NCBI GenBank assembly: GCA_039621445.1
Contig: CP154954.1
Coordinates: 37,061,703 to 37,125,702, forward strand
DNA from: Euglena gracilis
Lineage: Eukaryota
Length of the DNA: 64,000 nucleotides
Direction: 5' to 3'
Numbering within the stretch: the first letter of the stretch is position 1; each line of letters starts with the position of its first letter. The notes beneath the pieces are model-generated. The model searched no databases. It worked only from the letters and a program-made list of their open reading frames with translations, and had not been told where the DNA came from. The position numbers and the translations under genes are program-made. This document shows positions 1-64,000 of this stretch, in pieces.

Positions 1-232
1 ACCTAAACCAAAACCCAACCCTAAACCCAAACCCGAACCCAGAACCCTAACCCTAAATAAACCCTGACCCTGACCCTGACCCTAACTCTCTAGACCCTGT
101 GTCGACACCAGCCGTATCTTCTGACCCTGTTATGTGCTTTCCAGTGACCTAAAATACATCAGTGACCCAAAGTAGGCCAAAATAGGTGTGGATCGACCTG
201 TTTTGCCGTGGATCGACTAACAGACAAGTACC
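1..232. mobile_element. Right arm of a family A MITE (window starts at its palindrome centre)
   Basis: Matches 5666-5893; ends ...acaagtacc followed by cgttttga. Confidence 0.75.
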
Positions 233-724
233 CGTTTTGACACACAGCATGCCCCAATTGATTCAAAAAAATGTCAGATTTTGGGGGGGGGGATACAGCG
301 CTGCTCAACCCCCCGAATTGCAAAATATTGAAAATTTTCAGCTGTTGAAAGGGGGGCGGGAGGCGTGGTTTTCAAAGCCAGATTGAATGCCAAGAAATGC
401 GGGGTGCCAAAACGTGCCACCATCCCCCGGACTGGGTCTCTGACACTAACCCTGACCCTGTTCCTTCACGAACCAGAAACCCTGCCTTTTGACCCGTCAC
501 ACAGATGGTCCCAAATTACACAAAGGCAAACTTTTGCGATTGTGGGGTGGTGACCAGCAGTGGCTCGGCTGATTCTGGGGTTTAGGGGGGTGGGGAACCC
601 AGCTGACCTGGTCCCGGGGGCTGGTGGGGCGTTCTGGCGCACCCCATTTCCTGGCATTGAGGCAATCTGGCCCCGAAAATCACGCCGCCATGCCCCCCCC
701 CCCCGATTGACGCCCAAAATTGTA

Positions 725-828
725 CCTCCCCCTCCCCAAGCCCAATGAACACTAAGGTGACAATCTAGACGGTCCGAACACCCCCTGTTCATTGGGCAAG
801 GGTGTTCATTAGGCATGGGGGGGGGAGG
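725..828. mobile_element. TA-flanked Tc1/mariner (Stowaway-like) MITE; copies at 6387-6490 and 18803-18909
   Basis: TA|cctcccc..gcccaatgaacac...gtgttcattaggc..ggggagg|TA, interrupting a satellite monomer. Confidence 0.75.
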
Positions 829-840
829 TAAGCATTTTGC

Positions 841-1250
841 TGGTGAGAGACATCACCTTCATAACAATCGTCGTCTGAATCTGCGTCATCGCCTTGCAGA
901 TATTCAATTGTTTCGAAATCAGGTTTCGTCCGAAGCATGGTGATTGCTCAATCTCAATGAATCATCATTTCTTGCAATGGATCTGCAGAAGGTGCGGAAG
1001 CAGCGTCACATGCATAGGGTGTGGTTTGGACCAGTGGCGGAACACCACATTTTCGGTTGCCAAATTGACCGAACCCAAGGTATGGAAAAAATTTTCCAAA
1101 AATCAGGCATTCCTACTGCTGAAAATTGGATTTCACACCAAATTGAGAACCTGCTGGAAAAAAAGACCCCCCCCCCAAGTAACCGCTAAAGCGGGGAATG
1201 AGTGATTAACCATGGTTAACACGGTTAAAACGGACAGAGATGGTTAACCA
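841..1250. repeat. Dispersed ~400-bp repeat segment (also ~6503, 18922, 21277, 28315, 30014)
   Basis: gagagacatcaccttcataac...gcagaaggtgc...aacaccacattttc recurs, always near 197-bp-family monomers. Confidence 0.8.
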
Positions 1251-1384
1251 AACTTCTCACGCAAAACCCACATCATTTGATGAAAAACATTTCCTCATTG
1301 GACAAATGTTGGGCCGAAATAGCAAAATACTGACGGGGGTATTTGAGAGGTGCCTGATGGGGCACAATCCGCAGGCACCAAGGC

Positions 1385-4300
1385 CAGCTGGGTTCCCCGC
1401 CCCCCAGACACACGCCCCCCCCCTTCCGCCCCGATTTATACCAAAAAATTGCCAAAACTTTTGCAATTGTGGGGTGTTTTCAGCAGTGGTTTCAATTATT
1501 GTGGGGTTTTGGGGGTGGGGAACCCAGCTGACCTGGTCCCTGGTCGCACGTTTTGGCCCCCCCCCAATTCCTGGCATTGAGCCAATCTGGCCCCGAAAAT
1601 CACGCCCCCACGCCCCCCCCCCCCGATTAACGCCCAAAGATTGTGAAGATTTTGCTATTTGGGGGGTGTTGAGCAGCAGTGGTGCTGATATTCATGGGTT
1701 TTTGGGGGGTGGGGAACCCAGCTGACCTGGTCCCAGGGGCCGGTCGCACGTTTTGGCACCCCCCAATTCCTGGCATTGAGGCAATCTGGTCACGAGGAAA
1801 CCGCCCCCCCCCCCCCCCTTCCGCCCCGATTTATACCAAAAAATTGCCAAAACTTTTGCAATTGTGGGGTGTTTTCAGCAGTGGTTTCAGTTATTATGGG
1901 GTTTTTGGGGGTGGGGAACCCAGCTGACCTGGTCCCAGGGGCCGGTCGCACGTTTTGGCACCCCCCAATTCCTGGCATTGAGGCAATCTGGTCCCGAGAA
2001 CCACGCCCCCCCCCCCTTCCGCCCCGATTTATACCAAAAAATTGCCAAAACTTTTGCAATTGTGGGGTGTTTTCAGCAGTGGTTTCAATTACTGTGGGGT
2101 TTTTGGGGGTGGGGAACCCAGCTGACCTGGTCCCGGGGGCCGGTCGCACGTTTTGGCACCCCCCAATTCCTGGCATTGAGGCAATCTGGTCCTTGAAACC
2201 ACGCCCCCCCCCGCCCCGATTTATACCAAAAAATTGCCAAAATTTTGCCATTGTGGGGTGTTTTCAGCAGTGGTTTCAATTACTGTGTGGTTTTTGGGGG
2301 TGGGGAACCCAGCTGACCTGGTCCCGGGGGCTGGTTGCACGTTTTGGCACCCCCCAATTCCTGGCATTGAGGCAATCTGGTCCTTGAAACCACGCCCCCC
2401 CCCCCTCCGCCCCGACTTATACCAAAAAAATGCCAAGAATTTGCTATTGTGGGGTGTTCACCAGCAGTGGTTTTAGTTATTGTGGGGTTTTGGGGGTGGG
2501 GAACCCAGCTGACCTGGTCCCGGGGGCTGGTCGCACGTTTTGGCACCCCCCAATTCCTGGCATTGAGCCAATCTGGCCCCGAAATCACGCCCCCCCCCCC
2601 CGATTAACGCCCAAAGATTGTGAAGATTTTGCTATTTGGGGGGTGTTTTCAGCAGTGGTGCTGATATTCATGGGTTTTTGGGGGGTGGGGAACCCAGCTG
2701 ACCTGGTCCCAGGGGCCGGTCGCACGTTTTGGCACCCCCCAATTCCTGGCATTGAGGCAATCTGGTCCCGAGAACCACGCCCCCCCCCCTTCCGCCCCGA
2801 TTTATACCAAAAAATTGCCAAAACTTTTGCAATTGTGGGGTGTTTTCAGCAGTGGTTTCAATTACTGTGTGGTTTTTGGTGGTGGGGAACCCAGCTGACC
2901 TGGTCCCGGGGGCTGGTTGCACGTTTTGGCACCCCCCAATTCCTGGCATTGAGGCAATCTGGTCCTTGAAACCACGCCCCCCCCCCCCTCCGCCCCGACT
3001 TATACCAAAAAAATGCCAAGAATTTGCTATTGTGGGGTGTTCACCAGCAGTGGTTTTAGTTATTGTGGGGTTTTGGGGGTGGGGAACCCAGCTGACCTGG
3101 TCCCGGGGGCTGGTCGCACGTTTTGGCACCCCCCAATTCCTGGCATTGAGCCAATCTGGCCCCGAAATCACGCCCCCACGCCCCCCCCCCCCCGATTAAC
3201 GCCCAAAGATTGTGAAGATTTTGCTATTTGGGGGGTGTTTTCAGCAGTGGTGCTGATATTCATGGGTTTTTGGGGGGTGGGGAACCCAGCTGACCTGGTC
3301 CCAGGGGCCGGTCGCACGTTTTGGCACCCCCCAATTCCTGGCATTGAGGCAATCTGGTCCCGAGAACCACGCCCCCCCCCCCCCCTTCCGCCCCGATTTA
3401 TACCAAAAAATTGCCAAAACTTTTGCAATTGTGGGGTGTTTTCAGCAGTGGTTTCAATTACTGTGGGGTTTTTGGGGGTGGGGAACCCAGCTGACCTGGT
3501 CCCGGGGGCTGGTTGCACGTTTTGGCACCCCCCAATTCCTGGCATTGAGGCAATCTGGTCCCGAGAACCACGCCCCCCCCCCCCTTCCGCCCCGATTTAT
3601 ACCAAAAAATTGCCAAAACTTTTGCAATTGTGGGGTGTTTTCAGCAGTGGTTTCAATTACTGTGTGGTTTTTGGGGGTGGGGAACCCAGCTGACCTGGTC
3701 CCGGGGGCTGGTCGCACGTTTTGGCCCCCCCAATTCCTGGCATTGAGGCAATCTGGTCCTTGAAACCACGCCCCCCCCCCTTCCGCCCCGACTTATACCA
3801 AAAAAATGCCAAAAATTTGCTATTGTGGGGTGTTCACCAGCAGTGGTTTTAGTTCTTTTGGGTTTTTGGGGGTGGGGAACCCAGCTGACCTGGTCCCGGG
3901 GGCTGGTCGCACGTTTTGGCCCCCCCCAATTCCTGGCATTGAGCCAATCTGGCCCCGAAAATCACGCCCCCACGCCCCCCCCCCCCGATTAACGCCCAAA
4001 GATTGTGAAGATTTTGCTATTTGGGGGGTGTTGAGCAGCAGTGGTGCTGATATTCATGGGTTTTTGGGGGGTGGGGAACCCAGCTGACCTGGTCCCGGGG
4101 GCCGGTGGGACGTTTTGGCGCAACCCGTTACCTGGCATTGAGGCAATCTGGCCCCGAAAATCACGCCCCCACACGCCCCCCCCCCCCCCATTAGGACCCA
4201 AAAATTTGGAAAATTTTGCTATTTGGGGGGGGTGTTGAGCAGCAGTGGTTCTGATATTCATGGGGGTTTTGGGGGGTGGGGAACCCAGCTGACCTGGTCC

Positions 4301-4540
4301 CGGGGGCTGGTGGGACGTTTTGGCACACCCCAAGTACTGGCATTGAGGCAATCTGGCCCCGAAAATCACGCCCCCACGCCCCCCCTCCCCCGATTAGCAC
4401 CCAAAAATTGTGAAAATTTTGCTATTTGGGGGGGTGTTGAGCAGCAGTGGTGCTGATGTTCATGGGGCTTTTGGGGGGTGGGGAACCCAGCTGACCTGGT
4501 CCCGGGGGCCGGTGGGACATTTTGACACACCCCATGCCCC
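1385..4540 (+). repeat. ~197-bp satellite array (about 16 monomers)
   Basis: Core gtggggaacccagctgacctggtcccgggggctggtcgcacgttttggcacccccc recurs about every 190-200 bp. Confidence 0.95.
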
Positions 4541-4986
4541 GATTGATTCAAAAAAATGTCAAATTTTGGGGGGATACAGCGCTGCTCAACCCCCCCCCCC
4601 GAATTGCAAAATTTTGACAATTCTCAGCTGTTCAAGAGGGGCGGGGGTGTGGTTTTCAAAGCCAGATTGAATGATGGTCCCAAATTACACACAAAAAAAA
4701 GGCAAAATTTTGTGATTGTGGGGTGGTGACCAGCAGCGGCTCAGCTGATTCTGGGGTTTTTGGGGGGTGGGGAACCCAGCTGACCTGGTCCCGGGGGCTG
4801 GTGGGACGTTTTGGGGTACTTGTCTGTTAGTCGATCCACGGCAGTGCATCAAGTCTGTTAGTCGATCCACACCTATTTTTGGCCTACTCCTATTTTTGGC
4901 CTACTTTGGGTCACTGAGGGACAGGGAAAGCACAAAACAGGGTCAGAAGATACGGCTGGTGTCGGCACAGGGTCTGCAGAGTTAGG

Positions 4987-5221
4987 GGTACTTGTTCGGT
5001 AAAGCACCGCCAGTGAAATTTCTCTAAGTCGGAATTTTTAGGGTTATTGAAGGAGTAGGGTTAGGTGCGCACATGCCCATTTTGCGCTACATGGCCATGT
5101 TGCGCAACATGGCCATGTAGCGCAAAATGGCCTTGTGCGCACCTAACCCTACTCCTTCAATTAACCCCATGATAACCGACTTAGAGAAATTTCACTGGCG
5201 GTCCCTTACCGAACAAGTACC
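4987..5221. mobile_element. Merlin-like hairpin MITE family B
   Basis: Near-complete 235-bp palindrome ggtacttgttcggtaa...ttaccgaacaagtacc; perfect TSD gagttagg; second copy at 15978-17637 is interrupted. Confidence 0.85.
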
Positions 5222-5423
5222 GAGTTAGGGTTAGGTTTAGGGTTAGGGCAATGTGACCATAACCCTAACCCTTTCCCTAACCCTATCCCTAACCCTATTT
5301 TTGACCCTCTTTGGGTCACTAATGGACAGGGAAAGCACAAAAAAAAGGGTCAGAAGATACGGCTGGTGTCGGCACAGAGAGGGTTGTCTAGAGAGTAAGG
5401 GTTAGGGTCACGGTTTAGGGTTA

Positions 5424-5612
5424 CCCCCCCTCCCCTAGTCGTACGACCGGGTTCCTGCAACCTGTGACCGGGGGGGGGGGGGTGGTCGTAACACCCCCAT
5501 AACCTGCAACCTGTGACCGGGGGAGGTGGTCATAACACCCCCATGACCTGCAACCTGTGGCTGGGGGGTGGTCGTAAATGAGGGGTGGTCGTACGACTAG
5601 GGGGGGGGGGGG
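5424..5612. mobile_element. Small MITE nested in telomere-like repeats (copy at 17840-18027)
   Basis: TIR cccctagtcgtacgacc/ggtcgtacgactagggg flanked by TTA; TSD length is ambiguous because the host is (ggtta)n. Confidence 0.7.
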
Positions 5613-7049
5613 TTACGGTTAGGGTTTTGGGTTTTGGGTAAGGGTTACGGTTAGGGTTAGGGTTTACCTAAACCAAAACCCAACCCTAAACCCAAACCCG
5701 AACCCAGAACCCTAACCCTAAACCCTGACCCTGACCCTGACCCTAACTCTCTAGACCCTGTGTCGACACCAGCCGTATCTTCTGACCCTGTTATGTGCTT
5801 TCCAGTGACCTAAAATACATCAGTGACCCAAAGTAGGCCAAAATAGGTGTGGATCGACCTGTTTTGCCGTGGATCGACTAACAGACAAGTACCCGTTTTG
5901 ACACACAGCATGCCCCAATTGATTCAAAAAAATGTCAAATTTTGGGGGGGGGATACAGCGCTGCTCAACCCCCCGAATTGCAAAATTTTAACAATTTTCA
6001 GCTGTTGAAAGGGGGGGGGGCGGGGGCGTGGTTTTCAAAGCCAGATTGAATGCCAAGAAATGCGGGGTGCCAAAACGTGCCACCATCCCCCGGACTGGGT
6101 CTCTGACACTAACCCTGACCCTGTTCCTTCACGAACCAGAAACCCTGCCTTTTGACCCGTCACACAGATGGTCCCAAATTACACAAAGGCAAACTTTTGC
6201 GATTGTGGGGTGGTGACCAGCAGTGGCTCGGCTGATTCTGGGGTTTAGGGGGGTGGGGAACCCAGCTGACCTGGTCCCGGGGGCTGGTGGGGCGTTCTGG
6301 CGCACCCCATTTCCTGGCATTGAGGCAATCTGGCCCCGAAAATCACGCCGCCATGCCCCCCCCCCCGATTGACGCCCAAAATTGTACCTCCCCCTCCCCA
6401 AGCCCAATGAACACTAAGGTGACAATCTAGACGGTCCGAACACCCCCTGTTCATTGGGCAAGGGTGTTCATTAGGCATGGGGGGGGGAGGTAAGCATTTT
6501 GCTGGTGAGAGACATCACCTTCATAACAATCGTCGTCTGAATCTGCGTCATCGCCTTGCAGATATTCAATTGTTTCGAAATCAGGTTTCGTCCGAAGCAT
6601 GGTGATTGCTCAATCTCAATGAATCATCATTTCTTGCAATGGATCTGCAGAAGGTGCGGAAGCAGCGTCACATGCATAGGGTGTGGTTTGGACCAGTGGC
6701 GGAACACCACATTTTCGGTTGCCAAATTGACCGAACCCAAGGTATGGAAAAAATTTTCCAAAAATCAGGCATTCCTACTGCTGAAAATTGGATTTCACAC
6801 CAAATTGAGAACCTGCTGGAAAAAAAGACCCCCCCCCCAAGTAACCGCTAAAGCGGGGAATGAGTGATTAACCATGGTTAACACGGTTAAAACGGACAGA
6901 GATTGGTTAACCAAACTTCTCACGCAAAACCCACATCATTTGATGAAAAACATTTCCTCATTGGACAAATGTTGGGCCGAAATAGCAAAATACTGACGGG
7001 GGTATTTGAGAGGTGCCTGATGGGGCACAATCCGCAGGCACCAAGGCCA

Positions 7050-10000
7050 ACTGGGTTCCCCGCCCCCCAGACACACGCCCCCCCCCTTCCGCCCCGATTT
7101 ATACCAAAAAATTGCCAAAACTTTTGCAATTGTGGGGTGTTTTCAGCAGTGGTTTCAATTACTGTGTGGTTTTTGGGGTGGGGAACCCAGCTGACCTGGT
7201 CCCGGGGGCTGGTCGCACGTTTTGGCACCCCCCAATTCCTGGCATCAATTCCTGGCATTGAGGCAATCTGGTCCCGTAAACCACACCCCCCCCCCCGCCC
7301 CGATTTATACCAAAAAATTGCCAAAATTTTGCAATTGTGGGGTATTTTCAGCAGTGGTTTCGGTTATTATGGGGTTTTGGGGGTGGGGAACCCAGCTGAC
7401 CTGGTCCTGGGGGCTGGTCGCACGTTTTGGCACCCCCCAACTCCTGGCATTGAGGCAATCTGCTCCCGAGAACCGCGCCCCCCCGCCCTTCCGCCCCGAT
7501 TTATACCAAAAAAATTGCAAAAATTTTGCTATCGTGGGGTATTTTCGGCATTGGTTCCATCAGTATGGGGTTTTGGGGGGTGGGGAACCCAGCTGACCTG
7601 GTCCCGGGGGCTGGCCGCACGTTTTGGCACCCCCCAATTCCTGGCATTGAGGCAATCTGGTCCTTGAAACCACGCCACCTCCCCTTCCGCCCCGATTTAT
7701 ACCAAAAAATTGCCAAAACTTTTGCAATTGTGGGGTGTTTTCAGCAGTGGTTTCAATTACTGTGTGGTTTTTGGGGGTGGGGAACCCAGCTGACCTGGTC
7801 CCGGGGGCTGGTTGCACGTTTTGGCACCCCCCAATTCCTGGCATTGAGCCAATCTGGCCCCGAAAATCACGCCCCCACGCCCCCCCCCCCCCCCCCGATT
7901 AACCAAAAAATTGCCAAGATTTTGCTATTTGGGGGGTGTTGAGTAGCAGTGGTTCTGATATTCATGGGTTTTTGGGGGGTGGGGAACCCAGCTGACCTGG
8001 TCCCAGGGGCCGGTCGCACGTTTTGGCACCCCCCAATTCCTGGCATTGAGGCAATCTGGTCCCGAGAACCACGCCCCCCCCCCTTCCGCCCCGATTTATA
8101 CCAAAAAATTGCCAAAACTTTTGCAATTGTGGGGTGTTTTCAGCAGTGGTTTCAATTATTGTGGGGTTTTGGGGGTGGGGAACCCAGCTGACCTGGTCCC
8201 GGGGGCTGGTCGCACGTTTTGGCCCCCCCCCCCCAATTCCTGGCATTGAGCCAATCTGGCCCCGAAAATCACGCCCCCCCCCCCCCCCCCCCCGATTAAC
8301 GCCCAAAGATTGTGAAGATTTTGCTATTTGGGGGGTGTTGAGCAGCAGTGGTGCTGATATTCATGGGTTTTTGGGGGGTGGGGAACCCAGCTGACCTGGT
8401 CCCAGGGGCCGGTCGCACGTTTTGGCACCCCCCAATTCCTGGCATTGAGGCAATCTGGTCCCGAGAACCACGCCCCCCCCCCCTTCCGCCCCGATTTATA
8501 CCAAAAAATTGCCAAAACTTTTGCAATTGTGGGGTGTTTTCAGCAGTGGTTTCAATTATTATGGGTTTTTGAGGGTGGGGAACCCAGCTGACCTGGTCCC
8601 GGGGGCTGGTTGCACGTTTTGGCACCCCCCAATTCCTGGCATTGAGGCAATCTGGTCCCGAGAACCACGCCCCCCCCCCCTTCCGCCCCGATTTATACCA
8701 AAAAATTGCCAAAACTTTTGCAATTGTGGGGTGTTTTCAGCAGTGGTTTCAATTACTGTGGGGTTTTTGGGGGTGGGGAACCCAGCTGACCTGGTCCCGG
8801 GGGCTGGTCGCACGTTTTGGCACCCCCCAATTCCTGGCATTGAGGCAATCTGGTCCTTGAAACCACGCCCCCCCCCCCGCCCCGATTTACACCAAAAAAT
8901 TGCCAAAATTTTGCCATTGTGGGGTGTTTTCAGCAGTGGTTTCAATTATTATGGGTTTTTTGGGGGTGGGGAACCCAGCTGACCTGGTCCCAGGGGCCGG
9001 TCGCACGTTTTGGCACCCCCCAATTCCTGGCATTGAGGCAATCTGGTCCCGAGAACCACGCCCCCCCCCCTTCCGCCCCGATTTATACCAAAAAATTGCC
9101 AAAACTTTTGCAATTGTGGGGTGTTTTCAGCAGTGGTTTCAATTATTGTGGGGTTTTGGGGGTGGGGAACCCAGCTGACCTGGTCCCTGGTCGCACGTTT
9201 TGGCCCCCCCCCAATTCCTGGCATTGAGCCAATCTGGCCCCGAAAATCACGCCCCCACGCCCCCCCCCCCCGATTAACGCCCAAAGATTGTGAAGATTTT
9301 GCTATTTGGGGGGTGTTGAGCAGCAGTGGTGCTGATATTCATGGGTTTTTGGGGGGTGGGGAACCCAGCTGACCTGGTCCCAGGGGCCGGTCGCACGTTT
9401 TGGCACCCCCCAATTCCTGGCATTGAGGCAATCTGGTCCCGAGAACCACGCCCCCCCCCCCTTCCGCCCCGATTTATACCAAAAAATTGCCAAAACTTTT
9501 GCAATTGTGGGGTGTTTTCAGCAGTGGTTTCAGTTATTATGGGTTTTTTGGGGGTGGAGCTGACCTGGTCCCAGGGGCCGGTCGCACGTTTTGGCACCCC
9601 CCAATTCCTGGCATTGAGGCAATCTGGTCCCGAGAACCACGCCCCCCCCCCTTCCGCCCCGATTTATACCAAAAAATTGCCAAAACTTTTGCAATTGTGG
9701 GGTGTTTTCAGCAGTGGTTTCAATTACTGTGGGGTTTTTGGGGGTGGGGAACCCAGCTGACCTGGTCCCGGGGGCCGGTCGCACGTTTTGGCACCCCCCA
9801 GTTCCTGGCATTGAGGCAATCTGGTCCTTGAAACCACGCCCCCCCCCCCGCCCCGATTTCAACAAAAAAATTGCAAAACTTTTGCCATTGTGGGGTGTTT
9901 TCAGCAGTGGTTTCAATTACTGTGTGGTTTTTGGGGGTGGGGAACCCAGCTGACCTGGTCCCGGGGGCTGGTTGCACGTTTTGGCACCCCCCAATTCCTG

Positions 10001-13000
10001 GCATTGAGGCAATCTGGTCCTTGAAACCACGCCCCCCCCCTCCGCCCCGACTTATACCAAAAAAATGCCAAGAATTTGCTATTGTGGGGTGTTCACCAGC
10101 AGTGGTTTTAGTTATTGTGGGGTTTTGGGGGTGGGGAACCCAGCTGACCTGGTCCCGGGGGCTGGTCGCACGTTTTGGCACCCCCCAATTCCTGGCATTG
10201 AGGCAATCTGGTCCTTGAAACCACGCCCCCCCCCGCCCCGATTTACACCAAAAAATTGCCAAAATTTTGCCATTGTGGGGTGTTTTCAGCAGTGGTTTCA
10301 ATTATTGTGGGGTTTTGGGGGTGGGGAACCCAGCTGACCTGGTCCCGGGGGCCGGTCGCACGTTTTGGCACCCCCCAATTCCTGGCATTGAGGCAATCTG
10401 GTCCCGAAAACCACCCCCCCCCCCCCCCTTCCGCCCCGATTTATACCAAAAAATTGCCAAAACTTTTGCAATTGTGGGGTGTTTTCAGCAGTGGTTTCAA
10501 TTATTGTGGGGTTTTGGGGGTGGGGAACCCAGCTGACCTGGTCCACTGGGGGGGGGGGATACAGCTCGTGTTCCGTTTTTGGCCCCCCCCCCCAATTCCT
10601 GGCATTGAGCCAATCTGCCCCCGAAAATCCCCCCCCCCCCCCCCCCCCCCCCCGATTAACGCCCAAAGATTGTGAAGATTTTGCTATTTGGGGGGTGTTG
10701 AGCAGCAGTGGTGCTGATATTCATGGGTTTTTGGGGGGTGGGGAACCCAGCTGACCTGGTCCCAGGGGCCGGTCGCACGTTTTGGCACCCCCCAATTCCT
10801 GGCATTGAGGCAATCTGGTCCCGAGAACCACGCCCCCCCCCCCTTCCGCCCCGATTTATACCAAAAAATTGCCAAAACTTTTGCAATTGTGGGGTGTTTT
10901 CAGCAGTGGTTTCAATTATTATGGGTTTTTTTGGGGGTGGGGAACCCAGCTGACCTGGTCCCAGGGGCCGGTCGCACGTTTTGGCACCCCCCAATTCCTG
11001 GCATTGAGGCAATCTGGTCCCGAGAACCACGCCCCCCCCCCCCCTTCCGCCCCGATTTATACCAAAAAATTGCCAAAATTTTGCCATTGTGGGGTGTTTT
11101 CAGCAGTGGTTTCAATTACTGTGGGGTTTTTGGGGGTGGGGAACCCAGCTGACCTGGTCCCGGGGGCCGGTCGCACGTTTTGGCACCCCCCAATTCCTGG
11201 CATTGAGGCAATCTGGTCCTTGAAACCACGCCCCCCCCCCGCCCCGATTTACACCAAAAAATTGCCAAAATTTTGCCATTGTGGGGTGTTTTCAGCAGTG
11301 GTTTCAATTACTGAGTGGTTTTTGGGGGTGGGGAACCCAGCTGACCTGGTCCCGGGGGCTGGCCGCACGTTTTGGCACCCCCCAATTCCTGGCATTGAGG
11401 CAATCTGGTCCTTGAAACCACGCCCCCCCCCTCCGCCCCGACTTATACCAAAAAAATGCCAAGAATTTGCTATTGTGGGGTGTTCACCAGCAGTGGTTTT
11501 AGTTATTGTGGGGTTTTGGGGGTGGGGAACCCAGCTGACCTGGTCCCGGGGGCTGGTCGCACGTTTTGGCACCCCCCAATTCCTGGCATTGAGGCAATCT
11601 GGTCCTTGAAACCACGCCCCCCCCCCGCCCCGATTTACACCAAAAAATTGCCAAAATTTTGCCATTGTGGGGTGTTTTCAGCAGTGGTTTCAATTATTAT
11701 GGGTTTTTTGGGGGTGGGGAACCCAGCTGACCTGGTCCCAGGGGCCGGTCGCACGTTTTGGCACCCCCCAATTCCTGGCATTGAGGCAATCTGGTCCCGA
11801 GAACCACGCCCCCCCCCCCCCTTCCGCCCCGATTTATACCAAAAAATTGCCAAAACTTTTGCAATTGTGGGGTGTTTTCAGCAGTGGTTTCAATTATTGT
11901 GGGGTTTTGGGGGTGGGGAACCCAGCTGACCTGGTCCCTGGTCGCACGTTTTGGCCCCCCCCCCCCCCATCCCTGCATTGAGGCAATCTGTCCCCGAAAA
12001 CCACCCCCCCCCCCCCCCGATTAACGCCCAAAGATTGTGAAGATTTTGCTATTTGGGGGGTGTTGAGCAGCAGTGGTGCTGATATTCATGGGTTTTTGGG
12101 GGGTGGGGAACCCAGCTGACCTGGTCCCAGGGGCCGGTCGCACGTTTTGGCACCCCCCAATTCCTGGCATTGAGGCAATCTGGTCCTTGAAACCACGCCC
12201 GGTCCGAAACCACGCCCCCCCCCTTCCTCCCCGATTTATACCAAAAAATTGCCAAAACTTTTGCAATTGTGGGGTGTTTTCAGCAGTGGTTTCAGTTATT
12301 ATGGGTTTTTTGGGGGTGGGGAACCCAGCTGACCTGGTCCCAGGGGCCGGTCGCACGTTTTGGCACCCCCCAATTCCTGGCATTGAGGCAATCTGGTCCC
12401 GAGAACCACGCCCCCCCCCCCCTTCCGCCCCGATTTATACCAAAAAATTGCCAAAACTTTTGCAATTGTGGGGTGTTTTCAGCAGTGGTTTCAATTACTG
12501 TGGGGTTTTTGGGGGTGGGGAACCCAGCTGACCTGGTCCCGGGGGCCGGTCGCACGTTTTGGCACCCCCCAGTTCCTGGCATTGAGGCAATCTGGTCCTT
12601 GAAACCACGCCCCCCCCCCCCGCCCCGATTTACACCAAAAAATTGCCAAAATTTTGCCATTGTGGGGTGTTTTCAGCAGTGGTTTCAATTACTGTGTGGT
12701 TTTTGGGGGTGGGGAACCCAGCTGACCTGGTCCCGGGGGCTGGTTGCACGTTTTGGCACCCCCCAATTCCTGGCATTGAGGCAATCTGGTCCTTGAAACC
12801 ACGCCCCCCCCCTCCGCCCCGACTTATACCAAAAAAATGCCAAGAATTTGCTATTGTGGGGTGTTCACCAGCAGTGGTTTTAGTTATTGTGGGGTTTTGG
12901 GGGTGGGGAACCCAGCTGACCTGGTCCCGGGGGCTGGTCGCACGTTTTGGCACCCCCCAATTCCTGGCATTGAGGCAATCTGGTCGTTGAAACCAACCAC

Positions 13001-15530
13001 GCCCCCCCCCCCCCCGATTTACACCAAAAAATTGCCAAAATTTTGCCATTGTGGGGTGTTTTCAGCAGTGGTTTCAATTATTATGGGTTTTTTGGGGGTG
13101 GGGAACCCAGCTGACCTGGTCCCAGGGGCCGGTCGCACGTTTTGGCACCCCCCAATTCCTGGCATTGAGGCAATCTGGTCCCGAGAACCACGCCCCCCCC
13201 CCCCTTCCGCCCCGATTTATACCAAAAAATTGCCAAAACTTTTGCAATTGTGGGGTGTTTTCAGCAGTGGTTTCAATTATTGTGGGGTTTTGGGGGTGGG
13301 GAACCCAGCTGACCTGGTCCCTGGTCGCACGTTTTGGCCCCCCCCCCCAATTCCTGGCATTGAGCCAATCTGGCCCCGAAAATCACGCCCCCCCCCCCCC
13401 CCCCGATTAACGCCCAAAGATTGTGAAGATTTTGCTATTTGGGGGGTGTTGAGCAGCAGTGGTGCTGATATTCATGGGTTTTTGGGGGGTGGGGAACCCA
13501 GCTGACCTGGTCCCAGGGGCCGGTCGCACGTTTTGGCACCCCCCAATTCCTGGCATTGAGGCAATCTGGTCCCGAGAACCACGCCCCCCCCCCTTCCGCC
13601 CCGATTTATACCAAAAAATTGCCAAAACTTTTGCAATTGTGGGGTGTTTTCAGCAGTGGTTTCAGTTATTATGGGTTTTTTGGGGGTGGGGAACCCAGCT
13701 GACCTGGTCCCAGGGGCCGGTCGCACGTTTTGGCACCCCCCAATTCCTGGCATTGAGGCAATCTGGTCCCAAGAACCACCCCCCCCCCCCCCTTCCGCCC
13801 CGATTTATACCAAAAAATTGCCAAAACTTTTGCAATTGTGGGGTGTTTTCAGCAGTGGTTTCAATTACTGTGGGGTTTTTGGGGGTGGGGAACCCAGCTG
13901 ACCTGGTCCCGGGGGCCGGTCGCACGTTTTGGCACCCCCCAATTCCTGGCATTGAGGCAATCTGGTCCTTGAAACCACGCCCCCCCCCCCGCCCCGATTT
14001 ATACCAAAAAATTGCCAAAATTTTGCCATTGTGGGGTGTTTTCAGCAGTGGTTTCAATTACTGTGTGGTTTTTGGGGGTGGGGAACCCAGCTGACCTGGT
14101 CCCGGGGGCTGGTTGCACGTTTTGGCACCCCCCAATTCCTGGCATTGAGGCAATCTGGTCCTTGAAACCACGCCCCCCCCCCTCCGCCCCGACTTATACC
14201 AAAAAAATGCCAAGAATTTGCTATTGTGGGGTGTTCACCAGCAGTGGTTTCAATTACTGTGGGGTTTTTGGGGGTGGGGAACCCAGCTGACCTGGTCCCG
14301 GGGGCTGGTCGCACGTTTTGGCACCCCCCAATTCCTGGCATTGAGCCAATCTGGCCCCGAAATCACGCCCCCACGCCCCCCCACCCCCGATTAACGCCCA
14401 AAGATTGTGAAGATTTTGCTATTTGGGGGGTGTTGAGCAGCAGTGGTGCTGATATTCATGGGTTTTTGGGGGGTGGGGAACCCAGCTGACCTGGTCCCGG
14501 GGGCCGGTCGCACGTTTTGGCACCCCCCAATTCCTGGCATTGAGGCAATCTGGTCCCGAGAACCACGCCCCCCCCCCTTCCGCCCCGATTTATACCAAAA
14601 AATTGCCAAAACTTTTGCAATTGTGGGGTGTTTTCAGCAGTGGTTTCAATTACTGTGTGGTTTTTGGTGGTGGGGAACCCAGCTGACCTGGTCCCGGGGG
14701 CTGGTTGCACGTTTTGGCACCCCCCAATTCCTGGCATTGAGGCAATCTGGTCCCGAGAACCACGCCCCCCCCCTTCCGCCCCGATTTATACCAAAAAATT
14801 GCCAAAACTTTTGCAATTGTGGGGTGTTTTCAGCAGTGGTTTCAATTACTGTGTGGTTTTTGGGGGTGGGGAACCCAGCTGACCTGGTCCCGGGGGCTGG
14901 TCGCACGTTTTGGCACCCCCCAATTCCTGGCATTGAGGCAATCTGGTCCTTGAAACCACGCCCCCCCCCCCTTCCGCCCCGACTTATACCAAAAAAATGC
15001 CAAAAATTTGCTATTGTGGGGTGTTCACCAGCAGTGGTTTTAGTTATTGTGGGGTTTTTGGGGGTGGGGAACCCAGCTGACCTGGTCCCGGGGGCTGGTC
15101 GCACGTTTTGGCACCCCCCAATTCCTGGCATTGAGGCAATCTGGCCCCGAAAATCACGCCCCCACGCCCCCCCCCCCCGATTAACGCCCAAAGATTGTGA
15201 AGATTTTGCTATTTGGGGGGTGTTGAGCAGCAGTGGTGCTGATATTCATGGGTTTTTGGGGGGTGGGGAACCCAGCTGACCTGGTCCCGGGGGCCGGTGG
15301 GACGTTTTGGCGCAACCCGTTACCTGGCATTGAGGCAATCTGGCCCCGAAAATCACGCCCCCCCACGCCCCCCCCCCCCCGATTAGCACCCAAAAATTGT
15401 GAAAATTTTGCTATTTGGGGGGGGTGTTGAGCAGCAGTGGTTCTGATATTCATGGGGGTTTTGGGGGGTGGGGAACCCAGCTGACCTGGTCCCGGGGGCC
15501 GGTGGGACATTTTGGCACACCCCATGCCCC
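7050..15530 (+). repeat. ~197-bp satellite array (about 43 monomers) with higher-order repeats
   Basis: Same monomer; the variant gattaacgcccaaagattgtgaag occurs at 8294, 9272, 10654, 12019, 13405, 14389, 15179. Confidence 0.95.
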
Positions 15531-15805
15531 GATTGATTCAAAAAAATGTCAGATTTTGGGGGGGATGCAGCGCCGCTCACCCCCCCCCCCGAATTGCAAA
15601 ATTTTGACAATTCTCAGCTGTTCAAGAGGGGCGGGGGTGTGGTTTTCAAAGCCAGATTGAATGATGGTCCCAAATTACACACACAAAAAAAGGCAAACTT
15701 TTGCGATTGTGGGGTGGTGACCAGCAGCGGCTCAGCTGATTCTGGGGTTTTTGGGGGGTGGGGAACCCAGCTGACCTGGTCCCGGGGGCTGGTGGGGCGT
15801 TTTGG

Positions 15806-18308
15806 GGTACTTGTCTGTTAGTCGATCCACGGCAGTGCATCAAGTCTGTTAGTCGATCCACACCTATTTTTGGCCTACTCCTATTTTTGGCCTACTTTGG
15901 GTCACTGAGGGACAGGGAAAGCACAAAACAGGGTCAGAAGATACGGCTGGTGTCGGCACAGGGTCTGCAGAGTTAGGGGTACTTGTTCGGTAAAGGACCG
16001 CCAGTGAAATTTCTCTAAGTCGGAATTTTTAGGGTTATTGAAGGAGTAGGGTTAGGTGCGCACATGCCCATTTTGCGCTACATGGCCATGTTGCGCAACA
16101 TGGCCATGTAGCGCAAAATGGCCTTGTGCGCACCTAACCCTACCAGACATTCATTTAGTGTGGTTCACAAAAGACGTGTGAACCACAAATTTTTTTCTGG
16201 TGTCCACAGGTGAACCACAAAATTTTTTTTGGTGTCCACAGGTGAACCACAAAAAATTTTTTGGTGTCCACAGGTGAACCACAAAAATTTTTGTGGTGTC
16301 CACAAAAAATTTTGTGGTCCACAAAAATTGATTGAGGATCAAAAAAAAATTTGCACCTAAAGGCGGATTGACACCTCAGCCACATTCTGAGCCTTGGCCC
16401 CGGCTCAATCCACGAAGCGTGGCAGTTCTCAAGCAGACGTGCTGTATAGACAACTTACCCAACAAGGATACCATCAAAAAGTTAAGTACTGGCGTCGATG
16501 AAGCGGAATTCCGCTTCATGCAAGCAGAAACAGGCGACAGATAACCGCTTCATATTTGCTCTGTTTTTTTTTGCAGGTTTTGCGCCAATGTCATGTCGAA
16601 ATGTCCTTACAAGTGAAGCACGAGGAAATGAACAGAAGGTCTGTATCGTTTCGCCTGTTCTACCCTTCGTAAATTGTGCAATTGTCTCCACGTGGTTTGA
16701 CGTATTTGCATTATGCACTTTGGATAGTGACATTTAATTTCTGTTCAGTTTGTTCAGTTTCTGTTATCTTCATAAATTTCATAAATGTTAACGTTCTTCA
16801 TTGTTATTGGGATTGGAATGTCGTTTGGTGATCATTGTTGATCATTTCAATTCATACTATTTTTTTACGGATTCTTTCAAAGCGGTTTTACGCTTCCTTT
16901 TTGGTGTGCAAACATTATGCATATTTTTTTACATTACATTATGTATGATTCATTGCGTTCAGTTTTCGTTGCACATCTCCTGCTTTTGAAGCGGAATGCA
17001 ATATTTACCGCTTCCATTTTTTAATTTTTCTGTTTCGTTCCTTCGGGGCCTGCGGCAGCAGAAACAACGCTTGTTTTTGTCGGTTCCTCCTGTTCATGTA
17101 TTTCTTGATTGGTTTTGTTGATTACTAGAATTCGAAAGTAAATTGGCCTTCTTAGGTCTGTTTTCGACTGTATAGGTAAAATCAGAACCTCTTCAAAAAA
17201 ATCGAAAACTATGATCCTCTTTTGAAGTGTTTGTCCGCTTCCTATTCTGTTTTAGAGCACCAGAATTTTTGGCCAACTTACGCCGCCTGAGTCAAACATG
17301 TTCAAAGAAGATTGCTTCATTGCTGTTGATGAGAAAGAAAATGAAAATGTCAGCAGGCGGAGGAAAATTTTTTGGTGTCCACATGTGAACCACAAATATT
17401 ACTTTGGTGTCCACAGGTGAACCACAAAAAATTTTTTGGTGTCCACAAGTGAACCACAAAAAAATTTTTGGTGTCCACAGGTGAAACACAATAATTTTTG
17501 TGGTGTCCAGAGTGATTAAAAAAATGAAAACCTTGGTGTACCACACTAAATGAATGTCTGAACCCTACTCCTTCAATTAACCCCATGATAACCGACTTAG
17601 AGAAATTTCACTGGCGGTCCCTTACCGAACAAGTACCGAGTTAGGGTTAGGTTTAGGGTTAGGGCAATGTGACCATAACCCTAACCCTTTCCCTAACCCT
17701 ATCCCTAACCCTATTTTTGGCCCTCTTTGGGTCACTAATGGACAGGGAAAGCACAAAAAAAAGGGTCAGAAGATACGGCTGGTGTCGGCACAGAGAGGGT
17801 TGTCTAGAGAGTAAGGGTTAGGGTCACGGTTTAGGGTTACCCCCCCTCCCCTAGTCGTACGACCGGGTTCCTGCAACCTGTGACCGGGGGGGGGGGGGGG
17901 GTCGTAACACCCCCATAACCTGCAACCTGTGACCGGGGGAGGTGGTCATAACACCCCCATGACCTGCAACCTGTGGCTGGGGGGTGGTCGTAAATGAGGG
18001 GTGGTCGTACGACTAGGGGGGGGGGGGTTACGGTTAGGGTTTTGGGTTTTGGGTAAGGGTTACGGTTAGGGTTAGGGTTTACCTAAACCAAAACCCAACC
18101 CTAAACCCAAACCCGAACCCAGAACCCTAACCCTAAACCCTGACCCTGACCCTGACCCTAACTCTCTAGACCCTGTGTCGACACCAGCCGTATCTTCTGA
18201 CCCTGTTATGTGCTTTCCAGTGACCTAAAATACATCAGTGACCCAAAGTAGGCCAAAATAGGTGTGGATCGACCTGTTTTGCCGTGGATCGACTAACAGA
18301 CAAGTACC
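15806..18308. mobile_element. Family A MITE copy, enlarged by nested insertions
   Basis: Same TIRs and TSD as 4815-5893; contains 15978-17637, 16144-17560 and 17840-18027. Confidence 0.75.
16144..17560. mobile_element. Non-autonomous hAT-like element family D (1417 bp)
   Basis: 21-bp TIR cagacattcatttagtgtggt; perfect TSD aaccctac; empty site in the paralogous MITE at ~5145-5152; subterminal ggtgtccacaggtgaaccacaaa repeats. Confidence 0.92.
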
Positions 18309-19243
18309 CGTTTTGACACACAGCATGCCCCAATTGATTCAAAAAAATGTCAAATTTTGGGGGGGGGATACAGCGCTGCTCAACCCCCCGAATTGCAAAA
18401 TTTTAACAATTTTCAGCTGTTGAAAGGGGGGGGGGGGCGGGGCGTGGTTTTCAAAGCCAGATTGAATGCCAAGAAATGCGGGGTGCCAAAACGTGCCACC
18501 ATCCCCCGGACTGGGTCTCTGACACTAACCCTGACCCTGTTCCTTCACGAACCAGAAACCCTGCCTTTTGACCCGTCACACAGATGGTCCCAAATTACAC
18601 AAAGGCAAACTTTTGCGATTGTGGGGTGGTGACCAGCAGTGGCTCGGCTGATTCTGGGGTTTAGGGGGGTGGGGAACCCAGCTGACCTGGTCCCGGGGGC
18701 TGGTGGGGCGTTTTGGCGCACCCCATTTCCTGGCATTGAGGCAATCTGGCCCCGAAAATCACGCCGCCATGCCCCCCCCCCCGATTGACGCCCAAAATTG
18801 TACCTCCCCCTCCCCAAGCCCAATGAACACTAAGGTGACAATCTAGACGGTCCGAACACCCCCTGTTCATTGGGCAAGGGTGTTCATTAGGCATGGGGGG
18901 GGGGGGAGGTAAGCATTTTGCTGGTGAGAGACATCACCTTCATAACAATCGTCGTCTGAATCTGCGTCATCGCCTTGCAGATATTCAATTGTTTCGAAAT
19001 CAGGTTTCGTCCGAAGCATGGTGATTGCTCAATCTCAATGAATCATCATTTCTTGCAATGGATCTGCAGAAGGTGCGGAAGCAGCGTCACATGCATAGGG
19101 TGTGGTTTGGACCAGTGGCGGAACACCACATTTTCGGTTGCCAAATTGACCGAACCCAAGGTATGGAAAAAATTTTCCAAAAATCAGGCATACCTACTGC
19201 TGAAAATTGGATTTTGATTGGATTGGAATCAGTAATGAGTAAT

Positions 19244-20693
19244 GTACATCCAAAAAAGCATGTAAAATTCATGAACACTAGATCAAAACCACGGGAAGCT
19301 CAACAAATCTTAATTCATCCCCATAGAGGAATTCTGAACAGTAAGAATTTATGGCAATGAAAAATTTTCAGGAAAAAAATTTTGGACAAATATTAAAAGA
19401 TTTTATTTTGTGCTGCCAAAAAAGCGTCCAGTTTTTTTGTATTTTGTGAAATCTATACCATTTTAAGGGATTTCGAAAAAAGAAGTTTCTGACTTTTCTG
19501 GGGAATAATTCATCTTCACTGTCTGCACGTGGCTTATATTTTTCCCATCTGGTCCAAAATCTATGTTTCCCAAAGTTTCAGGTTGTGTGTTGTGTGTGGA
19601 GCAATTTTGGGTACTTATCTGTTATCGCACGACATACCCCCCCCCTTTCGGTTATCGCACTACACCCTTTTTTGGGGTTATTTAGGGTTATTTAAAGGAA
19701 TAGGGTTAGGTGCGCACATGCTACGTTGCGCTACATGGCCACGTTGCGCTACATGGCCATGTAGCGCAACATGGCCATGTAGCGCAACGTGGCCATGTAG
19801 CGCAACATTGCATGTGCGCACCTAACCCTATTCCTTCAAATAACCCTATAAAACCTAAAAATAAGGCGTCGTGCGATAACCGAAAGGGGGGGGGTATGTC
19901 GTGCGATAACAGATAAATACCCAATTTTGAGGGGTTTAACTCGAGAAGGTGGGGTAATTGAGGGTAATGAGTGGAGACTTTTTTTTGTCGGGCATTTCAC
20001 AGGCCACTATGACGTGATGATGAGAGAGTAAATTTGCACGAGTGTCAAACTTCCAGCAGGCTTTGCACAAAAAAAGGCCAAAGTTTTTGAAAAAAAATGG
20101 GGGGCCAAGACACACAAATTAAGGAACCATGTTTGCATGGAAGGAGAGCCAAACGCTGGGGGGGTCATGCATACAAAGTTGGTCACTGCAGATTGACTCC
20201 CAAGCCTGAACCTCCCACCAAATATAAGAGACCCCCGCCATAACCCACCCCCAACCTCAGACAGCATTTGGGGATTTTCGGTCCAACGCCAAATTTGATA
20301 CTGTTGCCTGGTGAAATTCAATTTGATTTTGGCATTGTTTTAGCCATTTTGGGCCCTGTTTGGCGATTGCAGAGATCAAAGGGCAAAACTCTCTTCTCCG
20401 TGTTTGGTTTCCCCCTTGGAGAAACTTAACTCTAGAAAGAAAACCCTCTGAAGACGTTCATAAACAAGAGAGAATCTCATTCATAATTGTTTGGTTGTTT
20501 AGGTCATTTGATCTTTCGGCGTGATTATTTGTGGTTTAAATTAAATAAATTGTTGTGCAACAAAAATTTTCCCATTTTAGGCCATTTTAGGCCATTTTAG
20601 GCCATTTTAGGCAGCCATTTTATGGACCCCCACCTATAGGGGGTCAAAAAGCCATTTCAGGCCATTTTAGGCCATTTTAGCTATGGGTGCTTG
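19244..20693. mobile_element. Left-truncated family H element with different internal sequence
   Basis: 19244-19447 matches 40938-41132; right end (gccattttag)n + ctatgggtgcttg; the interior lacks the AT-rich nad4-like cargo. Confidence 0.7.
19610..19921. mobile_element. Merlin-like hairpin MITE related to family B
   Basis: ggtacttatctgttatcgcacgacatacc...ggtatgtcgtgcgataacagataaatacc; perfect TSD caattttg; central 18-bp repeats (gttgcgctacatggccac-like). Confidence 0.85.
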
Positions 20694-22736
20694 GCCCCCG
20701 GGAACAGGTCGGCTGGGTTCCCCACCCCCCAAAAACCCCATTGTTGCCGGAACCGTTTGAACAAATGTCCCCCAATTGCAAACTGGCGGCGGTCAATTCG
20801 GGGTTTGCTGACCTCTCATCCTGGGCAAGAGCGCACCCCAGCCCCCCCCCTTTGTCTCCAACCTTCGATCGAATTTCAAATACCCCACTCAAATGCTTGT
20901 GGTCAAGCACACACACCTTTGTGGTGGATGGCATTCCCAATTCTCTAAAACACATCTTTCCTGTTCTTTTCCTGGAAAGCTTGCCTGAATCTCACACTTC
21001 AAAAAATGATCCAGTATTTCATCCAATTCACCGATTGCCAATTCCCTGTTTGCATCCCCCAACACAGGGTTGCCCTTTTCCAATTGTTCCCCAACGAGGG
21101 CTGCTTCAAAAGCTTTGTGTCACATTTTACAACATTTTGGTTCCCATTGACTGGCAAAAATAAAATGGGTGTCAAAAAATTGGTAAAACAAAATTGGTTG
21201 GTTGTTTTCGATTTTCGACAAACCTCGTGCCTTTTTTTGCTGAATCAAAAACACTCAATATTGTCCCTTTTGACGTGGTGAGAGACATCACCTTCATAAC
21301 AACCGTCATCCGAATCTGCGTCATCGTCTTCCAAATATTCAATTGTTTCAAAATCAGGTTTCGTCCGAAGCATGGTGATTGCTCAATCTCAATGAATCAT
21401 CATTTCTTGCAATGGATCTGCAGAAGGTGCGGAAGGAGCGTCACATGCACAGGGGGTGGTTTGGACCAGCGGGGGAACACCACATTTTCGGTCGCCAAAT
21501 CGACCGAACCCAAGATGTGGAAAATTTTTTTCCAAAATCAGGCATACCCACTACTGAAAATTGGATTTCACACCAATTTGAGAACCGGCTGGGAAAGAGG
21601 TGCTGCCTGGACCCCCACAGAGGGTGGCCAAAGCGGGGAATAAACAATTAACCGCGATTAACTGGGGGTCCCAAATTGATCAACCAAACTTCTCAAAGAA
21701 AACCACATCATCAATGCAAAGCATTTTCCACACCGGAAAAATCTTGGGCCGAAATGGCAAAATGCCAAGGGTGCCTGGGGGGGTGCCCGCCCCAGGGACC
21801 AAGCTGGGTTCCCCGTCATGGAAACCCCATTATTACCGGAACCACACCCCCGAATTGCAAACTTCAGGAATTTTTCGGGATGAATTGGTGCCTCCAGTGG
21901 CCCTTCTCCCCACCGGTTATAGCCCCTGGACTGCCGACCGCTCCTTTGGCCAACAAGCAGGGCAACACACAACTGGCATCGCCCTCAAAAGGAAAACGCC
22001 TGCCATTTGTGAGGTCAGCACTCCTTGGCCGCATAACAGCAGTGCCACACCTTCTCTGGGAAGAACGGTCCGTCGAGTGTGGCAGGGGCGTATGAGAAGC
22101 CCTGAGGGGGAGAGGAGAATGGGGAGATGAACGGTGGGGGGGGGGCACCATCAAAGACACATTCAAACACATGCACAGCCACACCCCCCTGAAAGTGAGG
22201 CCCTCCGTTTCAGCAAAAAGAAGAATTGGCAAGGATAGAGAATGAAAGAATGCCAAGTGAAGCCCAACAAACTCGAAAATTTTGATAAGATTGCGGTTTT
22301 GGTTGGGCCACAGCTGGCCGCAGCCCAACCAATGACTGCCTGCCCATCAAAACGATTTCCCTTTTTTTGGAGGAAAAATATATGCTGGGTCTTTTTTAAA
22401 AAAAATTTCACTGTCAAGTGCCGACAATTTGCAGGGGCTCACGGGGAGACCAGAATGATGTTCAAAAAACTGTCGTTCATTTGAAACGAGGTCACCATCC
22501 ACTTCAGAAAAAAAAACCGGTCAGCCACTTTTCAAAACCAATCACTCATTTCCCACCCTCCCCCCACCTGGGGGGAGTCGGTTGCTCTGGAGACACCGAG
22601 GGAAAACTGCCTCAAAAGCAATGGATTTAGGCCAAAAAACACCCAAAAAAATTCCGGAGCGGAGGGGGGAGTCCAGCCCCCCACAAAAAAAAACTCCTCA
22701 CACGGAAACCCAAACACCTCCCCACACGCGCACGCC

Positions 22737-24846
22737 TCATCTTCGCCGTCGCGGCTGGGCGCATGCTGCTCCGGCCCGCCCGCCTCCGCCACTCTGCCAG
22801 CGGCTGCGGCGGGGCTGCCTTCTGGCGACCCCGGTGTTGCCCATCCCAGAGTGCAAAGCATTGGTGCCTGTTTCTCTGTGTACGGCTTCGGACCTCCTTT
22901 CAACCCATGCTGCCCCACCAAAACGGACGGCCAACCCTTTGGTTCAGTCCCCACAGAGGAGGGGTCCATTTCATCGCACGGGGAGGGGGGGGGCACTTGA
23001 ACTAATTAGACTGAAAAAAAAGCGCGCCCAGACTAAGCACACAGCCACCACTTAGAGGTTCTTTCCCACTGGGGGTTGGGTTCTGGTGGAACCAACTGCT
23101 CTGTTCTGGAAGTGTGTTGCTGCAAAAAAAAACACAAAACAGATGTGGTGTGTCAACACAGCCGGCATTGTCTGCCCAGGCCCAATGCCACCCACCACCA
23201 AACATCAGGAGACAACATCAACATTGGTCAGTGGATCAAATCAAATGCATGGCATGGCGAGGCACTTATCATCCAATGCCTGAACCTAAACCTCATACAA
23301 TGGCCTTGTTTCTGGCACGACCCAAGAAACAAACAGGGTGGCCAAAGAAAACAGGCACAAGATGTGAGGAGCAGATAGAGCACTGGTAGAAACTCAAGCT
23401 GGCCAAAGCAAACCTTTTGGCTGCCTTTGCAGCCAAAGCACGGTGAGCAGGGCCCAATGTGGCCAAGATGGCCACTGCGAAGCGGAAAGAGGTCCAAACA
23501 GCCAAAGCTGACCCAAAACAAAAAAACAGCAAAAAAAAACAAGAACAGAAAACAACAAAAAAAGAAAAAAACAAAAAGGTGGCCAGGTGAAAACAAAAGA
23601 AGAAAAAAAAAAACAGCGGAACCAGCCACAGAAACACCCAAGCCACTAACCTTTCACAGGTCGGTGTCAAATGCCCCATGCTGCAAAACGCCCTCAAAAA
23701 ATCACAAAAAAACAAAAAAATCCAAATCAAAAAAAAAAAAAAAAAACAAAAACTCAAGCTCCAAAAAAATGGCATCGACTCGGCATCAAAAAATAGAATT
23801 TTCACAAATCCATGCGGCCCCAATCATCGCAAAAATTAGATGAAAAAAGACAGAAAAAATCGAACAACTGCTTCTGAGAAGTTCAAAAAAAACAAAAGAA
23901 GAAAAAAATGTTCAACAAAGCTAAACACGGCTTCAAAGAAGACACAATGTGGACAAGATCATCAGAAGAGGATAAAAAATTAGCAAAGGCATCTCAAAGT
24001 CAAACTCAAAGACCAAGAAAAGAAATTGTAGAAAAAAGCCAAAACAAAAAGAACATCAAGCAAAGACTCGGGACAGGTAATGACGCAAAAAGGGAGACAA
24101 AACCAGGTTCTCTGTCATATTCGGGTGGTATCGCATTCCCTCATCACGCTGTCTGCTGCAGAAACACAGGACCTCGTCAAAGGAGGTGGCCATTGGCAAC
24201 GAGGCGGCTGTCGTGCCAAGAAACACGCCAGAAGCGTTGACCATTGGCCACCACTAACCACCTTTCACCCATTGTCTGGCTGGGGATCATAAATGCCTCG
24301 GGACATCATGTGTCTGGTGGTGGGGAGGCATATGGGCAGGCTGCAACCCCGCCCACATGGGAAAAAATCAAAAAATTTTCACAAATCTTAAAAATGAAAA
24401 TCAAATATCACAAAACTGAGAACAAATTTCACAGGAAATTTCACAGGAAATTGGCAACAGGAACAAGCCACATGGCTTCTCTATGAACACACCAAATTCA
24501 CCTGCCCCGAGGGCATCGGTGGGATGGTACAAACTGAGGGATCGGTGGCGTTTTCAAAAGACAAAAAAACTGTGCCCCCCCCCCTGCATCTTGGTGATAA
24601 ATTTCTTTAAATTAACCGCTGGCCCAACCCGTTGTAGCCTTCACCACACCTCTGCTAAATCAAACCAACCCCAAAATGATGGGGACGCCAGGCCGGAGGC
24701 GCTGCTGCTCCTGCGCTCCTGTTGCTGCTGCTTCTGCGCTCCTGTGGTTGCCGCTGCCTTCAGTGCTCCTTGGCAACATACCCAACTGGGGAAAAAATGC
24801 GAACCCTGGTGGACTGCATGTGCCGTGCGTTGGACGCTGAACCTTC

Positions 24847-24882
<36 letters not shown>

Positions 24883-26868
24883 TGTGTGTGCGCGCGCGAG
24901 CGTTTGCCAAAAACATGCACATCTGCGATCTGCGAACAACATGCACAACTGTTGAGGTAGCATCGGGCACTGGGCAGGCAGGTGGGGGTGGGTGCTGGGC
25001 TGGCATGGGCAGCAGACACGTCGAAGTCGAACTTCATGGTGGAGAGAACCTGAATGTACCGGTGGGCAAAGATGCAAAATAATGAGGGAAAACACACCAT
25101 CAGGCTTCTTTTTAAGACCCCCGGGGGGGGAGGGGGGGGGACCCCCCCACTCACACGGGGTGGCGAGGGACCCCCAGGGGGGGGGGGGGGCGGGGACCCC
25201 CCCAAAATCGGGCCCGTTAAAGGCAATTTTCAAAAATTTTCGGCGCTTCGCGCCGAAAAGGTATACCCAGCGCCTCCGGCGCGGGACCCCCCCGGGGGGG
25301 GGGGGGCCGGCCCGGCCCCCCCCACCCCACCCCCCCCCCCCCCGGGGGGGGGGGGGGTCTGCTGACTTAAAAAGAAGCCTGCACACCATACTGCAATCCA
25401 GTTTCAGAAAAAACCAGTCACCCCTTGCCCCCCGAATGAAAAAAGAACCTACATCGAACAATTGCATGGTGAGGATGAAAAGCAAAATATAATGCCTTTG
25501 GAAACTTCGAATCCATGCGCTCCACCGCCTTCCTTGTTTCCATCCTGCCATTTTTGACTGAAGTCAAGCGCGACACTTCTCTTCGTGTGTGTTCCCGCCA
25601 ATCCAGCAGTGCACACCTGAGCGGTTTGCGGCGAGAGGTGTGCAGAGGTGCTGCTTCGCATATGCCCCTGCGCACGCCCTGCGCCTACCACCCGTGCCTT
25701 CGCTGCCGCCTGCCGGATCCCTTCAGTGACCCCTGCTCATACCATGCCGGGTTCGCCGGGTTGAGGAGGGGGAAAAGCATGCTTCCATTCCACTCCACAG
25801 GGGGGGGGGGAAATGCGCTCGCCCGGCCTCGGAAAAAATGCGCAAAAAAATGCGCAAAAAATGCGCATTTTTGGAAAAAATGCGCAAAAATGTGCAAAAT
25901 CCGAGAAAAAATGCGCAAAAATCACGAAAATGCAAAATTTACCCAAAAACATGCAAAAATGGCACCAAATTTGAAGAAATTATGTAGAATAATGAGGAAA
26001 ATGTAAGTTTCAAAAAAAGTCGAAAATTTCGAATTTTTGCAAAAAATTGCAAAAATGCTCAAAAAATGCGAAATTTTTGGAAAATCACGAAAAAATGTGC
26101 CAAAAAGCAAAAAAATGCGCCAAAAAAAAACGAAAAAATGCGCAAAAAATGCGAAAAAATGCGCAAAAATGCGCATTTTTGGAAAATTTGAAAAAATGCG
26201 CAAAAATGCGAAAAAATGCGAAACGCATTTTCCCCCCCCCTGCACTCCACCATCATATGCCCCCACACGTGTCCATCGCACACATTCGGTGCACACTCCT
26301 GGGGGTGTGGTACAAGCGTCCACGGGTTGGAAGAGGGAAACCCAGCACCGGTGAGCTGCCGGGTGGGAGCAGGGGGCCCTGAGTTGGCGGGTGGGGAACG
26401 GGTGCTCGGTTGGCGATGGCAGCAGCAGCAGCACCATGGCTCCGAGGTGGACTGGAGATGGGGCTGAGTGCCAACCCCCTGCTCACCCCCGCAACCAAGG
26501 GAAAAAAAAAACTGGCAGATGCCTCACCAAAACACCGACCAAAGTTGTCCCCAGCCAGAGGAGAATGCAATGAAAAGATTTCCTGTCAGATTAACCCATT
26601 AATACCTACAAAAGACGTATTCATTATTCTTATTATACTTAATATACTTGCATGTATTCCATTTTTTTCCAGAATTTTTCCTGAAAATCACGACCATTCA
26701 AAAATAATAAAAAAACTCAGTTCACCTGAATTTCTGATCTTCTGTTTTAATGGTGACCACATGTTCTCGTAACCCAGAATGTTTGCACGTGCGCGCGCAT
26801 TGTCCCGGACCATATTGTATTGCCGGGGGAGCAGGGTGCAGTGGCCGCCCGCGTGCTGAGAGGTCGAC
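22737..26868 (-). CDS. Putative 3' part of a multi-exon gene (low-complexity hypothetical protein), unit A
   Basis: Exons 26868-26847, 26420-26385, 25718-25689, 25544-25506, 25049-25020, 24785-24695, 22816-22737 join in frame: ..STSQHAG AIANRAPVPHPP IRQAAAKARV DGNKEGGGAHGFE VLSTMKFDFD LGMLPRSTEGSGNHRSAEAAATGAQEQQRLQPRRSRWQSGGGGRAGAACAQPRRRR*. Three GT-AG introns plus stem-bounded introns (25719-26384: 13/15 paired; 22817-24694: CTGGCGTCCCC/GGGGTCGCCAG). The first junction is ambiguous. A possible upstream exon lies near 31559-31650. Confidence 0.5.
24849..24890. repeat. (TG)n microsatellite
   Basis: Seen directly. Confidence 0.95.
25101..25381. mobile_element. hAT-like MITE family E
   Basis: 16-bp TIR caggcttctttttaag/cttaaaaagaagcctg; perfect TSD cacaccat. 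Confidence 0.9.
25798..26242. mobile_element. hAT-like MITE with internal aaaaatgcgc repeats
   Basis: cag(g)n-aaatgcg...cgcatttt(c)n-tg; flanking direct repeat cactcca(c). Confidence 0.75.
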
Positions 26869-29101
26869 CTGAAAATGCGGGGCAATCACCCACCCCTCAA
26901 TTATGATACTCAGGCTGCAGCCCAAACCCCCCCACCAAAAGCAAGGGTCCAGACCCCCCCCCAGTCGTTGATTTGGGGGTGTACTGTTGTACTGGACACA
27001 ACCCTGTCGAGCATTCTTCTCAAGGGCACCGATTTTTTTGGTCAAAAATTTCCTTCCGCACTGGTGGCACCAATGGTGCTGTGATGGGGGGGTCGACCCC
27101 TGGTCTTAAAAGGAATCCATGAAATTCAGGGAGTGGAGTTCCATTCAAACCCTGCAGGTTTTGCTTTGCTGTGTGCTGGTCTGGGGGCAGCTTTTGGTGC
27201 AATTAAAAAAAAAGTGGTAAAAAGAGGTAATTGTCCTCATTTCATGTGGATTCACTCAATCAATTGTTTGCACCGGGGTTCAACAAAAAGCCTTCGGGGG
27301 CGGGGGGGGGGAGGGGGGAAGTTTGGGGGTTTGCATTTGGGGTGGGGAACAACTGAAAGCAAAGAAAATAAAAACAACTAACAAACCGCTAGGCGACTTG
27401 TGGGTGTTGTGGGGATTGCAGCCCTCGCCAAATGAGGGCTGGCCCAACATGCATTATTGCAAATTTATTTTTATAAAACCATTGTGAGTGTGATGATAAT
27501 GATGATGGGGGTTGAGCAGCAGTGGTTCTGATATTCATGGGGGTTTTGGGGGGTGGGGAGCCCAGCTGACCTGGTCCCGGGGGCTGGTGGGACGTTTTGG
27601 CACACACCATGCCCCAATTGATTCAAAAAATGTCAAATTTTGGGGGGGATACAGCTGCTCAACCCCCCGAATTGCAAAATTTTGACAATTTCCAGCTGTT
27701 GAGGGGGGGGGGGGGCGGGGGCGTGGTTTTCAAAGCCAGATTGAATGCGAGGAAATGCGGGGTGCCAAAACGTGCCACCAGCCCCCGGACTGGGTCCCTG
27801 ACAGTAACCCTAACCCTGTTCCTTCACGAACCAAAAACCCTGCCGTTTTGACCGTACTGTTTGGGGGGGAGGGGTGGCGGTGGCACAGACGGTCCCAAAT
27901 CGCACAAAAAAAAGCAAAATTTTGTGATTGTGGGGTGGTGACCAGCAGCGGCTCAGGTGATTCTGGGGTTTTTGGGGGTGGGAATCACGCCCCCACGCCC
28001 CCCCCCTGTTAACACCCAAATTCTGCTATATGACAAGTGACAATTCTGCTATATAGGGGGTGTTGAGCAGCAGTGGTTCTGATATTCATGGGGGTTTTGG
28101 GGGGTGGGGAACCCAGCTGATCTGGTCCCGGGGGTTGGAGGCATGTTTTGGCACACCCCATGCCCCGGTTAACACCCAAAAATTGTCAAAATTTCGGGGG
28201 GAGGATACAGCTGCTCAACCCTCGAATTGCAAAATTTTGACAATTTTCAACCGTTGACCTCGTGCTTTCCCTTGCTGAATCAAATGCACGTTTGATGCTG
28301 TCACTTTAGACCTCGTGAGAGACATCACCTTTACAACAATCATCATCCAAATCTTTGTTATCATCTTCCAAATCGTTTCAAAGTCAGGTTCCATCCAAAG
28401 CGTGGTAATTGCTCAATCTCAATGCATTGCCATATCTTGCAATTGAATCTGCAGAAGGTGCGTAAGGAAGCGTCACATGCACAGGGGATGGTTCGGGTCA
28501 CGGGGGAACACCACATTTTCCGTTGCCAAATTCACCGAACCCAAGGTATTTTCCCATAAATTCGGAATACCCGCTCTCGAAAGTTGGTTTTGAAACCAAA
28601 TTAGGAACCGGCTGGGAAAGATGTGCTGCTCCACCAAAGGGGTGGCAGGAATGATCAATTTCCCGCCAAAGCAGGGACCAAGCGAATAACCGCGATTAAC
28701 TGGGGGTCCCAGATTGATTTACCAGACATCTCATTTTTGGGGCAAGGTTGCCACAATCCCAAGAATTGGGGGGTGCCAGAAAGTGCCACCTGTCTGTCCC
28801 CGGGAGCAGCAGGGGTTCTGGTATTAATGGGGTTTTTGGGGGGTGGGGAACCCAGCTGACCTGGTCCCGGGGGCAGGTGGCACATTTTGGCACACACCAC
28901 GCCCCGACTAACGCCCAAAAAATGTCAAAATTCTGCCATTCGGGGGGGGGGGGGAATACAACTGCTCAACCCCCCGAATGCAGGAATTTGACAATTTTGG
29001 GGTCTTAATCGGGGCGTGGGGGCGTGATTTTCAGGGCCAGATTGCATCAACGGCCAGAAAAGGGGTTGCTAATAAGTGCGACCAGCCTCCCGGACCAGGT
29101 C

Positions 29102-29597
29102 GGTACTTGTCTGTTAGTCGATCCACGGCAAAACAGGTCGATCCACACCATTTTTGGCCGACTTTGGGTCACTGATGGACAGGGAAACACAAAACAGGGT
29201 CAGAAGATACGGCTGGTGTCAACACAGGGTCAAGAGAATTTGTGGAGCTGCGAGTACCAACCCCAACCTTATCCCTGACCCTATCCCTAACCCTAAACAA
29301 CCCTAACCATATCCCTATCTCTATCCCAAACCGTTCACCTAACTCTAACTCTAACTCTGTCACTATCCCTAACCCTAACCCTGTCCCTAACCCTATCCCT
29401 AACCCTATCTAAACCGTATCCCTAAACCATAATCCCAACCCAACCCTAACCCAATCCCTAACCCTAACCCGAACCCTGTGGGTATGTCAATCCCACCACA
29501 GTGGGCACGTCATCATTGGCGGATTCCTAACCGTAATTGGTGAGGATCGACTAACAGACTTGATGCACTGCCGTGGATCGACTAACAGACAAGTGCC
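29102..29597. mobile_element. Independent family A Merlin-like MITE insertion
   Basis: ggtacttgtctgttagtcgatccacggca...gatcgactaacagacaagtgcc; perfect 8-bp TSD accaggtc; internal degenerate (ccctaa)n at 29260-29477. Confidence 0.85.
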
Positions 29598-30225
29598 ACC
29601 AGGTCAGCTGGGTTCCTGGGCCCAGAAACCCAATTATCACCGGAACAACTCCTGCTCAACACCCCCCAAATGACGAAATTGTGGCAATTTTTCGGTGCAA
29701 ATTTCGGGCGGCTTTTCTTGGAACGCGTGCCTCAAACTTGAAAATCCAGTATGTCATCCAGTTCACCGATTTGCCGCTTTCATTTTGCATCACCCAACAC
29801 CTTTTTCAATTGTCCCCACCGAGGGCTGTTTCAACAGCTTTGTGTCACATTTCACAAGATTTTGATTCCCATCGATTGGCAAAAATAATGAACCCCATAA
29901 TAAAACGGGGTTCAAAAAAACCCGTTACAAACAAAATTGGCTGTTGTTTTCAATTTTCGACAAACCTCATGCTTTCCCTTGCTGAATCAAATACACTTTT
30001 GATACTGTCATTTTGAGAGACATCACCTTCATAATCATCCATCATCCAAATCTTCCAAATTGTTTCAAAGTCAGGTTCCATCCAAAGCGTGGTAATTGCA
30101 ATCTCGATGCATTGTCATTTCTTGCAATTGAACCTGCAGAAGGTGCAGAAGGAAGCGTCACATGCACAGGGGGTGGTTCAGGTCACGGGGGAACACCACA
30201 TTTTCCGTTGCCAAATTCACCGAAC

Positions 30226-30525
30226 CAGGCTTGTGCTGAGTCGGGTGCCTACCCAACGGAGGGGGGGGGTAGGCACCCCATAGCACCCGATCCGACCCCC
30301 CCCCGGGGGGATGGGGTTTTGGGGGGGGTGCCTGCCCATAGCAGGCACCCCCCTCCAACCCTGGCACCGAAGGCGCCGGGGCCCGGAAAAGGCCATTTTC
30401 AATGAAAATTTTCTTGCCCCCCCCCCGGACCCCTACCCCCCCAGGGGGGGATGTGCCTGCTAGGGGCAGGCACCCTATGGCACCCACCCACCACCCTCCC
30501 CCGCCGGTCGGTCAGCACAAGCATG
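30226..30525. mobile_element. hAT-like MITE
   Basis: TIR caggcttgtgctga/tcagcacaagcatg; perfect TSD caccgaac; empty site at 28533; related inverted copy ~50378-50663. Confidence 0.85.
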
Positions 30526-31026
30526 CACCGAACCCAAGATATGAAAAAAAGTCGGTTTTGACACCAAATTAGGAACCGGTTGGGAAAGAGGTGCTGCCTC
30601 ACCCAGGGGGTGGCAGGGATGATCAATTAACTGCCAAAGCACCAGATTGATTAGCCGAACTTCTCATTTTCAGGGCCTGATTGCCTCAATGCCAGGAAAT
30701 GGGGTGTGCCAAAAAGTGCGACCACCCCCCTGGGACCAGGTCGGCTTGGTTTCCCGCCCCCAGAAACCCCTTTATCGTCAGAACCGCTGCTGGTAAACAC
30801 CCCCGAATAGCGAAATTTTGCAAAAATTTGGCAATTTTCGGTGTAAATCGGGGCGTGGGCGCATGAATTTCGAAAAATACATCTCTGCGCATTTCTCACG
30901 TTGCTGTGACTCCACATAACAATCCTTAGAGATTGCATGTCAATAAAACGTTAAAAAAAACAAACCACGGGCCGTGACAGTTTTGGGGTTCCTGCAATTG
31001 CTGTGGCCCAAGGGGGGGTATAAGTA

Positions 31027-31403
31027 CCTCCCCCCCCTTGTCTAAGCACCGGAAAAGATGGGTAAGAACCGGGGGGGTGGTGCCTATTTTGCCAAAATAT
31101 GGGTAAGAACCAGGGGGGTGGTGCTTAGACAAGGGGGAAAATTTTGAATGCAAAAAAAAAGGAAAAATTCCCCTTATTTTGGAGGCCCACTTTTGAACTT
31201 ACACGCATTTGGATGCAGAAATCAACAATACCTCACCAAATCAGGTCTCAGAAGTTGCATAAATTTCGAAATTTTTGAGAAATTTCCCTTAAAAATGCAC
31301 ACAAAATAAACCTCTCCGTGACGATGACCTTTAAAAAGATGGGTAAGAACCGGGGGGGTGGTGCTTAGACAAGGGTGGTGCTTAGACAAGGGGGGGGGGG
31401 AGG
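31027..31403. mobile_element. TA-flanked Stowaway-like MITE
   Basis: TA|cct(c)n-ttgtctaagcacc...ggtgcttagacaa(g)n-agg|TA. Confidence 0.8.
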
Positions 31404-32041
31404 TATGGGGGGGGGGGGGGTAGATTTAATGATCATGTGCAGCGGTGTTAATTATTCACGGCGTTGCAGCGTCTCCGACAGAGATATCAGCTGTAACTCC
31501 CAAAATGGAGAGAGACCTGTGCAGAAAAAAAAAACAACGCAGCCGAAAGGGGGTATGCCTGTGTCTCGGGAGAATGGATGGCACGGATGAAGACCAGGGC
31601 CTCCAGGATCTGTTGAAGGACACGATTGCTTCCACATTGTTGACAAATGCCTGAGAGAAACAGGTAAAAGGAGTCCTGGGCTGGAGCTAGGTTAAACCAG
31701 TGGTCGAGCCGAGGATCAAAAAAATCAATTTTTTTGTGATTTTGAAATTGCAAAAAAATATAAAAAAACTGACAAAAAATATGATTTTTTTTGTCAAATC
31801 CAAAAAAATCGATTTTTTTTGACCCCGAAACCCCCCCTAAAAGACGATAACGACATACATCTCTCGCCGGGGAAGAAAACTTTCTGGTAATTTTGAGAGG
31901 GGTTTCCGGACCCCCCCTTCACCCCGAGGGGGGGTTGGGGACGACTGCCACTGTGCAAAACCAAACAATCACTTGGCACCCTGGGGTTGGATGGATGCAG
32001 GCACTGCACCGGCTTTTGGGCAGCGCCACACCTTCAGGTCT

Positions 32042-35000
32042 TCAGGCGCGCGGGGGCAACGCCATGGGCACGGCGGGCTCCTTCACGCGCTGCGCTGCGC
32101 TGCAGGCCAGCGACGTCCCGACGCGCGGCGGCCCCGAGCTGCGGGGTCGGGAGGGCCCTGCGGCCCGCTTCGGCCACTGCGGCAGCCGGCGGTGGCGCCG
32201 CTGCCGCCTGGCGACCCCCGATGGATGTCCCACGGAACACAACACCGCACAAAAACCTCAACAAAACGGGGTGAATGACGTCCGGCAAACCCGTCTAACC
32301 TTCAGGGGGGAAGTCGGTTGCTCCGAAAAAACAACAAAAAGCAGGCAACACACAAACCACCACATGACCAGTGCTGCCAGTTGTGGCCCAACACTGACCA
32401 CCACCAAACATCAGCAGGGTCATCAGGATGGGTCGGGTCTGTCGCACAATAATGCAACTGCTGGCCAGGCACTTGTAACCTGCCCTGAAATTTGTTCACC
32501 ACCCGTTTGAACCTGCTCACCGAGGAGAGCTATTGCTTTGGTTGCGTGGCTTGTGATTGCTGCGCATTGGCAACCTGCTTGCTTGCTTCGGCCGCGCCGG
32601 CAGCTAGTTGCTCGCTTCGGCCGCACTCGCAGCCATTTGCCGCACCAGCGGCCATTTGCTTGCTTCGGCCACGCCGGCGGCCATTTGCTTGCTTCGGCCA
32701 CGCCGGCGGCCATTTGCTTGCTTCGGCCACGCCAGCGGCCATTTGCTTGCTTCGGCCACGCCGGCGGCCATTTGCTTGCTTCGGTCACACCAGCAGCCAT
32801 TTGCTTGCTTCGGCCGCACTCGCAGCCATTTGCTTGCTTCGGCCACGCCGGCGGCCATTTGCTTGCTTCGGCCACGCCGGCGGCCATTTGCTTGCTTCGG
32901 CCACGCCGGCGGCCATTTGCTTGCTTCGGCCACGCCGGCGGCCATTTGCTTGCTTCGGCCACGCCGGCGGCCATTTGCTTGCTTCGGCCACGCCGGCGGC
33001 CATTTGCCGGCGGCCCTTGCTTGCTTCGGCCACGCCGGCGGCCATTTGCTTGCTTCGGCCACGCCGGCGGCCATTTGCTTGCTTCGGCCACGCCGGCGGC
33101 CATTTGCTTGCTTCGGCCACGCCGGCGGCCATTTGCTTGCTTCGGCCGCACTCGCAGCCATTTGCTTGCTTCGGCCGCACTCGCAGCCATTTGCTTGCTT
33201 CGGCCACGCCGGCCATTTGCTTGCTTCGGCCACGCCAGCGGCCATTTGCTTGCTTCGGCCACGCCGGCGGCCATTTGCTTGCTTCGGCCACGCCGGCGGC
33301 CATTTGCTTGCTTCGGCCACGCCGGCGGCCATTTGCTTGCTTCGGTCACACCAGCAGCCATTTGCTTGCTTCGGCCGCACTCGCAGCCATTTGCTTGCTT
33401 CGGCCGCACTCGCAGCCATTTGCTTGCTTCGGCCACGCCGGCGGCCATTTGCTTGCTTTGGCCACGCCGGCGGCCATTTGCTTGCTTCGGCCACGCCGGC
33501 GGCCATTTGCTTGCTTCGGCCACGCCAGCGGCCATTTGCTTGCTTCGGCCACGCCGGCGGCCATTTGCTCGCTTCGGCTGCACCCGCCATTTGCTTGCTT
33601 TGGCTCCGGCAGCCATTTGTTCACCAGCCGTTTAAACCTGCTCACCAAGGAGGGCAATTGCGTTGGTTGCGTGGCTTGTGGCTTGTGGCTTTGGCAGCCT
33701 GCTTGCTCGGTTTGGCTGCGCCGGCGGCCATTTGCTTCCTTCGGACGCGCCTGCGGCCATTTGCTTGCTTCGGCCACGCCGGCGGCCATTTGCTTGCTTT
33801 GGCCACGCCGGCGGCCATTTGCTTGCTTCGGCCACGCCGGCGGCCATTTGCTTGCTTCGGCCACGCCAGCGGCCATTTGCTTGCTTCGGCCACGCCGGCG
33901 GCCATTTGCTCGCTTCGGCTGCACCCGCCATTTGCTTGCTTTGGCTCCGGCAGCCATTTGTTCACCAGCCGTTTAAACCTGCTCACCAAGGAGGGCAATT
34001 GCGTTGGTTGCGTGGCTTGTGGCTTGTGGCTTTGGCAGCCTGCTTGCTCGGTTTGGCTGCGCCGGCGGCCATTTGCTTCCTTCGGACGCGCCTGCGGCCA
34101 TTTGCTTGCTTCGGCCACGACAGCGGCCATTTGCCTACTTCGGCCGCGCCAGCAGCCACTTGCTTGCTTCGGCGACGCTGGACTTGCCACCTGCCTTGGT
34201 CCTACAACTACAACTGAGGTTTCCAGCCACCTTGGGCCAAAAGGTTAGAAGTGCCTGGCCGGGACATCATACGTCTGGTGGTGGCAGTATGTGGGCCCAT
34301 TGGCACCCTGGCAAAAGTCGCAAAAAAAAGCCCCAGGCTGAAACTCTGGAAAATGCTGGAACGTCAGTGCCAAAAATTTGGGGGAAAACAAACAGTGTCA
34401 GGAAAACAAAGATATGAAAGCAAACAAAAGAAAAAATGCAGAAATTAAAAAGTTGCACATGGTGCCGGGGGTGATGGGAGGCAGTGCCAGGGGTGGGGGG
34501 GATGGTGCTCGAAAAAAAATTTGAAAAAATTGTGCAAGGAAAAATTTGGTGATTTCCTCCCAAAACAGTGGCAAAATACCATTTTGGAAGAAGCCGCCAA
34601 ATTATTACTTTGGCGGGATTTCGCAAACCCATTCCTTCCACGCCACTTTCACCAATTTTCGCCGCCTGTCGGTGTCAAAAAAAAAAACTTGCCTGTCATC
34701 ACACCTTCGTGCTTACCCCTCTGTGACGCACGCAAAACACCCAACCGAGCTGGATCCCTGGAAGCTGGAGAGGCAATTCTACCCCATTCTTTGCGCAAGC
34801 TTCGCGGGATCGCCAGCTTTGCAGGCGATGGGACTGCTGACGCTGCCGCTGCTGCTGCCACTGCCCCGCCACTTCAGCCCACTGCCCCCCCGCTCACCAC
34901 AAACCAGGCAAACAAACACTGGTGTGGGAGTGTGAAGAGTGATTTCTGAACGCGCAAATGTTCTCAGAACCAGAATATGTGTGCGTCTGTGTGCGCACGT

Positions 35001-36533
35001 GCAAATGATGGCGCAAAACGCTATGCCTGTGCCATCACCGACCAATGTGCCCAACACCATTTTTTTTTCTGGATCCTCGGGGTGCTGGGTTGGTGGCGGG
35101 GTGCTGTGGCCGCCAGCGTCGCGAGAGGCCGACCTGAAAAGGAGGATTAACAAATGAAACGGCGGGGTGGACGAACCCAACCAGGGGGAGGGGACAAACG
35201 AGAGGCCTCCATTCCAGAATGTAGGCCACAGACCAGGGGGGACATGCACCAAGGTGCCTCAGGATATGTGAAGGCCAAAAAATGCAAAAAAAATGCAAAA
35301 AAATGTGAATAGCACCCTGTACTGTACACTTTTCTGCTGGAGAAGACAGAAAATTGTTGGCCTTTTCAAATGAATCCTTTTGCACTTTGCAGCAGTATTT
35401 GTTATGGAACATGGAACATTTTTGGACAATTATTTGCACTCTTCTCTGACAAAACGCATTAGAGCTGGGAAAAAAGTGCCTTCAAAAAAAATGCCCGAAA
35501 AGGGGGGGAACAGTGAAAATGCCAAGAAATGTATGTACAACTTTCTGTTGTCTGGTGATGAAGCAATTTGCCTGCGCATTGTTGCCCCAAAAAATATCAG
35601 CAAAAAAAGCATCTCCAAAAATGCAAAAAAAAGACGATTTGCAAATTTTATATTACCCGCCCCCCCCCAGGCAATTGTCGCGCGACAAATCGGGCAGCAC
35701 GGAGGGGGATTGACAATTTCCCGGGGTGACAATTTGTCCGGCACAGAGGGGGGTAACAATTGCCCGGGGGCGTCAATTGCCCGGGGGTGTCAATTGCCCG
35801 GGGGCGTCAATTGCCCACCCATGTGGGCCACATTAAATCCAAATGACCAAGAACACCATCTGAAACACCAGTGAACATGTAAAAATGCAGCTATGGTTGC
35901 GATATTGTGCATAGCATTTGGTGTGTGACACTTCTCAGCACGTTGTAGCGAAATAGAGGTTCAATCGAGTTGTGTCAGCGAAAAGAAAAAAAAAAAAAAA
36001 AAAAAAAACCCCCCCCCCCCCCCCACCCCCCCCCGCCCCGCCCCCCCGCTCCCCTCCCCCCCCCCACCACCCTCCCCGCGCCCCACAGAAAAATTCACAA
36101 ACATCTTCTGTGGGGGTGACAAATCGGAGGGGGGTGACAATTTCCTGGGGTGACAAATTGGCCGGCACAGCCAGGGGTGACAATTGCCCGGGGGCGTCAA
36201 TTGCCCGGGGGCGTCAATTCCCGGGGGGGGGGGGGGGGGGGCAGGTATCAAGAAATGAAACATATGCAAAAAATGCAAAATCACAAATCTATGCGAAAAG
36301 CAAATTGCAACTTGAATATCCCCCCGGAGGCTGCGAACCCTTGAGCAGAAGCCTGCTCCCTGTGGGTGGGGTAATGCCAGGCGGCCTTGCGTTCAATGCA
36401 CAAGGTACCTGACGGACAGGCCGGCCAGTGGTGGTTGGCGTTGCGGGGGCTGGGGGGTGGCCGGGGACTGGGGGCGCTGCCCGCACCCGCACCCGCACCC
36501 GCCGCGCAGACCGCCGCCGCTGCCGGCCGCAGC
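32042..36533 (-). CDS. Putative 3' part of a multi-exon gene, unit B (apparent paralogue of unit A)
   Basis: Exons 36533-36409, 35133-35112, 34853-34820, 32202-32042 join in frame: AAAGSGGGLRGGCGCGCGQRPQSPATPQPPQRQPPLAGLSVR SASRDAG SSGSVSSPIACK RRHRRLPQWPKRAAGP...MALPPRA*. One GT-AG intron (gtacct...ttttcag) and two stem-bounded introns. The frame was chosen by consistency with unit A. A further acceptor-preceded exon candidate starts at 38622. Confidence 0.4.
32575..34170 (+). repeat. 29-bp GC-rich minisatellite with a 341-bp higher-order duplication
   Basis: Unit gccatttgcttgcttcggccacgccggcg; the spacer block ttcaccagccgtttaaacctgctc recurs at 33620 and 33961. Confidence 0.95.
35656..36245. 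mobile_element. TA-flanked MITE with caattgcccggggg repeats
   Basis: TA|cccgcccccccc...ggggggggcagg|TA; internal duplicated repeat blocks. Confidence 0.55.
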
Positions 36534-39500
36534 GTCTTCAGTGTCCCCTGGTCGTGCGCCGCAAGCCAAAGACATATGGGGGGTGGGGGGGCGGCGCAGA
36601 CTGCGTGAGGCAGGAACAAGGCGCAAGACAGAGACGGAGACAGAGACAGAGAGAGAGGTGTCGAGTACCATGATCGATGCGATGACTACCATGGTTTGCT
36701 ACCCCGACCTGGGTGTGCATGCGTGTGCCAGCGTGCGGGTCACTCCACAAAGATGGCAAAAAAAAGGGGAAGGGGAGCTGCAAACCAACCATGGATTTGT
36801 GCGCAGTGCCACGGGGCACTGGATTTGGAGGTGTTGGGTTGTGGTAGGGCCACGTTGTGAAAGGCCGACCCAATGGAGTGGGAAAAAAATCGCCACATGG
36901 AAAAATGCAAATGTCAAAGACCAAAGTTCTCATGAAAGCAAACAGACAATATGCCCAAAATAATCCAAGAGAGCCAGCTAGCTGCAAAGCATGTTGAACA
37001 ACCAAACTTCATAAAATACAACTTGTGACAAACAATCGAATCAAAAAACTGTCATAATGATCAACTGAATATAAAAATACCACATATATTTTCAAATAAT
37101 TCAAAAAATAAAATAAAATAACAACTGAGTCAGCAACAGAAGCAACCAAAAAAATGATGGCCACAAACGACTCCCGCTGCTGCTGAATGATGGCAAATTG
37201 CAATGTCATCCACAAAAATTTTGAAAAAGCACAAAATTGTCCCACAAAATCAGGGTTGTGAGCCACAAAGTGCTTTTGGGTGTCACCACTGGTAGCCATG
37301 AAAAATTTTGGTGCTCACAGGTGAACCATGAAAATGTCACCTTGACCACACTGGACATACAAAGAGTTCATGGTGAATTGCACCATAACATCCTCTTTCC
37401 CAAACCCACCCCCCCTTTCTCCTGCCCACCCCCCTTTCACGGCACAGCAGTGGATGTCGTTTGATGCCGTAAGGTTGATGGAATAATTGCACAAAAATGA
37501 AAACCAATGGCCCATCACCATAGCCCTTTTAATCCTGCCACCATATGACGGGAGGTGCCCAGGGCTCTCAGATCAAAGAGAGGGGAACACCATGGGGAAA
37601 AACACATGGAACAAAGCAACACTAAATTGTCATTCAAAACCCCCAAAGAAGTACCCTGACATTTGCCCACAAGCTCAAGATTGACTTCACATTGTTTTCA
37701 AACCAATGAACAGGCCCTATGACCATCATGCCTCACAAAACCCTTCAAAACACCCCACTCAACTCATTGCAAACCCAATTCTTCTTGCTCCACCTGCCTG
37801 CACAAACAGACACCCCGAAATGACACCCCGGGCACGGCAAATAAAAAAGATGGTGTTGGTGAAGGTGCCGATGTTGTTGTAATCGGGGAGGGAGGGAGGG
37901 AGGGAGGGTTGGGTGGCGGCTGAGGCGATCCTGGGAGCTGTCATTCCTCCCCCGCGTGTCCAACCCCCAACCCCTTCCCCCCCCGGGGCCCTCCTGTGTG
38001 ACAGCCCCCGCCAGGCGGGGCAGTCAGGCGACAAGCGAAGGGCCGGTTGGGAAACCCGGCTACGGTGTCCCCCCCTCACCCCCCCCTACGGCCCCGCTCC
38101 CAACCGGCCCTTCTTGTGGCGGAAGGCCAAGGGGGTCCCCCGTACCCCTTGGCCGCGGTCTGCCGGTATGCCAGGCCCAGGGCCCTGGCCCAGCCGCGCT
38201 TAGTGGCGGGGGGGGGGGGGGCAGCTGGGGGGCAGCCTCGGGGGCGGCCTCCTTTCCATCTCCCGGCACATGGAGGGGGGAAGGGGCACCGCGACAGGGG
38301 GAGGGGGATGGGCAGCCCACATCCCTGTGGGCCCCCCACCAACCTGCCCCCGGGCACACGCACACACGGCTGAGCGTCACACCGTCCCCTTCAAAAAAAA
38401 AACACCCAGGAGGGGGGAAGGCTGATGGGGTGGCCCATAAACCGATGGGCCCCTCACCAACCTCCCCCATCGGCGGGGAAATGGCGCTGGGGGAGAGGGA
38501 GTGCAATCCGGTGGTCCCAAAACACGGGTGAGGGGGAAAAAGAGGCCTGGCAGATGGTGGGGGGTGGAGCTGTCCCGCTGCGGAGCTGTCCCACTGCAGA
38601 GCTGCTCCGCGGCCGCTGAGGCCTGCAAGGCAAAAAAAAAATGAGCTGCGTAACCAAGCGTTGAATCCCCATATATGCCCCCGCCCCCCGGCTTCTGTTG
38701 GAAATGCCCGGGAGATTTGTCTTTGCCATAAAAACAACATAGCAACACCCCCAGCATGTTTTGGCCCTGGCCCAGCAAAATTTTCCGGTTTTGGCCTGGT
38801 GCTGAATACCACTTCTGGCACTTTGACCTGAGCAGCTTCCAGTGATTGTTTGGTTTAATGTTCAGAGGGACGTTGAACTTTGGGCTGGACTCCACCCTTG
38901 GCAGGTTGGGGGCACCATCCACCAAAACGGCCTTCCCATGACACCCAGTGGTTGGGCCGAGTGGGTGAAATCTCCACCATTTTCCTGGTTTGATCCGTTT
39001 CTTCTTAAAACTTAGGAGCGTGGGGCAGGGGTCAGGCTGCCGGGGGAGGGGGCCATCAACCCTTTCTTGTTGCATCCTGCCTGCATCATCGCCTGGGGGG
39101 TCCACGAGCCAGCTGTGTTGCTGGACACTGGAAATAATGGACTGCCAACTGCCCCCCTCCCCCGGGGGCTTGGGGTGCCCCGCCCCGCCCGCCCGCCCCT
39201 TTCGGCACTTGGGGTGTTTTGTGCCATGCCAAAGTTTCGGCCAACCCTCTGAAAAGGCGTACTCATCCGGGGGGGGGGGGTTAGTGGACATCGGGGGTTT
39301 GTTGGACACAGGGGGGGGGGGATGCCTGTAACCTGCAACCCACACTGTGCGAAGAGAGCAAAAAAAGCATCAGACTCCCATTCTCAAACCCAAAAGAAGA
39401 CAAAAAAACAAGTACCGAGGGCAATCAACGCAAAAATGTAACCAGAACAGACACACACCATCGTGTGTCGCAGGTGGCCAGGAATCCCAGAGTGCCGGGG

Positions 39501-39624
39501 CCATAGGGACTGGGGCCCAGAATGGCGGAGGATAAGGGGGCCCAGGGTGGCCTGGGGCTGTGGCCAGGGTCACTGCGGGGGGGGGGGGGGCGCTGAGTGG
39601 TCGGGGTCACTGCGAGGGCTGAGG

Positions 39625-40116
39625 CAGGCTTCGATATAAGGACAGGTGGCGGGGGTGGGACCCCCCCTGCGGGCCAGGAGGTGGGGGGGGGAACACCCCC
39701 CCCCACCTAAACAACGGGGCGGTCCGGGTGACCGAAAATTTTTGACCCCCCAAAACGACCAAAAGTGCCGCTTTGGGCACTTTTTGGGCAAAAATTTGCC
39801 AAAATGCAAAAAAAATTCGGCGCAAAGCGCTGGAGGAAAAAACTGACCCTTTTAGGGGGAGTCCCGCCCCCCCCCCCCCTAGTTGCACTAAGGCTTCTTG
39901 TCTGTTTATGGCCGGCGCTAACTTCGCTTCTGGCCCAGTTTGCTGCGTGGTGAGTGGCCAGGGACCCCTTACGCCAGGGACCCCTCCCCCCGAGGGTCGG
40001 TCCGGAGCCCCCTGGCAGGTGGGGGGGGGTGTGGTCCGGACCCCCCTGCGGGCCAGGAGGGCGGGGGGGACACCCCCCCACCTAAACCATGTACGCCCTC
40101 CTTATATCAAACCCTG
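39625..40116. mobile_element. hAT-like MITE family G
   Basis: caggcttcgatataagga...tccttatatcaaaccctg; perfect TSD ggctgagg. Confidence 0.85.
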
Positions 40117-40307
40117 GGCTGAGGCCAGGGTGACTGTGGGGGGTCGGGGCCCAGGGGGGCCGGGTACGCTGCGGGGGCTGAGGCGGGGCTGCGGGGTAGC
40201 TGCCCCGGTGCCGCGCCGGGAACCCTCGCTCGGCCAGGGCGAGCCGAGGCCAAGCGAGGTCATCCGACACGGCCCGGGGTTGCCACGGACGCTGTGGGGG
40301 TAGGGGC

Positions 40308-40659
40308 CATACCATTGCTTAGCGACCCCCGGGGGGGAGGGGGGTCACTTTCCACTCCGAAAAAACCGGTCAGTCACTTTTTTTCGGCCAAGCCAGTCAG
40401 TCACTTTACCCCCCCGGGGGGGGGGGGTCAGCCACTCAGGAAAACCAGTCACTTTTTGGCCTTTCAAGGCCATTTTTGGCCAAAATTTTCTCCGGCGCCT
40501 TTGACGCCGGTTGGCCACTCAGCCACTTTTGGGTGATTTCTGGACTACCCCACCCCCCGGGGGGGGGTCAAGGCCAAAAAAATCAGTCAGTCACCCTGAA
40601 AAAACCAGTCAGTCACCCCCCTGGGGGGTGGGGTGGGACAGGTGTTAAACAATGGTCTG
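40308..40659. mobile_element. hAT-like MITE with cagtcagtcac repeats (also 42978-43334, 45948-46308)
   Basis: cataccattgctta/taaacaatggtctg; perfect TSD gtaggggc; empty site near 46515. Confidence 0.85.
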
Positions 40660-40738
40660 GTAGGGGCCCAGGGTGGCCGGGGCAGGTGGGGTGGGGTGGA
40701 TGGTGCATGTGGTTGTGGTGAGGGCTGTGGGCTGTGGC

Positions 40739-42343
40739 CAGGCACCTATAGTCAAGCCCAAAACTTCCTCATTTTAGGCCATTTTAGGCCATTTTAGACC
40801 ATTTAAGGCCATTTTAGGCCATTTTAGGCCATTTTAAGGTATAGGTGGGGGTTCTGAAATCATATGTTTTCGTTATTTTTGTCCCGAAAACTGTATCATA
40901 ACGTGTGCAAACCTTCTCTAATTAAGTTATAACAAAAGTACATCCAAAAAGCATGCAAAATTCATGAACACTGGATCAAAACCATGGGAAGCTCAACAAA
41001 TCTTAATTCATTCCCATAGAGGAATTCTGAACAGCAAGAATTTGCGGCAGTGAAAAATTTTCAGAAAAAAAATTTAACAAATATTAAAAGTTTTATTTGC
41101 ACTACCAGAAGGGCTCAGCTTTTTGTATTTTGGGGAAACTTAATACTGAAAAGAAAACCAAGTTATAAATAGGAGAGAATAATACACTAACCACACCCAT
41201 GCACCGTAATATATATTGTTTGATATAGCCAATTCATAAAAAAAATGCTTCTATGAATAATAAAAATATATTATTATCTTTCATAAAAAAAATCATAGTA
41301 TCAAATCATAATATCATTAGAGTTAGCACCATTATAAAAAATTTGTTATACATCATTCATTTCTTTATGATGATACATATTTAAAGAATAATTATTAAGA
41401 TCCATAATATAAACAAAAAATAAACTCCCAAAAAAACAATAAAAGGTGAAATATGTGAACCTAATCCTGTACCTATATACCAATAAAATATTTCACATTC
41501 TATCATATTTTATTTTTATCATGTTCAATTTTATCATATTCATATTTTATCATACTCAATTTAAAAATGATATGATTTAAAGTGGTCATAATAGTTATTA
41601 TTAACAATTACATAATTTATCAATACTATTTTTACTTAATATATATTTATTAATTTCTATTTCTGAACGTCATTAGAAAATATATATTAATAAAATTGAT
41701 AATAATAAAATACAATAATAAAATATAATAATAAAACCCACATTCAATATCCATATTAAACATAAAAAATTTGTATGATAATAAAATGTCCATTCATAAA
41801 AAAAATATTTTATATAAATTTCCTTAGAGAATTTATTATTAAATTTAGAAATTTATAACAATCCTTGTATTATATATTTCAATTGATATTTTCCAACATC
41901 TTTTGCGTTTCTTTTTCTGTCTTTTTCCCCGTGCTTCAAAACTTGCACTGTTTCATTATTTGTGAAACGGACCTTGTTCCGCACCGAAAAAAAAATGGGA
42001 GTAAGAAAAATAATTTTGTCCAAACCTTCAAAGTTCAGCTACCAAAAGGTTGGGGACTGTGGATTTTGGACTGATGCTACTTTTAATAGGGATAAAAACA
42101 TGGGCCTTGTGGGGCTGTGCTCCTCCACCAAATCCACTGTTCGCCGTCCACATTAACAAAAGACACCGAAAGTCATTGCCTCAATGGATTCAGTTGTTCA
42201 CAAAAAATTTTTGTGCAACAGAATTTTTTCCCTGAATGGATTCAGTTGTTCACAAAAAAATTTTGTGCAACAAAATTTTTCCCATTTTAGGCCATTTTAG
42301 GCCATTTTAGGCCATTTTAGGCCATTTTAGCTATAGGTGCCTG
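40739..42343. mobile_element. Non-autonomous hAT-like element (family H) carrying mitochondrial-like cargo
   Basis: 13-bp TIR caggcacctatag/ctataggtgcctg; perfect 8-bp TSD gctgtggc; subterminal (gccattttag)n arrays; empty site at ~46587-46600. Confidence 0.9.
41132..41506 (-). pseudogene. nad4: NUMT: nad4-like mitochondrial gene fragment (copy 1), inside AT-rich cargo ~41132-41885
   Basis: Reading TGA as Trp: MIECEIFYWYIGTGLGSHISPFIVFLGVYFLFILWILIIIL*ICIIIKKWMMYNKFFIMVLTLMILWFDTMIFFMKDNNIFLLFIEAFFLWIGYIKQYILRCMGVVSVLFSPIYNLVFFSVLSFP. One TAA and three in-frame TGA in 125 codons of very AT-rich DNA. Spacing resembles the ND4 D..LFY.FFE ... Y.L....SLP region. Gene identity is by eye only. Confidence 0.55.
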
Positions 42344-43399
42344 GCTGTGGCCATGCAGTCGGTGGCGGAGCAGCGGCAGCGGCTCGGGGATGGTGATGCA
42401 GCGGGCCCACTCACAGGCAGGCCCGTTTTCTTCTGCAAACACAGCCAGGGTTTTATGGAAAGCGCCAGATCTTTTTGAGATTTGGAGTATCCCCAAAATC
42501 GCAGTTTCAAATTTGGGCTTGGTTTGGGCTTCGTCCCACGACGGGTATTTTAGTGCTTTCCTTTTTGGAGGGACGGAAAAGGGCTGCTGGCAGGCTGGCC
42601 CCCAGAGGAGGTTAAATTTTCTGAAGGTCTTTCTGGTCCTGGTTGCAAGGCTCCACCCACTGCAACCCCCCCCCCCGAGGGTCGGTCCGGAGCCCGGGGT
42701 GTGGTCCGGACCCCCCTGCGGGCCAGGAGGGGTGGGGGGACACCCCCCCACCTAAACCATGTACGCCCTCCTTATATCAAACCCTGGGCTGAGGCCAGGG
42801 TGACTGTGGGGGGTCGGGGCCCAGGGGGGCCGGGTACGCTGCGGGGGCTGAGGCGGGGCTGCGGGGTAGCTGCCCCGGTGCCGCGCCGGGAACCCTCGCT
42901 CGGCCAGGGCGAGCCGAGGCCAAGCGAGGTCATCCGACACGGCCCGGGGTTGCCACGGACGCTGTGGGGGTTGGGGCCATACCATTGCTTAGCGACCCCC
43001 GGGGGGGAGGGGGGTCACTTTCCACTCCGAAAAAACCGGTCAGTCACTTTTTTTCGGCCAAGCCAGTCAGTCACTTTACCCCCCCCCAGGGGGGGGGGGT
43101 CAGCCACTCAGGAAAACCAGTCACTTTTTGGCCTTTCAAGGCCATTTTTGGCCAAAATTTTCTCCGGCGCCTTTGACGCCGGTTGGCCACTCAGCCACTT
43201 TTGGGTGATTTCTGGACTACCCCACCCCCCGGGGGGGGGGGGTCAAGGCCAAAAAAATCAGTCAGTCACCCTGAAAAAACCAGTCAGTCACCCCCCTGGG
43301 GGATGGGGTGGGACAGGTGTTAAACAATGGTCTGGTAGGGGCCCAGGTGGGGTGGGGTGGGTGGTCCATGTGGTTGTGGTGAGGGCTGTGGGCTGTGGC

Positions 43400-45001
43400 C
43401 AGGCACCTATAGTCAAGCCCAAAATTTCCTCATTTTAGGCCATTTTAGGCCATTTTAGACCATTTAAGGCCATTTTAGGCCATTTTAGGCCATTTTAAGG
43501 TATAGGTGGGGGTTCTGAAATCATATGTTTTCGTTATTTTTGTCCCGAAAACTGTATCATAACGTGTGCAAACCTTTTCTTATTAAGTTATAACAAAAGT
43601 ACATCCAAAAAGCATGCAAAATTCATGAACACTGGATCAAAACCATGGGAAGCTCAACAAATCTTAATTCATTCCCATAGAGGAATTCTGAACAGCAAGA
43701 ATTTGCGGCAGTGAAAAATTTTCAGAAAAAATTTTTAACAAATATTAAAAGTTTTATTTGCACTACCAGAAGGGCTCAGCTTTTTGTATTTTGGGGAAAC
43801 TTAATACTGAAAAGAAAACCAAGTTATAAATAGGAGAGAATAATACACTAACCACACCCATGCACCGTAATATATATTGTTTGATATAGCCAATTCATAA
43901 AAAAAATGCTTCTATGAATAATAAAAATATATTATTATCTTTCATAAAAAAAATCATAGTATCAAATCATAATATCATTAGAGTTAGCACCATTATAAAA
44001 AATTTGTTATACATCATTCATTTCTTTATGATGATACATATTTAAAGAATAATTATTAAGATCCATAATATAAACAAAAAATAAACTCCCAAAAAAACAA
44101 TAAAAGGTGAAATATGTGAACCTAATCCTGTACCTATATACCAATAAAATATTTCACATTCTATCATATTTTATTTTTATCATGTTCAATTTTATCATAT
44201 TCATATTTTATCATACTCAATTTAAAAATGATATGATTTAAAGTGGTCATAATAGTTATTATTAACAATTACATAATTTATCAATACTATTTTTACTTAA
44301 TATATATTTATTAATTTCTATTTCTAAATGTCATTAGTAAATATATATTAATAAAATTGATAATAATAAAATACAATAAAATATAATAATAAAACCCACA
44401 TTCAATATCCATATTAAACATAAAAAATTTGTATGATAATAAAATGTCCATTCATAAAAAAAATATTTTATATAAATTTCCTTAGAGAATTTATTATTAA
44501 ATTTAGAAATTTATAACAATCCTTGTATTATATATTTCAATTGATATTTTCCAACATCTTTTGCGTTTCTTTTTCTGTCTTTTTCCCCGTGCTTCAAAAC
44601 TTGCACTGTTTCATTGTTTGTGAAACGGACCTTGTTCCGCACCGAAAAAAAAATGCGAGTAAGAAAAATAATTTTGTCCAAACCTTCAAAGTTCAGCTAC
44701 CAAAAGGTTGGGGACTGTGGATTTTGGACTGATGCTACTTTTAATAGGGATAAAAACATGGGCCTTGTGGGGCTGTGCTCCTCCACCAAATCCACTGTTC
44801 GCCGTCCACATTAACAAAAGACACCGAAAGTCATTGCCTCAATGGATTCAGTTGTTCACAAAAAAATTTTGTGCAACAGAATTTTTTCCCTGAATGGATT
44901 CAGTTGTTCACAAAAAAATTTTGTGCAACAAAATTTTTCCCATTTTAGGCCATTTTAGGCCATTTTAGGCCATTTTAGGCCATTTTAGCTATAGGTGCCT
45001 G
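43400..45001. mobile_element. Family H element, second copy (by segmental duplication)
   Basis: Same TIRs, same TSD gctgtggc, same flanks and cargo as 40739-42343. Confidence 0.9.
43793..44167 (-). pseudogene. nad4: NUMT: nad4-like fragment (copy 2)
   Basis: Near-identical to copy 1 at an offset of 2661 bp; shares the internal TAA. Confidence 0.55.
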
Positions 45002-47700
45002 GCTGTGGCCATGCAGTCGGTGGCGGAGCAGCGGCAGCGGCTCGGGGATGGTGATGCAGCGGGCCCACTCACAGGCAGGCCCGTTTTCTTCTGCAAACAC
45101 AGCCAGGGTTTTATGGAAAGCGCCAGATCTTTTTGAGATTTGGAGGATCCCCAAAATCGCAGTTTCAAATTTGGGCTTGGTTTGGGCTTCGTCCCACGAC
45201 GGGTATTTTAGTGCTTTCCTTTTTGGAGGGATGGAAAAGGGCTGCTGGCAGGCTGGCCCCCAGAGGAGGTTAAATTTTCTGAAGGTGTTTCTGGTCCTGG
45301 TTGCAATTGAAAAACATATTTATGGTCCTTTATATATTCATCCCTCAAAAAGGAAAGCACTAAAATACCCATCGTGGGACGAAGCCCAAACCAAGCCCAC
45401 AGGGGAAAAACTTTTTGGGTTGCAAACAGAGCGTTCTTTAAACGACCACCCCAGGGGATTCAGCTCAGAAGCCGGAAAATTTGGGCTTGCTGACCCCTTC
45501 CCCCCCCCCAGGGGTCCCGGGCCGGAAAAGGGCTGCTGGCAGGCTGGCCCCCAGAGGAGGTCACATTTTCTGAAGGTCTTTCTGGTCCTGGTTGCAAGGC
45601 TCCACCCACGGCAACCCCCCCCCCCCCGAGGGTCGGTCCGGAGCCCCCTGGCAGGTGGGGGGGTGTGGTCCGGACCCCCCTGCGGGCCAGGAGGGGGGGG
45701 TGGGGGGACACCCCCCACCTAAACCATGTACGCCCTCCTTATATCAAACCCTGGGCTGAGGCCAGGGTGACTGTGGGGGGTCGGGGCCCAGGGGGGCCGG
45801 GTACGCTGCGGGGGCTGAGGCGGGCTGGCGGGGTTGTAGCTGCCCCGGTGCCGCGCCGGGAACCCTCGCTCGGCCAGGGCGAGCCGAGGCCAAGCGAGGT
45901 CATCCGACACGGCCCGGGGTTGCCACGGACGCTGTGGGGGTAGGGGCCATACCATTGCTTAGCGACCCCCGGGGGGGAGGGGGGTCACTTTCCACTCCGA
46001 AAAAACCGGTCAGTCACTTTTTTTCGGCCAAGCCAGTCAGTCACTTTACCCCCCCCCAGGGGGGGGGGTCAGCCACTCAGGAAAACCAGTCACTTTTTGG
46101 CCTTTCAAAGCCATTTTTGGCCAAAATTTTCTCCGGCGCCTTTGACGCCGGTTGGCCACTCAGCCACTTTTGGGTGATTTCTGGACTACCCCACCCCCCC
46201 GGGGGGGAGGGGGCGGTCAAGGCCAAAAAAATCAGTCAGTCACCCTGAAAAAACCAGTCAGTCACCCCCCCGGGGGGTGGGGTGGGACAGGTGTTAAGCA
46301 ATGGTCTGGTAGGGGCCCAGGGTGGCCGGGGGCTGTGGCCAGGGTGGTTGTGGGGGTCGGGGCCCAGGGGGGCCGGGTACGCTGCGGGGGCTGAGGCGGG
46401 GCTGCGGGGTAGCTGCCCCGGTGCCGCGCCGGGAACCCTCGCTCGGCCAGGGCGAGCCGAGGCCAAGCGAGGTCATCCGGACACGGCCCCGGGGTTGCCG
46501 GGGACGCTGTGGGGGTTGGGGCCCAGGGTGGCCGGGGCAGGTGGGGGTGGGGTGGGTGGTGTGGGTGGTTGTGGTGTGGGCTGTGGGCTGTGGCCATGCA
46601 GTCGGTGGCGGAGCAGCGGCAGCGTCGGGGATGGCGGTGCAGCGGGCTCACTCACAGGCAGGCCCGTTTTCTTCTGCAAACACAGCCAGGGTTTTATGGA
46701 AAGCGCCAGATCTTTTTGAGATTTGGAGTATCCCCAAAATCGCAGTTTCAAATTTGGGCTTGGTTTGGGCTTCGTCCCACAATGGGTATTTTAGCGCTTT
46801 CCTTTTTTGAGGGATGAATATATAAAAGACAATAAATATGTTTTTCAATGCAAATGTCAGGGGGAAAACTTTTTGGGTTGCAAGCAGGGCGTTCTTTAAA
46901 CGACCACCCCAGGGGATTCAGCTCAGAAGCCGGAAAATTTGGGCTGGCTGACCCCTTCCCCCCCCCCCAGGGGTCCCGGGCTGGAAAAGGGCTGCTGGCA
47001 GGCTGGCCCCCAGAGGAGGTCACATTTTCTGAAGGTCTTTCTGGTCCTGGTTGCAAGGCTCCACCCACGGCAACCCCCCTGGGGGGGGGGGTTGGACGGA
47101 GGTGCAGAACACCTTGCGTCAGAAGGGTGGGGGATGGTCTGCACCCCTCCCCCCCCCCTGCACACAAAACCAACCCAACCAGCACCCTGCCAGAGACCCA
47201 CCAAAAACAACAAAACAAAAATTGCACAGAGCATTGGCCCATTCTCTACCAATGTGTGTGTGCCAGGGCGTCGCTTAGCAACCCTGTGGGGGGGGGTCGA
47301 GTTCATTTGGGCTGGTTGGAAAAAGGCTGCTGACTGACGGACCCCCCCCCAAGAAGGGCAGGGATGAATGGGAAGCCTGGAGGGGGGTGGGATAGTGCTT
47401 AAAAAATTGTCTGCTTCCTTAATGCCGACAGGATGGGATTCAGCCTGAAATCCCATCAGGCTAGGGTTTGCCAACCCTGGGGGGGAAGGGGTGCCTCGGA
47501 ATGCCCTGGAGTGCCTGGGCAGACAGCCCCCCCCCCCCCCGGGGTCGGTGCCTGCCTGGCCGTGGACCAAAAAGCGCCCAACAGTGGGTTTTTCTGGGCA
47601 TCCGGCGCCTGAGGCACCGGAAGGGCCTTGGCCAAGTGCCCAGCCAGTTTTGGCCATGTCTACCCCCCCCCCGGGGTTGGATCTGCCTTGGGGTGCCTGC

Positions 47701-47996
47701 CAGGCTGTATTTTAGTCGGGTGCCGACCCCACCCGGGGGGGGGGGGGGTGCCTGCCTGGGCAGGCACCCCAAGGCGCTCCAAATCCGACGCCCCCAGGGG
47801 GGGCACACGGCCAAAAGTGCCCTAGCACAACCCGGGCCCGGGGAGCCAAAAATGGCCTATTTTCAAAGAAATGTGCCCGGGCACAGGCCGAAATGCGACC
47901 CCACCCCCCGGGGGGGGGGGGGTAGTGCCTGCCTGGGCAGGCACTCACAGGCACTCCGGACCCCCCCTCCCGGGGTTGGTAAAAAAAAACAGCATG
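47701..47996. mobile_element. hAT-like MITE
   Basis: caggctgt...acagcatg; perfect TSD gtgcctgc. Confidence 0.65.
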
Positions 47997-48437
47997 GTGC
48001 CTGCCCAGGCCGAGTGGGGTCGGCACCACCTTAAAAATGCAGCCTGCTTCCCATCTGAAGCGACGCCCTGGTTCCAACCCCAGCAACCCCCTCCCAGAAC
48101 CGCCGAGTCCTTTGAGCAAGGGGGAAAAAAACAGTGGCCTGGCTGAAGCTGGGGAACCGGGGGGCACTGAAGGCTGAAGGTCGAGATGTCTGGTGGGCGA
48201 CGCTGTGGTAGGCTGTGGTGGGCTGTGGCGGTGGGCGACGCTGTGGCGCAGTCGTCGGAGGCGTTGGCCAAGGGCGAGTTGACCAGCGGAGGCGTTGGCC
48301 AAGGTGGTCGGCGGAGGCAGCGTCTTCCGTCCAGGGGGCCACCACCCGCGCCAGGGGCCAGCACCACTTGGTGCCCATGGCCCTGGTGGTGGTGGGGGGG
48401 GGGGGTTGGGGGGGATTGGGGGGATTGGGGGGGGGGG

Positions 48438-49184
48438 GAGGCTTGTATGGGAATCTCCGAGGGGGGGGGACCCCTTTCCAAAACTGGGGGGGTGGGGGGA
48501 GCACTTGTGCTTATAGGGTGCCTGCCCCCCGCAGGCACCCCCCCTTAGTTGCACTAAGGCTTCTTGTCTGGCTTCTGTGTCCCCCCCCCCCGGGGGGGTC
48601 TGGGGGGACCCAGAAAATTTTCATTGAAAATGGCCTCTTCCGGGCCCCCGGCGTCTTCGGCACCAGGGTCGGAGGGGAACACCCCCCAAAAACCCCACCT
48701 CCCGGGGGGGGGGGGGGTCGGATCGGGTGCTATAGGGTGCCTGCCCCCGGCAGCGCCCCTGTGGGGTAACCCGACTAAACACAAGGCCCCCCTCCTACCT
48801 CCAGTTTTCGGTCGCTGCAAATTTCGGCCGTTTCTTCGGTCAAAAAATAATTTTTTCGAAATTTTTCGAAGTCCCGTAAGACCCAAAATAGCACCAAAAC
48901 CCCCTTTGGGGTCGTTTTTGTCCTTTCTCATAAAATTTAGCATTTTTGGAGGCCAGATGATCCAGCAAAAAAATCAATTTTTTTTCGCAATCTGTTGTCA
49001 GAGATTGTGATTTTTACCTAAATTTTCAGTCAAACTCCGGGTCGTCGGCCCGAGATTTGGGGGGGGGGTATTAATTCGGTGGCCGAAGTCGAACCCCGGG
49101 GGGGGGGGGGGGGATTATTTGGAGGGGGGGATTATTTCGGGGGAGGGTTTACCTCATGTCTGCGGAGCTTCCCATAAAACCCTG
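48438..49184. mobile_element. Dispersed copy of the MITE family that forms intron 56685-57189
   Basis: Left end aggcttgtatgggaatctc...ttccaaaactggggggg and right end catgtctgcggagcttcccataaaaccctg match the ends of 56690-57186; the interior carries other repeats. Confidence 0.7.
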
Positions 49185-52100
49185 GGGGGCTGGTTGGCTG
49201 TGATGTGATGCACCATCATTCAGGGAGGACAACAATCGGAGTACAGGATCATTGCGCATTTTTGGGCCTCCCCCCCCCACGGGAAGCACGGTGTTTCAGG
49301 TGTCCCTGCGGCATTGCCGAAAAAATTCATCGCGTTTGAAGTTGGGTGAACGGTTCGCTCCTTTGCTGGGGAGATTCTGGAGTATTCCTGCTTGGGTTTT
49401 GAGTTAGGATTTAGGGGAGGTGGGTTGGCACCTGCTGCCGGGGGGAGGTGGGTTGGGGGAGCTGGCTTGGTGCAATATTTACGGAGCCGAAAATGAGGGA
49501 CACTCCGGGGGGGTGCCCACCCTTGCCCCCCAATCCAACCAAAAAAGAAGGCTTCTCGGATCGGAGGTGCATTGCATCACAGTCAGCCCGTGGCATAGCC
49601 AGGCCAGAACAGGAAACCCGGGGATTGCAACCCTCCCACCCACACCCATGCGCATGGTCTGCGGCAATTCATAAAATTCAGACTATGGCACCAAAGGGGC
49701 CGGGGCAAATTTGCAAAGCGAACTGTTCAAGTACCACCTGCCACCCAACCCCAATTGACAAATCTTTCCTTTCGGCGCTTCGCACCAAAACTTTGGGCAA
49801 ATGAGATGGGATGGGGGCAAATTGGTGGGGCAGGGAAATTATTGTGCAAAAATACCCCCCCCCCCAAAATAGCACGTCGGCCAAATCTTGGTGGATTTTG
49901 GACTTATTCGGCCCAGAACTTTGCGTCGGGCCAAAAATCTGGCCAAAGAGCCGAAAAGGTGTCCCCTGACCTGATTGGGGGGGGGGCATAATGTCGTTGG
50001 ACATGGGGGGGGGCACAACGTGGGGATGAGGGGACCCTCCCACCCAAAGAAAAAGACCAGGCCATTCCGGTTCTGGTCTGGGTACGGAGGGGGGGGCTGG
50101 CTGGGTAATCACCGTGAGAGACGAGTTTGCTTCAATGGCCAAAGATGAAACAAATAAATACCAAGGCCCCCCCATATAAGACCCCTTCGGGGTGTTGGCT
50201 TCCGGGGCCTCATATGGGGGGGGCGTGGTAATTGGCCAAACCCCAGCCTTCCCAAATGCCGAATCTCCCCTGCCATGGAAATTTCAAACACAACTTCATT
50301 GGGGACTGGCAATTGCTTTTCTTCCTGCAATGTGTGCGGGTTTTCATGGGCCTTGAAAGCTATAATAACATTTTTGTGTGGCTTGTGCTTACGGTGGGTG
50401 CTAGAAGGTGCCTGCCCCAGCAGGCACACCGGCACACCCCCCGGGGGGGTCCGGGGGGACCCAGAAAATTTTCATTGAAAATAGCCTCTTCCGGGCCCCG
50501 GCGCCTTCGGCGCCAGGGTCGGAGGGGAATGCCTGCTATGGTCAGGTGCCCCCCCAAAAACCTCACCTCCCCCCCGGGGGGGGGTCGGATCGGGTGGTAT
50601 AGGGGCCTGCCCCAAGCAGCCCCCCCCCCCCGTGGGGCAGGCACCCGACTGAGCACAAGCCTGATTCCAAACTCTGTTTCTTCACTCATTCAAAGAAGAA
50701 AACAAAGAAGGGGAAAAATCAACAAGGGAATCCAGTCAAAACTCAACCCTCCAGGGATTACCCAGCCAGGAGGGGGAATCATGGCACAAAGTGGAGCCCC
50801 CATGCCCCCCCCCATGCCCCATGCCCCAATACCCCCCCGTACCCCCCCCCATACCCCGTACCCCCCCATACCCTGTACCCCCCCACACCCCCTACCCCCC
50901 CCATACCCCAATTTTTTTTGCCTGAAACCATGCTTTTTGGCCTCCCGGACCCGTAAAACCTGTTTTCGCACCGAAATTGAGTGCCTTTCGGTGTTTGAGT
51001 CAAAAAATGGGCAAAAAAGTCGGAAAAATTCCGAAAAATTTTTGTTTGAAACCATGCTTTTCAGCCTCCCAGACCCGGAAAACCTGTTTTCGAGCCAAAA
51101 ATGACATATGAAACTGTTCGAGTGCCCAGGGCCCCGGACCCCCCCCCCCAGCAACAAAATAAGCCTCTACCGACTTTTTCTGTGGGCAAATCACGCGTCG
51201 TATGAAACTGTTCGAGTGTCCGGGGGCCATAAACTTCATGAAAAACATCCCCAAACCCTCCCCCCCCCACGCCCCCCCTGCACCCCCCATATCCCAGGTA
51301 TGGGGCCCCACTTTGTGCCATATGTGGGGGGGGGGGTGTTGTTCCCCCCATTCTGCTCCTCCACCACGCCCATGGGCACACTGGGTGCCAACCCCACAGT
51401 CTGATCGATAGACAGTCCAATCGGATTGTGCCAAGGATTGCAAGCAGAGTCATTCTCAGGAAACAAAAATGATAATTTGATCAATGTGCAAACATGTGCA
51501 TGCACATAGTGGTGCATATATGGTGGAAATATAATGTATATTTTATATGTATTTGTATCTATCTATCTCTATCTCGATCTCCATCAGCACGCGTACACTG
51601 CGCACATTTACATCTTTCGTGTGCAAACGTTAGTGTGTTTGAGTGCATGTCTGCAAGGTGGACATAAATTTATAATGCAAGGTATTACAATCCTTGGGTG
51701 GGTGGACCTGCGCGTGGGCAACAATGCTGGATCAACCACAGGGCTGCACAAGGAAAGCCATGTGGGCACCCGTTTGTTTCTCAAGGACTGGACCCCCAGT
51801 GTCCAGGGGAGCCCAGCCGCAGACAGCTGGGAAACAGGCAAAAAAAAACTGAATCCAGCCAGGTTGGCATTCGGAAGCCAAAATTTGGAGGCAAGAAACC
51901 CCCACAATCTCCCCAAAAATGCCATTTTTGGTCATCTTTGAGCAAACACTTCCTAGCGCAATGCATCGGGAAAAAAGGTTTCGTCCAGCCAGCTTCTTTG
52001 GACTGGCCAACACTTTTATCCAGCGGAACCCTCTGTGGAGGGTCCGCAGCCCGGCAGGGAAATGCTGGGAGGCTGGACCCCCCCCCCCAGGGGGAACAGG

Positions 52101-52580
52101 GTCACCTCCAACTCAAGAAAACCCCGACCCCCCCCCCGGTCGGCCCCTGGTGGGGGAGACAGCCCACCCACCCAGGAGGAGGGAGGCAGGGTATTCAGTA
52201 GGGGGGGGGGCAGTCCCAGACCACCTCCCCCTCAGTGTCAACCCCCCAGTGTGAGTCAACCGCCCGGAACATTTTTTGAGGGGCTCCTGAAATGAACCAA
52301 TCCCCTCCTCCCCTATCAGGCCGAGGGGGTGGGGCACCCCTGGAACCAAACTTTTTCTTCCCGGCGTTTTGCAACAAAAAATGCTTTCTTTTCAGAAAAT
52401 TTTGTGGATTTGTGGGGGAGAAAACTGCCTGCAAGCGAATGAAACGACCTCGAGAACTGGCGCCTGTGGAAACCTGGGAAAGCCTGGGGGATCAGCCTCC
52501 CCCCCAACCCCCACCCTCATTGGGGTTCCGGGATTCCCATTCCGCCCTGGCCATCGACCTCGTGCGTGGTGCTGCACCGC

Positions 52581-55500
52581 TCACCGGTGCAGCTTGCGCT
52601 TCAGCTTCCGCCACGCCCTCTTCAGGGCGTTGGGCCGTGCGCAGGGCACAGCGCCATGCACCGTTGCATCTCCCTGGGTCAGGGCGTAGCTTGGGGGGGT
52701 CCAGCTCAGAAGCCGGAAAATTGGCTTGGCTGGAATAAAGCTGCTGGCTGACCCCTGCCCCCTCCCGATCCTGTCGAAGCAGGCACCAAAAAAAAATCGA
52801 AATGGCAAAAAAAATCCAAAAAAAACTGCCAATCATGCAAAGAAAAGGGCCCAAATTTGCCCTGACCAGCCCTTTTCCAATTTCGTCATTTTTGTCCATT
52901 TTTGGCCCATTTTTCACCCCCCCCCCCAAAGTGAGGCTGGAAATAAATAAAACTCGTTGAGGGCGGGAGGGGGCCCCATGCTGGAAAAAAGGCTGCTGGC
53001 TGGCTGGAGCCGGGTTCGATCTCAAGGCAGGTGGGGGTGGGGGGTCCCGGAACCCCCCAGGGTTGGTCCGGACCCCCTTGGCAGGGTGGTCCAGGAGGGG
53101 GGTGGGGGGGGACACCCCCCACCTGAACCCTGGGCGCCCTCCTTATATCGAACCCTGGGCTGGAACCCCCCATGGGATCAAATTTTCTTAAGCTGCGCCC
53201 CAACCTGAAAATTGCCAATCCCCCACCAAAGCCAAAGCTGGGCGGGCTCAAAAAACGTTCACTGGCGAGGAGGAAAAAAATCAAAACCGTGAGCCGCCCC
53301 GAGCCAAAGAGACACCCCCCCATGCTTAATTATCTCCAAAAAAAACATTCTCTTGTTTTTTGAGCTGAATTTTCACTTTGCGTGTAAAAATTTCATTGGT
53401 TTTCGAGTATTCTTCATCATTCACGCGAAGAAACTTCCTGGACAGGGAAGCAGGGGGCTCTGGCAACTCTTTTGGAAAGCCCTCAGTGAAAAAATGGATT
53501 TTCAACCCCAGCCCCAGATGGGATGAGTTATGCATTGAATGTCTTTTTTTTGCTCCTTCCCCATCAGGGAATTTTGTGAGCCGGAGGGTACCCTACCCCC
53601 CGGGGGGGGGGGTCCAGCCAGCCAGCAGCTCAAATCCAGCCAGCAGCCCAAATTCGGGCTGGGAGCCCCCCTCCTGGGGGTCGAGTAAAATAAAACTGGG
53701 TCCAGCCCAACTGGAGGCCGGGCCAGCCAACCGCAGGCGGGCCAGCCAACTGGGCTGCCCAGCTCACTTATCCTTGCTTTTTTTCTCCTCATCACAGCCC
53801 TCCATCACAGCCCCCCAGCCTTGATCTAGCTCCACCGATCAAAACGTCTAAAATGACAAAAATGTGTTAGAAAATTTTGTTTTTCCTCGACCCAGCCCAG
53901 CCCAGTCCCCTCCAGTCCCGGACCCCCCCCCCCCCCCGCCGGGGGGGGGGGGGTCCAGCCAGCAGCTCAAATCCAGCCAACAGCCTTTTTTGCCAGCCGG
54001 AGGCTGGACCATACAATTGCTTACCGACCCCCAGGGGGGGGGAGGGGGGTCACTCCACTTTTTTAAAAACCAGTCAGTCACTCATTTTCAAAAAACCAGC
54101 CAGTCACTACCCCCCCGGGGGGGGGGGGGGGGGTCGGCCACTCAGAAAAACGGCCACTTTCCAGTCACTTTAGGCCATTTTAGGTCAAAAAAAATTTTCC
54201 GGCGCCTTCGGCGCTGGGGTCACTCAAGCCACTTTTGCCCACTCCTGGCCGACCCCCCCCCCGGGGGGGAGGGGGTCCGGGCCCAAAACCAGTCAGTCAC
54301 TCTGAAAAAACCAGTCACCCACCCCCCCGGGGGGGGGGGGGGGGGGGTGGGACAGTGCTTAAGCAATTGTCTGGGCTGGACCCCCCCGGGGGGGGCCCTT
54401 AAGAAATTCCCTGTTCCCCATTCATTTAGAAAGGAGCAGGGGTTTTTCTTAAGACCGGGGGGAGGTCCCCCGCCCACCAACCCCTGGAGGGGCCTCCCTG
54501 GGGGGGGGGGGGTCGGGGGACCCACAAAAAAAAATGGCCGAAAATCGCGAAAAGTGCTAAAAAATAGCACTTTTTCAAAAAATTTCTGCGCCAAAAGCGC
54601 TGAAAAGCACATCCCAGCCCCCTCCGGGGGGACCCCCCCCCCGGGTCCCGGGGCCCCACCCACCCACCCTACCCCCCCCCTGGAGTCCACGATGAAAAAA
54701 ACCCCTGGAAAGAAGGACAGAAGACAGAAATTGTATTTTGGTGTGCCATGTTTTATGTGCCCTGGCTGGGGTTGCGCCACCGCTGCTGCTTCAGCGGCCG
54801 GCGCGGCCGGCAGCTCGGCTGGCAGCGCAGCTGGCGCGACAGCCGGCGCGGCTGGCGGCGCAGGCGGCTCCGCAGGCCGGGCAGCGACAGGCCGTTGCCA
54901 AAGATGGCGGGGGAGGGGTGCCTCGGATTTGCACCAGAAGAGGGGGGCTTGGCACCCTGTCGCTTCTTCAAAGAGACCGTGTTGAGGGGGGACTGCACAA
55001 ACTTCTTTACACTGATCCCAGGGGTCACGTCCACCCAAAAAACCAGTCAATCTCCCCACCCACCCCAGGAGGGTCCCAGGGGACCCACCGAAAATGGCCG
55101 AAAAATCGCGAAAAATGCTAAAAAAAAGCACCTTTTTCAAAAATTTTCGGCACCTTCAGCGACGAAAAGTACATCCCACTCCCCTAGGGACCCCCCCCCA
55201 TGGGGGGGGTTGGCTGGACCCACCCACCCTGCCCCCCCCCACCCCCAGGAGGTCCAAAGCTTGAAAAAAAACCTGGTCGGGATGGGATACCCCACTGATC
55301 AGTGAGTGATTGTCTGCGTGGGACTTGCAATGCAGAAAGGCAGGAGGAGGGGCAGTCCGTCAGGAAGGGCCTGCCCGGCAGGCCACAGCCGGCGCCGGAT
55401 CTCCCGCACCACCGCCTTCGCCTTCGCCACGGGCCCGGGCGGCGGCGGCGGCTGCGCGTCCCTCCACCGCTGGAGGGGCGTGGTGGGGTTGATGAAGGGG

Positions 55501-57269
55501 GCGGGCACTTGGCCGCAGGCCGGTCCCCCAGGAACCCGCTTGGGGTGGGGGTGGGAAACAAACGGCCCGCGAGGTTTGGAGAACTTTGGAGAACTTTCTT
55601 CAAATTGTGAGCCGAAAGGCATCCGTTGGACCTGAAAGAAACCCAATCAGGAAACAGGCGGAGTGCAACAAAGCGATTCAAAAAAAAACATGTGTTGCCT
55701 GTGAATTCCGTTTACCTGCATTTCACACCCCTGACCCCAATTGCCAAGTCCAGCACTTTTGTCCTTCAATGATGAGGGCTTTAAACACATTTATCCGGAT
55801 TTCCAGGCTCTTCCAGGAATGTGGCCAAGTCGCCAACCGGGAGGGGCCGAAAAAAAAGGGGGGGACAGGCCTGGCCCCAGCAGCAGGGCGTGGACGGCGA
55901 GGTCGCCCACGGCGCCCACCATGATGGCCCACGTGTGGGCCATGCGGAGGGCGGCGTAGGCGGCGTTGTGCCGCCACGCCCCGGCTCAAAGGGGACAGGG
56001 GGAGGGAGGGGACCAGGCTGTTTTTTTACCAACCTGGGGGGGGGGGTCCAGAGTGCCTTGGAGGCCAGACCAAAATTGTTGAAAATCCCTTGATTTTTCT
56101 TTGAAAATGAATTCCTTGAAAATTGTGAACACTTTAGCTGCGGAAAGCACCCCAAAAATGCGCAATATGCTCAAAAGTGAGGAAAAGGGGCATTTTTGTT
56201 CATTTTCCGGCGCGCCAAAAGAAATATTTTTGTCATAAAGAAGGGGGGGTCCGGACCCCCCCAACCTCCAGGAAGGGGCCCCCTCACCCACCTTCAAACC
56301 AAAATGCTTCCAATCCATCCCTGGGGAGGGACCAGGGAGACCCCAAGCCAAGCCAACGGGGGGGGGGGGGTGAGCCAGGGTGTGGCCCGCCGTAGCCGTT
56401 GCCCTCGACTTGTTCGCGCAGGCGGCGGTCGATGGCATGGACGATGGCGGCGACGGCTGGCGGCGGAGGGCCCTCTGCCAGGGGGGGGGGGAGGGGAGGT
56501 TGGATTTGGATGAGAGACAAATCCGTTGGGGGTTTGCGAATGAACTTGAAGGCAACCCTCCGCCCCTTGAAATGCAACCGCAAAGGGCCCCCCGCTTGCG
56601 GTGCACGGGTACAACCCGGCGACCCACCGCAGCCGCGGCCGCAGGCAGTCCACGTACAGCGAGCTGTACGTGGCGACCACCGACAGCCGCAGGCTTGTGT
56701 GGGAATCTCGGGGGGGGGGGGGGGGGCTCCCCTTCCAAAACTGGGGGGGGGGGGAGGGTGAGGGTGAGGGGGGACCCCCCTACCTCCAGTATTCAGTCGC
56801 CGAAAATTTTGGCCCTGTTTGGGTCAAAAACATCAATTCTTCTGAAATTCCTCAAAAATGGTGGACAAAATGTCAGATACCTAAATTGAAGCCTTGAAAT
56901 GCCATTTTGATTTCCCCTCAACTCCCCTCCTGGCCCAAGTTACAGCCATTTTTCGACCAATTTTGGCCATTTTGCCAAAATTTCATATCGAGCTTCAAGA
57001 GGGTCCAAAAATGCACACCGGAAGATTTTTATTTGCCCCTGCAGAGGAGGGGGAGGGGGGTGGGTGGGGGACCCCCTTCCGAAACCGGGGGGACGGGGGT
57101 GGGGGGACCCCCCTGCCACCTTACCCCCCTAGGGGGGGACCCCCTGCCACCTGCGTCATGTCTGCGGAGCTTCCCATACAACCCTGGCCAGCCATGCCAG
57201 CGCGTTGGCCAGGCGGCTGTCGGTGGTCGGCAGGATCAACAGCAGGGCCCATTGGTAGGTCAATGCACC

Positions 57270-57340
<71 letters not shown>

Positions 57341-57658
57341 GTAATAATAATAATAATGATGATGATGATGATGATGATGATGGTAATAATAATAATAATG
57401 ATGATGATGATGATGATGATGATGGTAATAATAATAATAATGATGATGATGATGATGATGATGATGGTAATAATAATAATAATGATGATGATGATGATGA
57501 TGATGGTAATAATAATAATAATGATGATGATGATGATGATGATGATGATAATAAGAAGAAGAAGAAGAAGAAGAATAAGAATAAGAATAAGAATAAGAAT
57601 AAGAATAAGAATAAGAATAATAATGATGATGATGATGATAATGATAATAATAGCAATA

Positions 57659-57712
<54 letters not shown>

Positions 57713-57721
57713 GCAACAATA

Positions 57722-57786
<65 letters not shown>

Positions 57787-60700
57787 GACAATAATGATGA
57801 TGACGATGATGATGATGATGAAAAAAGGAAAATATTCAACATCTCAACAAAACATGTTGACTCGATTTGGCTGGGGGTCAACAGCACCAATCTAACCCCC
57901 CAGCACAGCAAAAAAAAACCAGGCTTACAATGTTTCAGCCAAATTCCTCTGAATGGGAGTGAAACGCAACGCTGGCAGTAATTCAAACCTGACCCAGGAA
58001 GCCGGCTCCACAAACTCCGGGTTGTGCTCCCAAATTTCACCTTTCCGTTTCTCTGACCCCAAATGCCGACGCCACTCGGCCCTGTGCGTCCAGCCCGCGG
58101 CGACGATGGGGGCGAGCAGCAGGGGCACCAGCCACCAGCTGCGGACCTGTGAGAGGGGAAGTGGTATGAGCTTTGTGATAATTCCCCCTCGCTGCCTGGG
58201 AAAATGGCAACCAAAAAAAATGCGGTAAAAAATGTACGATGTTCTGCGAGTCAACCCACAAAATGCAAAACATTTGGGGGGCAACGTCAGAGGATCAGGC
58301 TTCTTTTCATCAACCTGGGGGGGGGGGTATTGTGCCTCTCGGAGCCTACCAGCCAGGTCATTTTTTAGAGGCCATTTTTGGGCCATTCGGCGTCAGGGGG
58401 TGTGCTGTGGCGCCAACCCACCCCAAACCCCGACTCCCCGGGTCGAAAATGCCCTACCCCTGCCTGCCAATAGCACCCCCCCCGGGGGGTGCGCATTGCA
58501 AAGAATCAAACAGAAACCCATGTGCATCCCTCGCCATCGTTATCGCCTTTAGAAAGCTGCATTTCACCAAATCTGTCTTCTTTTGAATTTTATCAGTTTT
58601 TTAATTCATTCCGGAGAAATTTGTGGAGACGTGAGCGAAGATCAGGCGGATGTGGGGCGCAAGCAATGACATACCGTTAGCGGTGCGCGGGGCGGTCGTT
58701 CCCTCGCTGCCTCACGCGCCAGCAGCGCGCTCTCGAACTGTGAGAGGCAGGGGCATTTGAGGTTGTAAATCTGAAACACAGCCTGGGAGTGTCCGGACCC
58801 CCATCCAGGCTTCTTTTAAGACCCCCGGGGGGGGTCCCCCCACCCACCCAGGGTGGCGCGGGACCCCGGGGGGGGACCCCAAAATCGGGCCCGTTAAAGG
58901 CAATTTTCAAAAATTTTCGGTGCTTCGCGCCGAAAAGGTATACCCGGCGCGGGACCCACCCCCCGGGGGGTCCGGCCCCGGACCCCCCCCCACCCACCAG
59001 ACATTCATTTAGTGTGGCTCACAAAAGATGTGTGAACCACAAAATTTTTTTTGGTGTCAACAGGTGAACCACAAAAAAACTCTCGGTGTCCACGGTGAAC
59101 CACAAAATGACAACGTTGGTATACCACACTGAATAAATGTCTGGCACTCACCCTCCCTCCCCCCCCCGGGGGGGTCTGCTGACTTAAAAAGAAGCCTGCC
59201 CCCATCCCTCGGGCAGGGTATTAAATGAGTGTTGGGGGGGGTTGGATTGTGCAAAAAAATTTCTGGCAACGGAAAAAACCAAAAAATCGAATTTTCGAAA
59301 AAAAAATTTTGAAGAATCAGTCAAACAATGCACCACCCATTTTTTATTCTTTCTGGGTTTCCGGGGGTCCCAGACCCCTCGGTCTGAAGGGGGGGTCTGG
59401 ACCCACCAGGGTGGGTCCAGGTGGCACCCTCCCCCCGGGGGGTCTAACCCCTCTTTCCCCGCACCCCCCCCCCTCCCGCAAGACCACTGTTCACTCAACA
59501 CAGGGGAAAAACTTCTCCATCGGGCAAATGACAAAAGGTCGACAGAATTTTTGGTCTCGGGGGAAAATCGAGGGCAAAACGAGCAATTTTTCATTGTCAA
59601 AAAGACCTTGACCCTTACCTTTGCCCAAACCCTTTTTGAAACTAGAAAATCGGGAGGGAGAAAAAAACAAAATGCAACAACAACAATAACAACAACAACA
59701 ACAACAGACATAAAAACACAAATTTTATCAAAATAGAAAAACACAAATAATGCAAAAAAAACATTTGCGTTCCCCTTGCCTTCCCCTCCCCTTGCTAAAA
59801 CTAACGCTTGACACTTTGTTACTGCCAGTTGAGTGAAGATCCAGCACACCCCCGATCCATTTGTGAACCCGGACAAACCCCAAACGCACCGACCTCCACA
59901 CAGTCCCGTGGCACGGGGTCTTCTGAGTTAGTAATGGGCCTGGACACCATGAAAGTGCTAAAAATAGCACTTTCGGCGCCTTCAGCGCCGAAAAGCATAT
60001 CCCACCCCCCTCCGGTGGGACCCCCAGGGGGGGGGGCTCGGCCGGACCCACCCACCCTACCCCAGGGTTCGATATAAGGAGAGGAGGGGGGGGGTGGTCC
60101 GGACCCCCCTGCAGGCCAGGAGGGGGGGGGGACACCCCCCCCACCTGAACCATGTACGCCTCCTCATATCAAACCCTTCCCCCCCCCCCCCCCCCCACCG
60201 GGCAGGGTTCGATATAAGGAGGGGGGGGGGGTCCAGACCCCCCCCCCTGCGGGGCAGGAGGGGGGGGGGGGGCCACCTAAACAGTGGCGCGGTCAGGGTG
60301 ACCGATTTTCGGCCCAGCGCAAAGCGCCGGGCCGAAAAATTTTGACCCCCCAAGACGACCAAAAGTGCCATTTTGGGCACTTTTTGGGCAAAAATTGGCC
60401 AAAAATGCAAAAAAATTTCGGCGCAAAGCGCCGGAGGAAAAAATTGCCCCTTTTTGGGGGGGGGTCCCGGGTACCCCCCCCGAGGGTCGGTCCGGACCCC
60501 CCTTGCAGGTGGGGGGGGGGGTGGTCCGGACCCCCCCTGCAGGCCAGGGAGGGGGGGGGGGGGGGGGGACACCCCCCCACCTAAACCATGTACGCCCTCC
60601 TTATATCGAACCCTGCCCCCGGGGTCCACGACCAAAAAAACCCCTGTCCCCCACAGGTGGCTTTTGAAGAGAACTGTCCAGGTTGAATCCAGAATTCCAG

Positions 60701-63277
60701 GGGACGGGGGTGCACAATGAAAATGAAAAGAGATTCGGAAGCAAAGCGCAAGGCAGAACACACCGTGGCGAAGCGGCAGGCCGGGCACAGCGGCACGCTG
60801 CGCCCGGCGACCTCCGCCTGCACCATCCCCAGCCGACGGTGGTGGCCCCACGCCCTTCGTTACTTTGTCATTGTGTTAACATGCATGGGAATGAGGTCCT
60901 TGACAGGCAGGGGTGGGGGGGGCTTCCCCCCCCCCACGGAAATCCCCCGTCCCCAAAAGTCAGTTTCCTTCCAACCGAAAATGGCATTTTTGACAGAAAT
61001 TTGTTATTAAATTATCTTTGCACTGTCTGGGTCACCACAACGCACATTTAACAGAAGAGCACACATTTAAAGAAGGGCGTGGGCGGCAGCGGGCACAGAG
61101 GTCCGGGTCCGCCACCGCGTGGCGGACCTGGATCTCCTTCGCCGTCCCCAGGGCAGAACGGGAAGGCCTGGTCCACCCGGGAGGCGGGTGTTTGACCCCC
61201 CACCCCACCACGGCAATTTCACAGATTTCTTATCAGATAACATTGATAGACCTTATCAGATAACGTAGATGACAATTTCTTTCCCCGCCCCTTTGGCGCC
61301 GGAAAAAAACTTTGGGGTCGAAAATTGGTGTTCCCGGAAATACGGTGGTGTGGTTGGCCTCCCGTTCTGCCCTGGTTGTCCTCTCCGCGGGGGTCTCGAT
61401 CAGCCACCAATATTCGGCGGCAGGCTGCTTTTTGTTTGTTTTGTTTTGTTGTTTCGATAAACACCACAAAAAAAAACCGCCTGCTCAAGCAGCTGCCGAA
61501 TCCCACGCAGTGGGTTGGCAGCGCGGCGCGCGCGGGCCAGCAAGTTTTGGGGCGGATGGAGCTGGTGTTGCCCCCAGGCCGTGCTGGACTGATGGGGGGG
61601 GGGGCTTCACCACAATTGCAATGCAGGCGTCTTTCCAACGCCTCTGCGTGGTGTGGGACCCTCAGAACAAAAACCTCTGGGGGGAAGCCATTGACCTTCT
61701 TTAAAAACCATGGGAGTTTTGTGCTGAAAAAAATTTCTGGTTTGGCGCAAAAAAAACCCATTTTTCTGATTTTGGGACAGATGCAGATGTGGTGGTGGCT
61801 GCTGGTGGCACTTTTCGGGGGGGTTTGTGATAAACAGAAACTGCAGAATGAAAGCACCACGCGTGGAATCCGAACAAACGCCGGGTTTTGGGATGATGAT
61901 CCCCCACCCTGGCCATGAAGCAGACACAAGCAAGACACGGCCGCAATGTACACACCCTACCCTGGATATCCAAATGGCAGCCATATTCTAAATGCCCCCC
62001 CCTGGGGGGCCATTTAGAGTGACCAGGGGGTCAAAATAGTTTTTTTGTGTTAATGATGGAGTTGGGTTAGGTGCGCGACTTAGGCTTAGGGTTAGGCCTA
62101 ACTTATAGATGGGTGTTCGGTGTACAAGTTAGGCCTAACCCTAAGCCTAAGTCGCGCACCTAAACCTACTCCATCATTAACGAAAAAGATGCCAGGGGGG
62201 GGGGGCATTTAGAGTGACCAGGGGGGGCCATTTAGAATATGGCTGCCATCCAAATAACCCCCCCAAATAACACCCCCCCCCCTTGTGTTACTTGGGCACC
62301 CTGGGTCCCCAGGGGGGGGGGAATTTGGGGGGGGGTGTTATTTTTTACATGGAAAACCAAAAGAAATTAGGGGGGTGATATTTGGGCGCTCGAAATCGGC
62401 CCCGGAGAGGGGGGGGGTGTTATTCGGGGGGGGGGAGAAGCCTGAAATTATGAAGTGGAGACAAACACAAAAAACTTACAGAAACCTCCTCTATCTTTTG
62501 TTGCGAAACTTCCAAAAGTCAAAAACCCTTCTGGAGTTTGACTGCGAAAACCACATGGGGGGGGTCGACCCCCCGCAGAGCAATGTAAAACTGCCAAATG
62601 AGGGGAGGGGGCTTCAAGAATCCAATGCCAGGGAAAAATATTCTCACCTCTGTCCAACCCCCCACCCCGGAGGAGAAGAGGACAGAGGGGTGTGCAACCA
62701 TCGGCCGACCCCTCCCCCAGGGGTCCACTCTTCCGAAAACCAGGCAGTCACCAAGAACCAGGCAGTTTGGAAATCCAGCCAGTCCCCCACCCCCCCGGGG
62801 TCAGCTGCTCTGGAATCTGGAACGGGAAAAAAATGGCAGAAATATTTTGCGGCCGGGTCACCTTTGCGATGACTGCTTCTGGAGGGAGGTGGACAGGGAC
62901 AAAACCCAGTCAGTGATCCCCCTGGATTGGTGAAGAAACTGCAAAGGCGGGGGTGAGGTGCGGGAGTCCCTTTTGTGAAATTTCGGCAATTTTTTGCCCA
63001 AAAAAGTTTTGGCTGATTTTTGGCCGCTTTTGGGTCCAAGGGTTTTCGGCCTTATGCTTTGCGCCAGGACGCTGTGTCTGTGACGGGAGGGGGGTCATAG
63101 CGGAGTCGCCTGAGCACAGGGGGGCAAATGATTGTGTGCACCCCTGGTATTTCTTTGATGGCCCACATTTTCCTGGCCACCGGGGCCTGCATGGCGATCC
63201 CGCTCGTGCTCCGCTGCCTTCTCGTCCGCTTCCTGCAGGAGCACGGCGGGGGCGACGTAGGCGGCGGGTGGCGGGAC
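52581..63277 (-). CDS. 5'-partial 14-exon gene; hypothetical membrane protein with CxxC-x19-CxxC motif (376 aa in window)
   Basis: Manual exon join (minus): 63277-63193, 61569-61487, 61415-61378, 61143-61085, 60843-60764, 58737-58675, 58146-58071 (alt. end 58041), 57268-57190, 56684-56598, 56458-56382, 55975-55877, 55510-55377, 54882-54768, 52636-52581 = 1131 nt, one open frame ending in TGA. Exons are GC3-rich islands. Translation: VPPPAAYVAPAVLLQEADEKAAEHERDRQHQLHPPQNLLARARRAANPLRGIRQLLEYWWLIETPAERTAKEIQVRHAVADPDLCARCHHRRLGMVQAEVAGRSVPLCPACRFATFESALLAREAARERPPRAPLTVRSWWLVPLLLAPIVAAGWTHRAEWRALTYQWALLLILPTTDSRLANALAWLSVVATYSSLYVDCLRPRLRWVAGLYPCTAAVAAIVHAIDRRLREQVEGNGYGGPRRHNAAYAALRMAHTWAIMVGAVGDLAVHALLLEVPAPFINPTTPLQRWRDAQPPPPPGPVAKAKAVVREIRRRLWPAARPAEPPAPPAAPAVAPAALPAELPAAPAAEAAAVAQPRPNALKRAWRKLKRKLHR*. 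Family not recognised. Confidence 0.82.
54010..54373. mobile_element. Independent copy of the cagtcagtcac MITE family
   Basis: catacaattgctta/taagcaattgtctg; perfect TSD ggctggac. Confidence 0.85.
54437..54707. mobile_element. hAT-like MITE related to family E
   Basis: caggggttttt...aaaaacccctg; TSD gaaaggag/gaaagaag (7/8). Confidence 0.8.
56685..57189 (-). other. Nonconventional (non-GT-AG) intron formed by a hAT-like MITE plus one TSD copy
   Basis: T|ggc-CAGGGTTGTATGGGAAGCTC...GAGATTCCCACACAAGCCTG-cggct|G. The element 56690-57186 is flanked by gacagccg/gccagcca (6/8). Removal restores the frame ...LAWLSVVATY... Confidence 0.8.
57270..57820. repeat. Compound microsatellite (GAT)n/(AAT)n/(AAG)n/(AAGAAT)n, intronic
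   Basis: Seen directly; abuts the AG acceptor at 57269-57270. Confidence 0.97.
58806..59198. mobile_element. Family E MITE
   Basis: Same TIR; perfect TSD cccccatc. Confidence 0.9.
58998..59143. mobile_element. Minimal family D MITE nested in a family E MITE
   Basis: cagacattcatttagtgtgg...ccacactgaataaatgtctg; TSD ccacccac/gcactcac (6/8). Confidence 0.75.
60203..60615. mobile_element. Family G MITE
   Basis: cagggttcgatataaggag/ctccttatatcgaaccctg; TSD ccaccggg/cccccggg; short adjacent copy at ~60063-60178. Confidence 0.8.
61144..61377 (-). other. Nonconventional intron
   Basis: C|aac-CAGGGCAGAACGGGAGGCC...GGCCTTCCCGTTCTGCCCTG-gggac|G; long terminal stem; in-frame join ERT|AKE; TSD relic aggacaac/gggacggc (5/8). 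Confidence 0.8.
61570..63192 (-). other. Nonconventional intron (1623 nt)
   Basis: C|atg-CAGGCC...GGCCTG-ggggc|A; in-frame join DRQHQL; contains the MITE at 61976-62247. Confidence 0.65.
61976..62247. mobile_element. GG-terminated hairpin MITE (Merlin-like)
   Basis: TIR ggcagccatattctaaatg/catttagaatatggctgcc; perfect TSD atccaaat; internal palindrome shares gggttaggtgcgc with family B. Confidence 0.8.
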
Positions 63278-63421
63278 CTGTGGAGATTTGGATTGAGGTG
63301 ATGGCAGAGCACGAAGGCTTTCCCACACGCACGCTGAGAAGCACACAGCTGAACTGGTCCCGGAGGCTGGTCGCACTTTTTGACACCCCCAATCTGCCCC
63401 GAAAAAACACGCGCCCCCCAA

Positions 63422-63683
63422 CAGGCTTCTTTTTATGACCCCCGGGGGGAAGGGGGGTCCCCCAGGGTGGCGTGACCCCCCGGGTGGCGGGGACCCCTCC
63501 CCCAAAATCAAAAATCAGACGCGTTAAAGGCAATTGTCAACGTTTTTCGGCGCTTTGCGCCAAAAACGTACACCCGGCGCAGCGGCGCGGACCCCCCACC
63601 CCCCAGGGGGTCCGGCCCAGACCCACCCACCCACCCCCCTCCCCCGGGGGAGGGGGGGGTCAGGTGAATTAAAAAGAAGCCTG
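63422..63683. mobile_element. Family E MITE (older copy)
   Basis: caggcttcttttta...ttaaaaagaagcctg; degenerate TSD; inserted in a diverged 197-bp monomer. Confidence 0.75.
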
Positions 63684-64000
63684 CCCCGAACCCCCACCCC
63701 GAATTATACTGAAAAACTGTCAAAAATCCCTATTGTAAGGTGTTTTACCGGTGACAATGGGGGTGGGGAACCCAGCCGACCTGGTCCCGGGGGCACGGTC
63801 GCACTTTTTGGCACCCCCCAATTCCCAAAAACTCACGCCCCCCCCCCCGCCCCGAATTATACTGAAAAATGGCCAAACTTACACAATTGCGGGGTGTTTT
63901 ACCAGCAGTGGTTCCGGTGACAGTGGGGTTTTTGGGGGCGGGGAACCCAGCCGACCTGCTCCCGGGGGCTGGTCGCACTTTTGGGCACCCCCCAATTTCC

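Follow-up and report, generated by a model that had tools for sequence, protein, structure and literature searches.

Nuclear stretches of mitochondrial DNA (NUMTs) generally enter by end-joining repair. For plants, co-location of NUMTs and NUPTs with transposable elements has been reported (in the accessible part of PMC7037861), and the literature that we searched, itself accessible in part, yielded no described NUMT from Euglena. Foreign, once-coding DNA can be carried by non-autonomous transposons with terminal inverted repeats (TIRs), as described for the Pack-TYPE elements (Pack-MULE, Pack-CACTA and Pack-hAT) in the available sections of PMC12187468. The locus that we describe here, found in a window of 64,000 nucleotides (that is, the whole stretch of Euglena gracilis DNA that was analysed), shares traits with both systems. 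Like a NUMT, it holds what appears to be a dead fragment of a mitochondrial gene, with its organellar base composition kept, in apparently nuclear repeat DNA; unlike described NUMTs, the fragment lies inside a transposon defined by its TIRs and its target site duplication (TSD), with a visible empty site. As in Pack-TYPE elements, TIRs and a TSD surround DNA that is foreign to the transposon family and once had coding capacity; in contrast to them, the cargo is organellar and not a nuclear gene fragment, and read depth leans against transposition after capture.

Two copies of an element of about 1.6 kb are present in the window, copy 1 at 40739-42343 (1605 bp) and copy 2 at 43400-45001 (1602 bp, plus strand). 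Both are delimited by the 13-bp TIR CAGGCACCTATAG, found without mismatch at 40739-40751 and 43400-43412 on the plus strand, and at 42331-42343 and 44989-45001 on the minus strand. When up to two mismatches are allowed, CAGGCACCTATAG has 6 matches in the window against 0.70 expected, a count that none of 100 shuffles reached. One TIR-like match (50597-50609, 2 mismatches) is partnerless and was taken as chance. The 8-bp TSD GCTGTGGC bounds copy 1 (40731-40738 and 42344-42351) and copy 2 (43392-43399 and 45002-45009), its length reflecting one independent insertion and the same letters also fitting a 10-bp TSD with a 12-bp TIR. The TIR- and TSD-bounded element of 1.6 kb that the preliminary description had proposed is therefore real, with four exact 13-bp ends and the 8-bp duplication at both copies. 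The copies differ at 14 aligned positions (1605/1602), namely 11 substitutions and one 3-nt deletion in copy 2. In copy 1 the left arm of the backbone (40739-41180, plus strand, 34.2% GC) starts with the TIR, followed by about seven CATTTTAGGC units (40769-40838); after these, at 40840-40851, comes the degenerate inner end TATAGGTGGGGG. The right arm (41886-42343, plus strand, 38.4% GC) contains a direct duplication of ~52 bp near 42185-42284 and further CATTTTAGGC units at 42282-42330, and closes with the TIR at 42331-42343. Some contig joints leap from one CATTTTAGGC array to the other over ~1.48-1.51 kb; with sides of only 20-22 letters, they were not counted as evidence for mini-elements. 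In copy 2 the cargo occupies approximately 43842-44543.

An 8-bp TSD and ends of the CAG... type are typical of hAT transposons, for which the terminal consensus is YARNG. The ends of this element read CAGGC, which fits the first four bases of the consensus and departs from it at the fifth (C, not G), and the TSD is also off the hAT motif. As for TSD length, GCTGTGGC appears twice around each copy and once in the empty site, all of this representing one insertion. The TSD of 8 bp and the CAG... ends make hAT our leading guess for the superfamily. With hAT-derived MITEs the element shares its CAG TIRs, its 8-bp TSD, subterminal repeats, lack of coding capacity and abundant ends; it differs from them in that the subterminal CATTTTAGGC arrays are direct instead of inverted and in that no transposase partner is seen in the window. 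No transposase domain was found in 134 ORFs of at least 125 aa from 15.6-64 kb, nor in the 12 frames of the two arms. Two matches, ORC6_2nd on an arm frame (19.5 bits) and DUF7218 (25.3 bits), were discarded as sub-threshold (cutoff 27 in both cases).

That the element belongs instead to another TIR superfamily (Mutator-like with a 10-bp TSD, P-like or Merlin) has, in our estimate, somewhat less than an even chance. The alternative partition of the junction letters into a 10-bp TSD and a 12-bp TIR, the fifth TIR base and the lack of a hAT transposase within the window all speak for it, while the hAT-like combination of an 8-bp TSD and CAG... ends speaks against it. As for Merlin, the accessible part of PMC8101967 describes families in E. 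gracilis that make 8-bp TSDs, but it also gives their TIRs as starting with GG, and the ends found here read CAGG at an 8-bp TSD. Merlin elements combine GG ends with an 8-9-bp TSD, whereas here an 8-bp TSD leaves CA as the first two bases, and GG could be placed there only by taking the TSD as 12 bp long and imperfect by a mismatch.

Each copy sits in its own unit of a 2.67-kb tandem repeat, one at 40026-42648 and the other at 42696-45306, and the two units share 98.4% identity; the copies thus have their flanks in common, as had been noted before. A third repeat unit (45519-46816) is unoccupied. Sequence comparison locates in it an intact target at 46585-46605, uninterrupted and with GCTGTGGC present once (46587-46594), which agrees with the empty site of the preliminary description.

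A sibling element at 19231-20693 (plus strand) has backbone modules in common with copy 1 and lacks the mitochondrial cargo. It is devoid of a left TIR, and its right TIR carries 2 mismatches. BLAST aligned positions 40925-41140 of copy 1 with 19231-19454 of the sibling (85%), and positions 42254-42343 with the right end of the sibling (92-93%). This element had been presented, at 19244-20693, as a sibling with an alternative cargo. It does have an insert of its own (0.96 kb, 19455-20415) and no mitochondrial cargo, but the insert occupies a backbone position other than that of the cargo. The comparison also displaces the left border of the cargo, formerly set at ~41132, where the SFP motif of the cargo's frame was said to end. 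BLAST similarity reaches 41140, and positions 41130-41180 of copy 1 align with 20416-20475 of the sibling with a local score of 25 (300 shuffles gave 10.9 +/- 1.7, with a maximum of 18). Because similarity to the sibling picks up again over 41130-41180, the left cargo junction is placed near 41180, and the SFP stretch is part of the element backbone.

The core as first delimited (41132-41885) is 754 nt long with 18.7% GC, in line with the very AT-rich stretch of ~750 bp previously announced. With the new border, the cargo of copy 1 spans 41181-41885 on the minus strand and has 17.9% GC, between repeat-rich flanks of 58-66% GC; the G+C content of E. gracilis mtDNA is ~25%. Copy 2 and low-complexity self matches aside, BLAST found no match to the cargo elsewhere in the window. 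Its translation in minus frame 2 gave, by phmmer, only two matches at E<=10 among 177,635 distinct PDB sequences, 6tdu_F (E=4.9e-20) and 8iuf_N1 (E=4.3e-19), with a HMMER score of 75.7 bits and a large bias term for composition (39.3). Minus frame 0 matched 6tdu_F as well (E=1.5e-6). The first of these chains is the E. gracilis mitochondrial ATP synthase subunit a, and the second is a 670-aa "ND1" chain that starts with the same residues as subunit a. Both PDB entries, 6TDU and 8IUF, are E. gracilis structures according to their papers, and the available part of PMC6930080 places subunit a, subunit 8 and nad1 in one mitochondrial ORF, on a mitochondrial contig. The homology extends over 41178-41756 (minus strand) and residues 6-185 of subunit a, at the protein level and against E. 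gracilis chains only, so that the cargo would comprise the 5' two-thirds of the subunit a gene and ~130 nt upstream. The alignments hold long exact runs (for example, 14/14 and 10/10 residues), and identity to the E. gracilis chain is ~75% in the best blocks (91/121 columns, counted by hand). At this identity the source is not the deposited functional E. gracilis gene.

A control translation of the plus strand had no PDB match at E<=10, and neither had the frame-1 translation nor two short frame-1 pieces; the by-eye matches in frame 1 (TTLNHII; IYYG..WLV), with no PDB match on their own, are unsupported. With one of the cargo translations as query, a large protein collection returned nothing at E<=0.01 (237 near and 377 longer candidates). 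Metagenome scans gave 428 pattern matches, none of which was confirmed, and a degenerate DNA pattern had no match. Rfam produced no match on 40600-42500 at E<=1, nor, when gathering scores were applied to the full window, any match there, with no rRNA or intron signal. Judged from its protein homology, the core of this TIR/TSD-bounded element is mitochondrion-derived DNA (a NUMT), as initially claimed, and corresponds to the 5' part of the subunit a gene.

The cargo departs in several ways from the a-8-nad1 frame of E. gracilis (6TDU chain F; 8IUF chain N1) with which it aligns. The homologous reading switches between frame 2 (41756-41604, 41420-41304 and 41270-41190) and frame 0 (41509-41432 and 41302-41264), and in-frame stops interrupt it: TAA and TGA form a pair near 41672, and a further TAA stands at 41348-41346. 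The cargo contains ~47 extra nt at 41556-41510 and ends after approximately residue 185, hence without subunit 8 or the nad1 part. Furthermore the cargo has H or W in place of Arg178, an essential residue that the structure paper describes as conserved in subunit a. Homology to ATP synthase subunit a (atp6) is therefore not accompanied by the conserved helix 5 Arg or by an intact frame, and because of the frame switches, the in-frame stops and the loss of Arg178 the cargo is a dead fragment of a subunit a pseudogene and not a gene. In the RNA run X21, of which ~5% was read, no read fell on the cargo bins 41185-41895 and 44029-44502, and few fell on the element ends. Separately, a small run that is either RNA or DNA (X16) contains the element ends and almost no cargo.

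We consider, with a probability of about 78%, that this locus is a NUMT in a non-autonomous TIR element, the locus having then been duplicated in tandem. The transposon, of the cut-and-paste kind, would belong to a family very abundant in the genome, characterized by its 13-bp ends and subterminal CATTTTAGGC arrays, one copy of which would have inserted in a unit of the 2.67-kb repeat and generated the 8-bp TSD. A mtDNA fragment of ~705 bp now lies between the backbone at ~41180 and 41886, and corresponds to the first ~185 codons of subunit a together with the region upstream of them. It may have been taken up when a break inside an element copy was repaired by end joining. Its entry could have preceded or followed the arrival of the element at this site, both orders being compatible with the data. 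The repeat unit with the element would later have been duplicated in tandem, giving the two copies seen.

Read depths bear on whether the cargo travelled with the element. They are summed unitig depths, among the 24 contig records listed of ~63,900, from DNA runs X1 and X2, which belong to different studies. The element arms reach a summed depth of ~1e5 in X1 and X2 versus ~250 per occurrence in the flanks (in X1, 1.7e5-2.3e5 for the left arm and 1.2e5-4.2e5 for the right arm). In both runs depth over the cargo interior exceeds that of the flanks 10-150-fold, an excess that is probably mtDNA itself, and at 41430 an abundant relative is 2 nt different from the copy in the window. Among the records listed, one contig spans a cargo junction with at least 31 letters on each side; this contig, from X2, covers 44454-44593 with 0 differences, spanning the right cargo junction of copy 2, and the 24 records listed include no left-junction contig. 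The junction contig occurs twice in the window and has a depth of 230 in X2, and a similar contig in X1 reaches 496, which gives 115 per occurrence in X2 and 248 in X1, to be compared with 90-269 (X2) and 170-256 (X1) per occurrence for flank contigs. Since junction depth per occurrence equals flank depth, the excess depth of the cargo is not joined to this backbone. These observations suggest that the element with cargo exists only in the context of these flanks. Within the window no cargo copy is seen at a different site or with a different TSD, and we found no clear sign of dispersal.

A true Pack-type capture, in which the fragment was gained elsewhere and the element then transposed with its cargo, possibly dispersing organelle DNA, is unlikely in our view. 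It is consistent with the fact that exact TIRs and a TSD enclose the complete 1.6-kb unit with its cargo, and that the empty site lacks this unit. The left end, moreover, resembles a full mini-element with a degraded inner end (40840-40851), which fits the two-element capture model set out in the accessible part of PMC12187468, and part of the deep interior could correspond to further nuclear copies. On the other hand, the sole two copies seen share their flanks, the sibling is without cargo, and the equality of junction and flank depth in X1 and X2 is not what mobilization of a Pack-TYPE element calls for. Also quite unlikely, and slightly more so, is that the element serves as a vehicle of organellar DNA, with further nuclear copies making up part of the 10-150-fold excess.

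That the assembly mistakenly placed organellar reads inside a nuclear repeat is very improbable. The locus is highly repetitive and cargo-like sequences are far deeper than the flanks, but the two copies differ at 14 positions, the cargo is frameshifted and interrupted by stops when set against the mitochondrial protein, the abundant relative 2 nt apart makes the window copy a distinct, low-depth sequence, and the junction-spanning contig comes from the run of an independent study (X2).

We give practically no credence to the original identification of the cargo as nad4-like mitochondrial DNA read with TGA as Trp: nad4 is encoded in E. gracilis mtDNA (accessible part of PMC4700960), but the three minus frames (four cargo translations) matched no Pfam family at E<=10, hence no Proton_antipo_M, the domain whose search had been proposed, and the PDB relatives are subunit a and the fused ND1 chain, with no ND4 chain. 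The hydrophobic-looking minus-strand frame behind that identification does exist (41509-41105, 135 codons with one TAA and three TGA), but it is only mildly unusual, since 135 codons, with one TAA/TAG allowed, are attained in 5 of 1000 mononucleotide shuffles, and the 92 codons over which it runs uninterrupted are attained in 47 of 1000. Its TAA, as well as two or more of its three TGA, lie where the homology uses another frame, and the third TGA coincides with a switch of frame. At conserved Trp residues the aligned Trp codons of the cargo are TGG, and the argument from TGA as Trp fails for this reason. In 1997 Tessier reportedly found, to go by the title, that cox1 of E. gracilis shows no code modification.

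A NUMT inside a non-autonomous TIR element, followed by tandem duplication of the locus, thus remains the reading that we favour. It would offer a clean example of organelle-to-nucleus transfer in a euglenid, in which the insertion and the gain of the cargo precede the tandem duplication. It also brings to light a transposon family supported by TIRs, TSD and an empty site, in a genome for which hardly any catalogue of mobile elements exists. The assembly of mtDNA, or the calling of heteroplasmy, could be misled by nuclear copies of the unusual subunit a - subunit 8 - nad1 gene. Should elements with this cargo turn up at other sites, they would represent transposon-mediated spread of organellar DNA.

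Both copies of the element are bounded by perfect terminal inverted repeats (TIRs). The 13-mer CAGGCACCTATAG is found mismatch-free at 40739-40751 (+), 42331-42343 (-), 43400-43412 (+) and 44989-45001 (-); allowing up to two mismatches yields six matches in the window against 0.70 expected, a number that 0 of 100 shuffles reach. The elements measure 1605 bp (copy 1) and 1602 bp (copy 2), are distinguished by 11 substitutions and a single 3-nt deletion, and have GCTGTGGC on either side, as expected for the 8-bp target site duplication (TSD) proposed in the preliminary description; the junction letters are also compatible with a 10-bp duplication and a 12-bp TIR, 8 bp giving the longest inverted repeat. 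Each copy lies in one unit of a segmental repeat arranged in tandem (40026-42648 and 42696-45306, 98.4% identity). In a third, more diverged unit (45519-46816) the target is uninterrupted and GCTGTGGC is single (46587-46594), a paralogous empty site demonstrating that the entire 1.6-kb unit is an insertion. The anatomy described earlier (13-bp TIRs, target duplication and empty site) is hence real, as is the very AT-rich core of about 750 bp: GC content is 18.7% in the core (41132-41885, 754 nt), 34-38% in the arms and 58-66% in the flanks. Elsewhere in the window, only copy 2 and one (TGA)n microsatellite (57270-57821, ~182 units) form islands this strongly AT-rich.

Minus-strand translations of the cargo were compared with all solved-structure sequences (177,635 distinct sequences, E<=10). 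Frame 2 matched only two of them. One is 6tdu_F, named "ATP synthase subunit a" (E=4.9e-20; query residues 55-247 align with chain residues 6-185); the other, matched through the same N-terminal residues at E=4.3e-19, is the 670-aa chain 8iuf_N1, "ND1". Frame 0 matched 6tdu_F (E=1.5e-6; 0.047 with a longer translation), frame 1 had no match, and the composition control, a frame read from the plus strand of that stretch, gave 0 matches at E<=10. Both chains were matched because 6TDU, the mitochondrial ATP synthase, and 8IUF, described as the respiratory supercomplex (PMC10884005), are both from E. gracilis, where subunit a, subunit 8 and nad1 form one mitochondrial gene. The best match (75.7 bits) includes a large composition bias term (39.3). 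Despite this, the long exact runs in the alignments (14/14 and 10/10 residues, also IGTGLG and ISPFIVF) indicate homology rather than AT-rich composition, and point to the 5' part of the Euglena mitochondrial gene that joins subunit a, subunit 8 and nad1 as the source of the cargo. None of the minus frames matched a Pfam family at E<=10, be it Proton_antipo_M or ATP-synt_A, a silence that fits the extreme divergence of the Euglena protein, the most divergent subunit a known in its authors' words (PMC6930080). The nad4-like identity first assigned to the cargo is refuted by these searches, which matched subunit a/ND1 chains and not Proton_antipo_M.

The homology is broken into five minus-strand blocks, at 41756-41604 (frame 2), 41509-41432 (frame 0), 41420-41304 (frame 2), 41302-41264 (frame 0) and 41270-41190 (frame 2); by hand count, the five best alignment blocks are identical in 91 of 121 columns. 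No homology extends beyond roughly residue 185 (of 274), and subunit 8 and nad1 are accordingly absent from the cargo. About 47 extra nucleotides are present at 41556-41510, the frame switch at 41312-41285 contains a 13-nt tandem duplication (read by eye from codons), and the homologous frame has in-frame stops at 41348-41346 and near 41672. The position of Arg178, named as conserved in the cited paper, reads H (frame 2) or W (frame 1). Two frame-1 stretches that look homologous by eye gave no match when searched alone. The cargo is a dead mitochondrial gene fragment.

The minus-strand frame with one TAA and three TGA on which the first identification relied does exist (41509-41105, 135 codons), but it is only mildly unusual: its length is reached in 5 of 1000 shuffles with one TAA/TAG allowed, and its 92 uninterrupted codons are matched by 47 of 1000. 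Taken alone, it is proof of nothing. Homology places the gene in another frame at the TAA and at no fewer than two of the TGA codons; the third falls at the 13-nt duplication, and Trp codons opposite conserved Trp are TGG. The reading of TGA as Trp therefore does not hold. E. gracilis cox1 reportedly has no genetic-code modifications, according to a title in a reference list.

The left border of the cargo also had to be moved, from ~41132 to ~41180. BLAST similarity between copy 1 and the sibling, a related element without mitochondrial cargo, ends at 41140 (sibling 19231-19454), and 41130-41180 aligns with sibling 20416-20475 (score 25 vs 10.9 +/- 1.7 in 300 shuffles). The backbone hence extends to about 41180, coinciding exactly with the end of mitochondrial homology (41178-41179). 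The additional 0.96 kb of the sibling (19455-20415), with TTGTGAAA and TTGGAGAAA on its two sides, occupies another backbone position, and so resembles an independent nested insertion more than the alternative cargo it had been taken for. Within it, 19603-19930 is a ~330-bp near-perfect palindrome with long inverted arms and central nested inverted repeats (by eye), suggestive of a foldback or MITE-like insertion. The right cargo border (41885) was placed by base composition; the 130 nt outside the homologous stretch (41757-41885) presumably derive from the region upstream of the mitochondrial gene. A match between its end and the sibling, and a summed depth of ~1e5 in two DNA runs, mark the right arm (41886-42343) as backbone.

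Arrays of CATTTTAGGC stand at both element ends in the same orientation. The left end of copy 1 has the look of an entire mini-element whose inner end, TATAGGTGGGGG at 40840-40851, is degenerate, and the complement of this motif, CCCCCACCTATAG, lies inside the sibling's right end (20627-20639), which suggests that the family's ends were assembled from nested or fused mini-elements. No transposase or other Pfam domain was above threshold in 134 stop-to-stop ORFs of at least 125 aa starting beyond 15,600, past the satellite region, nor any Pfam domain in the 12 frames of the two arms; the element is thus non-autonomous. It may belong to the hAT superfamily, of which an 8-bp TSD and CAG... ends are typical. 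Merlin was rejected: it is reported from E. gracilis with 8-bp TSDs, and its TIRs begin with GG (PMC8101967), unlike those of this element. Two arrays of a 32-bp unit with a short palindrome (GTGAACCACAAAAATTTTTTTGGTG...), 1.1 kb apart (16178-16304 and 17364-17509), possibly mark the two ends of a further element; the right arm of the cargo-bearing element contains a similar palindromic motif, GTTCACAAAAAATTTTTGTGCAAC. A satellite with a 198-199-bp unit (1415-4534, 15.8 copies; 7074-15524, 42.8 copies; ~85% matches) fills ~11.5 kb, and a GC-rich 29-bp tandem repeat (32648-33945, 44.8 copies) yields long spurious ORFs on both strands. With no above-threshold Pfam domain in the 134 ORFs (15600-64000) and no Rfam match over its full length, the window appears to be gene-free repeat DNA.

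Parts of the stretch are present in 20 public runs of one organism from 17 studies, among them DNA contigs from two different studies (X1, which may be the source sample, and X2), a small run (X16) and raw RNA reads (X21). Contigs are short unitigs, and depths, from 24 listed of ~63,900 records, are indicative. Among the records listed, flank contigs matching the window exactly have depths per occurrence of 170-256 (X1) and 90-269 (X2). An X2 contig (44454-44593) with 0 differences and two window occurrences bridges the right cargo/backbone junction at depth 230, that is, 115 per occurrence; a similar X1 contig (44438-44562), with only 19 letters beyond 44543, has depth 496, or 248 per occurrence. 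The cargo junction is about as abundant as the flanks, which argues against additional cargo-bearing copies at other sites, and the proposed dispersal of organelle DNA by this transposon has no evidence so far.

Bins in the cargo interior sum to 4,000-38,000 (X1) and 4,000-22,000 (X2). At 41430, one contig lacking 2 homopolymer nucleotides accounts for 98% of depth units (4317/4404 in X1, 1985/2028 in X2), a difference that restores continuity from frame 0 to frame 2 (SPFIVF-G..FFVYIMD, codons read by eye). The dominant cargo-like sequence in both DNA runs has A, not G, at 41665, like copy 2, and further differs from the window copy at 41237 and 41285. This abundant relative, at least 95% identical, not joined to the element backbone and more intact at 41430, is most simply mtDNA (probability roughly 0.6); it may be one of the numerous pseudogene fragments reported in E. 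gracilis mtDNA (PMC4700960). Other nuclear copies may also account for it.

The TIR element, then, inserted with target duplication, and the occupied repeat unit was duplicated in tandem afterwards. The mitochondrial fragment would have entered through end-joining repair, the usual route of NUMT entry, of a break within an element copy. The two-element capture route reviewed for Pack-type elements (PMC12187468) is an alternative. That capture preceded arrival at this site, the element then moving with its cargo, seems unlikely. From the earlier picture of a NUMT in a Pack-type hAT element, the dead fragment within a TIR element stands, and the spread of organellar DNA is so far unsupported. 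In the literature searched on Euglena NUMTs and on the E. gracilis nuclear genome, organellar DNA and NUPTs we found no description of a Euglena NUMT, and in that on Pack-TYPE elements and mitochondrial DNA none of organellar cargo. NUMTs adjoining or within transposons are described from plants (PMC7037861), and Pack-type elements are described as carrying captured nuclear gene fragments (PMC12187468), whereas the cargo here is organellar. The element with its mitochondrial cargo belongs to known kinds, with the identity of the captured gene corrected to subunit a.

Follow-up and report, generated by a model that had tools for sequence, protein, structure and literature searches.

The 3' part of a likely Euglena gracilis gene with ten predicted nonconventional, stem-bounded introns among thirteen

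Noncanonical splicing in Euglena follows a sequence code, 5'-N3CDG-/-CH'GN5-6|R (Nomura et al. 2025, PMC12501133). Because this code is present in 61.2% of annotated nonconventional introns (PMC12501133), off-code members are to be expected. For E. gracilis, the part of Gao et al. 2024 (PMC11170887) drawn on here gives a nonconventional consensus of CCAGG (+3..+7) and CCTG (-9..-6) and terminal pairing of -10 to -2 kcal/mol for 10-nt ends; it describes conventional introns as having a GTGTG donor, a C-rich pyrimidine tract, and a CAG acceptor. Intermediate or hybrid euglenid introns, in which conventional borders and terminal pairing occur together, are described in the excerpted text of PMC4770533, and a class of "both" introns makes up 0.8% in PMC12501133. 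Nonconventional introns account for 71.8% of introns in E. agilis and 16,151 of 28,337 in E. gracilis (57-72% overall), and genes that mix conventional and nonconventional introns are described as common.

Within the window (the whole 64,000-nucleotide stretch of E. gracilis DNA analyzed here), the minus strand of positions 52581-63277 likely carries 14 or more exons from the 3' part of an ordinary Euglena-type nuclear gene that codes for protein and in which 10 of 13 introns are nonconventional. As such introns predominate in Euglena and genes of mixed type are common, ten of thirteen is the expected picture. The architecture is ordinary and the intron class already known; the high interest that a first-pass annotation had attached to this architecture is not supported by the E. 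agilis and E. gracilis figures above. Its interpretation held up in part. The intron class is well supported, whereas the gene model, backed by periodicity and frame consistency, is matched by neither a transcript nor a homologue in the data below and is doubtful at its 5' end, at intron 1, and at exon 13.

Rebuilt from the coordinates of the first-pass annotation, the 14 exons join to 1131 nt, and frame 0 stays open for 376 codons to a TGA at 52581-52583, as had been claimed. The remaining forward frames are interrupted by 6 and 3 stops; in reverse the counts are 1, 4, and 3. From the 5' end, the exons are as follows.

Exon 1, 63193..63277, minus strand: 85 nt; no ATG; unlikely to be the true first coding exon; model frame ahead by 7.3 and 22.5 log units.
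Exon 2, 61487..61569, minus strand: 83 nt; model frame ahead by just 1.6 log units.
Exon 3, 61378..61415, minus strand: 38 nt.
Exon 4, 61085..61143, minus strand: 59 nt; its 3' end encodes the opening CxxC of a motif with four cysteines.
Exon 5, 60764..60843, minus strand: 80 nt; second Cys pair (CPxC); in-frame ATGs begin here, at codon 95.
Exon 6, 58675..58737, minus strand: 63 nt.
Exon 7, 58071..58146, minus strand: 76 nt; first hydrophobic segment.
Exon 8, 57190..57268, minus strand: 79 nt.
Exon 9, 56598..56684, minus strand: 87 nt; GC3 1.0.
Exon 10, 56382..56458, minus strand: 77 nt; frame tied with another (0.1 log units apart).
Exon 11, 55877..55975, minus strand: 99 nt; most hydrophobic segment; GC3 1.0.
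Exon 12, 55377..55510, minus strand: 134 nt; model frame ahead by at least 17.7 log units.
Exon 13, 54768..54882, minus strand: 115 nt; contains 33- and 21-nt tandem repeats.
Exon 14, 52581..52636, minus strand: 56 nt; basic tail and TGA (52581-52583); GC3 0.95.

The exons have a coding-like composition (GC1 0.77, GC2 0.57, and GC3 0.88; intron GC 0.31-0.63) and have no second copy within the 64-kb window. Leave-one-out codon-position composition ranks the model frame first in 12/14 exons (binomial P 8e-5). When GC3-periodic islands were sought on the minus strand without reference to the model, 10 of the 14 exons were picked up, 9 in the model frame; with a stricter threshold, the island scan recovered a microsatellite alone. 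Exon ends placed by composition-based segmentation are mostly offset by 10-20 nt (70 nt at most), which is too blunt for a test of junctions. The earlier claim that the junction rule keeps one frame open through the joins stands in that a stop-free spliced sequence arose in only 80 of 20,000 shuffles (0.4%), but for the last six introns the open frame is a weak test, since moving any one of them by 1 nt brings no stop before codon 351-363.

Ten introns share the geometry that the first reading of the locus had described: 3 nt, a triplet, a stem, the pairing triplet, and 5 nt. The 5-nt 3' spacer in 10/10 is built into the coordinates that we took over. They are listed below, with energies in kcal/mol.

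Intron 1, 61570..63192, minus strand: 1623 nt; ATG-CAGGCC...GGCCTG-GGGGC|a; 6-bp stem; energy -18.2, rank 4/25; the weakest of the ten.
Intron 2, 61416..61486, minus strand: 71 nt; GAG-CAGGC...GCCTG-CCGCC|g; 5 bp contiguous, 11/12 paired; energy -16.8; fits the strict code.
Intron 3, 61144..61377, minus strand: 234 nt; AAC-CAGGGCAGA...TCTGCCCTG-GGGAC|g; 17-bp stem; energy -36.6, rank 1/25; found by a blind code scan.
Intron 4, 60844..61084, minus strand: 241 nt; CAC...GTG, outside the CDG/CH'G code; 10-bp stem; energy -25.1, rank 1.
Intron 8, 56685..57189, minus strand: 505 nt; GGC-CAGG...CCTG-CGGCT|g; 4 bp contiguous, 10/12 paired; energy -23.1, rank 2; found by the code scan.
Intron 9, 56459..56597, minus strand: 139 nt; AAG-CGG...CCG-CCGCC|a; 15-bp stem including 2 G-U pairs; energy -37.0, rank 1.
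Intron 10, 55976..56381, minus strand: 406 nt; ACC-CTG...CGG-GGCGT|g; 8-bp stem; energy -17.3, rank 2; junction cannot slide.
Intron 11, 55511..55876, minus strand: 366 nt; GGC-CAGGCC...GGCCTG-CGGCC|a; 6 bp contiguous, 11/12 paired; energy -30.3, rank 1.
Intron 12, 54883..55376, minus strand: 494 nt; GGG-CAGGCC...GGCCTG-TCGCT|g; 6 bp contiguous, 10/12 paired; energy -16.5, rank 6.
Intron 13, 52637..54767, minus strand: 2131 nt; AGC-CAGGGCACA...TGTGCCCTG-CGCAC|g; perfect 9-bp stem, the sole geometry among 3721 reaching 9 bp; energy -20.1, rank 1.

The opening triplet is CAG in seven introns and CAC, CGG, and CTG in one each, as first counted. All ten have non-GT/GC-AG borders (in intron order, AT..GC, GA..CC, AA..AC, GC..CC, GG..CT, AA..CC, AC..GT, GG..CC, GG..CT, and AG..AC), and the first base of the downstream exon is a purine in every case. 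Y|R junctions had been reported at both ends of nine introns, and we find the same: intron 11 (55511-55876) is the exception, with g|G on its 5' side, and the 3' junction is Y|R in 10/10. Between 8 and 12 of the first 12 terminal positions are paired in each of the ten introns. The folding of intron ends that the first-pass annotation had proposed as a check came out in its favor: 20-nt ends pair with their own partners at a mean of -24.1 kcal/mol versus -12.5 kcal/mol for 90 non-partner combinations (Mann-Whitney p 3.9e-6), and the three GT-AG introns reach only -1.3 to -4.9 kcal/mol.

Most of these features are common to the class described in PMC12501133: the 3-nt 5' spacer, CAG, CGG, or CTG at +4..+6, the complementary triplet at -8..-6, the 5-nt 3' spacer, the purine that opens the next exon, and extra base pairing inside the motifs. 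The CGG-CCG pair of intron 9 is a derivative motif proved spliceable in that study. Compared with the E. gracilis consensus in the portion of PMC11170887 cited above, CAGG at +4..+7 and CCTG at -9..-6 occur in 7/10 introns and C at +3 in 6/10. With that paper's 10-nt + U7 construct, energies ran from -7.1 to -13.6 in the ten introns and from 0 to -1.2 in the three of GT-AG type, the same contrast between nonconventional and conventional pairing that this portion reports for E. gracilis. Several stems here (15-17 bp) exceed what that consensus implies; otherwise nothing essential differs from what the cited portion describes.

The strict code fits 8/10 introns; the CAC-GTG intron 4 (60844-61084) and the CTG-CGG intron 10 (55976-56381) depart from it. 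CDG stands at +4..+6 after exactly 3 nt in 9/10 (seven CAG, one CGG, and one CTG), the exception being the CAC of intron 4, and a complementary CH'G stands at -8..-6 in 8/10, with GTG in intron 4 and CGG in intron 10. The latter falls outside the strict code because its middle pair is a T-G wobble, making the 3' motif CGG and not CH'G. In these two respects the locus is unlike the published code, and excision of the introns is here a prediction. If they are excised as drawn, introns 4 and 10 could be natural substrates outside the CDG/CH'G code, a proposal that we hold tentatively and at slightly less than an even chance. Such excision would suggest that a long terminal helix could offset a non-consensus triplet, and the two introns would then be test cases for the nonconventional splicing machinery, suited to the published knock-in assay.

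As the first-pass annotation had stated, three consecutive GT-AG introns lie mid-gene; the donor of intron 7 is weak. These introns and the acceptor-like sequence immediately upstream of exon 1 are as follows.

3' splice site (putative), 63278..63300, minus strand: C-rich pyrimidine tract ending in CAG, immediately upstream of exon 1.
Intron 5, 58738..60763, minus strand: 2026 nt; GT-AG; donor GTGTGT; C-rich tract and CAG acceptor; terminal pairing -4.9.
Intron 6, 58147..58674, minus strand: 528 nt; GT-AG; donor GTATGT; C-rich tract and CAG acceptor; terminal pairing -1.3.
Intron 7, 57269..58070, minus strand: 802 nt; GT-AG; weak donor GTCGGC.

Introns 5 and 6 resemble the conventional introns of E. 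gracilis, as far as the cited part of PMC11170887 describes them, in their GTGTGT and GTATGT donors and ...ctctcacag acceptors, and the site upstream of exon 1 is similar. Judged by its sequence, 63278..63300 is a predicted conventional 3' splice site that would serve either a cis intron or spliced-leader trans-splicing; it agrees with the C-rich tract and CAG given for E. gracilis introns and outrons in the same part of PMC11170887. Intron 7 departs from the conventional introns described there: its donor is poor, most of its length is a 552-nt trinucleotide microsatellite (57270-57821), and its acceptor, the only AG within +/-40 nt, is found where that repeat ends. A filter for strong conventional introns (at least 4/5 donor matches to GTGTG, pyrimidine fraction of at least 0.7, and CAG) was passed by 2/3 GT-AG introns, intron 7 failing on its donor. 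Intron 5 has no other strong conventional pair within +/-40 nt, and among the ten nonconventional introns only intron 1 has a strong in-frame GT-AG alternative within the same distance. The Euglena-type signals of the three GT-AG introns also count as evidence for the model.

In the mechanism that we propose, bases from +4 on would pair with bases up to -6, bringing both junctions of a nonconventional intron together, and the nonconventional splicing machinery would cut 3 nt ahead of the 5' motif and, on the other side, 5 nt past the 3' motif, in front of a purine. The other three introns would be removed as conventional spliceosomal GT-AG introns through GTGTG-like donors and acceptors made of a C-rich tract and CAG. 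We infer that the RNA is made and is cut exactly at the predicted places; geometry, stems, frame periodicity, and fit to the published code are observed directly in the DNA.

The triplet rule is not specific. With shifts of up to 30 nt, at least 3 paired bases occur in 148-305 of 3721 geometries per intron (4-8%). A strict code scan over 52000-64000 (N3-CDG, at least 8/9 paired, and CHG-N5|R) returned 176 minus-strand and 183 plus-strand pairs, versus 95 +/- 12 in Markov simulations, and recovered just 6/10 model introns. By itself, then, the triplet rule does not exceed chance. Its permissiveness and the nearly equal frequency of code-like pairs on the wrong strand would suit a reading with no gene at all, in which GC-rich islands and abundant inverted repeats have been chained together, and RNA support, a homologue, and a start codon are all missing in the data examined. 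We nonetheless regard this as highly improbable, given what does exceed chance: the stem lengths, the pairing of own partners far more strongly than non-partners, a stop-free frame found in so few shuffles, and the agreement of frames in 12/14 exons. In addition, 2/3 GT-AG introns are the sole strong Euglena-type pairs nearby and lie exactly at model junctions, and the N3/N5|R asymmetry and the pyrimidine-tract acceptors agree on one strand. A likely gene with mostly nonconventional introns carries little significance beyond annotation, as such introns, their +4/-6 pairing, and the sequence code are already published. For gene finding, the lesson is that ORF tracks and GT-AG-based finders miss such genes in such genomes; a rule-based model combining N3-CDG...CH'G-N5|R with an extended stem and GC3 periodicity can recover them, so long as the triplet is not relied on by itself.

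Codon 95 is the earliest in-frame ATG, and exons 1-4 contain no ATG in any frame. Because of this, and because exon 1 starts at a conventional acceptor, the gene model is probably 5'-incomplete, its 5' end lying beyond the window. No coding-like island was found upstream of exon 1 in 63278-64000. This segment is partly satellite-like, with 75-85% identity to a 199-bp array.

The gene may be real with several junctions elsewhere, an arrangement that we consider possible but doubtful: intron 1 would be conventional (adding 15 codons), exon 13 would be Arg-rich through shifted junctions, and further exons would lie upstream of the window end, a view that fits an exon 1 opening at a conventional acceptor with no ATG. 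Intron 1, whose terminal pairing is the weakest of the ten, does have a strong in-frame GT-AG alternative, with a donor 26 nt downstream and an acceptor 19 nt upstream of the drawn sites (GTGGG, matching GTGTG at 4/5; pyrimidine fraction 0.8; CAG), although the 9 codons gained on the donor side have low GC3. Like the hybrid introns in the excerpted text of PMC4770533, it is readable as stem-bounded or as a good GT-AG intron; unlike them, its two readings use separate junctions 19-26 nt apart. The reading frame of exon 13 is uncertain: in the model frame it is Ala/Pro-rich with a GC3 of 0.68, and in the frame one base further on it is Arg-rich with a GC3 of 1.0 and scores 12 log units better. 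The published code permits a 6-nt 3' spacer (PMC12501133), yet the shift together with a return to the strongly periodic frame of exon 14 takes three departures from the code: that 6-nt spacer, a pyrimidine as first base of the exon after intron 12, and a 2-nt 5' or 4-nt 3' spacer at intron 13. The last two were not or only poorly tolerated in knock-in experiments.

Transcription was assessed with 12.9 million raw reads of RNA-seq run X9, ~5% of the run, against 52200-57275 (exons 8-14 and six nonconventional introns). Depth was ~0 to 0.15 in the exon bins 54750-54919, 55260-55429, and 55770-55939, and of 2517 placed reads, 2509 matched only in part, to repeats or poly-G; full-length reads on exons 8-14 were practically absent. 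The 15 joints listed (477 more exist) include none of the six nonconventional joints predicted in this region. Contigs from X1 and X2, of uncertain nature, are unspliced pieces and repeats; those of X1, which is only guessed to be RNA, cross the donor borders 55376/55377 and 56597/56598 unspliced. Thus, in the RNA data examined (one sample, 52200-57275), the gene is silent or nearly so, which is not proof of silence.

This near-zero depth over exons 8-14 raises the question of an unexpressed relic, either a pseudogene or a duplicate without function, whose architecture is right and in which intron signals have been kept. We consider a relic unlikely, as the 376-codon frame is intact over 13 joins, GC3 is 0.88 with periodicity retained in 12/14 exons, and ten of ten stems are intact; moreover, the RNA sample was ~5% of one run and covered the lower half of the gene, exons 8-14. 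A relic would nevertheless be consistent with the absence of a start codon and of an upstream coding island in the partly satellite-like 63278-64000, with the failure of single-exon searches to find homologues, and with exon 13, whose composition suits a frame other than the one produced by the junction rule, as could happen in a decayed gene. Exon variants between the window and contigs of other runs amount to 5 sites at second or third codon positions, too few for a selection test.

If the preferred model of a functional, mostly nonconventional gene is right, it would encode an orphan protein of 376 residues or more. In this predicted product a motif of four cysteines (CxxC...CPxC) is accompanied by three or four hydrophobic segments, and the tail is basic; its amino-acid make-up (A 20%, L 12%, P 11%, and R 11%) is what any GC-rich frame yields. 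Homologues were sought exon by exon, on unjoined window sequence. Exon 12 gave 42 word-sharing candidates among 5.8 billion protein clusters (longer proteins), none significant. Among 1.84 billion representatives, exon 11 had one match, P0001 (E 6e-5); as this protein of 2507 residues is made up of fourteen 121-residue repeats, each matching with 34% identity, it was rejected as a summed repeat artefact. Ten exons searched against Pfam at E up to 10 gave nothing above noise, and a sub-threshold DUF7620 match (13.4 bits versus a cut-off of 27) was also rejected. So was a metagenome locus matching exon 12 and two flanking codons on each side, in which the match includes a stop codon and depends on a single short basic motif. 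The whole window has zero Rfam matches.

In a probable DNA run, the exons fall in the lowest-depth bins, at 22-90 versus 10^3-10^5 over intronic repeats. Intron 13 is packed with high-copy dispersed repeats, as judged from read depth, and intron 1 contains a nested foldback element with arms at 62043-62107/62123-62187 and 61974-62005/62218-62249.

The 14-exon minus-strand gene that the first-pass annotation had proposed at 52581-63277 was rebuilt by script from its coordinates, with 52400-64000 read on the minus strand. Its 13 introns are as follows.

Introns of the gene model (all minus strand; NC, nonconventional, stem-bounded)
61570-63192, intron 1, NC
61416-61486, intron 2, NC
61144-61377, intron 3, NC
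60844-61084, intron 4, NC
58738-60763, intron 5, GT-AG
58147-58674, intron 6, GT-AG
57269-58070, intron 7, GT-AG
56685-57189, intron 8, NC
56459-56597, intron 9, NC
55976-56381, intron 10, NC
55511-55876, intron 11, NC
54883-55376, intron 12, NC
52637-54767, intron 13, NC

The exons are 38 to 134 nt long (1,131 nt in total) and carry one open frame across the joins (frame 0, 376 codons), ending with a TGA at 52581-52583. All ten stem-bounded introns share one geometry, with 3 nt, a triplet (CAG in seven; CAC, CGG, and CTG once each), its pairing triplet near the other end, and a final 5 nt; Y|R junctions occur on the 5′ side of nine and the 3′ side of all ten. GT...AG borders are present in the remaining three. 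The original observation is confirmed in every item. The gene model built on it is probably right in outline but probably 5′-incomplete, with intron 1 and exon 13 in doubt, and neither RNA nor homology supports it.

The geometric rule as first worded is not beyond chance. At least three paired bases were also found in 148 to 305 of 3,721 geometries per intron (shifts of ≤30 nt), and a scan of 52000-64000 with the full published code (≥8 of 9 bases paired) gave 176 minus-strand and 183 plus-strand pairs, versus 95 ± 12 in Markov simulations, recovering only 6/10 model introns. The open frame is a weak test for the last six introns because shifting any one of these junctions by 1 nt brings no stop until codon 351 to 363.

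Four results carry the case beyond chance: stem length, intron-specific pairing, coding composition and frame, and stop-free shuffles. The stems have, in intron order, 6, 5, 17, 10, 4, 15, 8, 6, 6, and 9 contiguous pairs, with 8 to 12 of the first 12 positions of the intron ends paired. Folding of the ends, a check that the first-pass annotation had named, revealed pairing that is specific to each intron: 20-nt ends averaged −24.1 kcal/mol with their own partner versus −12.5 for 90 nonpartner combinations (p 3.9e-6), and the three GT-AG introns gave −1.3 to −4.9. Exon composition is coding-like (GC1 0.77, GC2 0.57, GC3 0.88; intron GC, 0.31 to 0.63). When each exon was scored in turn by a position-specific composition model trained on the remaining 13, the junction-rule frame ranked best in 12/14 (binomial P 8e-5). 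Only 80 of 20,000 shuffles of the spliced sequence were free of stops, and its other five frames hold 1 to 6 stops each. On the minus strand, a model-free scan for GC3-periodic islands recovered 10 of the 14 exons; repeated elements aside, few comparable islands were found elsewhere in the window.

The intron class was correctly named, and both the class and its sequence code are already known. Knock-in genetics defined the code 5′-N3CDG-/-CH′GN5-6|R, with a strictly 3-nt 5′ spacer, a 5- to 6-nt 3′ spacer, a preferred purine as the first exon base, and required pairing past the triplets (Nomura et al. 2025, PMC12501133). An exact fit is seen in eight of the ten introns; the CGG-CCG of intron 9 is a derivative motif spliceable in that study, and the code does not cover CAC-GTG (60844-61084) or CTG-CGG (55976-56381). 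Such off-code introns are normal, since just 61.2% of the NC introns annotated in PMC12501133 are reported to follow the code. These two long-stem introns could be used as natural tests of the splicing code, the sole mildly novel point here. The E. gracilis consensus places CCAGG at +3 to +7 and CCTG at −9 to −6 (Gao et al. 2024, PMC11170887); CAGG and CCTG stand at those positions in seven of ten. In that study's construct of 10-nt ends plus U7, folding energies were −7.1 to −13.6 kcal/mol for the ten introns versus 0 to −1.2 for the GT-AG introns, the contrast reported in PMC11170887. The conventional signals described there, GTGTG donors and acceptors with a C-rich tract and CAG, match introns 5 and 6, the sole strong conventional pairs in their neighborhoods; the donor of intron 7 is weak. 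According to the literature, the spliceosome would remove conventional introns first and NC introns would follow later, rapidly (PMC6221363); a terminal helix would bring the NC junctions side by side, and cleavage would then fall at set distances from the CAG/CTG pair. Formation of circular RNAs has also been proposed (PMC12501133, introduction).

Neither the intron class nor the architecture is unusual or new. NC introns account for 71.8% of the introns of E. agilis, the share in an improved gene set of E. gracilis is reported to be similar, and genes with introns of both types are numerous (PMC12501133); 16,151 of 28,337 E. gracilis introns are NC in PMC11170887. The 10/13 (77%) found here is therefore expected.

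The gene model has four weak points. Exons 1 to 4 lack ATG in all frames, the first in-frame ATG is codon 95, and a C-rich tract with a CAG acceptor directly precedes exon 1. The 720 nt from exon 1 to the window end contain no coding-like island, and part is 75 to 85% identical to the 199-bp satellite of 7074-15524. Further exons probably lie past the window end. Intron 1 has the weakest stem of the ten and a strong in-frame GT-AG alternative (donor 26 nt downstream, acceptor 19 nt upstream). The reading frame of exon 13 is doubtful: the model frame gives an Ala/Pro-rich stretch (GC3 0.68), whereas the frame one base on is Arg-rich (GC3 1.0) and 12 log units better. Entering that frame and then regaining the strongly periodic frame of exon 14 would take three departures from the code that the knock-in data disfavor (PMC12501133): at intron 12, a 6-nt spacer and a pyrimidine as the first exon base, and at intron 13, a spacer that breaks the rule. 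In exon 10, the model frame ties with another by composition.

Reads were compared over 52200-57275 (exons 8 to 14 and six NC introns). In 12.9 million raw RNA-seq reads of run X9 (about 5% of the run), exon bins had depths of about 0 to 0.15, and 2,509 of 2,517 matching reads were partial matches to repeats and poly-G; therefore, the gene is silent or nearly so in that sample, a result that speaks neither for nor against the junctions. None of the six predicted joints was among the 15 listed for this interval (477 further joints occurred). Contigs of run X1, only guessed to be RNA, cross 55376/55377 and 56597/56598 unspliced.

Homology queries were single unjoined exons. Exon 12 had zero matches among 5.8 billion protein clusters, and Pfam searches with 10 exons had none; exon 11 matched one of 1.84 billion representatives, a spurious repeat protein, and a single metagenome locus was a chance match with an internal stop codon. 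No paralogue was found within the window. The predicted product carries two cysteine pairs, CxxC at 85-88 and CPxC at 108-111, with intron 4 between; its tail is basic, and it contains three to four hydrophobic segments. Any GC-rich frame would give such a composition, and for that reason the predicted protein remains an orphan.

Repeats lie in the introns and elsewhere in the window. Very high-copy dispersed repeats with long poly-G/poly-C runs lie at 53560-54580 (intron 13), 55090-55259, and 56790-57275; they drew hundreds of partial RNA-seq reads, and summed contig depth in a probable DNA run was 10^4 to 10^5 on them versus 22 to 90 on exons. A 552-nt trinucleotide microsatellite (57270-57821; 182 copies, minus-strand type ATC/ATT) occupies the greater part of intron 7 and abuts its AG acceptor. 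Intron 1 holds a nested foldback element (61974-62249) that looks like a MITE-like insertion, with inner arms at 62043-62107 and 62123-62187 (65 nt, 92% complementary) and outer arms at 61974-62005 and 62218-62249 (32 nt, 97%). A 32-bp tandem unit occurs at 16178-16304, 17364-17509, and, inside intron 5, 59032-59108. The 198- to 199-bp satellite forms two large arrays, 1415-4534 (15.8 copies) and 7074-15524 (42.8 copies), with 85 to 86% matches, and related copies (75 to 85% identical) lie at ∼63758-63997, directly upstream of exon 1. At 32648-33945, a GC-rich minisatellite (29-bp unit, about 45 copies) accounts for the long ORFs present in every frame. In repeats at about 40205-40284, 42329-42954, 44987-45924, and 46418-46650, the same short GC3-rich translations recur three to four times; the repeats are separated by AT-rich blocks (GC 0.22 to 0.26 at 41001-42000 and 44001-45000) and resemble a segmental tandem duplication spanning a few kilobases.

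Follow-up and report, generated by a model that had tools for sequence, protein, structure and literature searches.

A 497-bp MITE-like element in the 64,000-nucleotide stretch of Euglena gracilis DNA analysed here (positions 37,061,703 to 37,125,702 of contig CP154954.1, assembly GCA_039621445.1; "the window" below) appears to have inserted into a minus-strand coding exon, from whose RNA it would be removed as a nonconventional intron together with one copy of its target duplication (TSD); we give this reading a probability of roughly 0.6. According to it, the element, which we call e1, would be a non-autonomous cut-and-paste DNA transposon (MITE) of a group that is abundant in the genome, has ends of the form CAG(G/A)(C/G) and makes an 8-bp target duplication. 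This copy would have inserted into a minus-strand gene, within an exon that codes for protein, where its ends would provide the CAG...CTG helix recognised by the euglenid nonconventional splicing system. Splicing would cut 3 nt before the CAG and 5 nt after the CTG, so that e1 would leave the pre-mRNA together with 8 nt, the length of one TSD (the intron would run from 57189 to 56685), and the pre-insertion frame would be restored. We infer that the gene is transcribed, that excision would take place at 57189/56685 and that the group is related to the hAT transposons. The features on which the argument is built are collected in table 1.

Table 1. Features of e1, its flanks and related elements (positions are those of the window; an empty strand cell means that no strand is assigned)
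Feature	Positions	Strand	Remarks
e1, MITE-like element	56690..57186	-	497 bp, CAG...CTG, GGGGGGACCCCCC-type subterminal repeats
e1 TIR arm	56690..56709		3' arm in the minus-strand transcript, ending ...CCTG
e1 TIR arm	57167..57186		5' arm in the minus-strand transcript, starting CAGGG
Flanking 8-mer gacagccg, candidate TSD copy	56682..56689		6/8 match to other flank
Flanking 8-mer gccagcca, other candidate TSD copy	57187..57194		6/8 match
Predicted nonconventional intron, 505 nt	56685..57189	-	N3 (57189-57187) + e1 + N5 (56689-56685); next exon base 56684 = G; predicted from the sequence
Putative upstream exon piece	57190..57270	-	...GALTYQWALLLILPTTDSRLANALAWL; GC3-periodic segment 57178-57269; flank GC by phase 0.50/0.65/0.95
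Putative downstream exon	56553..56684	-	SVVATYSSLYVDCLRPRLRWVAGLYPCTASGGPFAVAFQGAE; GC3-periodic segment 56590-56717; flank GC by phase 0.65/1.00/0.50
Hairpin arm	56671..56690		19/20 inverted repeat; in downstream exon, adjoins e1, includes the 8-mer
Hairpin partner arm	57213..57232		In upstream exon, 26 nt from e1
e2, relative of e1	48438..49184	+	Both ends in common with e1; GAG left end; nested ~300-bp repeat; non-coding-like poly-G flanks
CAG...CTG element	55516..55873	-	TIR 13/14; between coding-like segments; frames join under N3/N5 rule; flanking 8-mers 0/8
CAG...CTG element	61149..61374	-	TIR 16/16 plus one outer pair; coding-like flanks; frame-consistent; flanking 8-mers 5/8
Young CAG-TIR element	58806..59198		Perfect 8-bp TSD cccccatc; nested 146-bp CAG-TIR element at 58998-59143
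CAG-TIR element	53565..54413		Perfect 8-bp TSD TTCCCCAT; nested element 54010-54373 with TSD GGCTGGAC
CAG-TIR element	25101..25381		16/16 TIR, perfect 8-bp TSD CACACCAT
CAG-TIR element	39625..40116		Perfect 8-bp TSD GGCTGAGG
CAG-TIR element, 1417 bp	16144..17560		Perfect 8-bp TSD AACCCTAC; ORFs without Pfam domain
CAG-TIR element, 1605 bp	40739..42343		Perfect 8-bp TSD GCTGTGGC; second copy 43400-45001 inside tandem duplication

Element e1 starts CAGGCTTGTG and finishes CAACCCTG. Its 20-nt inverted terminal arms (TIRs) start with CAG, end with CTG and are complementary at 17 of 20 positions (85%), which bears out the imperfect repeats of about 20 bp given in the preliminary description, and its length is that of a MITE, too short to encode a transposase. 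The ends recur within the 64-kb window well beyond expectation: the left-end 18-mer is present 3 times with up to 3 mismatches allowed (0.08 expected), the right-end 22-mer twice (0.00 expected) and the TIR-end consensus at 10 sites (0.25 expected). Scanning the window for Rfam families and tRNAs produced no matches, and neither did a metagenome pattern scan with the right end of e1; the same scan with the left end gave 11 loci, all of which were rejected as unrelated chance matches when inspected. The dispersed relative that had been reported for e1, here called e2, does share both of its ends, though the first base of e2 is G, so that its left end reads GAG instead of CAG. The two elements have in common a left block of about 64 nt (81% identical), an inner block of 76 nt (80%) and a right block of 31 nt (97%). 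The extra block of about 300 bp in e2 is itself a dispersed repeat, which is also found at 50437-50659 and 30230-30424.

The DNA run X1 shows that interior pieces of e1 are highly repeated in genomic DNA; summed contig depth, which is not the same as copy number, is 11,933 to 506,247 within e1 and 163.6 in the flanking exon. Three X1 contigs join 48468 to 48787 and so bypass the extra block of e2, and contigs also connect 56749 to 48787. These joints suggest that more members of the e1/e2 family exist elsewhere, bearing in mind that short-sided joints at repeats are unreliable. That e1 is a non-autonomous TIR element (a transposon) of a multi-copy family is strongly supported.

That cut-and-paste elements with CAG ends and an 8-bp TSD form a group in the window is well established. 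One scan, for CAG...CTG pairs 60-3000 bp apart with terminal complementarity of at least 13/16, yielded 86 pairs; array artefacts account for many of these, and in 7 pairs the flanking 8-mers are identical at 8/8 positions. Another, in which the termini were unconstrained and an exact direct repeat of length n was required around a TIR of at least 10/12, turned up 7 CAG...CTG elements for n=8, compared with 0, 1, 0, 0 and 0 for n=5, 6, 7, 9 and 10, respectively; n=8 gave a further 5 elements whose two ends are CAG and CAT, and 30 Markov-2 simulated windows gave a total of 15 hits of any kind. When flanks were tabulated by register, 10 of 18 elements were perfect, and at n=8 only. Because at least 10 independent CAG-ended elements (counted without the two copies in a tandem duplication) thus carry perfect repeats in the 8-base register and in no other, the group is real, and the elements of this description announced earlier proved abundant and unmistakable. 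For example, the stretch 58798-59206 reads cccccatc, CAGGCTTCTTTT...AAAAAGAAGCCTG, cccccatc. Counts from 36 ends give a terminal consensus of C (35), A (36), G (32), G or A (28 and 8) and C or G (25 and 11).

These observations bear on the idea that e1 is not derived from a transposon at all, its inverted ends having evolved for splicing and its boundary repeats having arisen by double-strand-break repair or by chance. There is a precedent in a newly gained nonconventional intron of the E. agilis gapC gene, whose junctions have eight-nucleotide direct repeats that were ascribed to such repair (PMC4770533, in the text available), and the repeat flanking e1 is imperfect. Against it, e2 has the same ends and lies within non-coding poly-G flanks, and the independent CAG-ended elements with perfect 8-bp repeats, at least 10 in number, lie outside coding-like DNA and are in some cases nested, which is a signature of transposition and not of selection for splicing. 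We regard this explanation as very improbable.

The hAT MITEs (Ds-like elements, for instance) have an 8-bp TSD, short TIRs starting with CAG, short subterminal repeats and a non-autonomous size, and the e1 group is like them in its 8-bp TSD (exact 8-mers flank 7 CAG...CTG and 5 CAG/CAT elements), its CAG TIRs, its subterminal repeats and its size. The hAT terminal consensus is YARNG, and 8-bp TSDs are made by other superfamilies too. The e1 group differs in that position 5 of its ends is mostly C and not G (25/36 and 11/36, respectively), so YARNG is only partly matched, and in the lack of any recognised transposase, BED or hAT dimerisation domain (10 ORFs from the two longest elements gave no Pfam family above cut-off). 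The 8-bp TSD and CAG termini, on which the 'hAT-like' of the preliminary description is based, point to hAT as a resemblance, from which a relation may be surmised. No hAT assignment was found in the available text of PMC3935182, PMC4770533, PMC6221363, PMC11170887, PMC11282704, PMC12501133 or PMC12621601.

The 8-mers on the two sides of e1 are exactly those of the preliminary description, and with 6 identical positions out of 8 they form an imperfect repeat. Eight is nevertheless the best register for these flanks, since the other lengths between 3 and 12 nt reach at most 3/4, 5/12 and similar values. A match of at least 6/8 had a chance frequency of 0.011 among 200,000 random window pairs and of 0.015 among 17,406 codon-aligned pairs from putative exons (in the latter set 2 of the 6 exon pieces were in the wrong frame, which affects this null only). 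GGCTG-like words abound around e1 and may raise the rate of 8-mer matching.

Both sides of e1 look like coding DNA right up to the element. A strand-blind scan for three-base GC periodicity found 19 segments in the 64 kb. Those at 56590-56717 and 57178-57269 adjoin e1, one on each side. Period-18 palindromic repeats or microsatellite, not exons, make up at least 4 of the 19, and the e1 flanks are neither. GC3 is 1.00 in one 60-nt flank of e1 and 0.95 in the other, in each case at least 0.30 above the next phase, a condition reached by only 1.08% of 5000 random windows. The codon phases on the two sides are continuous once the length of e1 plus 8 nt is removed, a property that tests (length + k) mod 3 only. 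An open frame spans the e1 junction on the plus strand as well, and GC3 periodicity alone picks no strand. GC1 exceeds GC2 in both flanks, which favours the minus strand, where the translations are ...GALTYQWALLLILPTTDSRLANALAWL upstream and SVVATYSSLYVDCLRPRLRWVAGLYPCTASGGP... downstream. The 3' limit of the downstream exon, at about 56553, would follow from our reading of a GT...C-rich tract...AG intron there; the links between neighbouring periodic segments are C-rich-tract...AG and one more CAG...CTG element in agreement with the code. By composition, frame and fit to the splicing code (described below), the placement of e1 in a putative coding exon is supported.

Searches for relatives of this putative gene gave little. 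The downstream exon had one weak match among 1.84 billion representatives (E = 3.3e-4, with no aligned stretch) and none in the 'longer' class of a 5.8-billion-protein word index; a 70-aa piece of a further putative exon had no match in the same class of that index; and Pfam gave nothing above its cut-offs for 10 minus-strand ORFs around the locus. With no protein or Pfam match, the support for a gene comes from composition and frame logic only. Reads from three RNA runs of the same species label (X21, X22 and X24, about 5-6% of each) were compared with 47500-57262; over the unique parts they reached a depth of about 0-1, too little to speak for or against expression or splicing, nearly all of those that matched were poly-G or fragments of repeats, and none of the 15 joints listed, with 1026 more outside the list, was at e1. 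A BLAST search with six putative exons found no insertion-free copy in the window. Short-loop palindromes were considered as possible excision footprints and were dropped, as 2 of 51 such hairpins lie in putative exons, which is about the chance level.

The nonconventional splicing code was defined through knock-in mutagenesis by Nomura et al. (2025) as 5'-N3CDG-/-CH'GN5-6|R, and in the available text of that article (PMC12501133) the donor spacer of 3 nt tolerates no change in length and the acceptor spacer of 5 nt tolerates one additional nucleotide. The earlier claim that the intron rule removes 3+5=8 flanking nt agrees with these experimentally defined spacer lengths. At e1 the minus strand reads GGC CAG at 57189-57184, which is N3 followed by CDG, and at the other end CTG CGGCT followed by G at 56684, which is CH'G, N5 and a purine. 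Pairing of the intron ends is present as well, the 17/20 TIR being paired in both the MFE and the centroid folds. The purine rule is broken on the plus strand, where the next base is C for N5 and N6 alike. With GGC at its start and GGCT at its end, the predicted intron is without GT-AG and so falls outside the GT/GC-AG borders by which introners are recognised. Element e1 plus 8 nt is, then, a candidate nonconventional intron whose excision is predicted, and since the cuts would take 3 nt from one flank and 5 nt from the opposite one, exactly the length of one 8-bp duplication would be lost. The preliminary description had gone further and held that removal takes exactly one TSD copy and restores the frame; the second part stands, as the frames join after removal of the element and 8 nt, but the first needs qualification because the TSD is imperfect (6/8).

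This fit could be had without splicing. If e1 is a real MITE that sits, unspliced, in a dead or silent gene copy or where there is no gene, then agreement with the code would follow automatically from its CAG...CTG ends, since the motif is present by construction in every CAG-TIR element; long open frames arise by chance in GC-rich DNA, and the want of homologues (in the 1.84 billion representatives and in the 'longer' class of the protein index) and of Pfam matches for the 10 minus-strand ORFs is what a dead locus would give. It would not lead one to expect the extreme GC3 periodicity in both flanks up to the very edge of e1, with frames that join, nor agreement with the purine rule on the very strand to which GC1 > GC2 points, nor that neighbouring periodic segments are connected by C-rich-tract...AG and a second element that conforms to the code. 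A recently dead gene would look identical, however, so these points only weaken this alternative, which we consider unlikely but well worth keeping in mind.

A second in-frame intron candidate, defined by a hairpin and overlooked in the preliminary description, surrounds the first. A 20-nt inverted repeat between the two putative exons is 95% complementary (19/20), and in the MFE and centroid folds it is paired and stacked outside the TIR helix. Because its arms hold CAG and CTG in register, an intron from 57222 to 56679 (544 nt) would also meet the code, as N3-CAG...CTG-N5|G, and since 544 - 505 = 39 nt, both candidates keep the frame. The hairpin may be older than the insertion, which would then have occurred at the base of its 3' arm, or it may have evolved later. 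It is conceivable that this outer intron is the functional one, or that both are used, with the MITE a passenger and its 6/8 flanks a by-product of the local sequence; the near-perfect hairpin, the registered CAG and CTG, the predicted helix and the preserved frame all fit such an arrangement. Compared with the inner intron, the outer one would cost the upstream exon a further 33 nt, and these are nonetheless coding-like (G or C at 10 of 11 third positions, counted from the sequence), and the outer helix continues through the cut sites into the exons; for these two reasons the inner intron is favoured. In introns derived from transposons the helix would be expected to begin at CAG/CTG and the N3 and N5 spacers to be unpaired direct repeats, and no comparable outer helix is present at either of the other two exon-flanked elements (55516-55873 and 61149-61374). 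An outer functional intron thus seems to us decidedly unlikely, and we retain the inner one, consisting of e1 and 8 flanking nucleotides, as the candidate.

Coding-like, phase-consistent flanks are found at 3 of 21 elements, namely e1 and the two just mentioned, and at all three the GC3 frames join under the 3+5 rule. Their flanking matches are decayed (6/8 for e1, 0/8 for 55516-55873 and 5/8 for 61149-61374), and all of the elements with perfect TSDs lie within non-coding-like DNA. The weaker TSD relic that had been ascribed to the intron at 61144-61377 is therefore there, as the 5/8 match around element 61149-61374, and the age series suggested at the same time is in keeping with the 6/8, 5/8 and 0/8 of the exon-flanked elements (n=3) as against 8/8 in non-coding flanks.

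A MITE origin of euglenid nonconventional introns, which the preliminary description referred to as already proposed, is indeed a published hypothesis (PMC3935182, in the text available). The eight-nucleotide repeats at the junctions of the gapC intron of E. agilis (PMC4770533) also speak for the reading of e1 given here, independently of the window. According to the available parts of the respective articles, 'TSD-like' boundary repeats are likewise in print (PMC11282704), 'slidable' direct repeats occur at 84.4% of introns (PMC12501133), and the origins of these introns 'remain unclear' (Nomura et al. 2025; PMC12501133), the odd 3-nt and 5-nt spacers being similarly an open question. No statement that N3 + N5 equals the 8-bp TSD was found in the available text of PMC3935182, PMC4770533, PMC6221363, PMC11170887, PMC11282704, PMC12501133 or PMC12621601, and a term search of PMC12455990 gave no match; supplements such as Table S3 of PMC4770533 and the PMC12501133 datasets may bear on it. 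What this analysis adds is the concrete candidate and the link between 3+5 = 8 and the TSD, the idea of a MITE origin itself being already known. The predicted intron resembles the euglenid nonconventional introns (Milanowski et al. 2014, 2016; Nomura et al. 2025) in having CAG at +4..+6 and CTG at -8..-6, paired ends, no GT-AG, spacers of 3 nt and 5 nt, a purine opening the next exon and direct repeats, here imperfect, at its boundaries; it differs from them in that it can be tied to a dispersed family with a non-genic copy and to many siblings with perfect 8-bp TSDs, and in that its splicing is predicted.

The 3-nt and 5-nt offsets add up to the TSD length. Whichever way round such an element entered an exon, it would for that reason be cleared from the mRNA, provided that the purine rule held. 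We tentatively suggest, at a little less than even odds, that euglenid nonconventional splicing is a precise RNA-level excision of a superfamily of CAG-ended, 8-bp-TSD transposons, that most such introns (about 72% of E. agilis introns) are decayed insertions, and that their 'slidable' repeats are remnants of TSDs. The window offers CAG-ended MITEs with perfect 8-bp TSDs that look alive, and decayed copies exactly at expected intron sites, and the sum 3 + 5 = 8 gives a numerical reason for restoration of the message and makes the origin hypothesis testable genome-wide. If general, the relationship would explain how nonconventional introns that outnumber conventional ones are tolerated, and it would tie the splicing machinery to the geometry of the transposase cut.

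Two other systems are comparable. Introners, which are known from Micromonas, Aureococcus, dinoflagellates and others (PMC11282704, in the text available), are likewise DNA transposons that insert into exons and are removed from the RNA, with the TSD entering the arithmetic by which the message is restored; theirs is a GT-AG, spliceosomal route, whereas e1 has neither border and would depend on the euglenid CAG/CTG helix system. In maize a hAT-type element, Ds, is also removed from the RNA after insertion into an exon (Giroux et al. 1994, as cited in the available text of PMC3935182); that removal makes use of cryptic spliceosomal sites and is usually imprecise, whereas the rule proposed for e1 would be exact by construction.

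The 497-bp MITE-like CAG...CTG element at 56690-57186, a candidate nonconventional intron of a putative minus-strand gene, is enclosed by a further inverted repeat (56671-56690 and 57213-57232, 19/20 matching) that links the two putative exons on either side of it; one arm adjoins the element and includes its flanking 8-mer, a candidate copy of the target-site duplication. In the RNA this exon-exon pairing is predicted to stack outside the helix formed by the element's terminal inverted repeats. The microsatellite directly upstream (in the gene sense) of the putative exon (see table) probably lies within an intron. The poly-G tracts at 54328-54351 and 56710-56727 collect hundreds of mostly-G reads from the RNA raw-read runs; these reads have the look of sequencing artefacts, not of transcripts.

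CAG-ended elements are nested in one another at two places, which points to insertion in repeated waves. Elements with CAG at one side and CAT at the other should not be spliceable under the published code for nonconventional introns (Nomura 2025, PMC12501133). In the 272-bp element the CAG is placed 2 nt inside the end.

The stretch 40577-47000 holds about three copies, in tandem, of a unit of 2.7-3.0 kb, as indicated by marker repeats that return at 40577, 43252 and 46226; this unit contains a 1.6-kb CAG-ended element that has the same target-site duplication in two of the copies (40739-42343 and 43400-45001). The 18-nt-unit palindromes imitate codon periodicity in the GC3 scan, and the hairpin at 62067-62163 has perfect arms of 38 nt.

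Repeats and inverted-repeat elements of the window
Feature	Position	Remarks
(TGA)n-type microsatellite	57270-57821	552 bp; interspersed (ATA)n blocks
Satellite, roughly 195-200 bp	1385-4291; further arrays of this kind up to about 15 kb	CAGCTGGGTTCCCC motif at regular spacing
CAG/CAT-ended elements	30226-30525, 40308-40659, 47701-47996, 54010-54373	perfect 8-bp duplications
272-bp element	61976-62247	12/12 TIR starting GGCAGCC; perfect 8-bp duplication ATCCAAAT
Nested pair 1, both CAG-ended	outer 58806-59198, inner 58998-59143	duplication 8/8 outer, 6/8 inner
Nested pair 2, both CAG-ended	outer 53565-54413, inner 54010-54373	perfect 8-bp duplication in both
Short TTAGGG-like (telomere-type) runs	5224-5285, 17640-17701, 62067-62163	within hairpin or palindromic structures
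Long perfect palindromes of an 18-nt unit	5077-5130, 16068-16121, 19725-19806	unit GTTGCGCTACATGGCCA...
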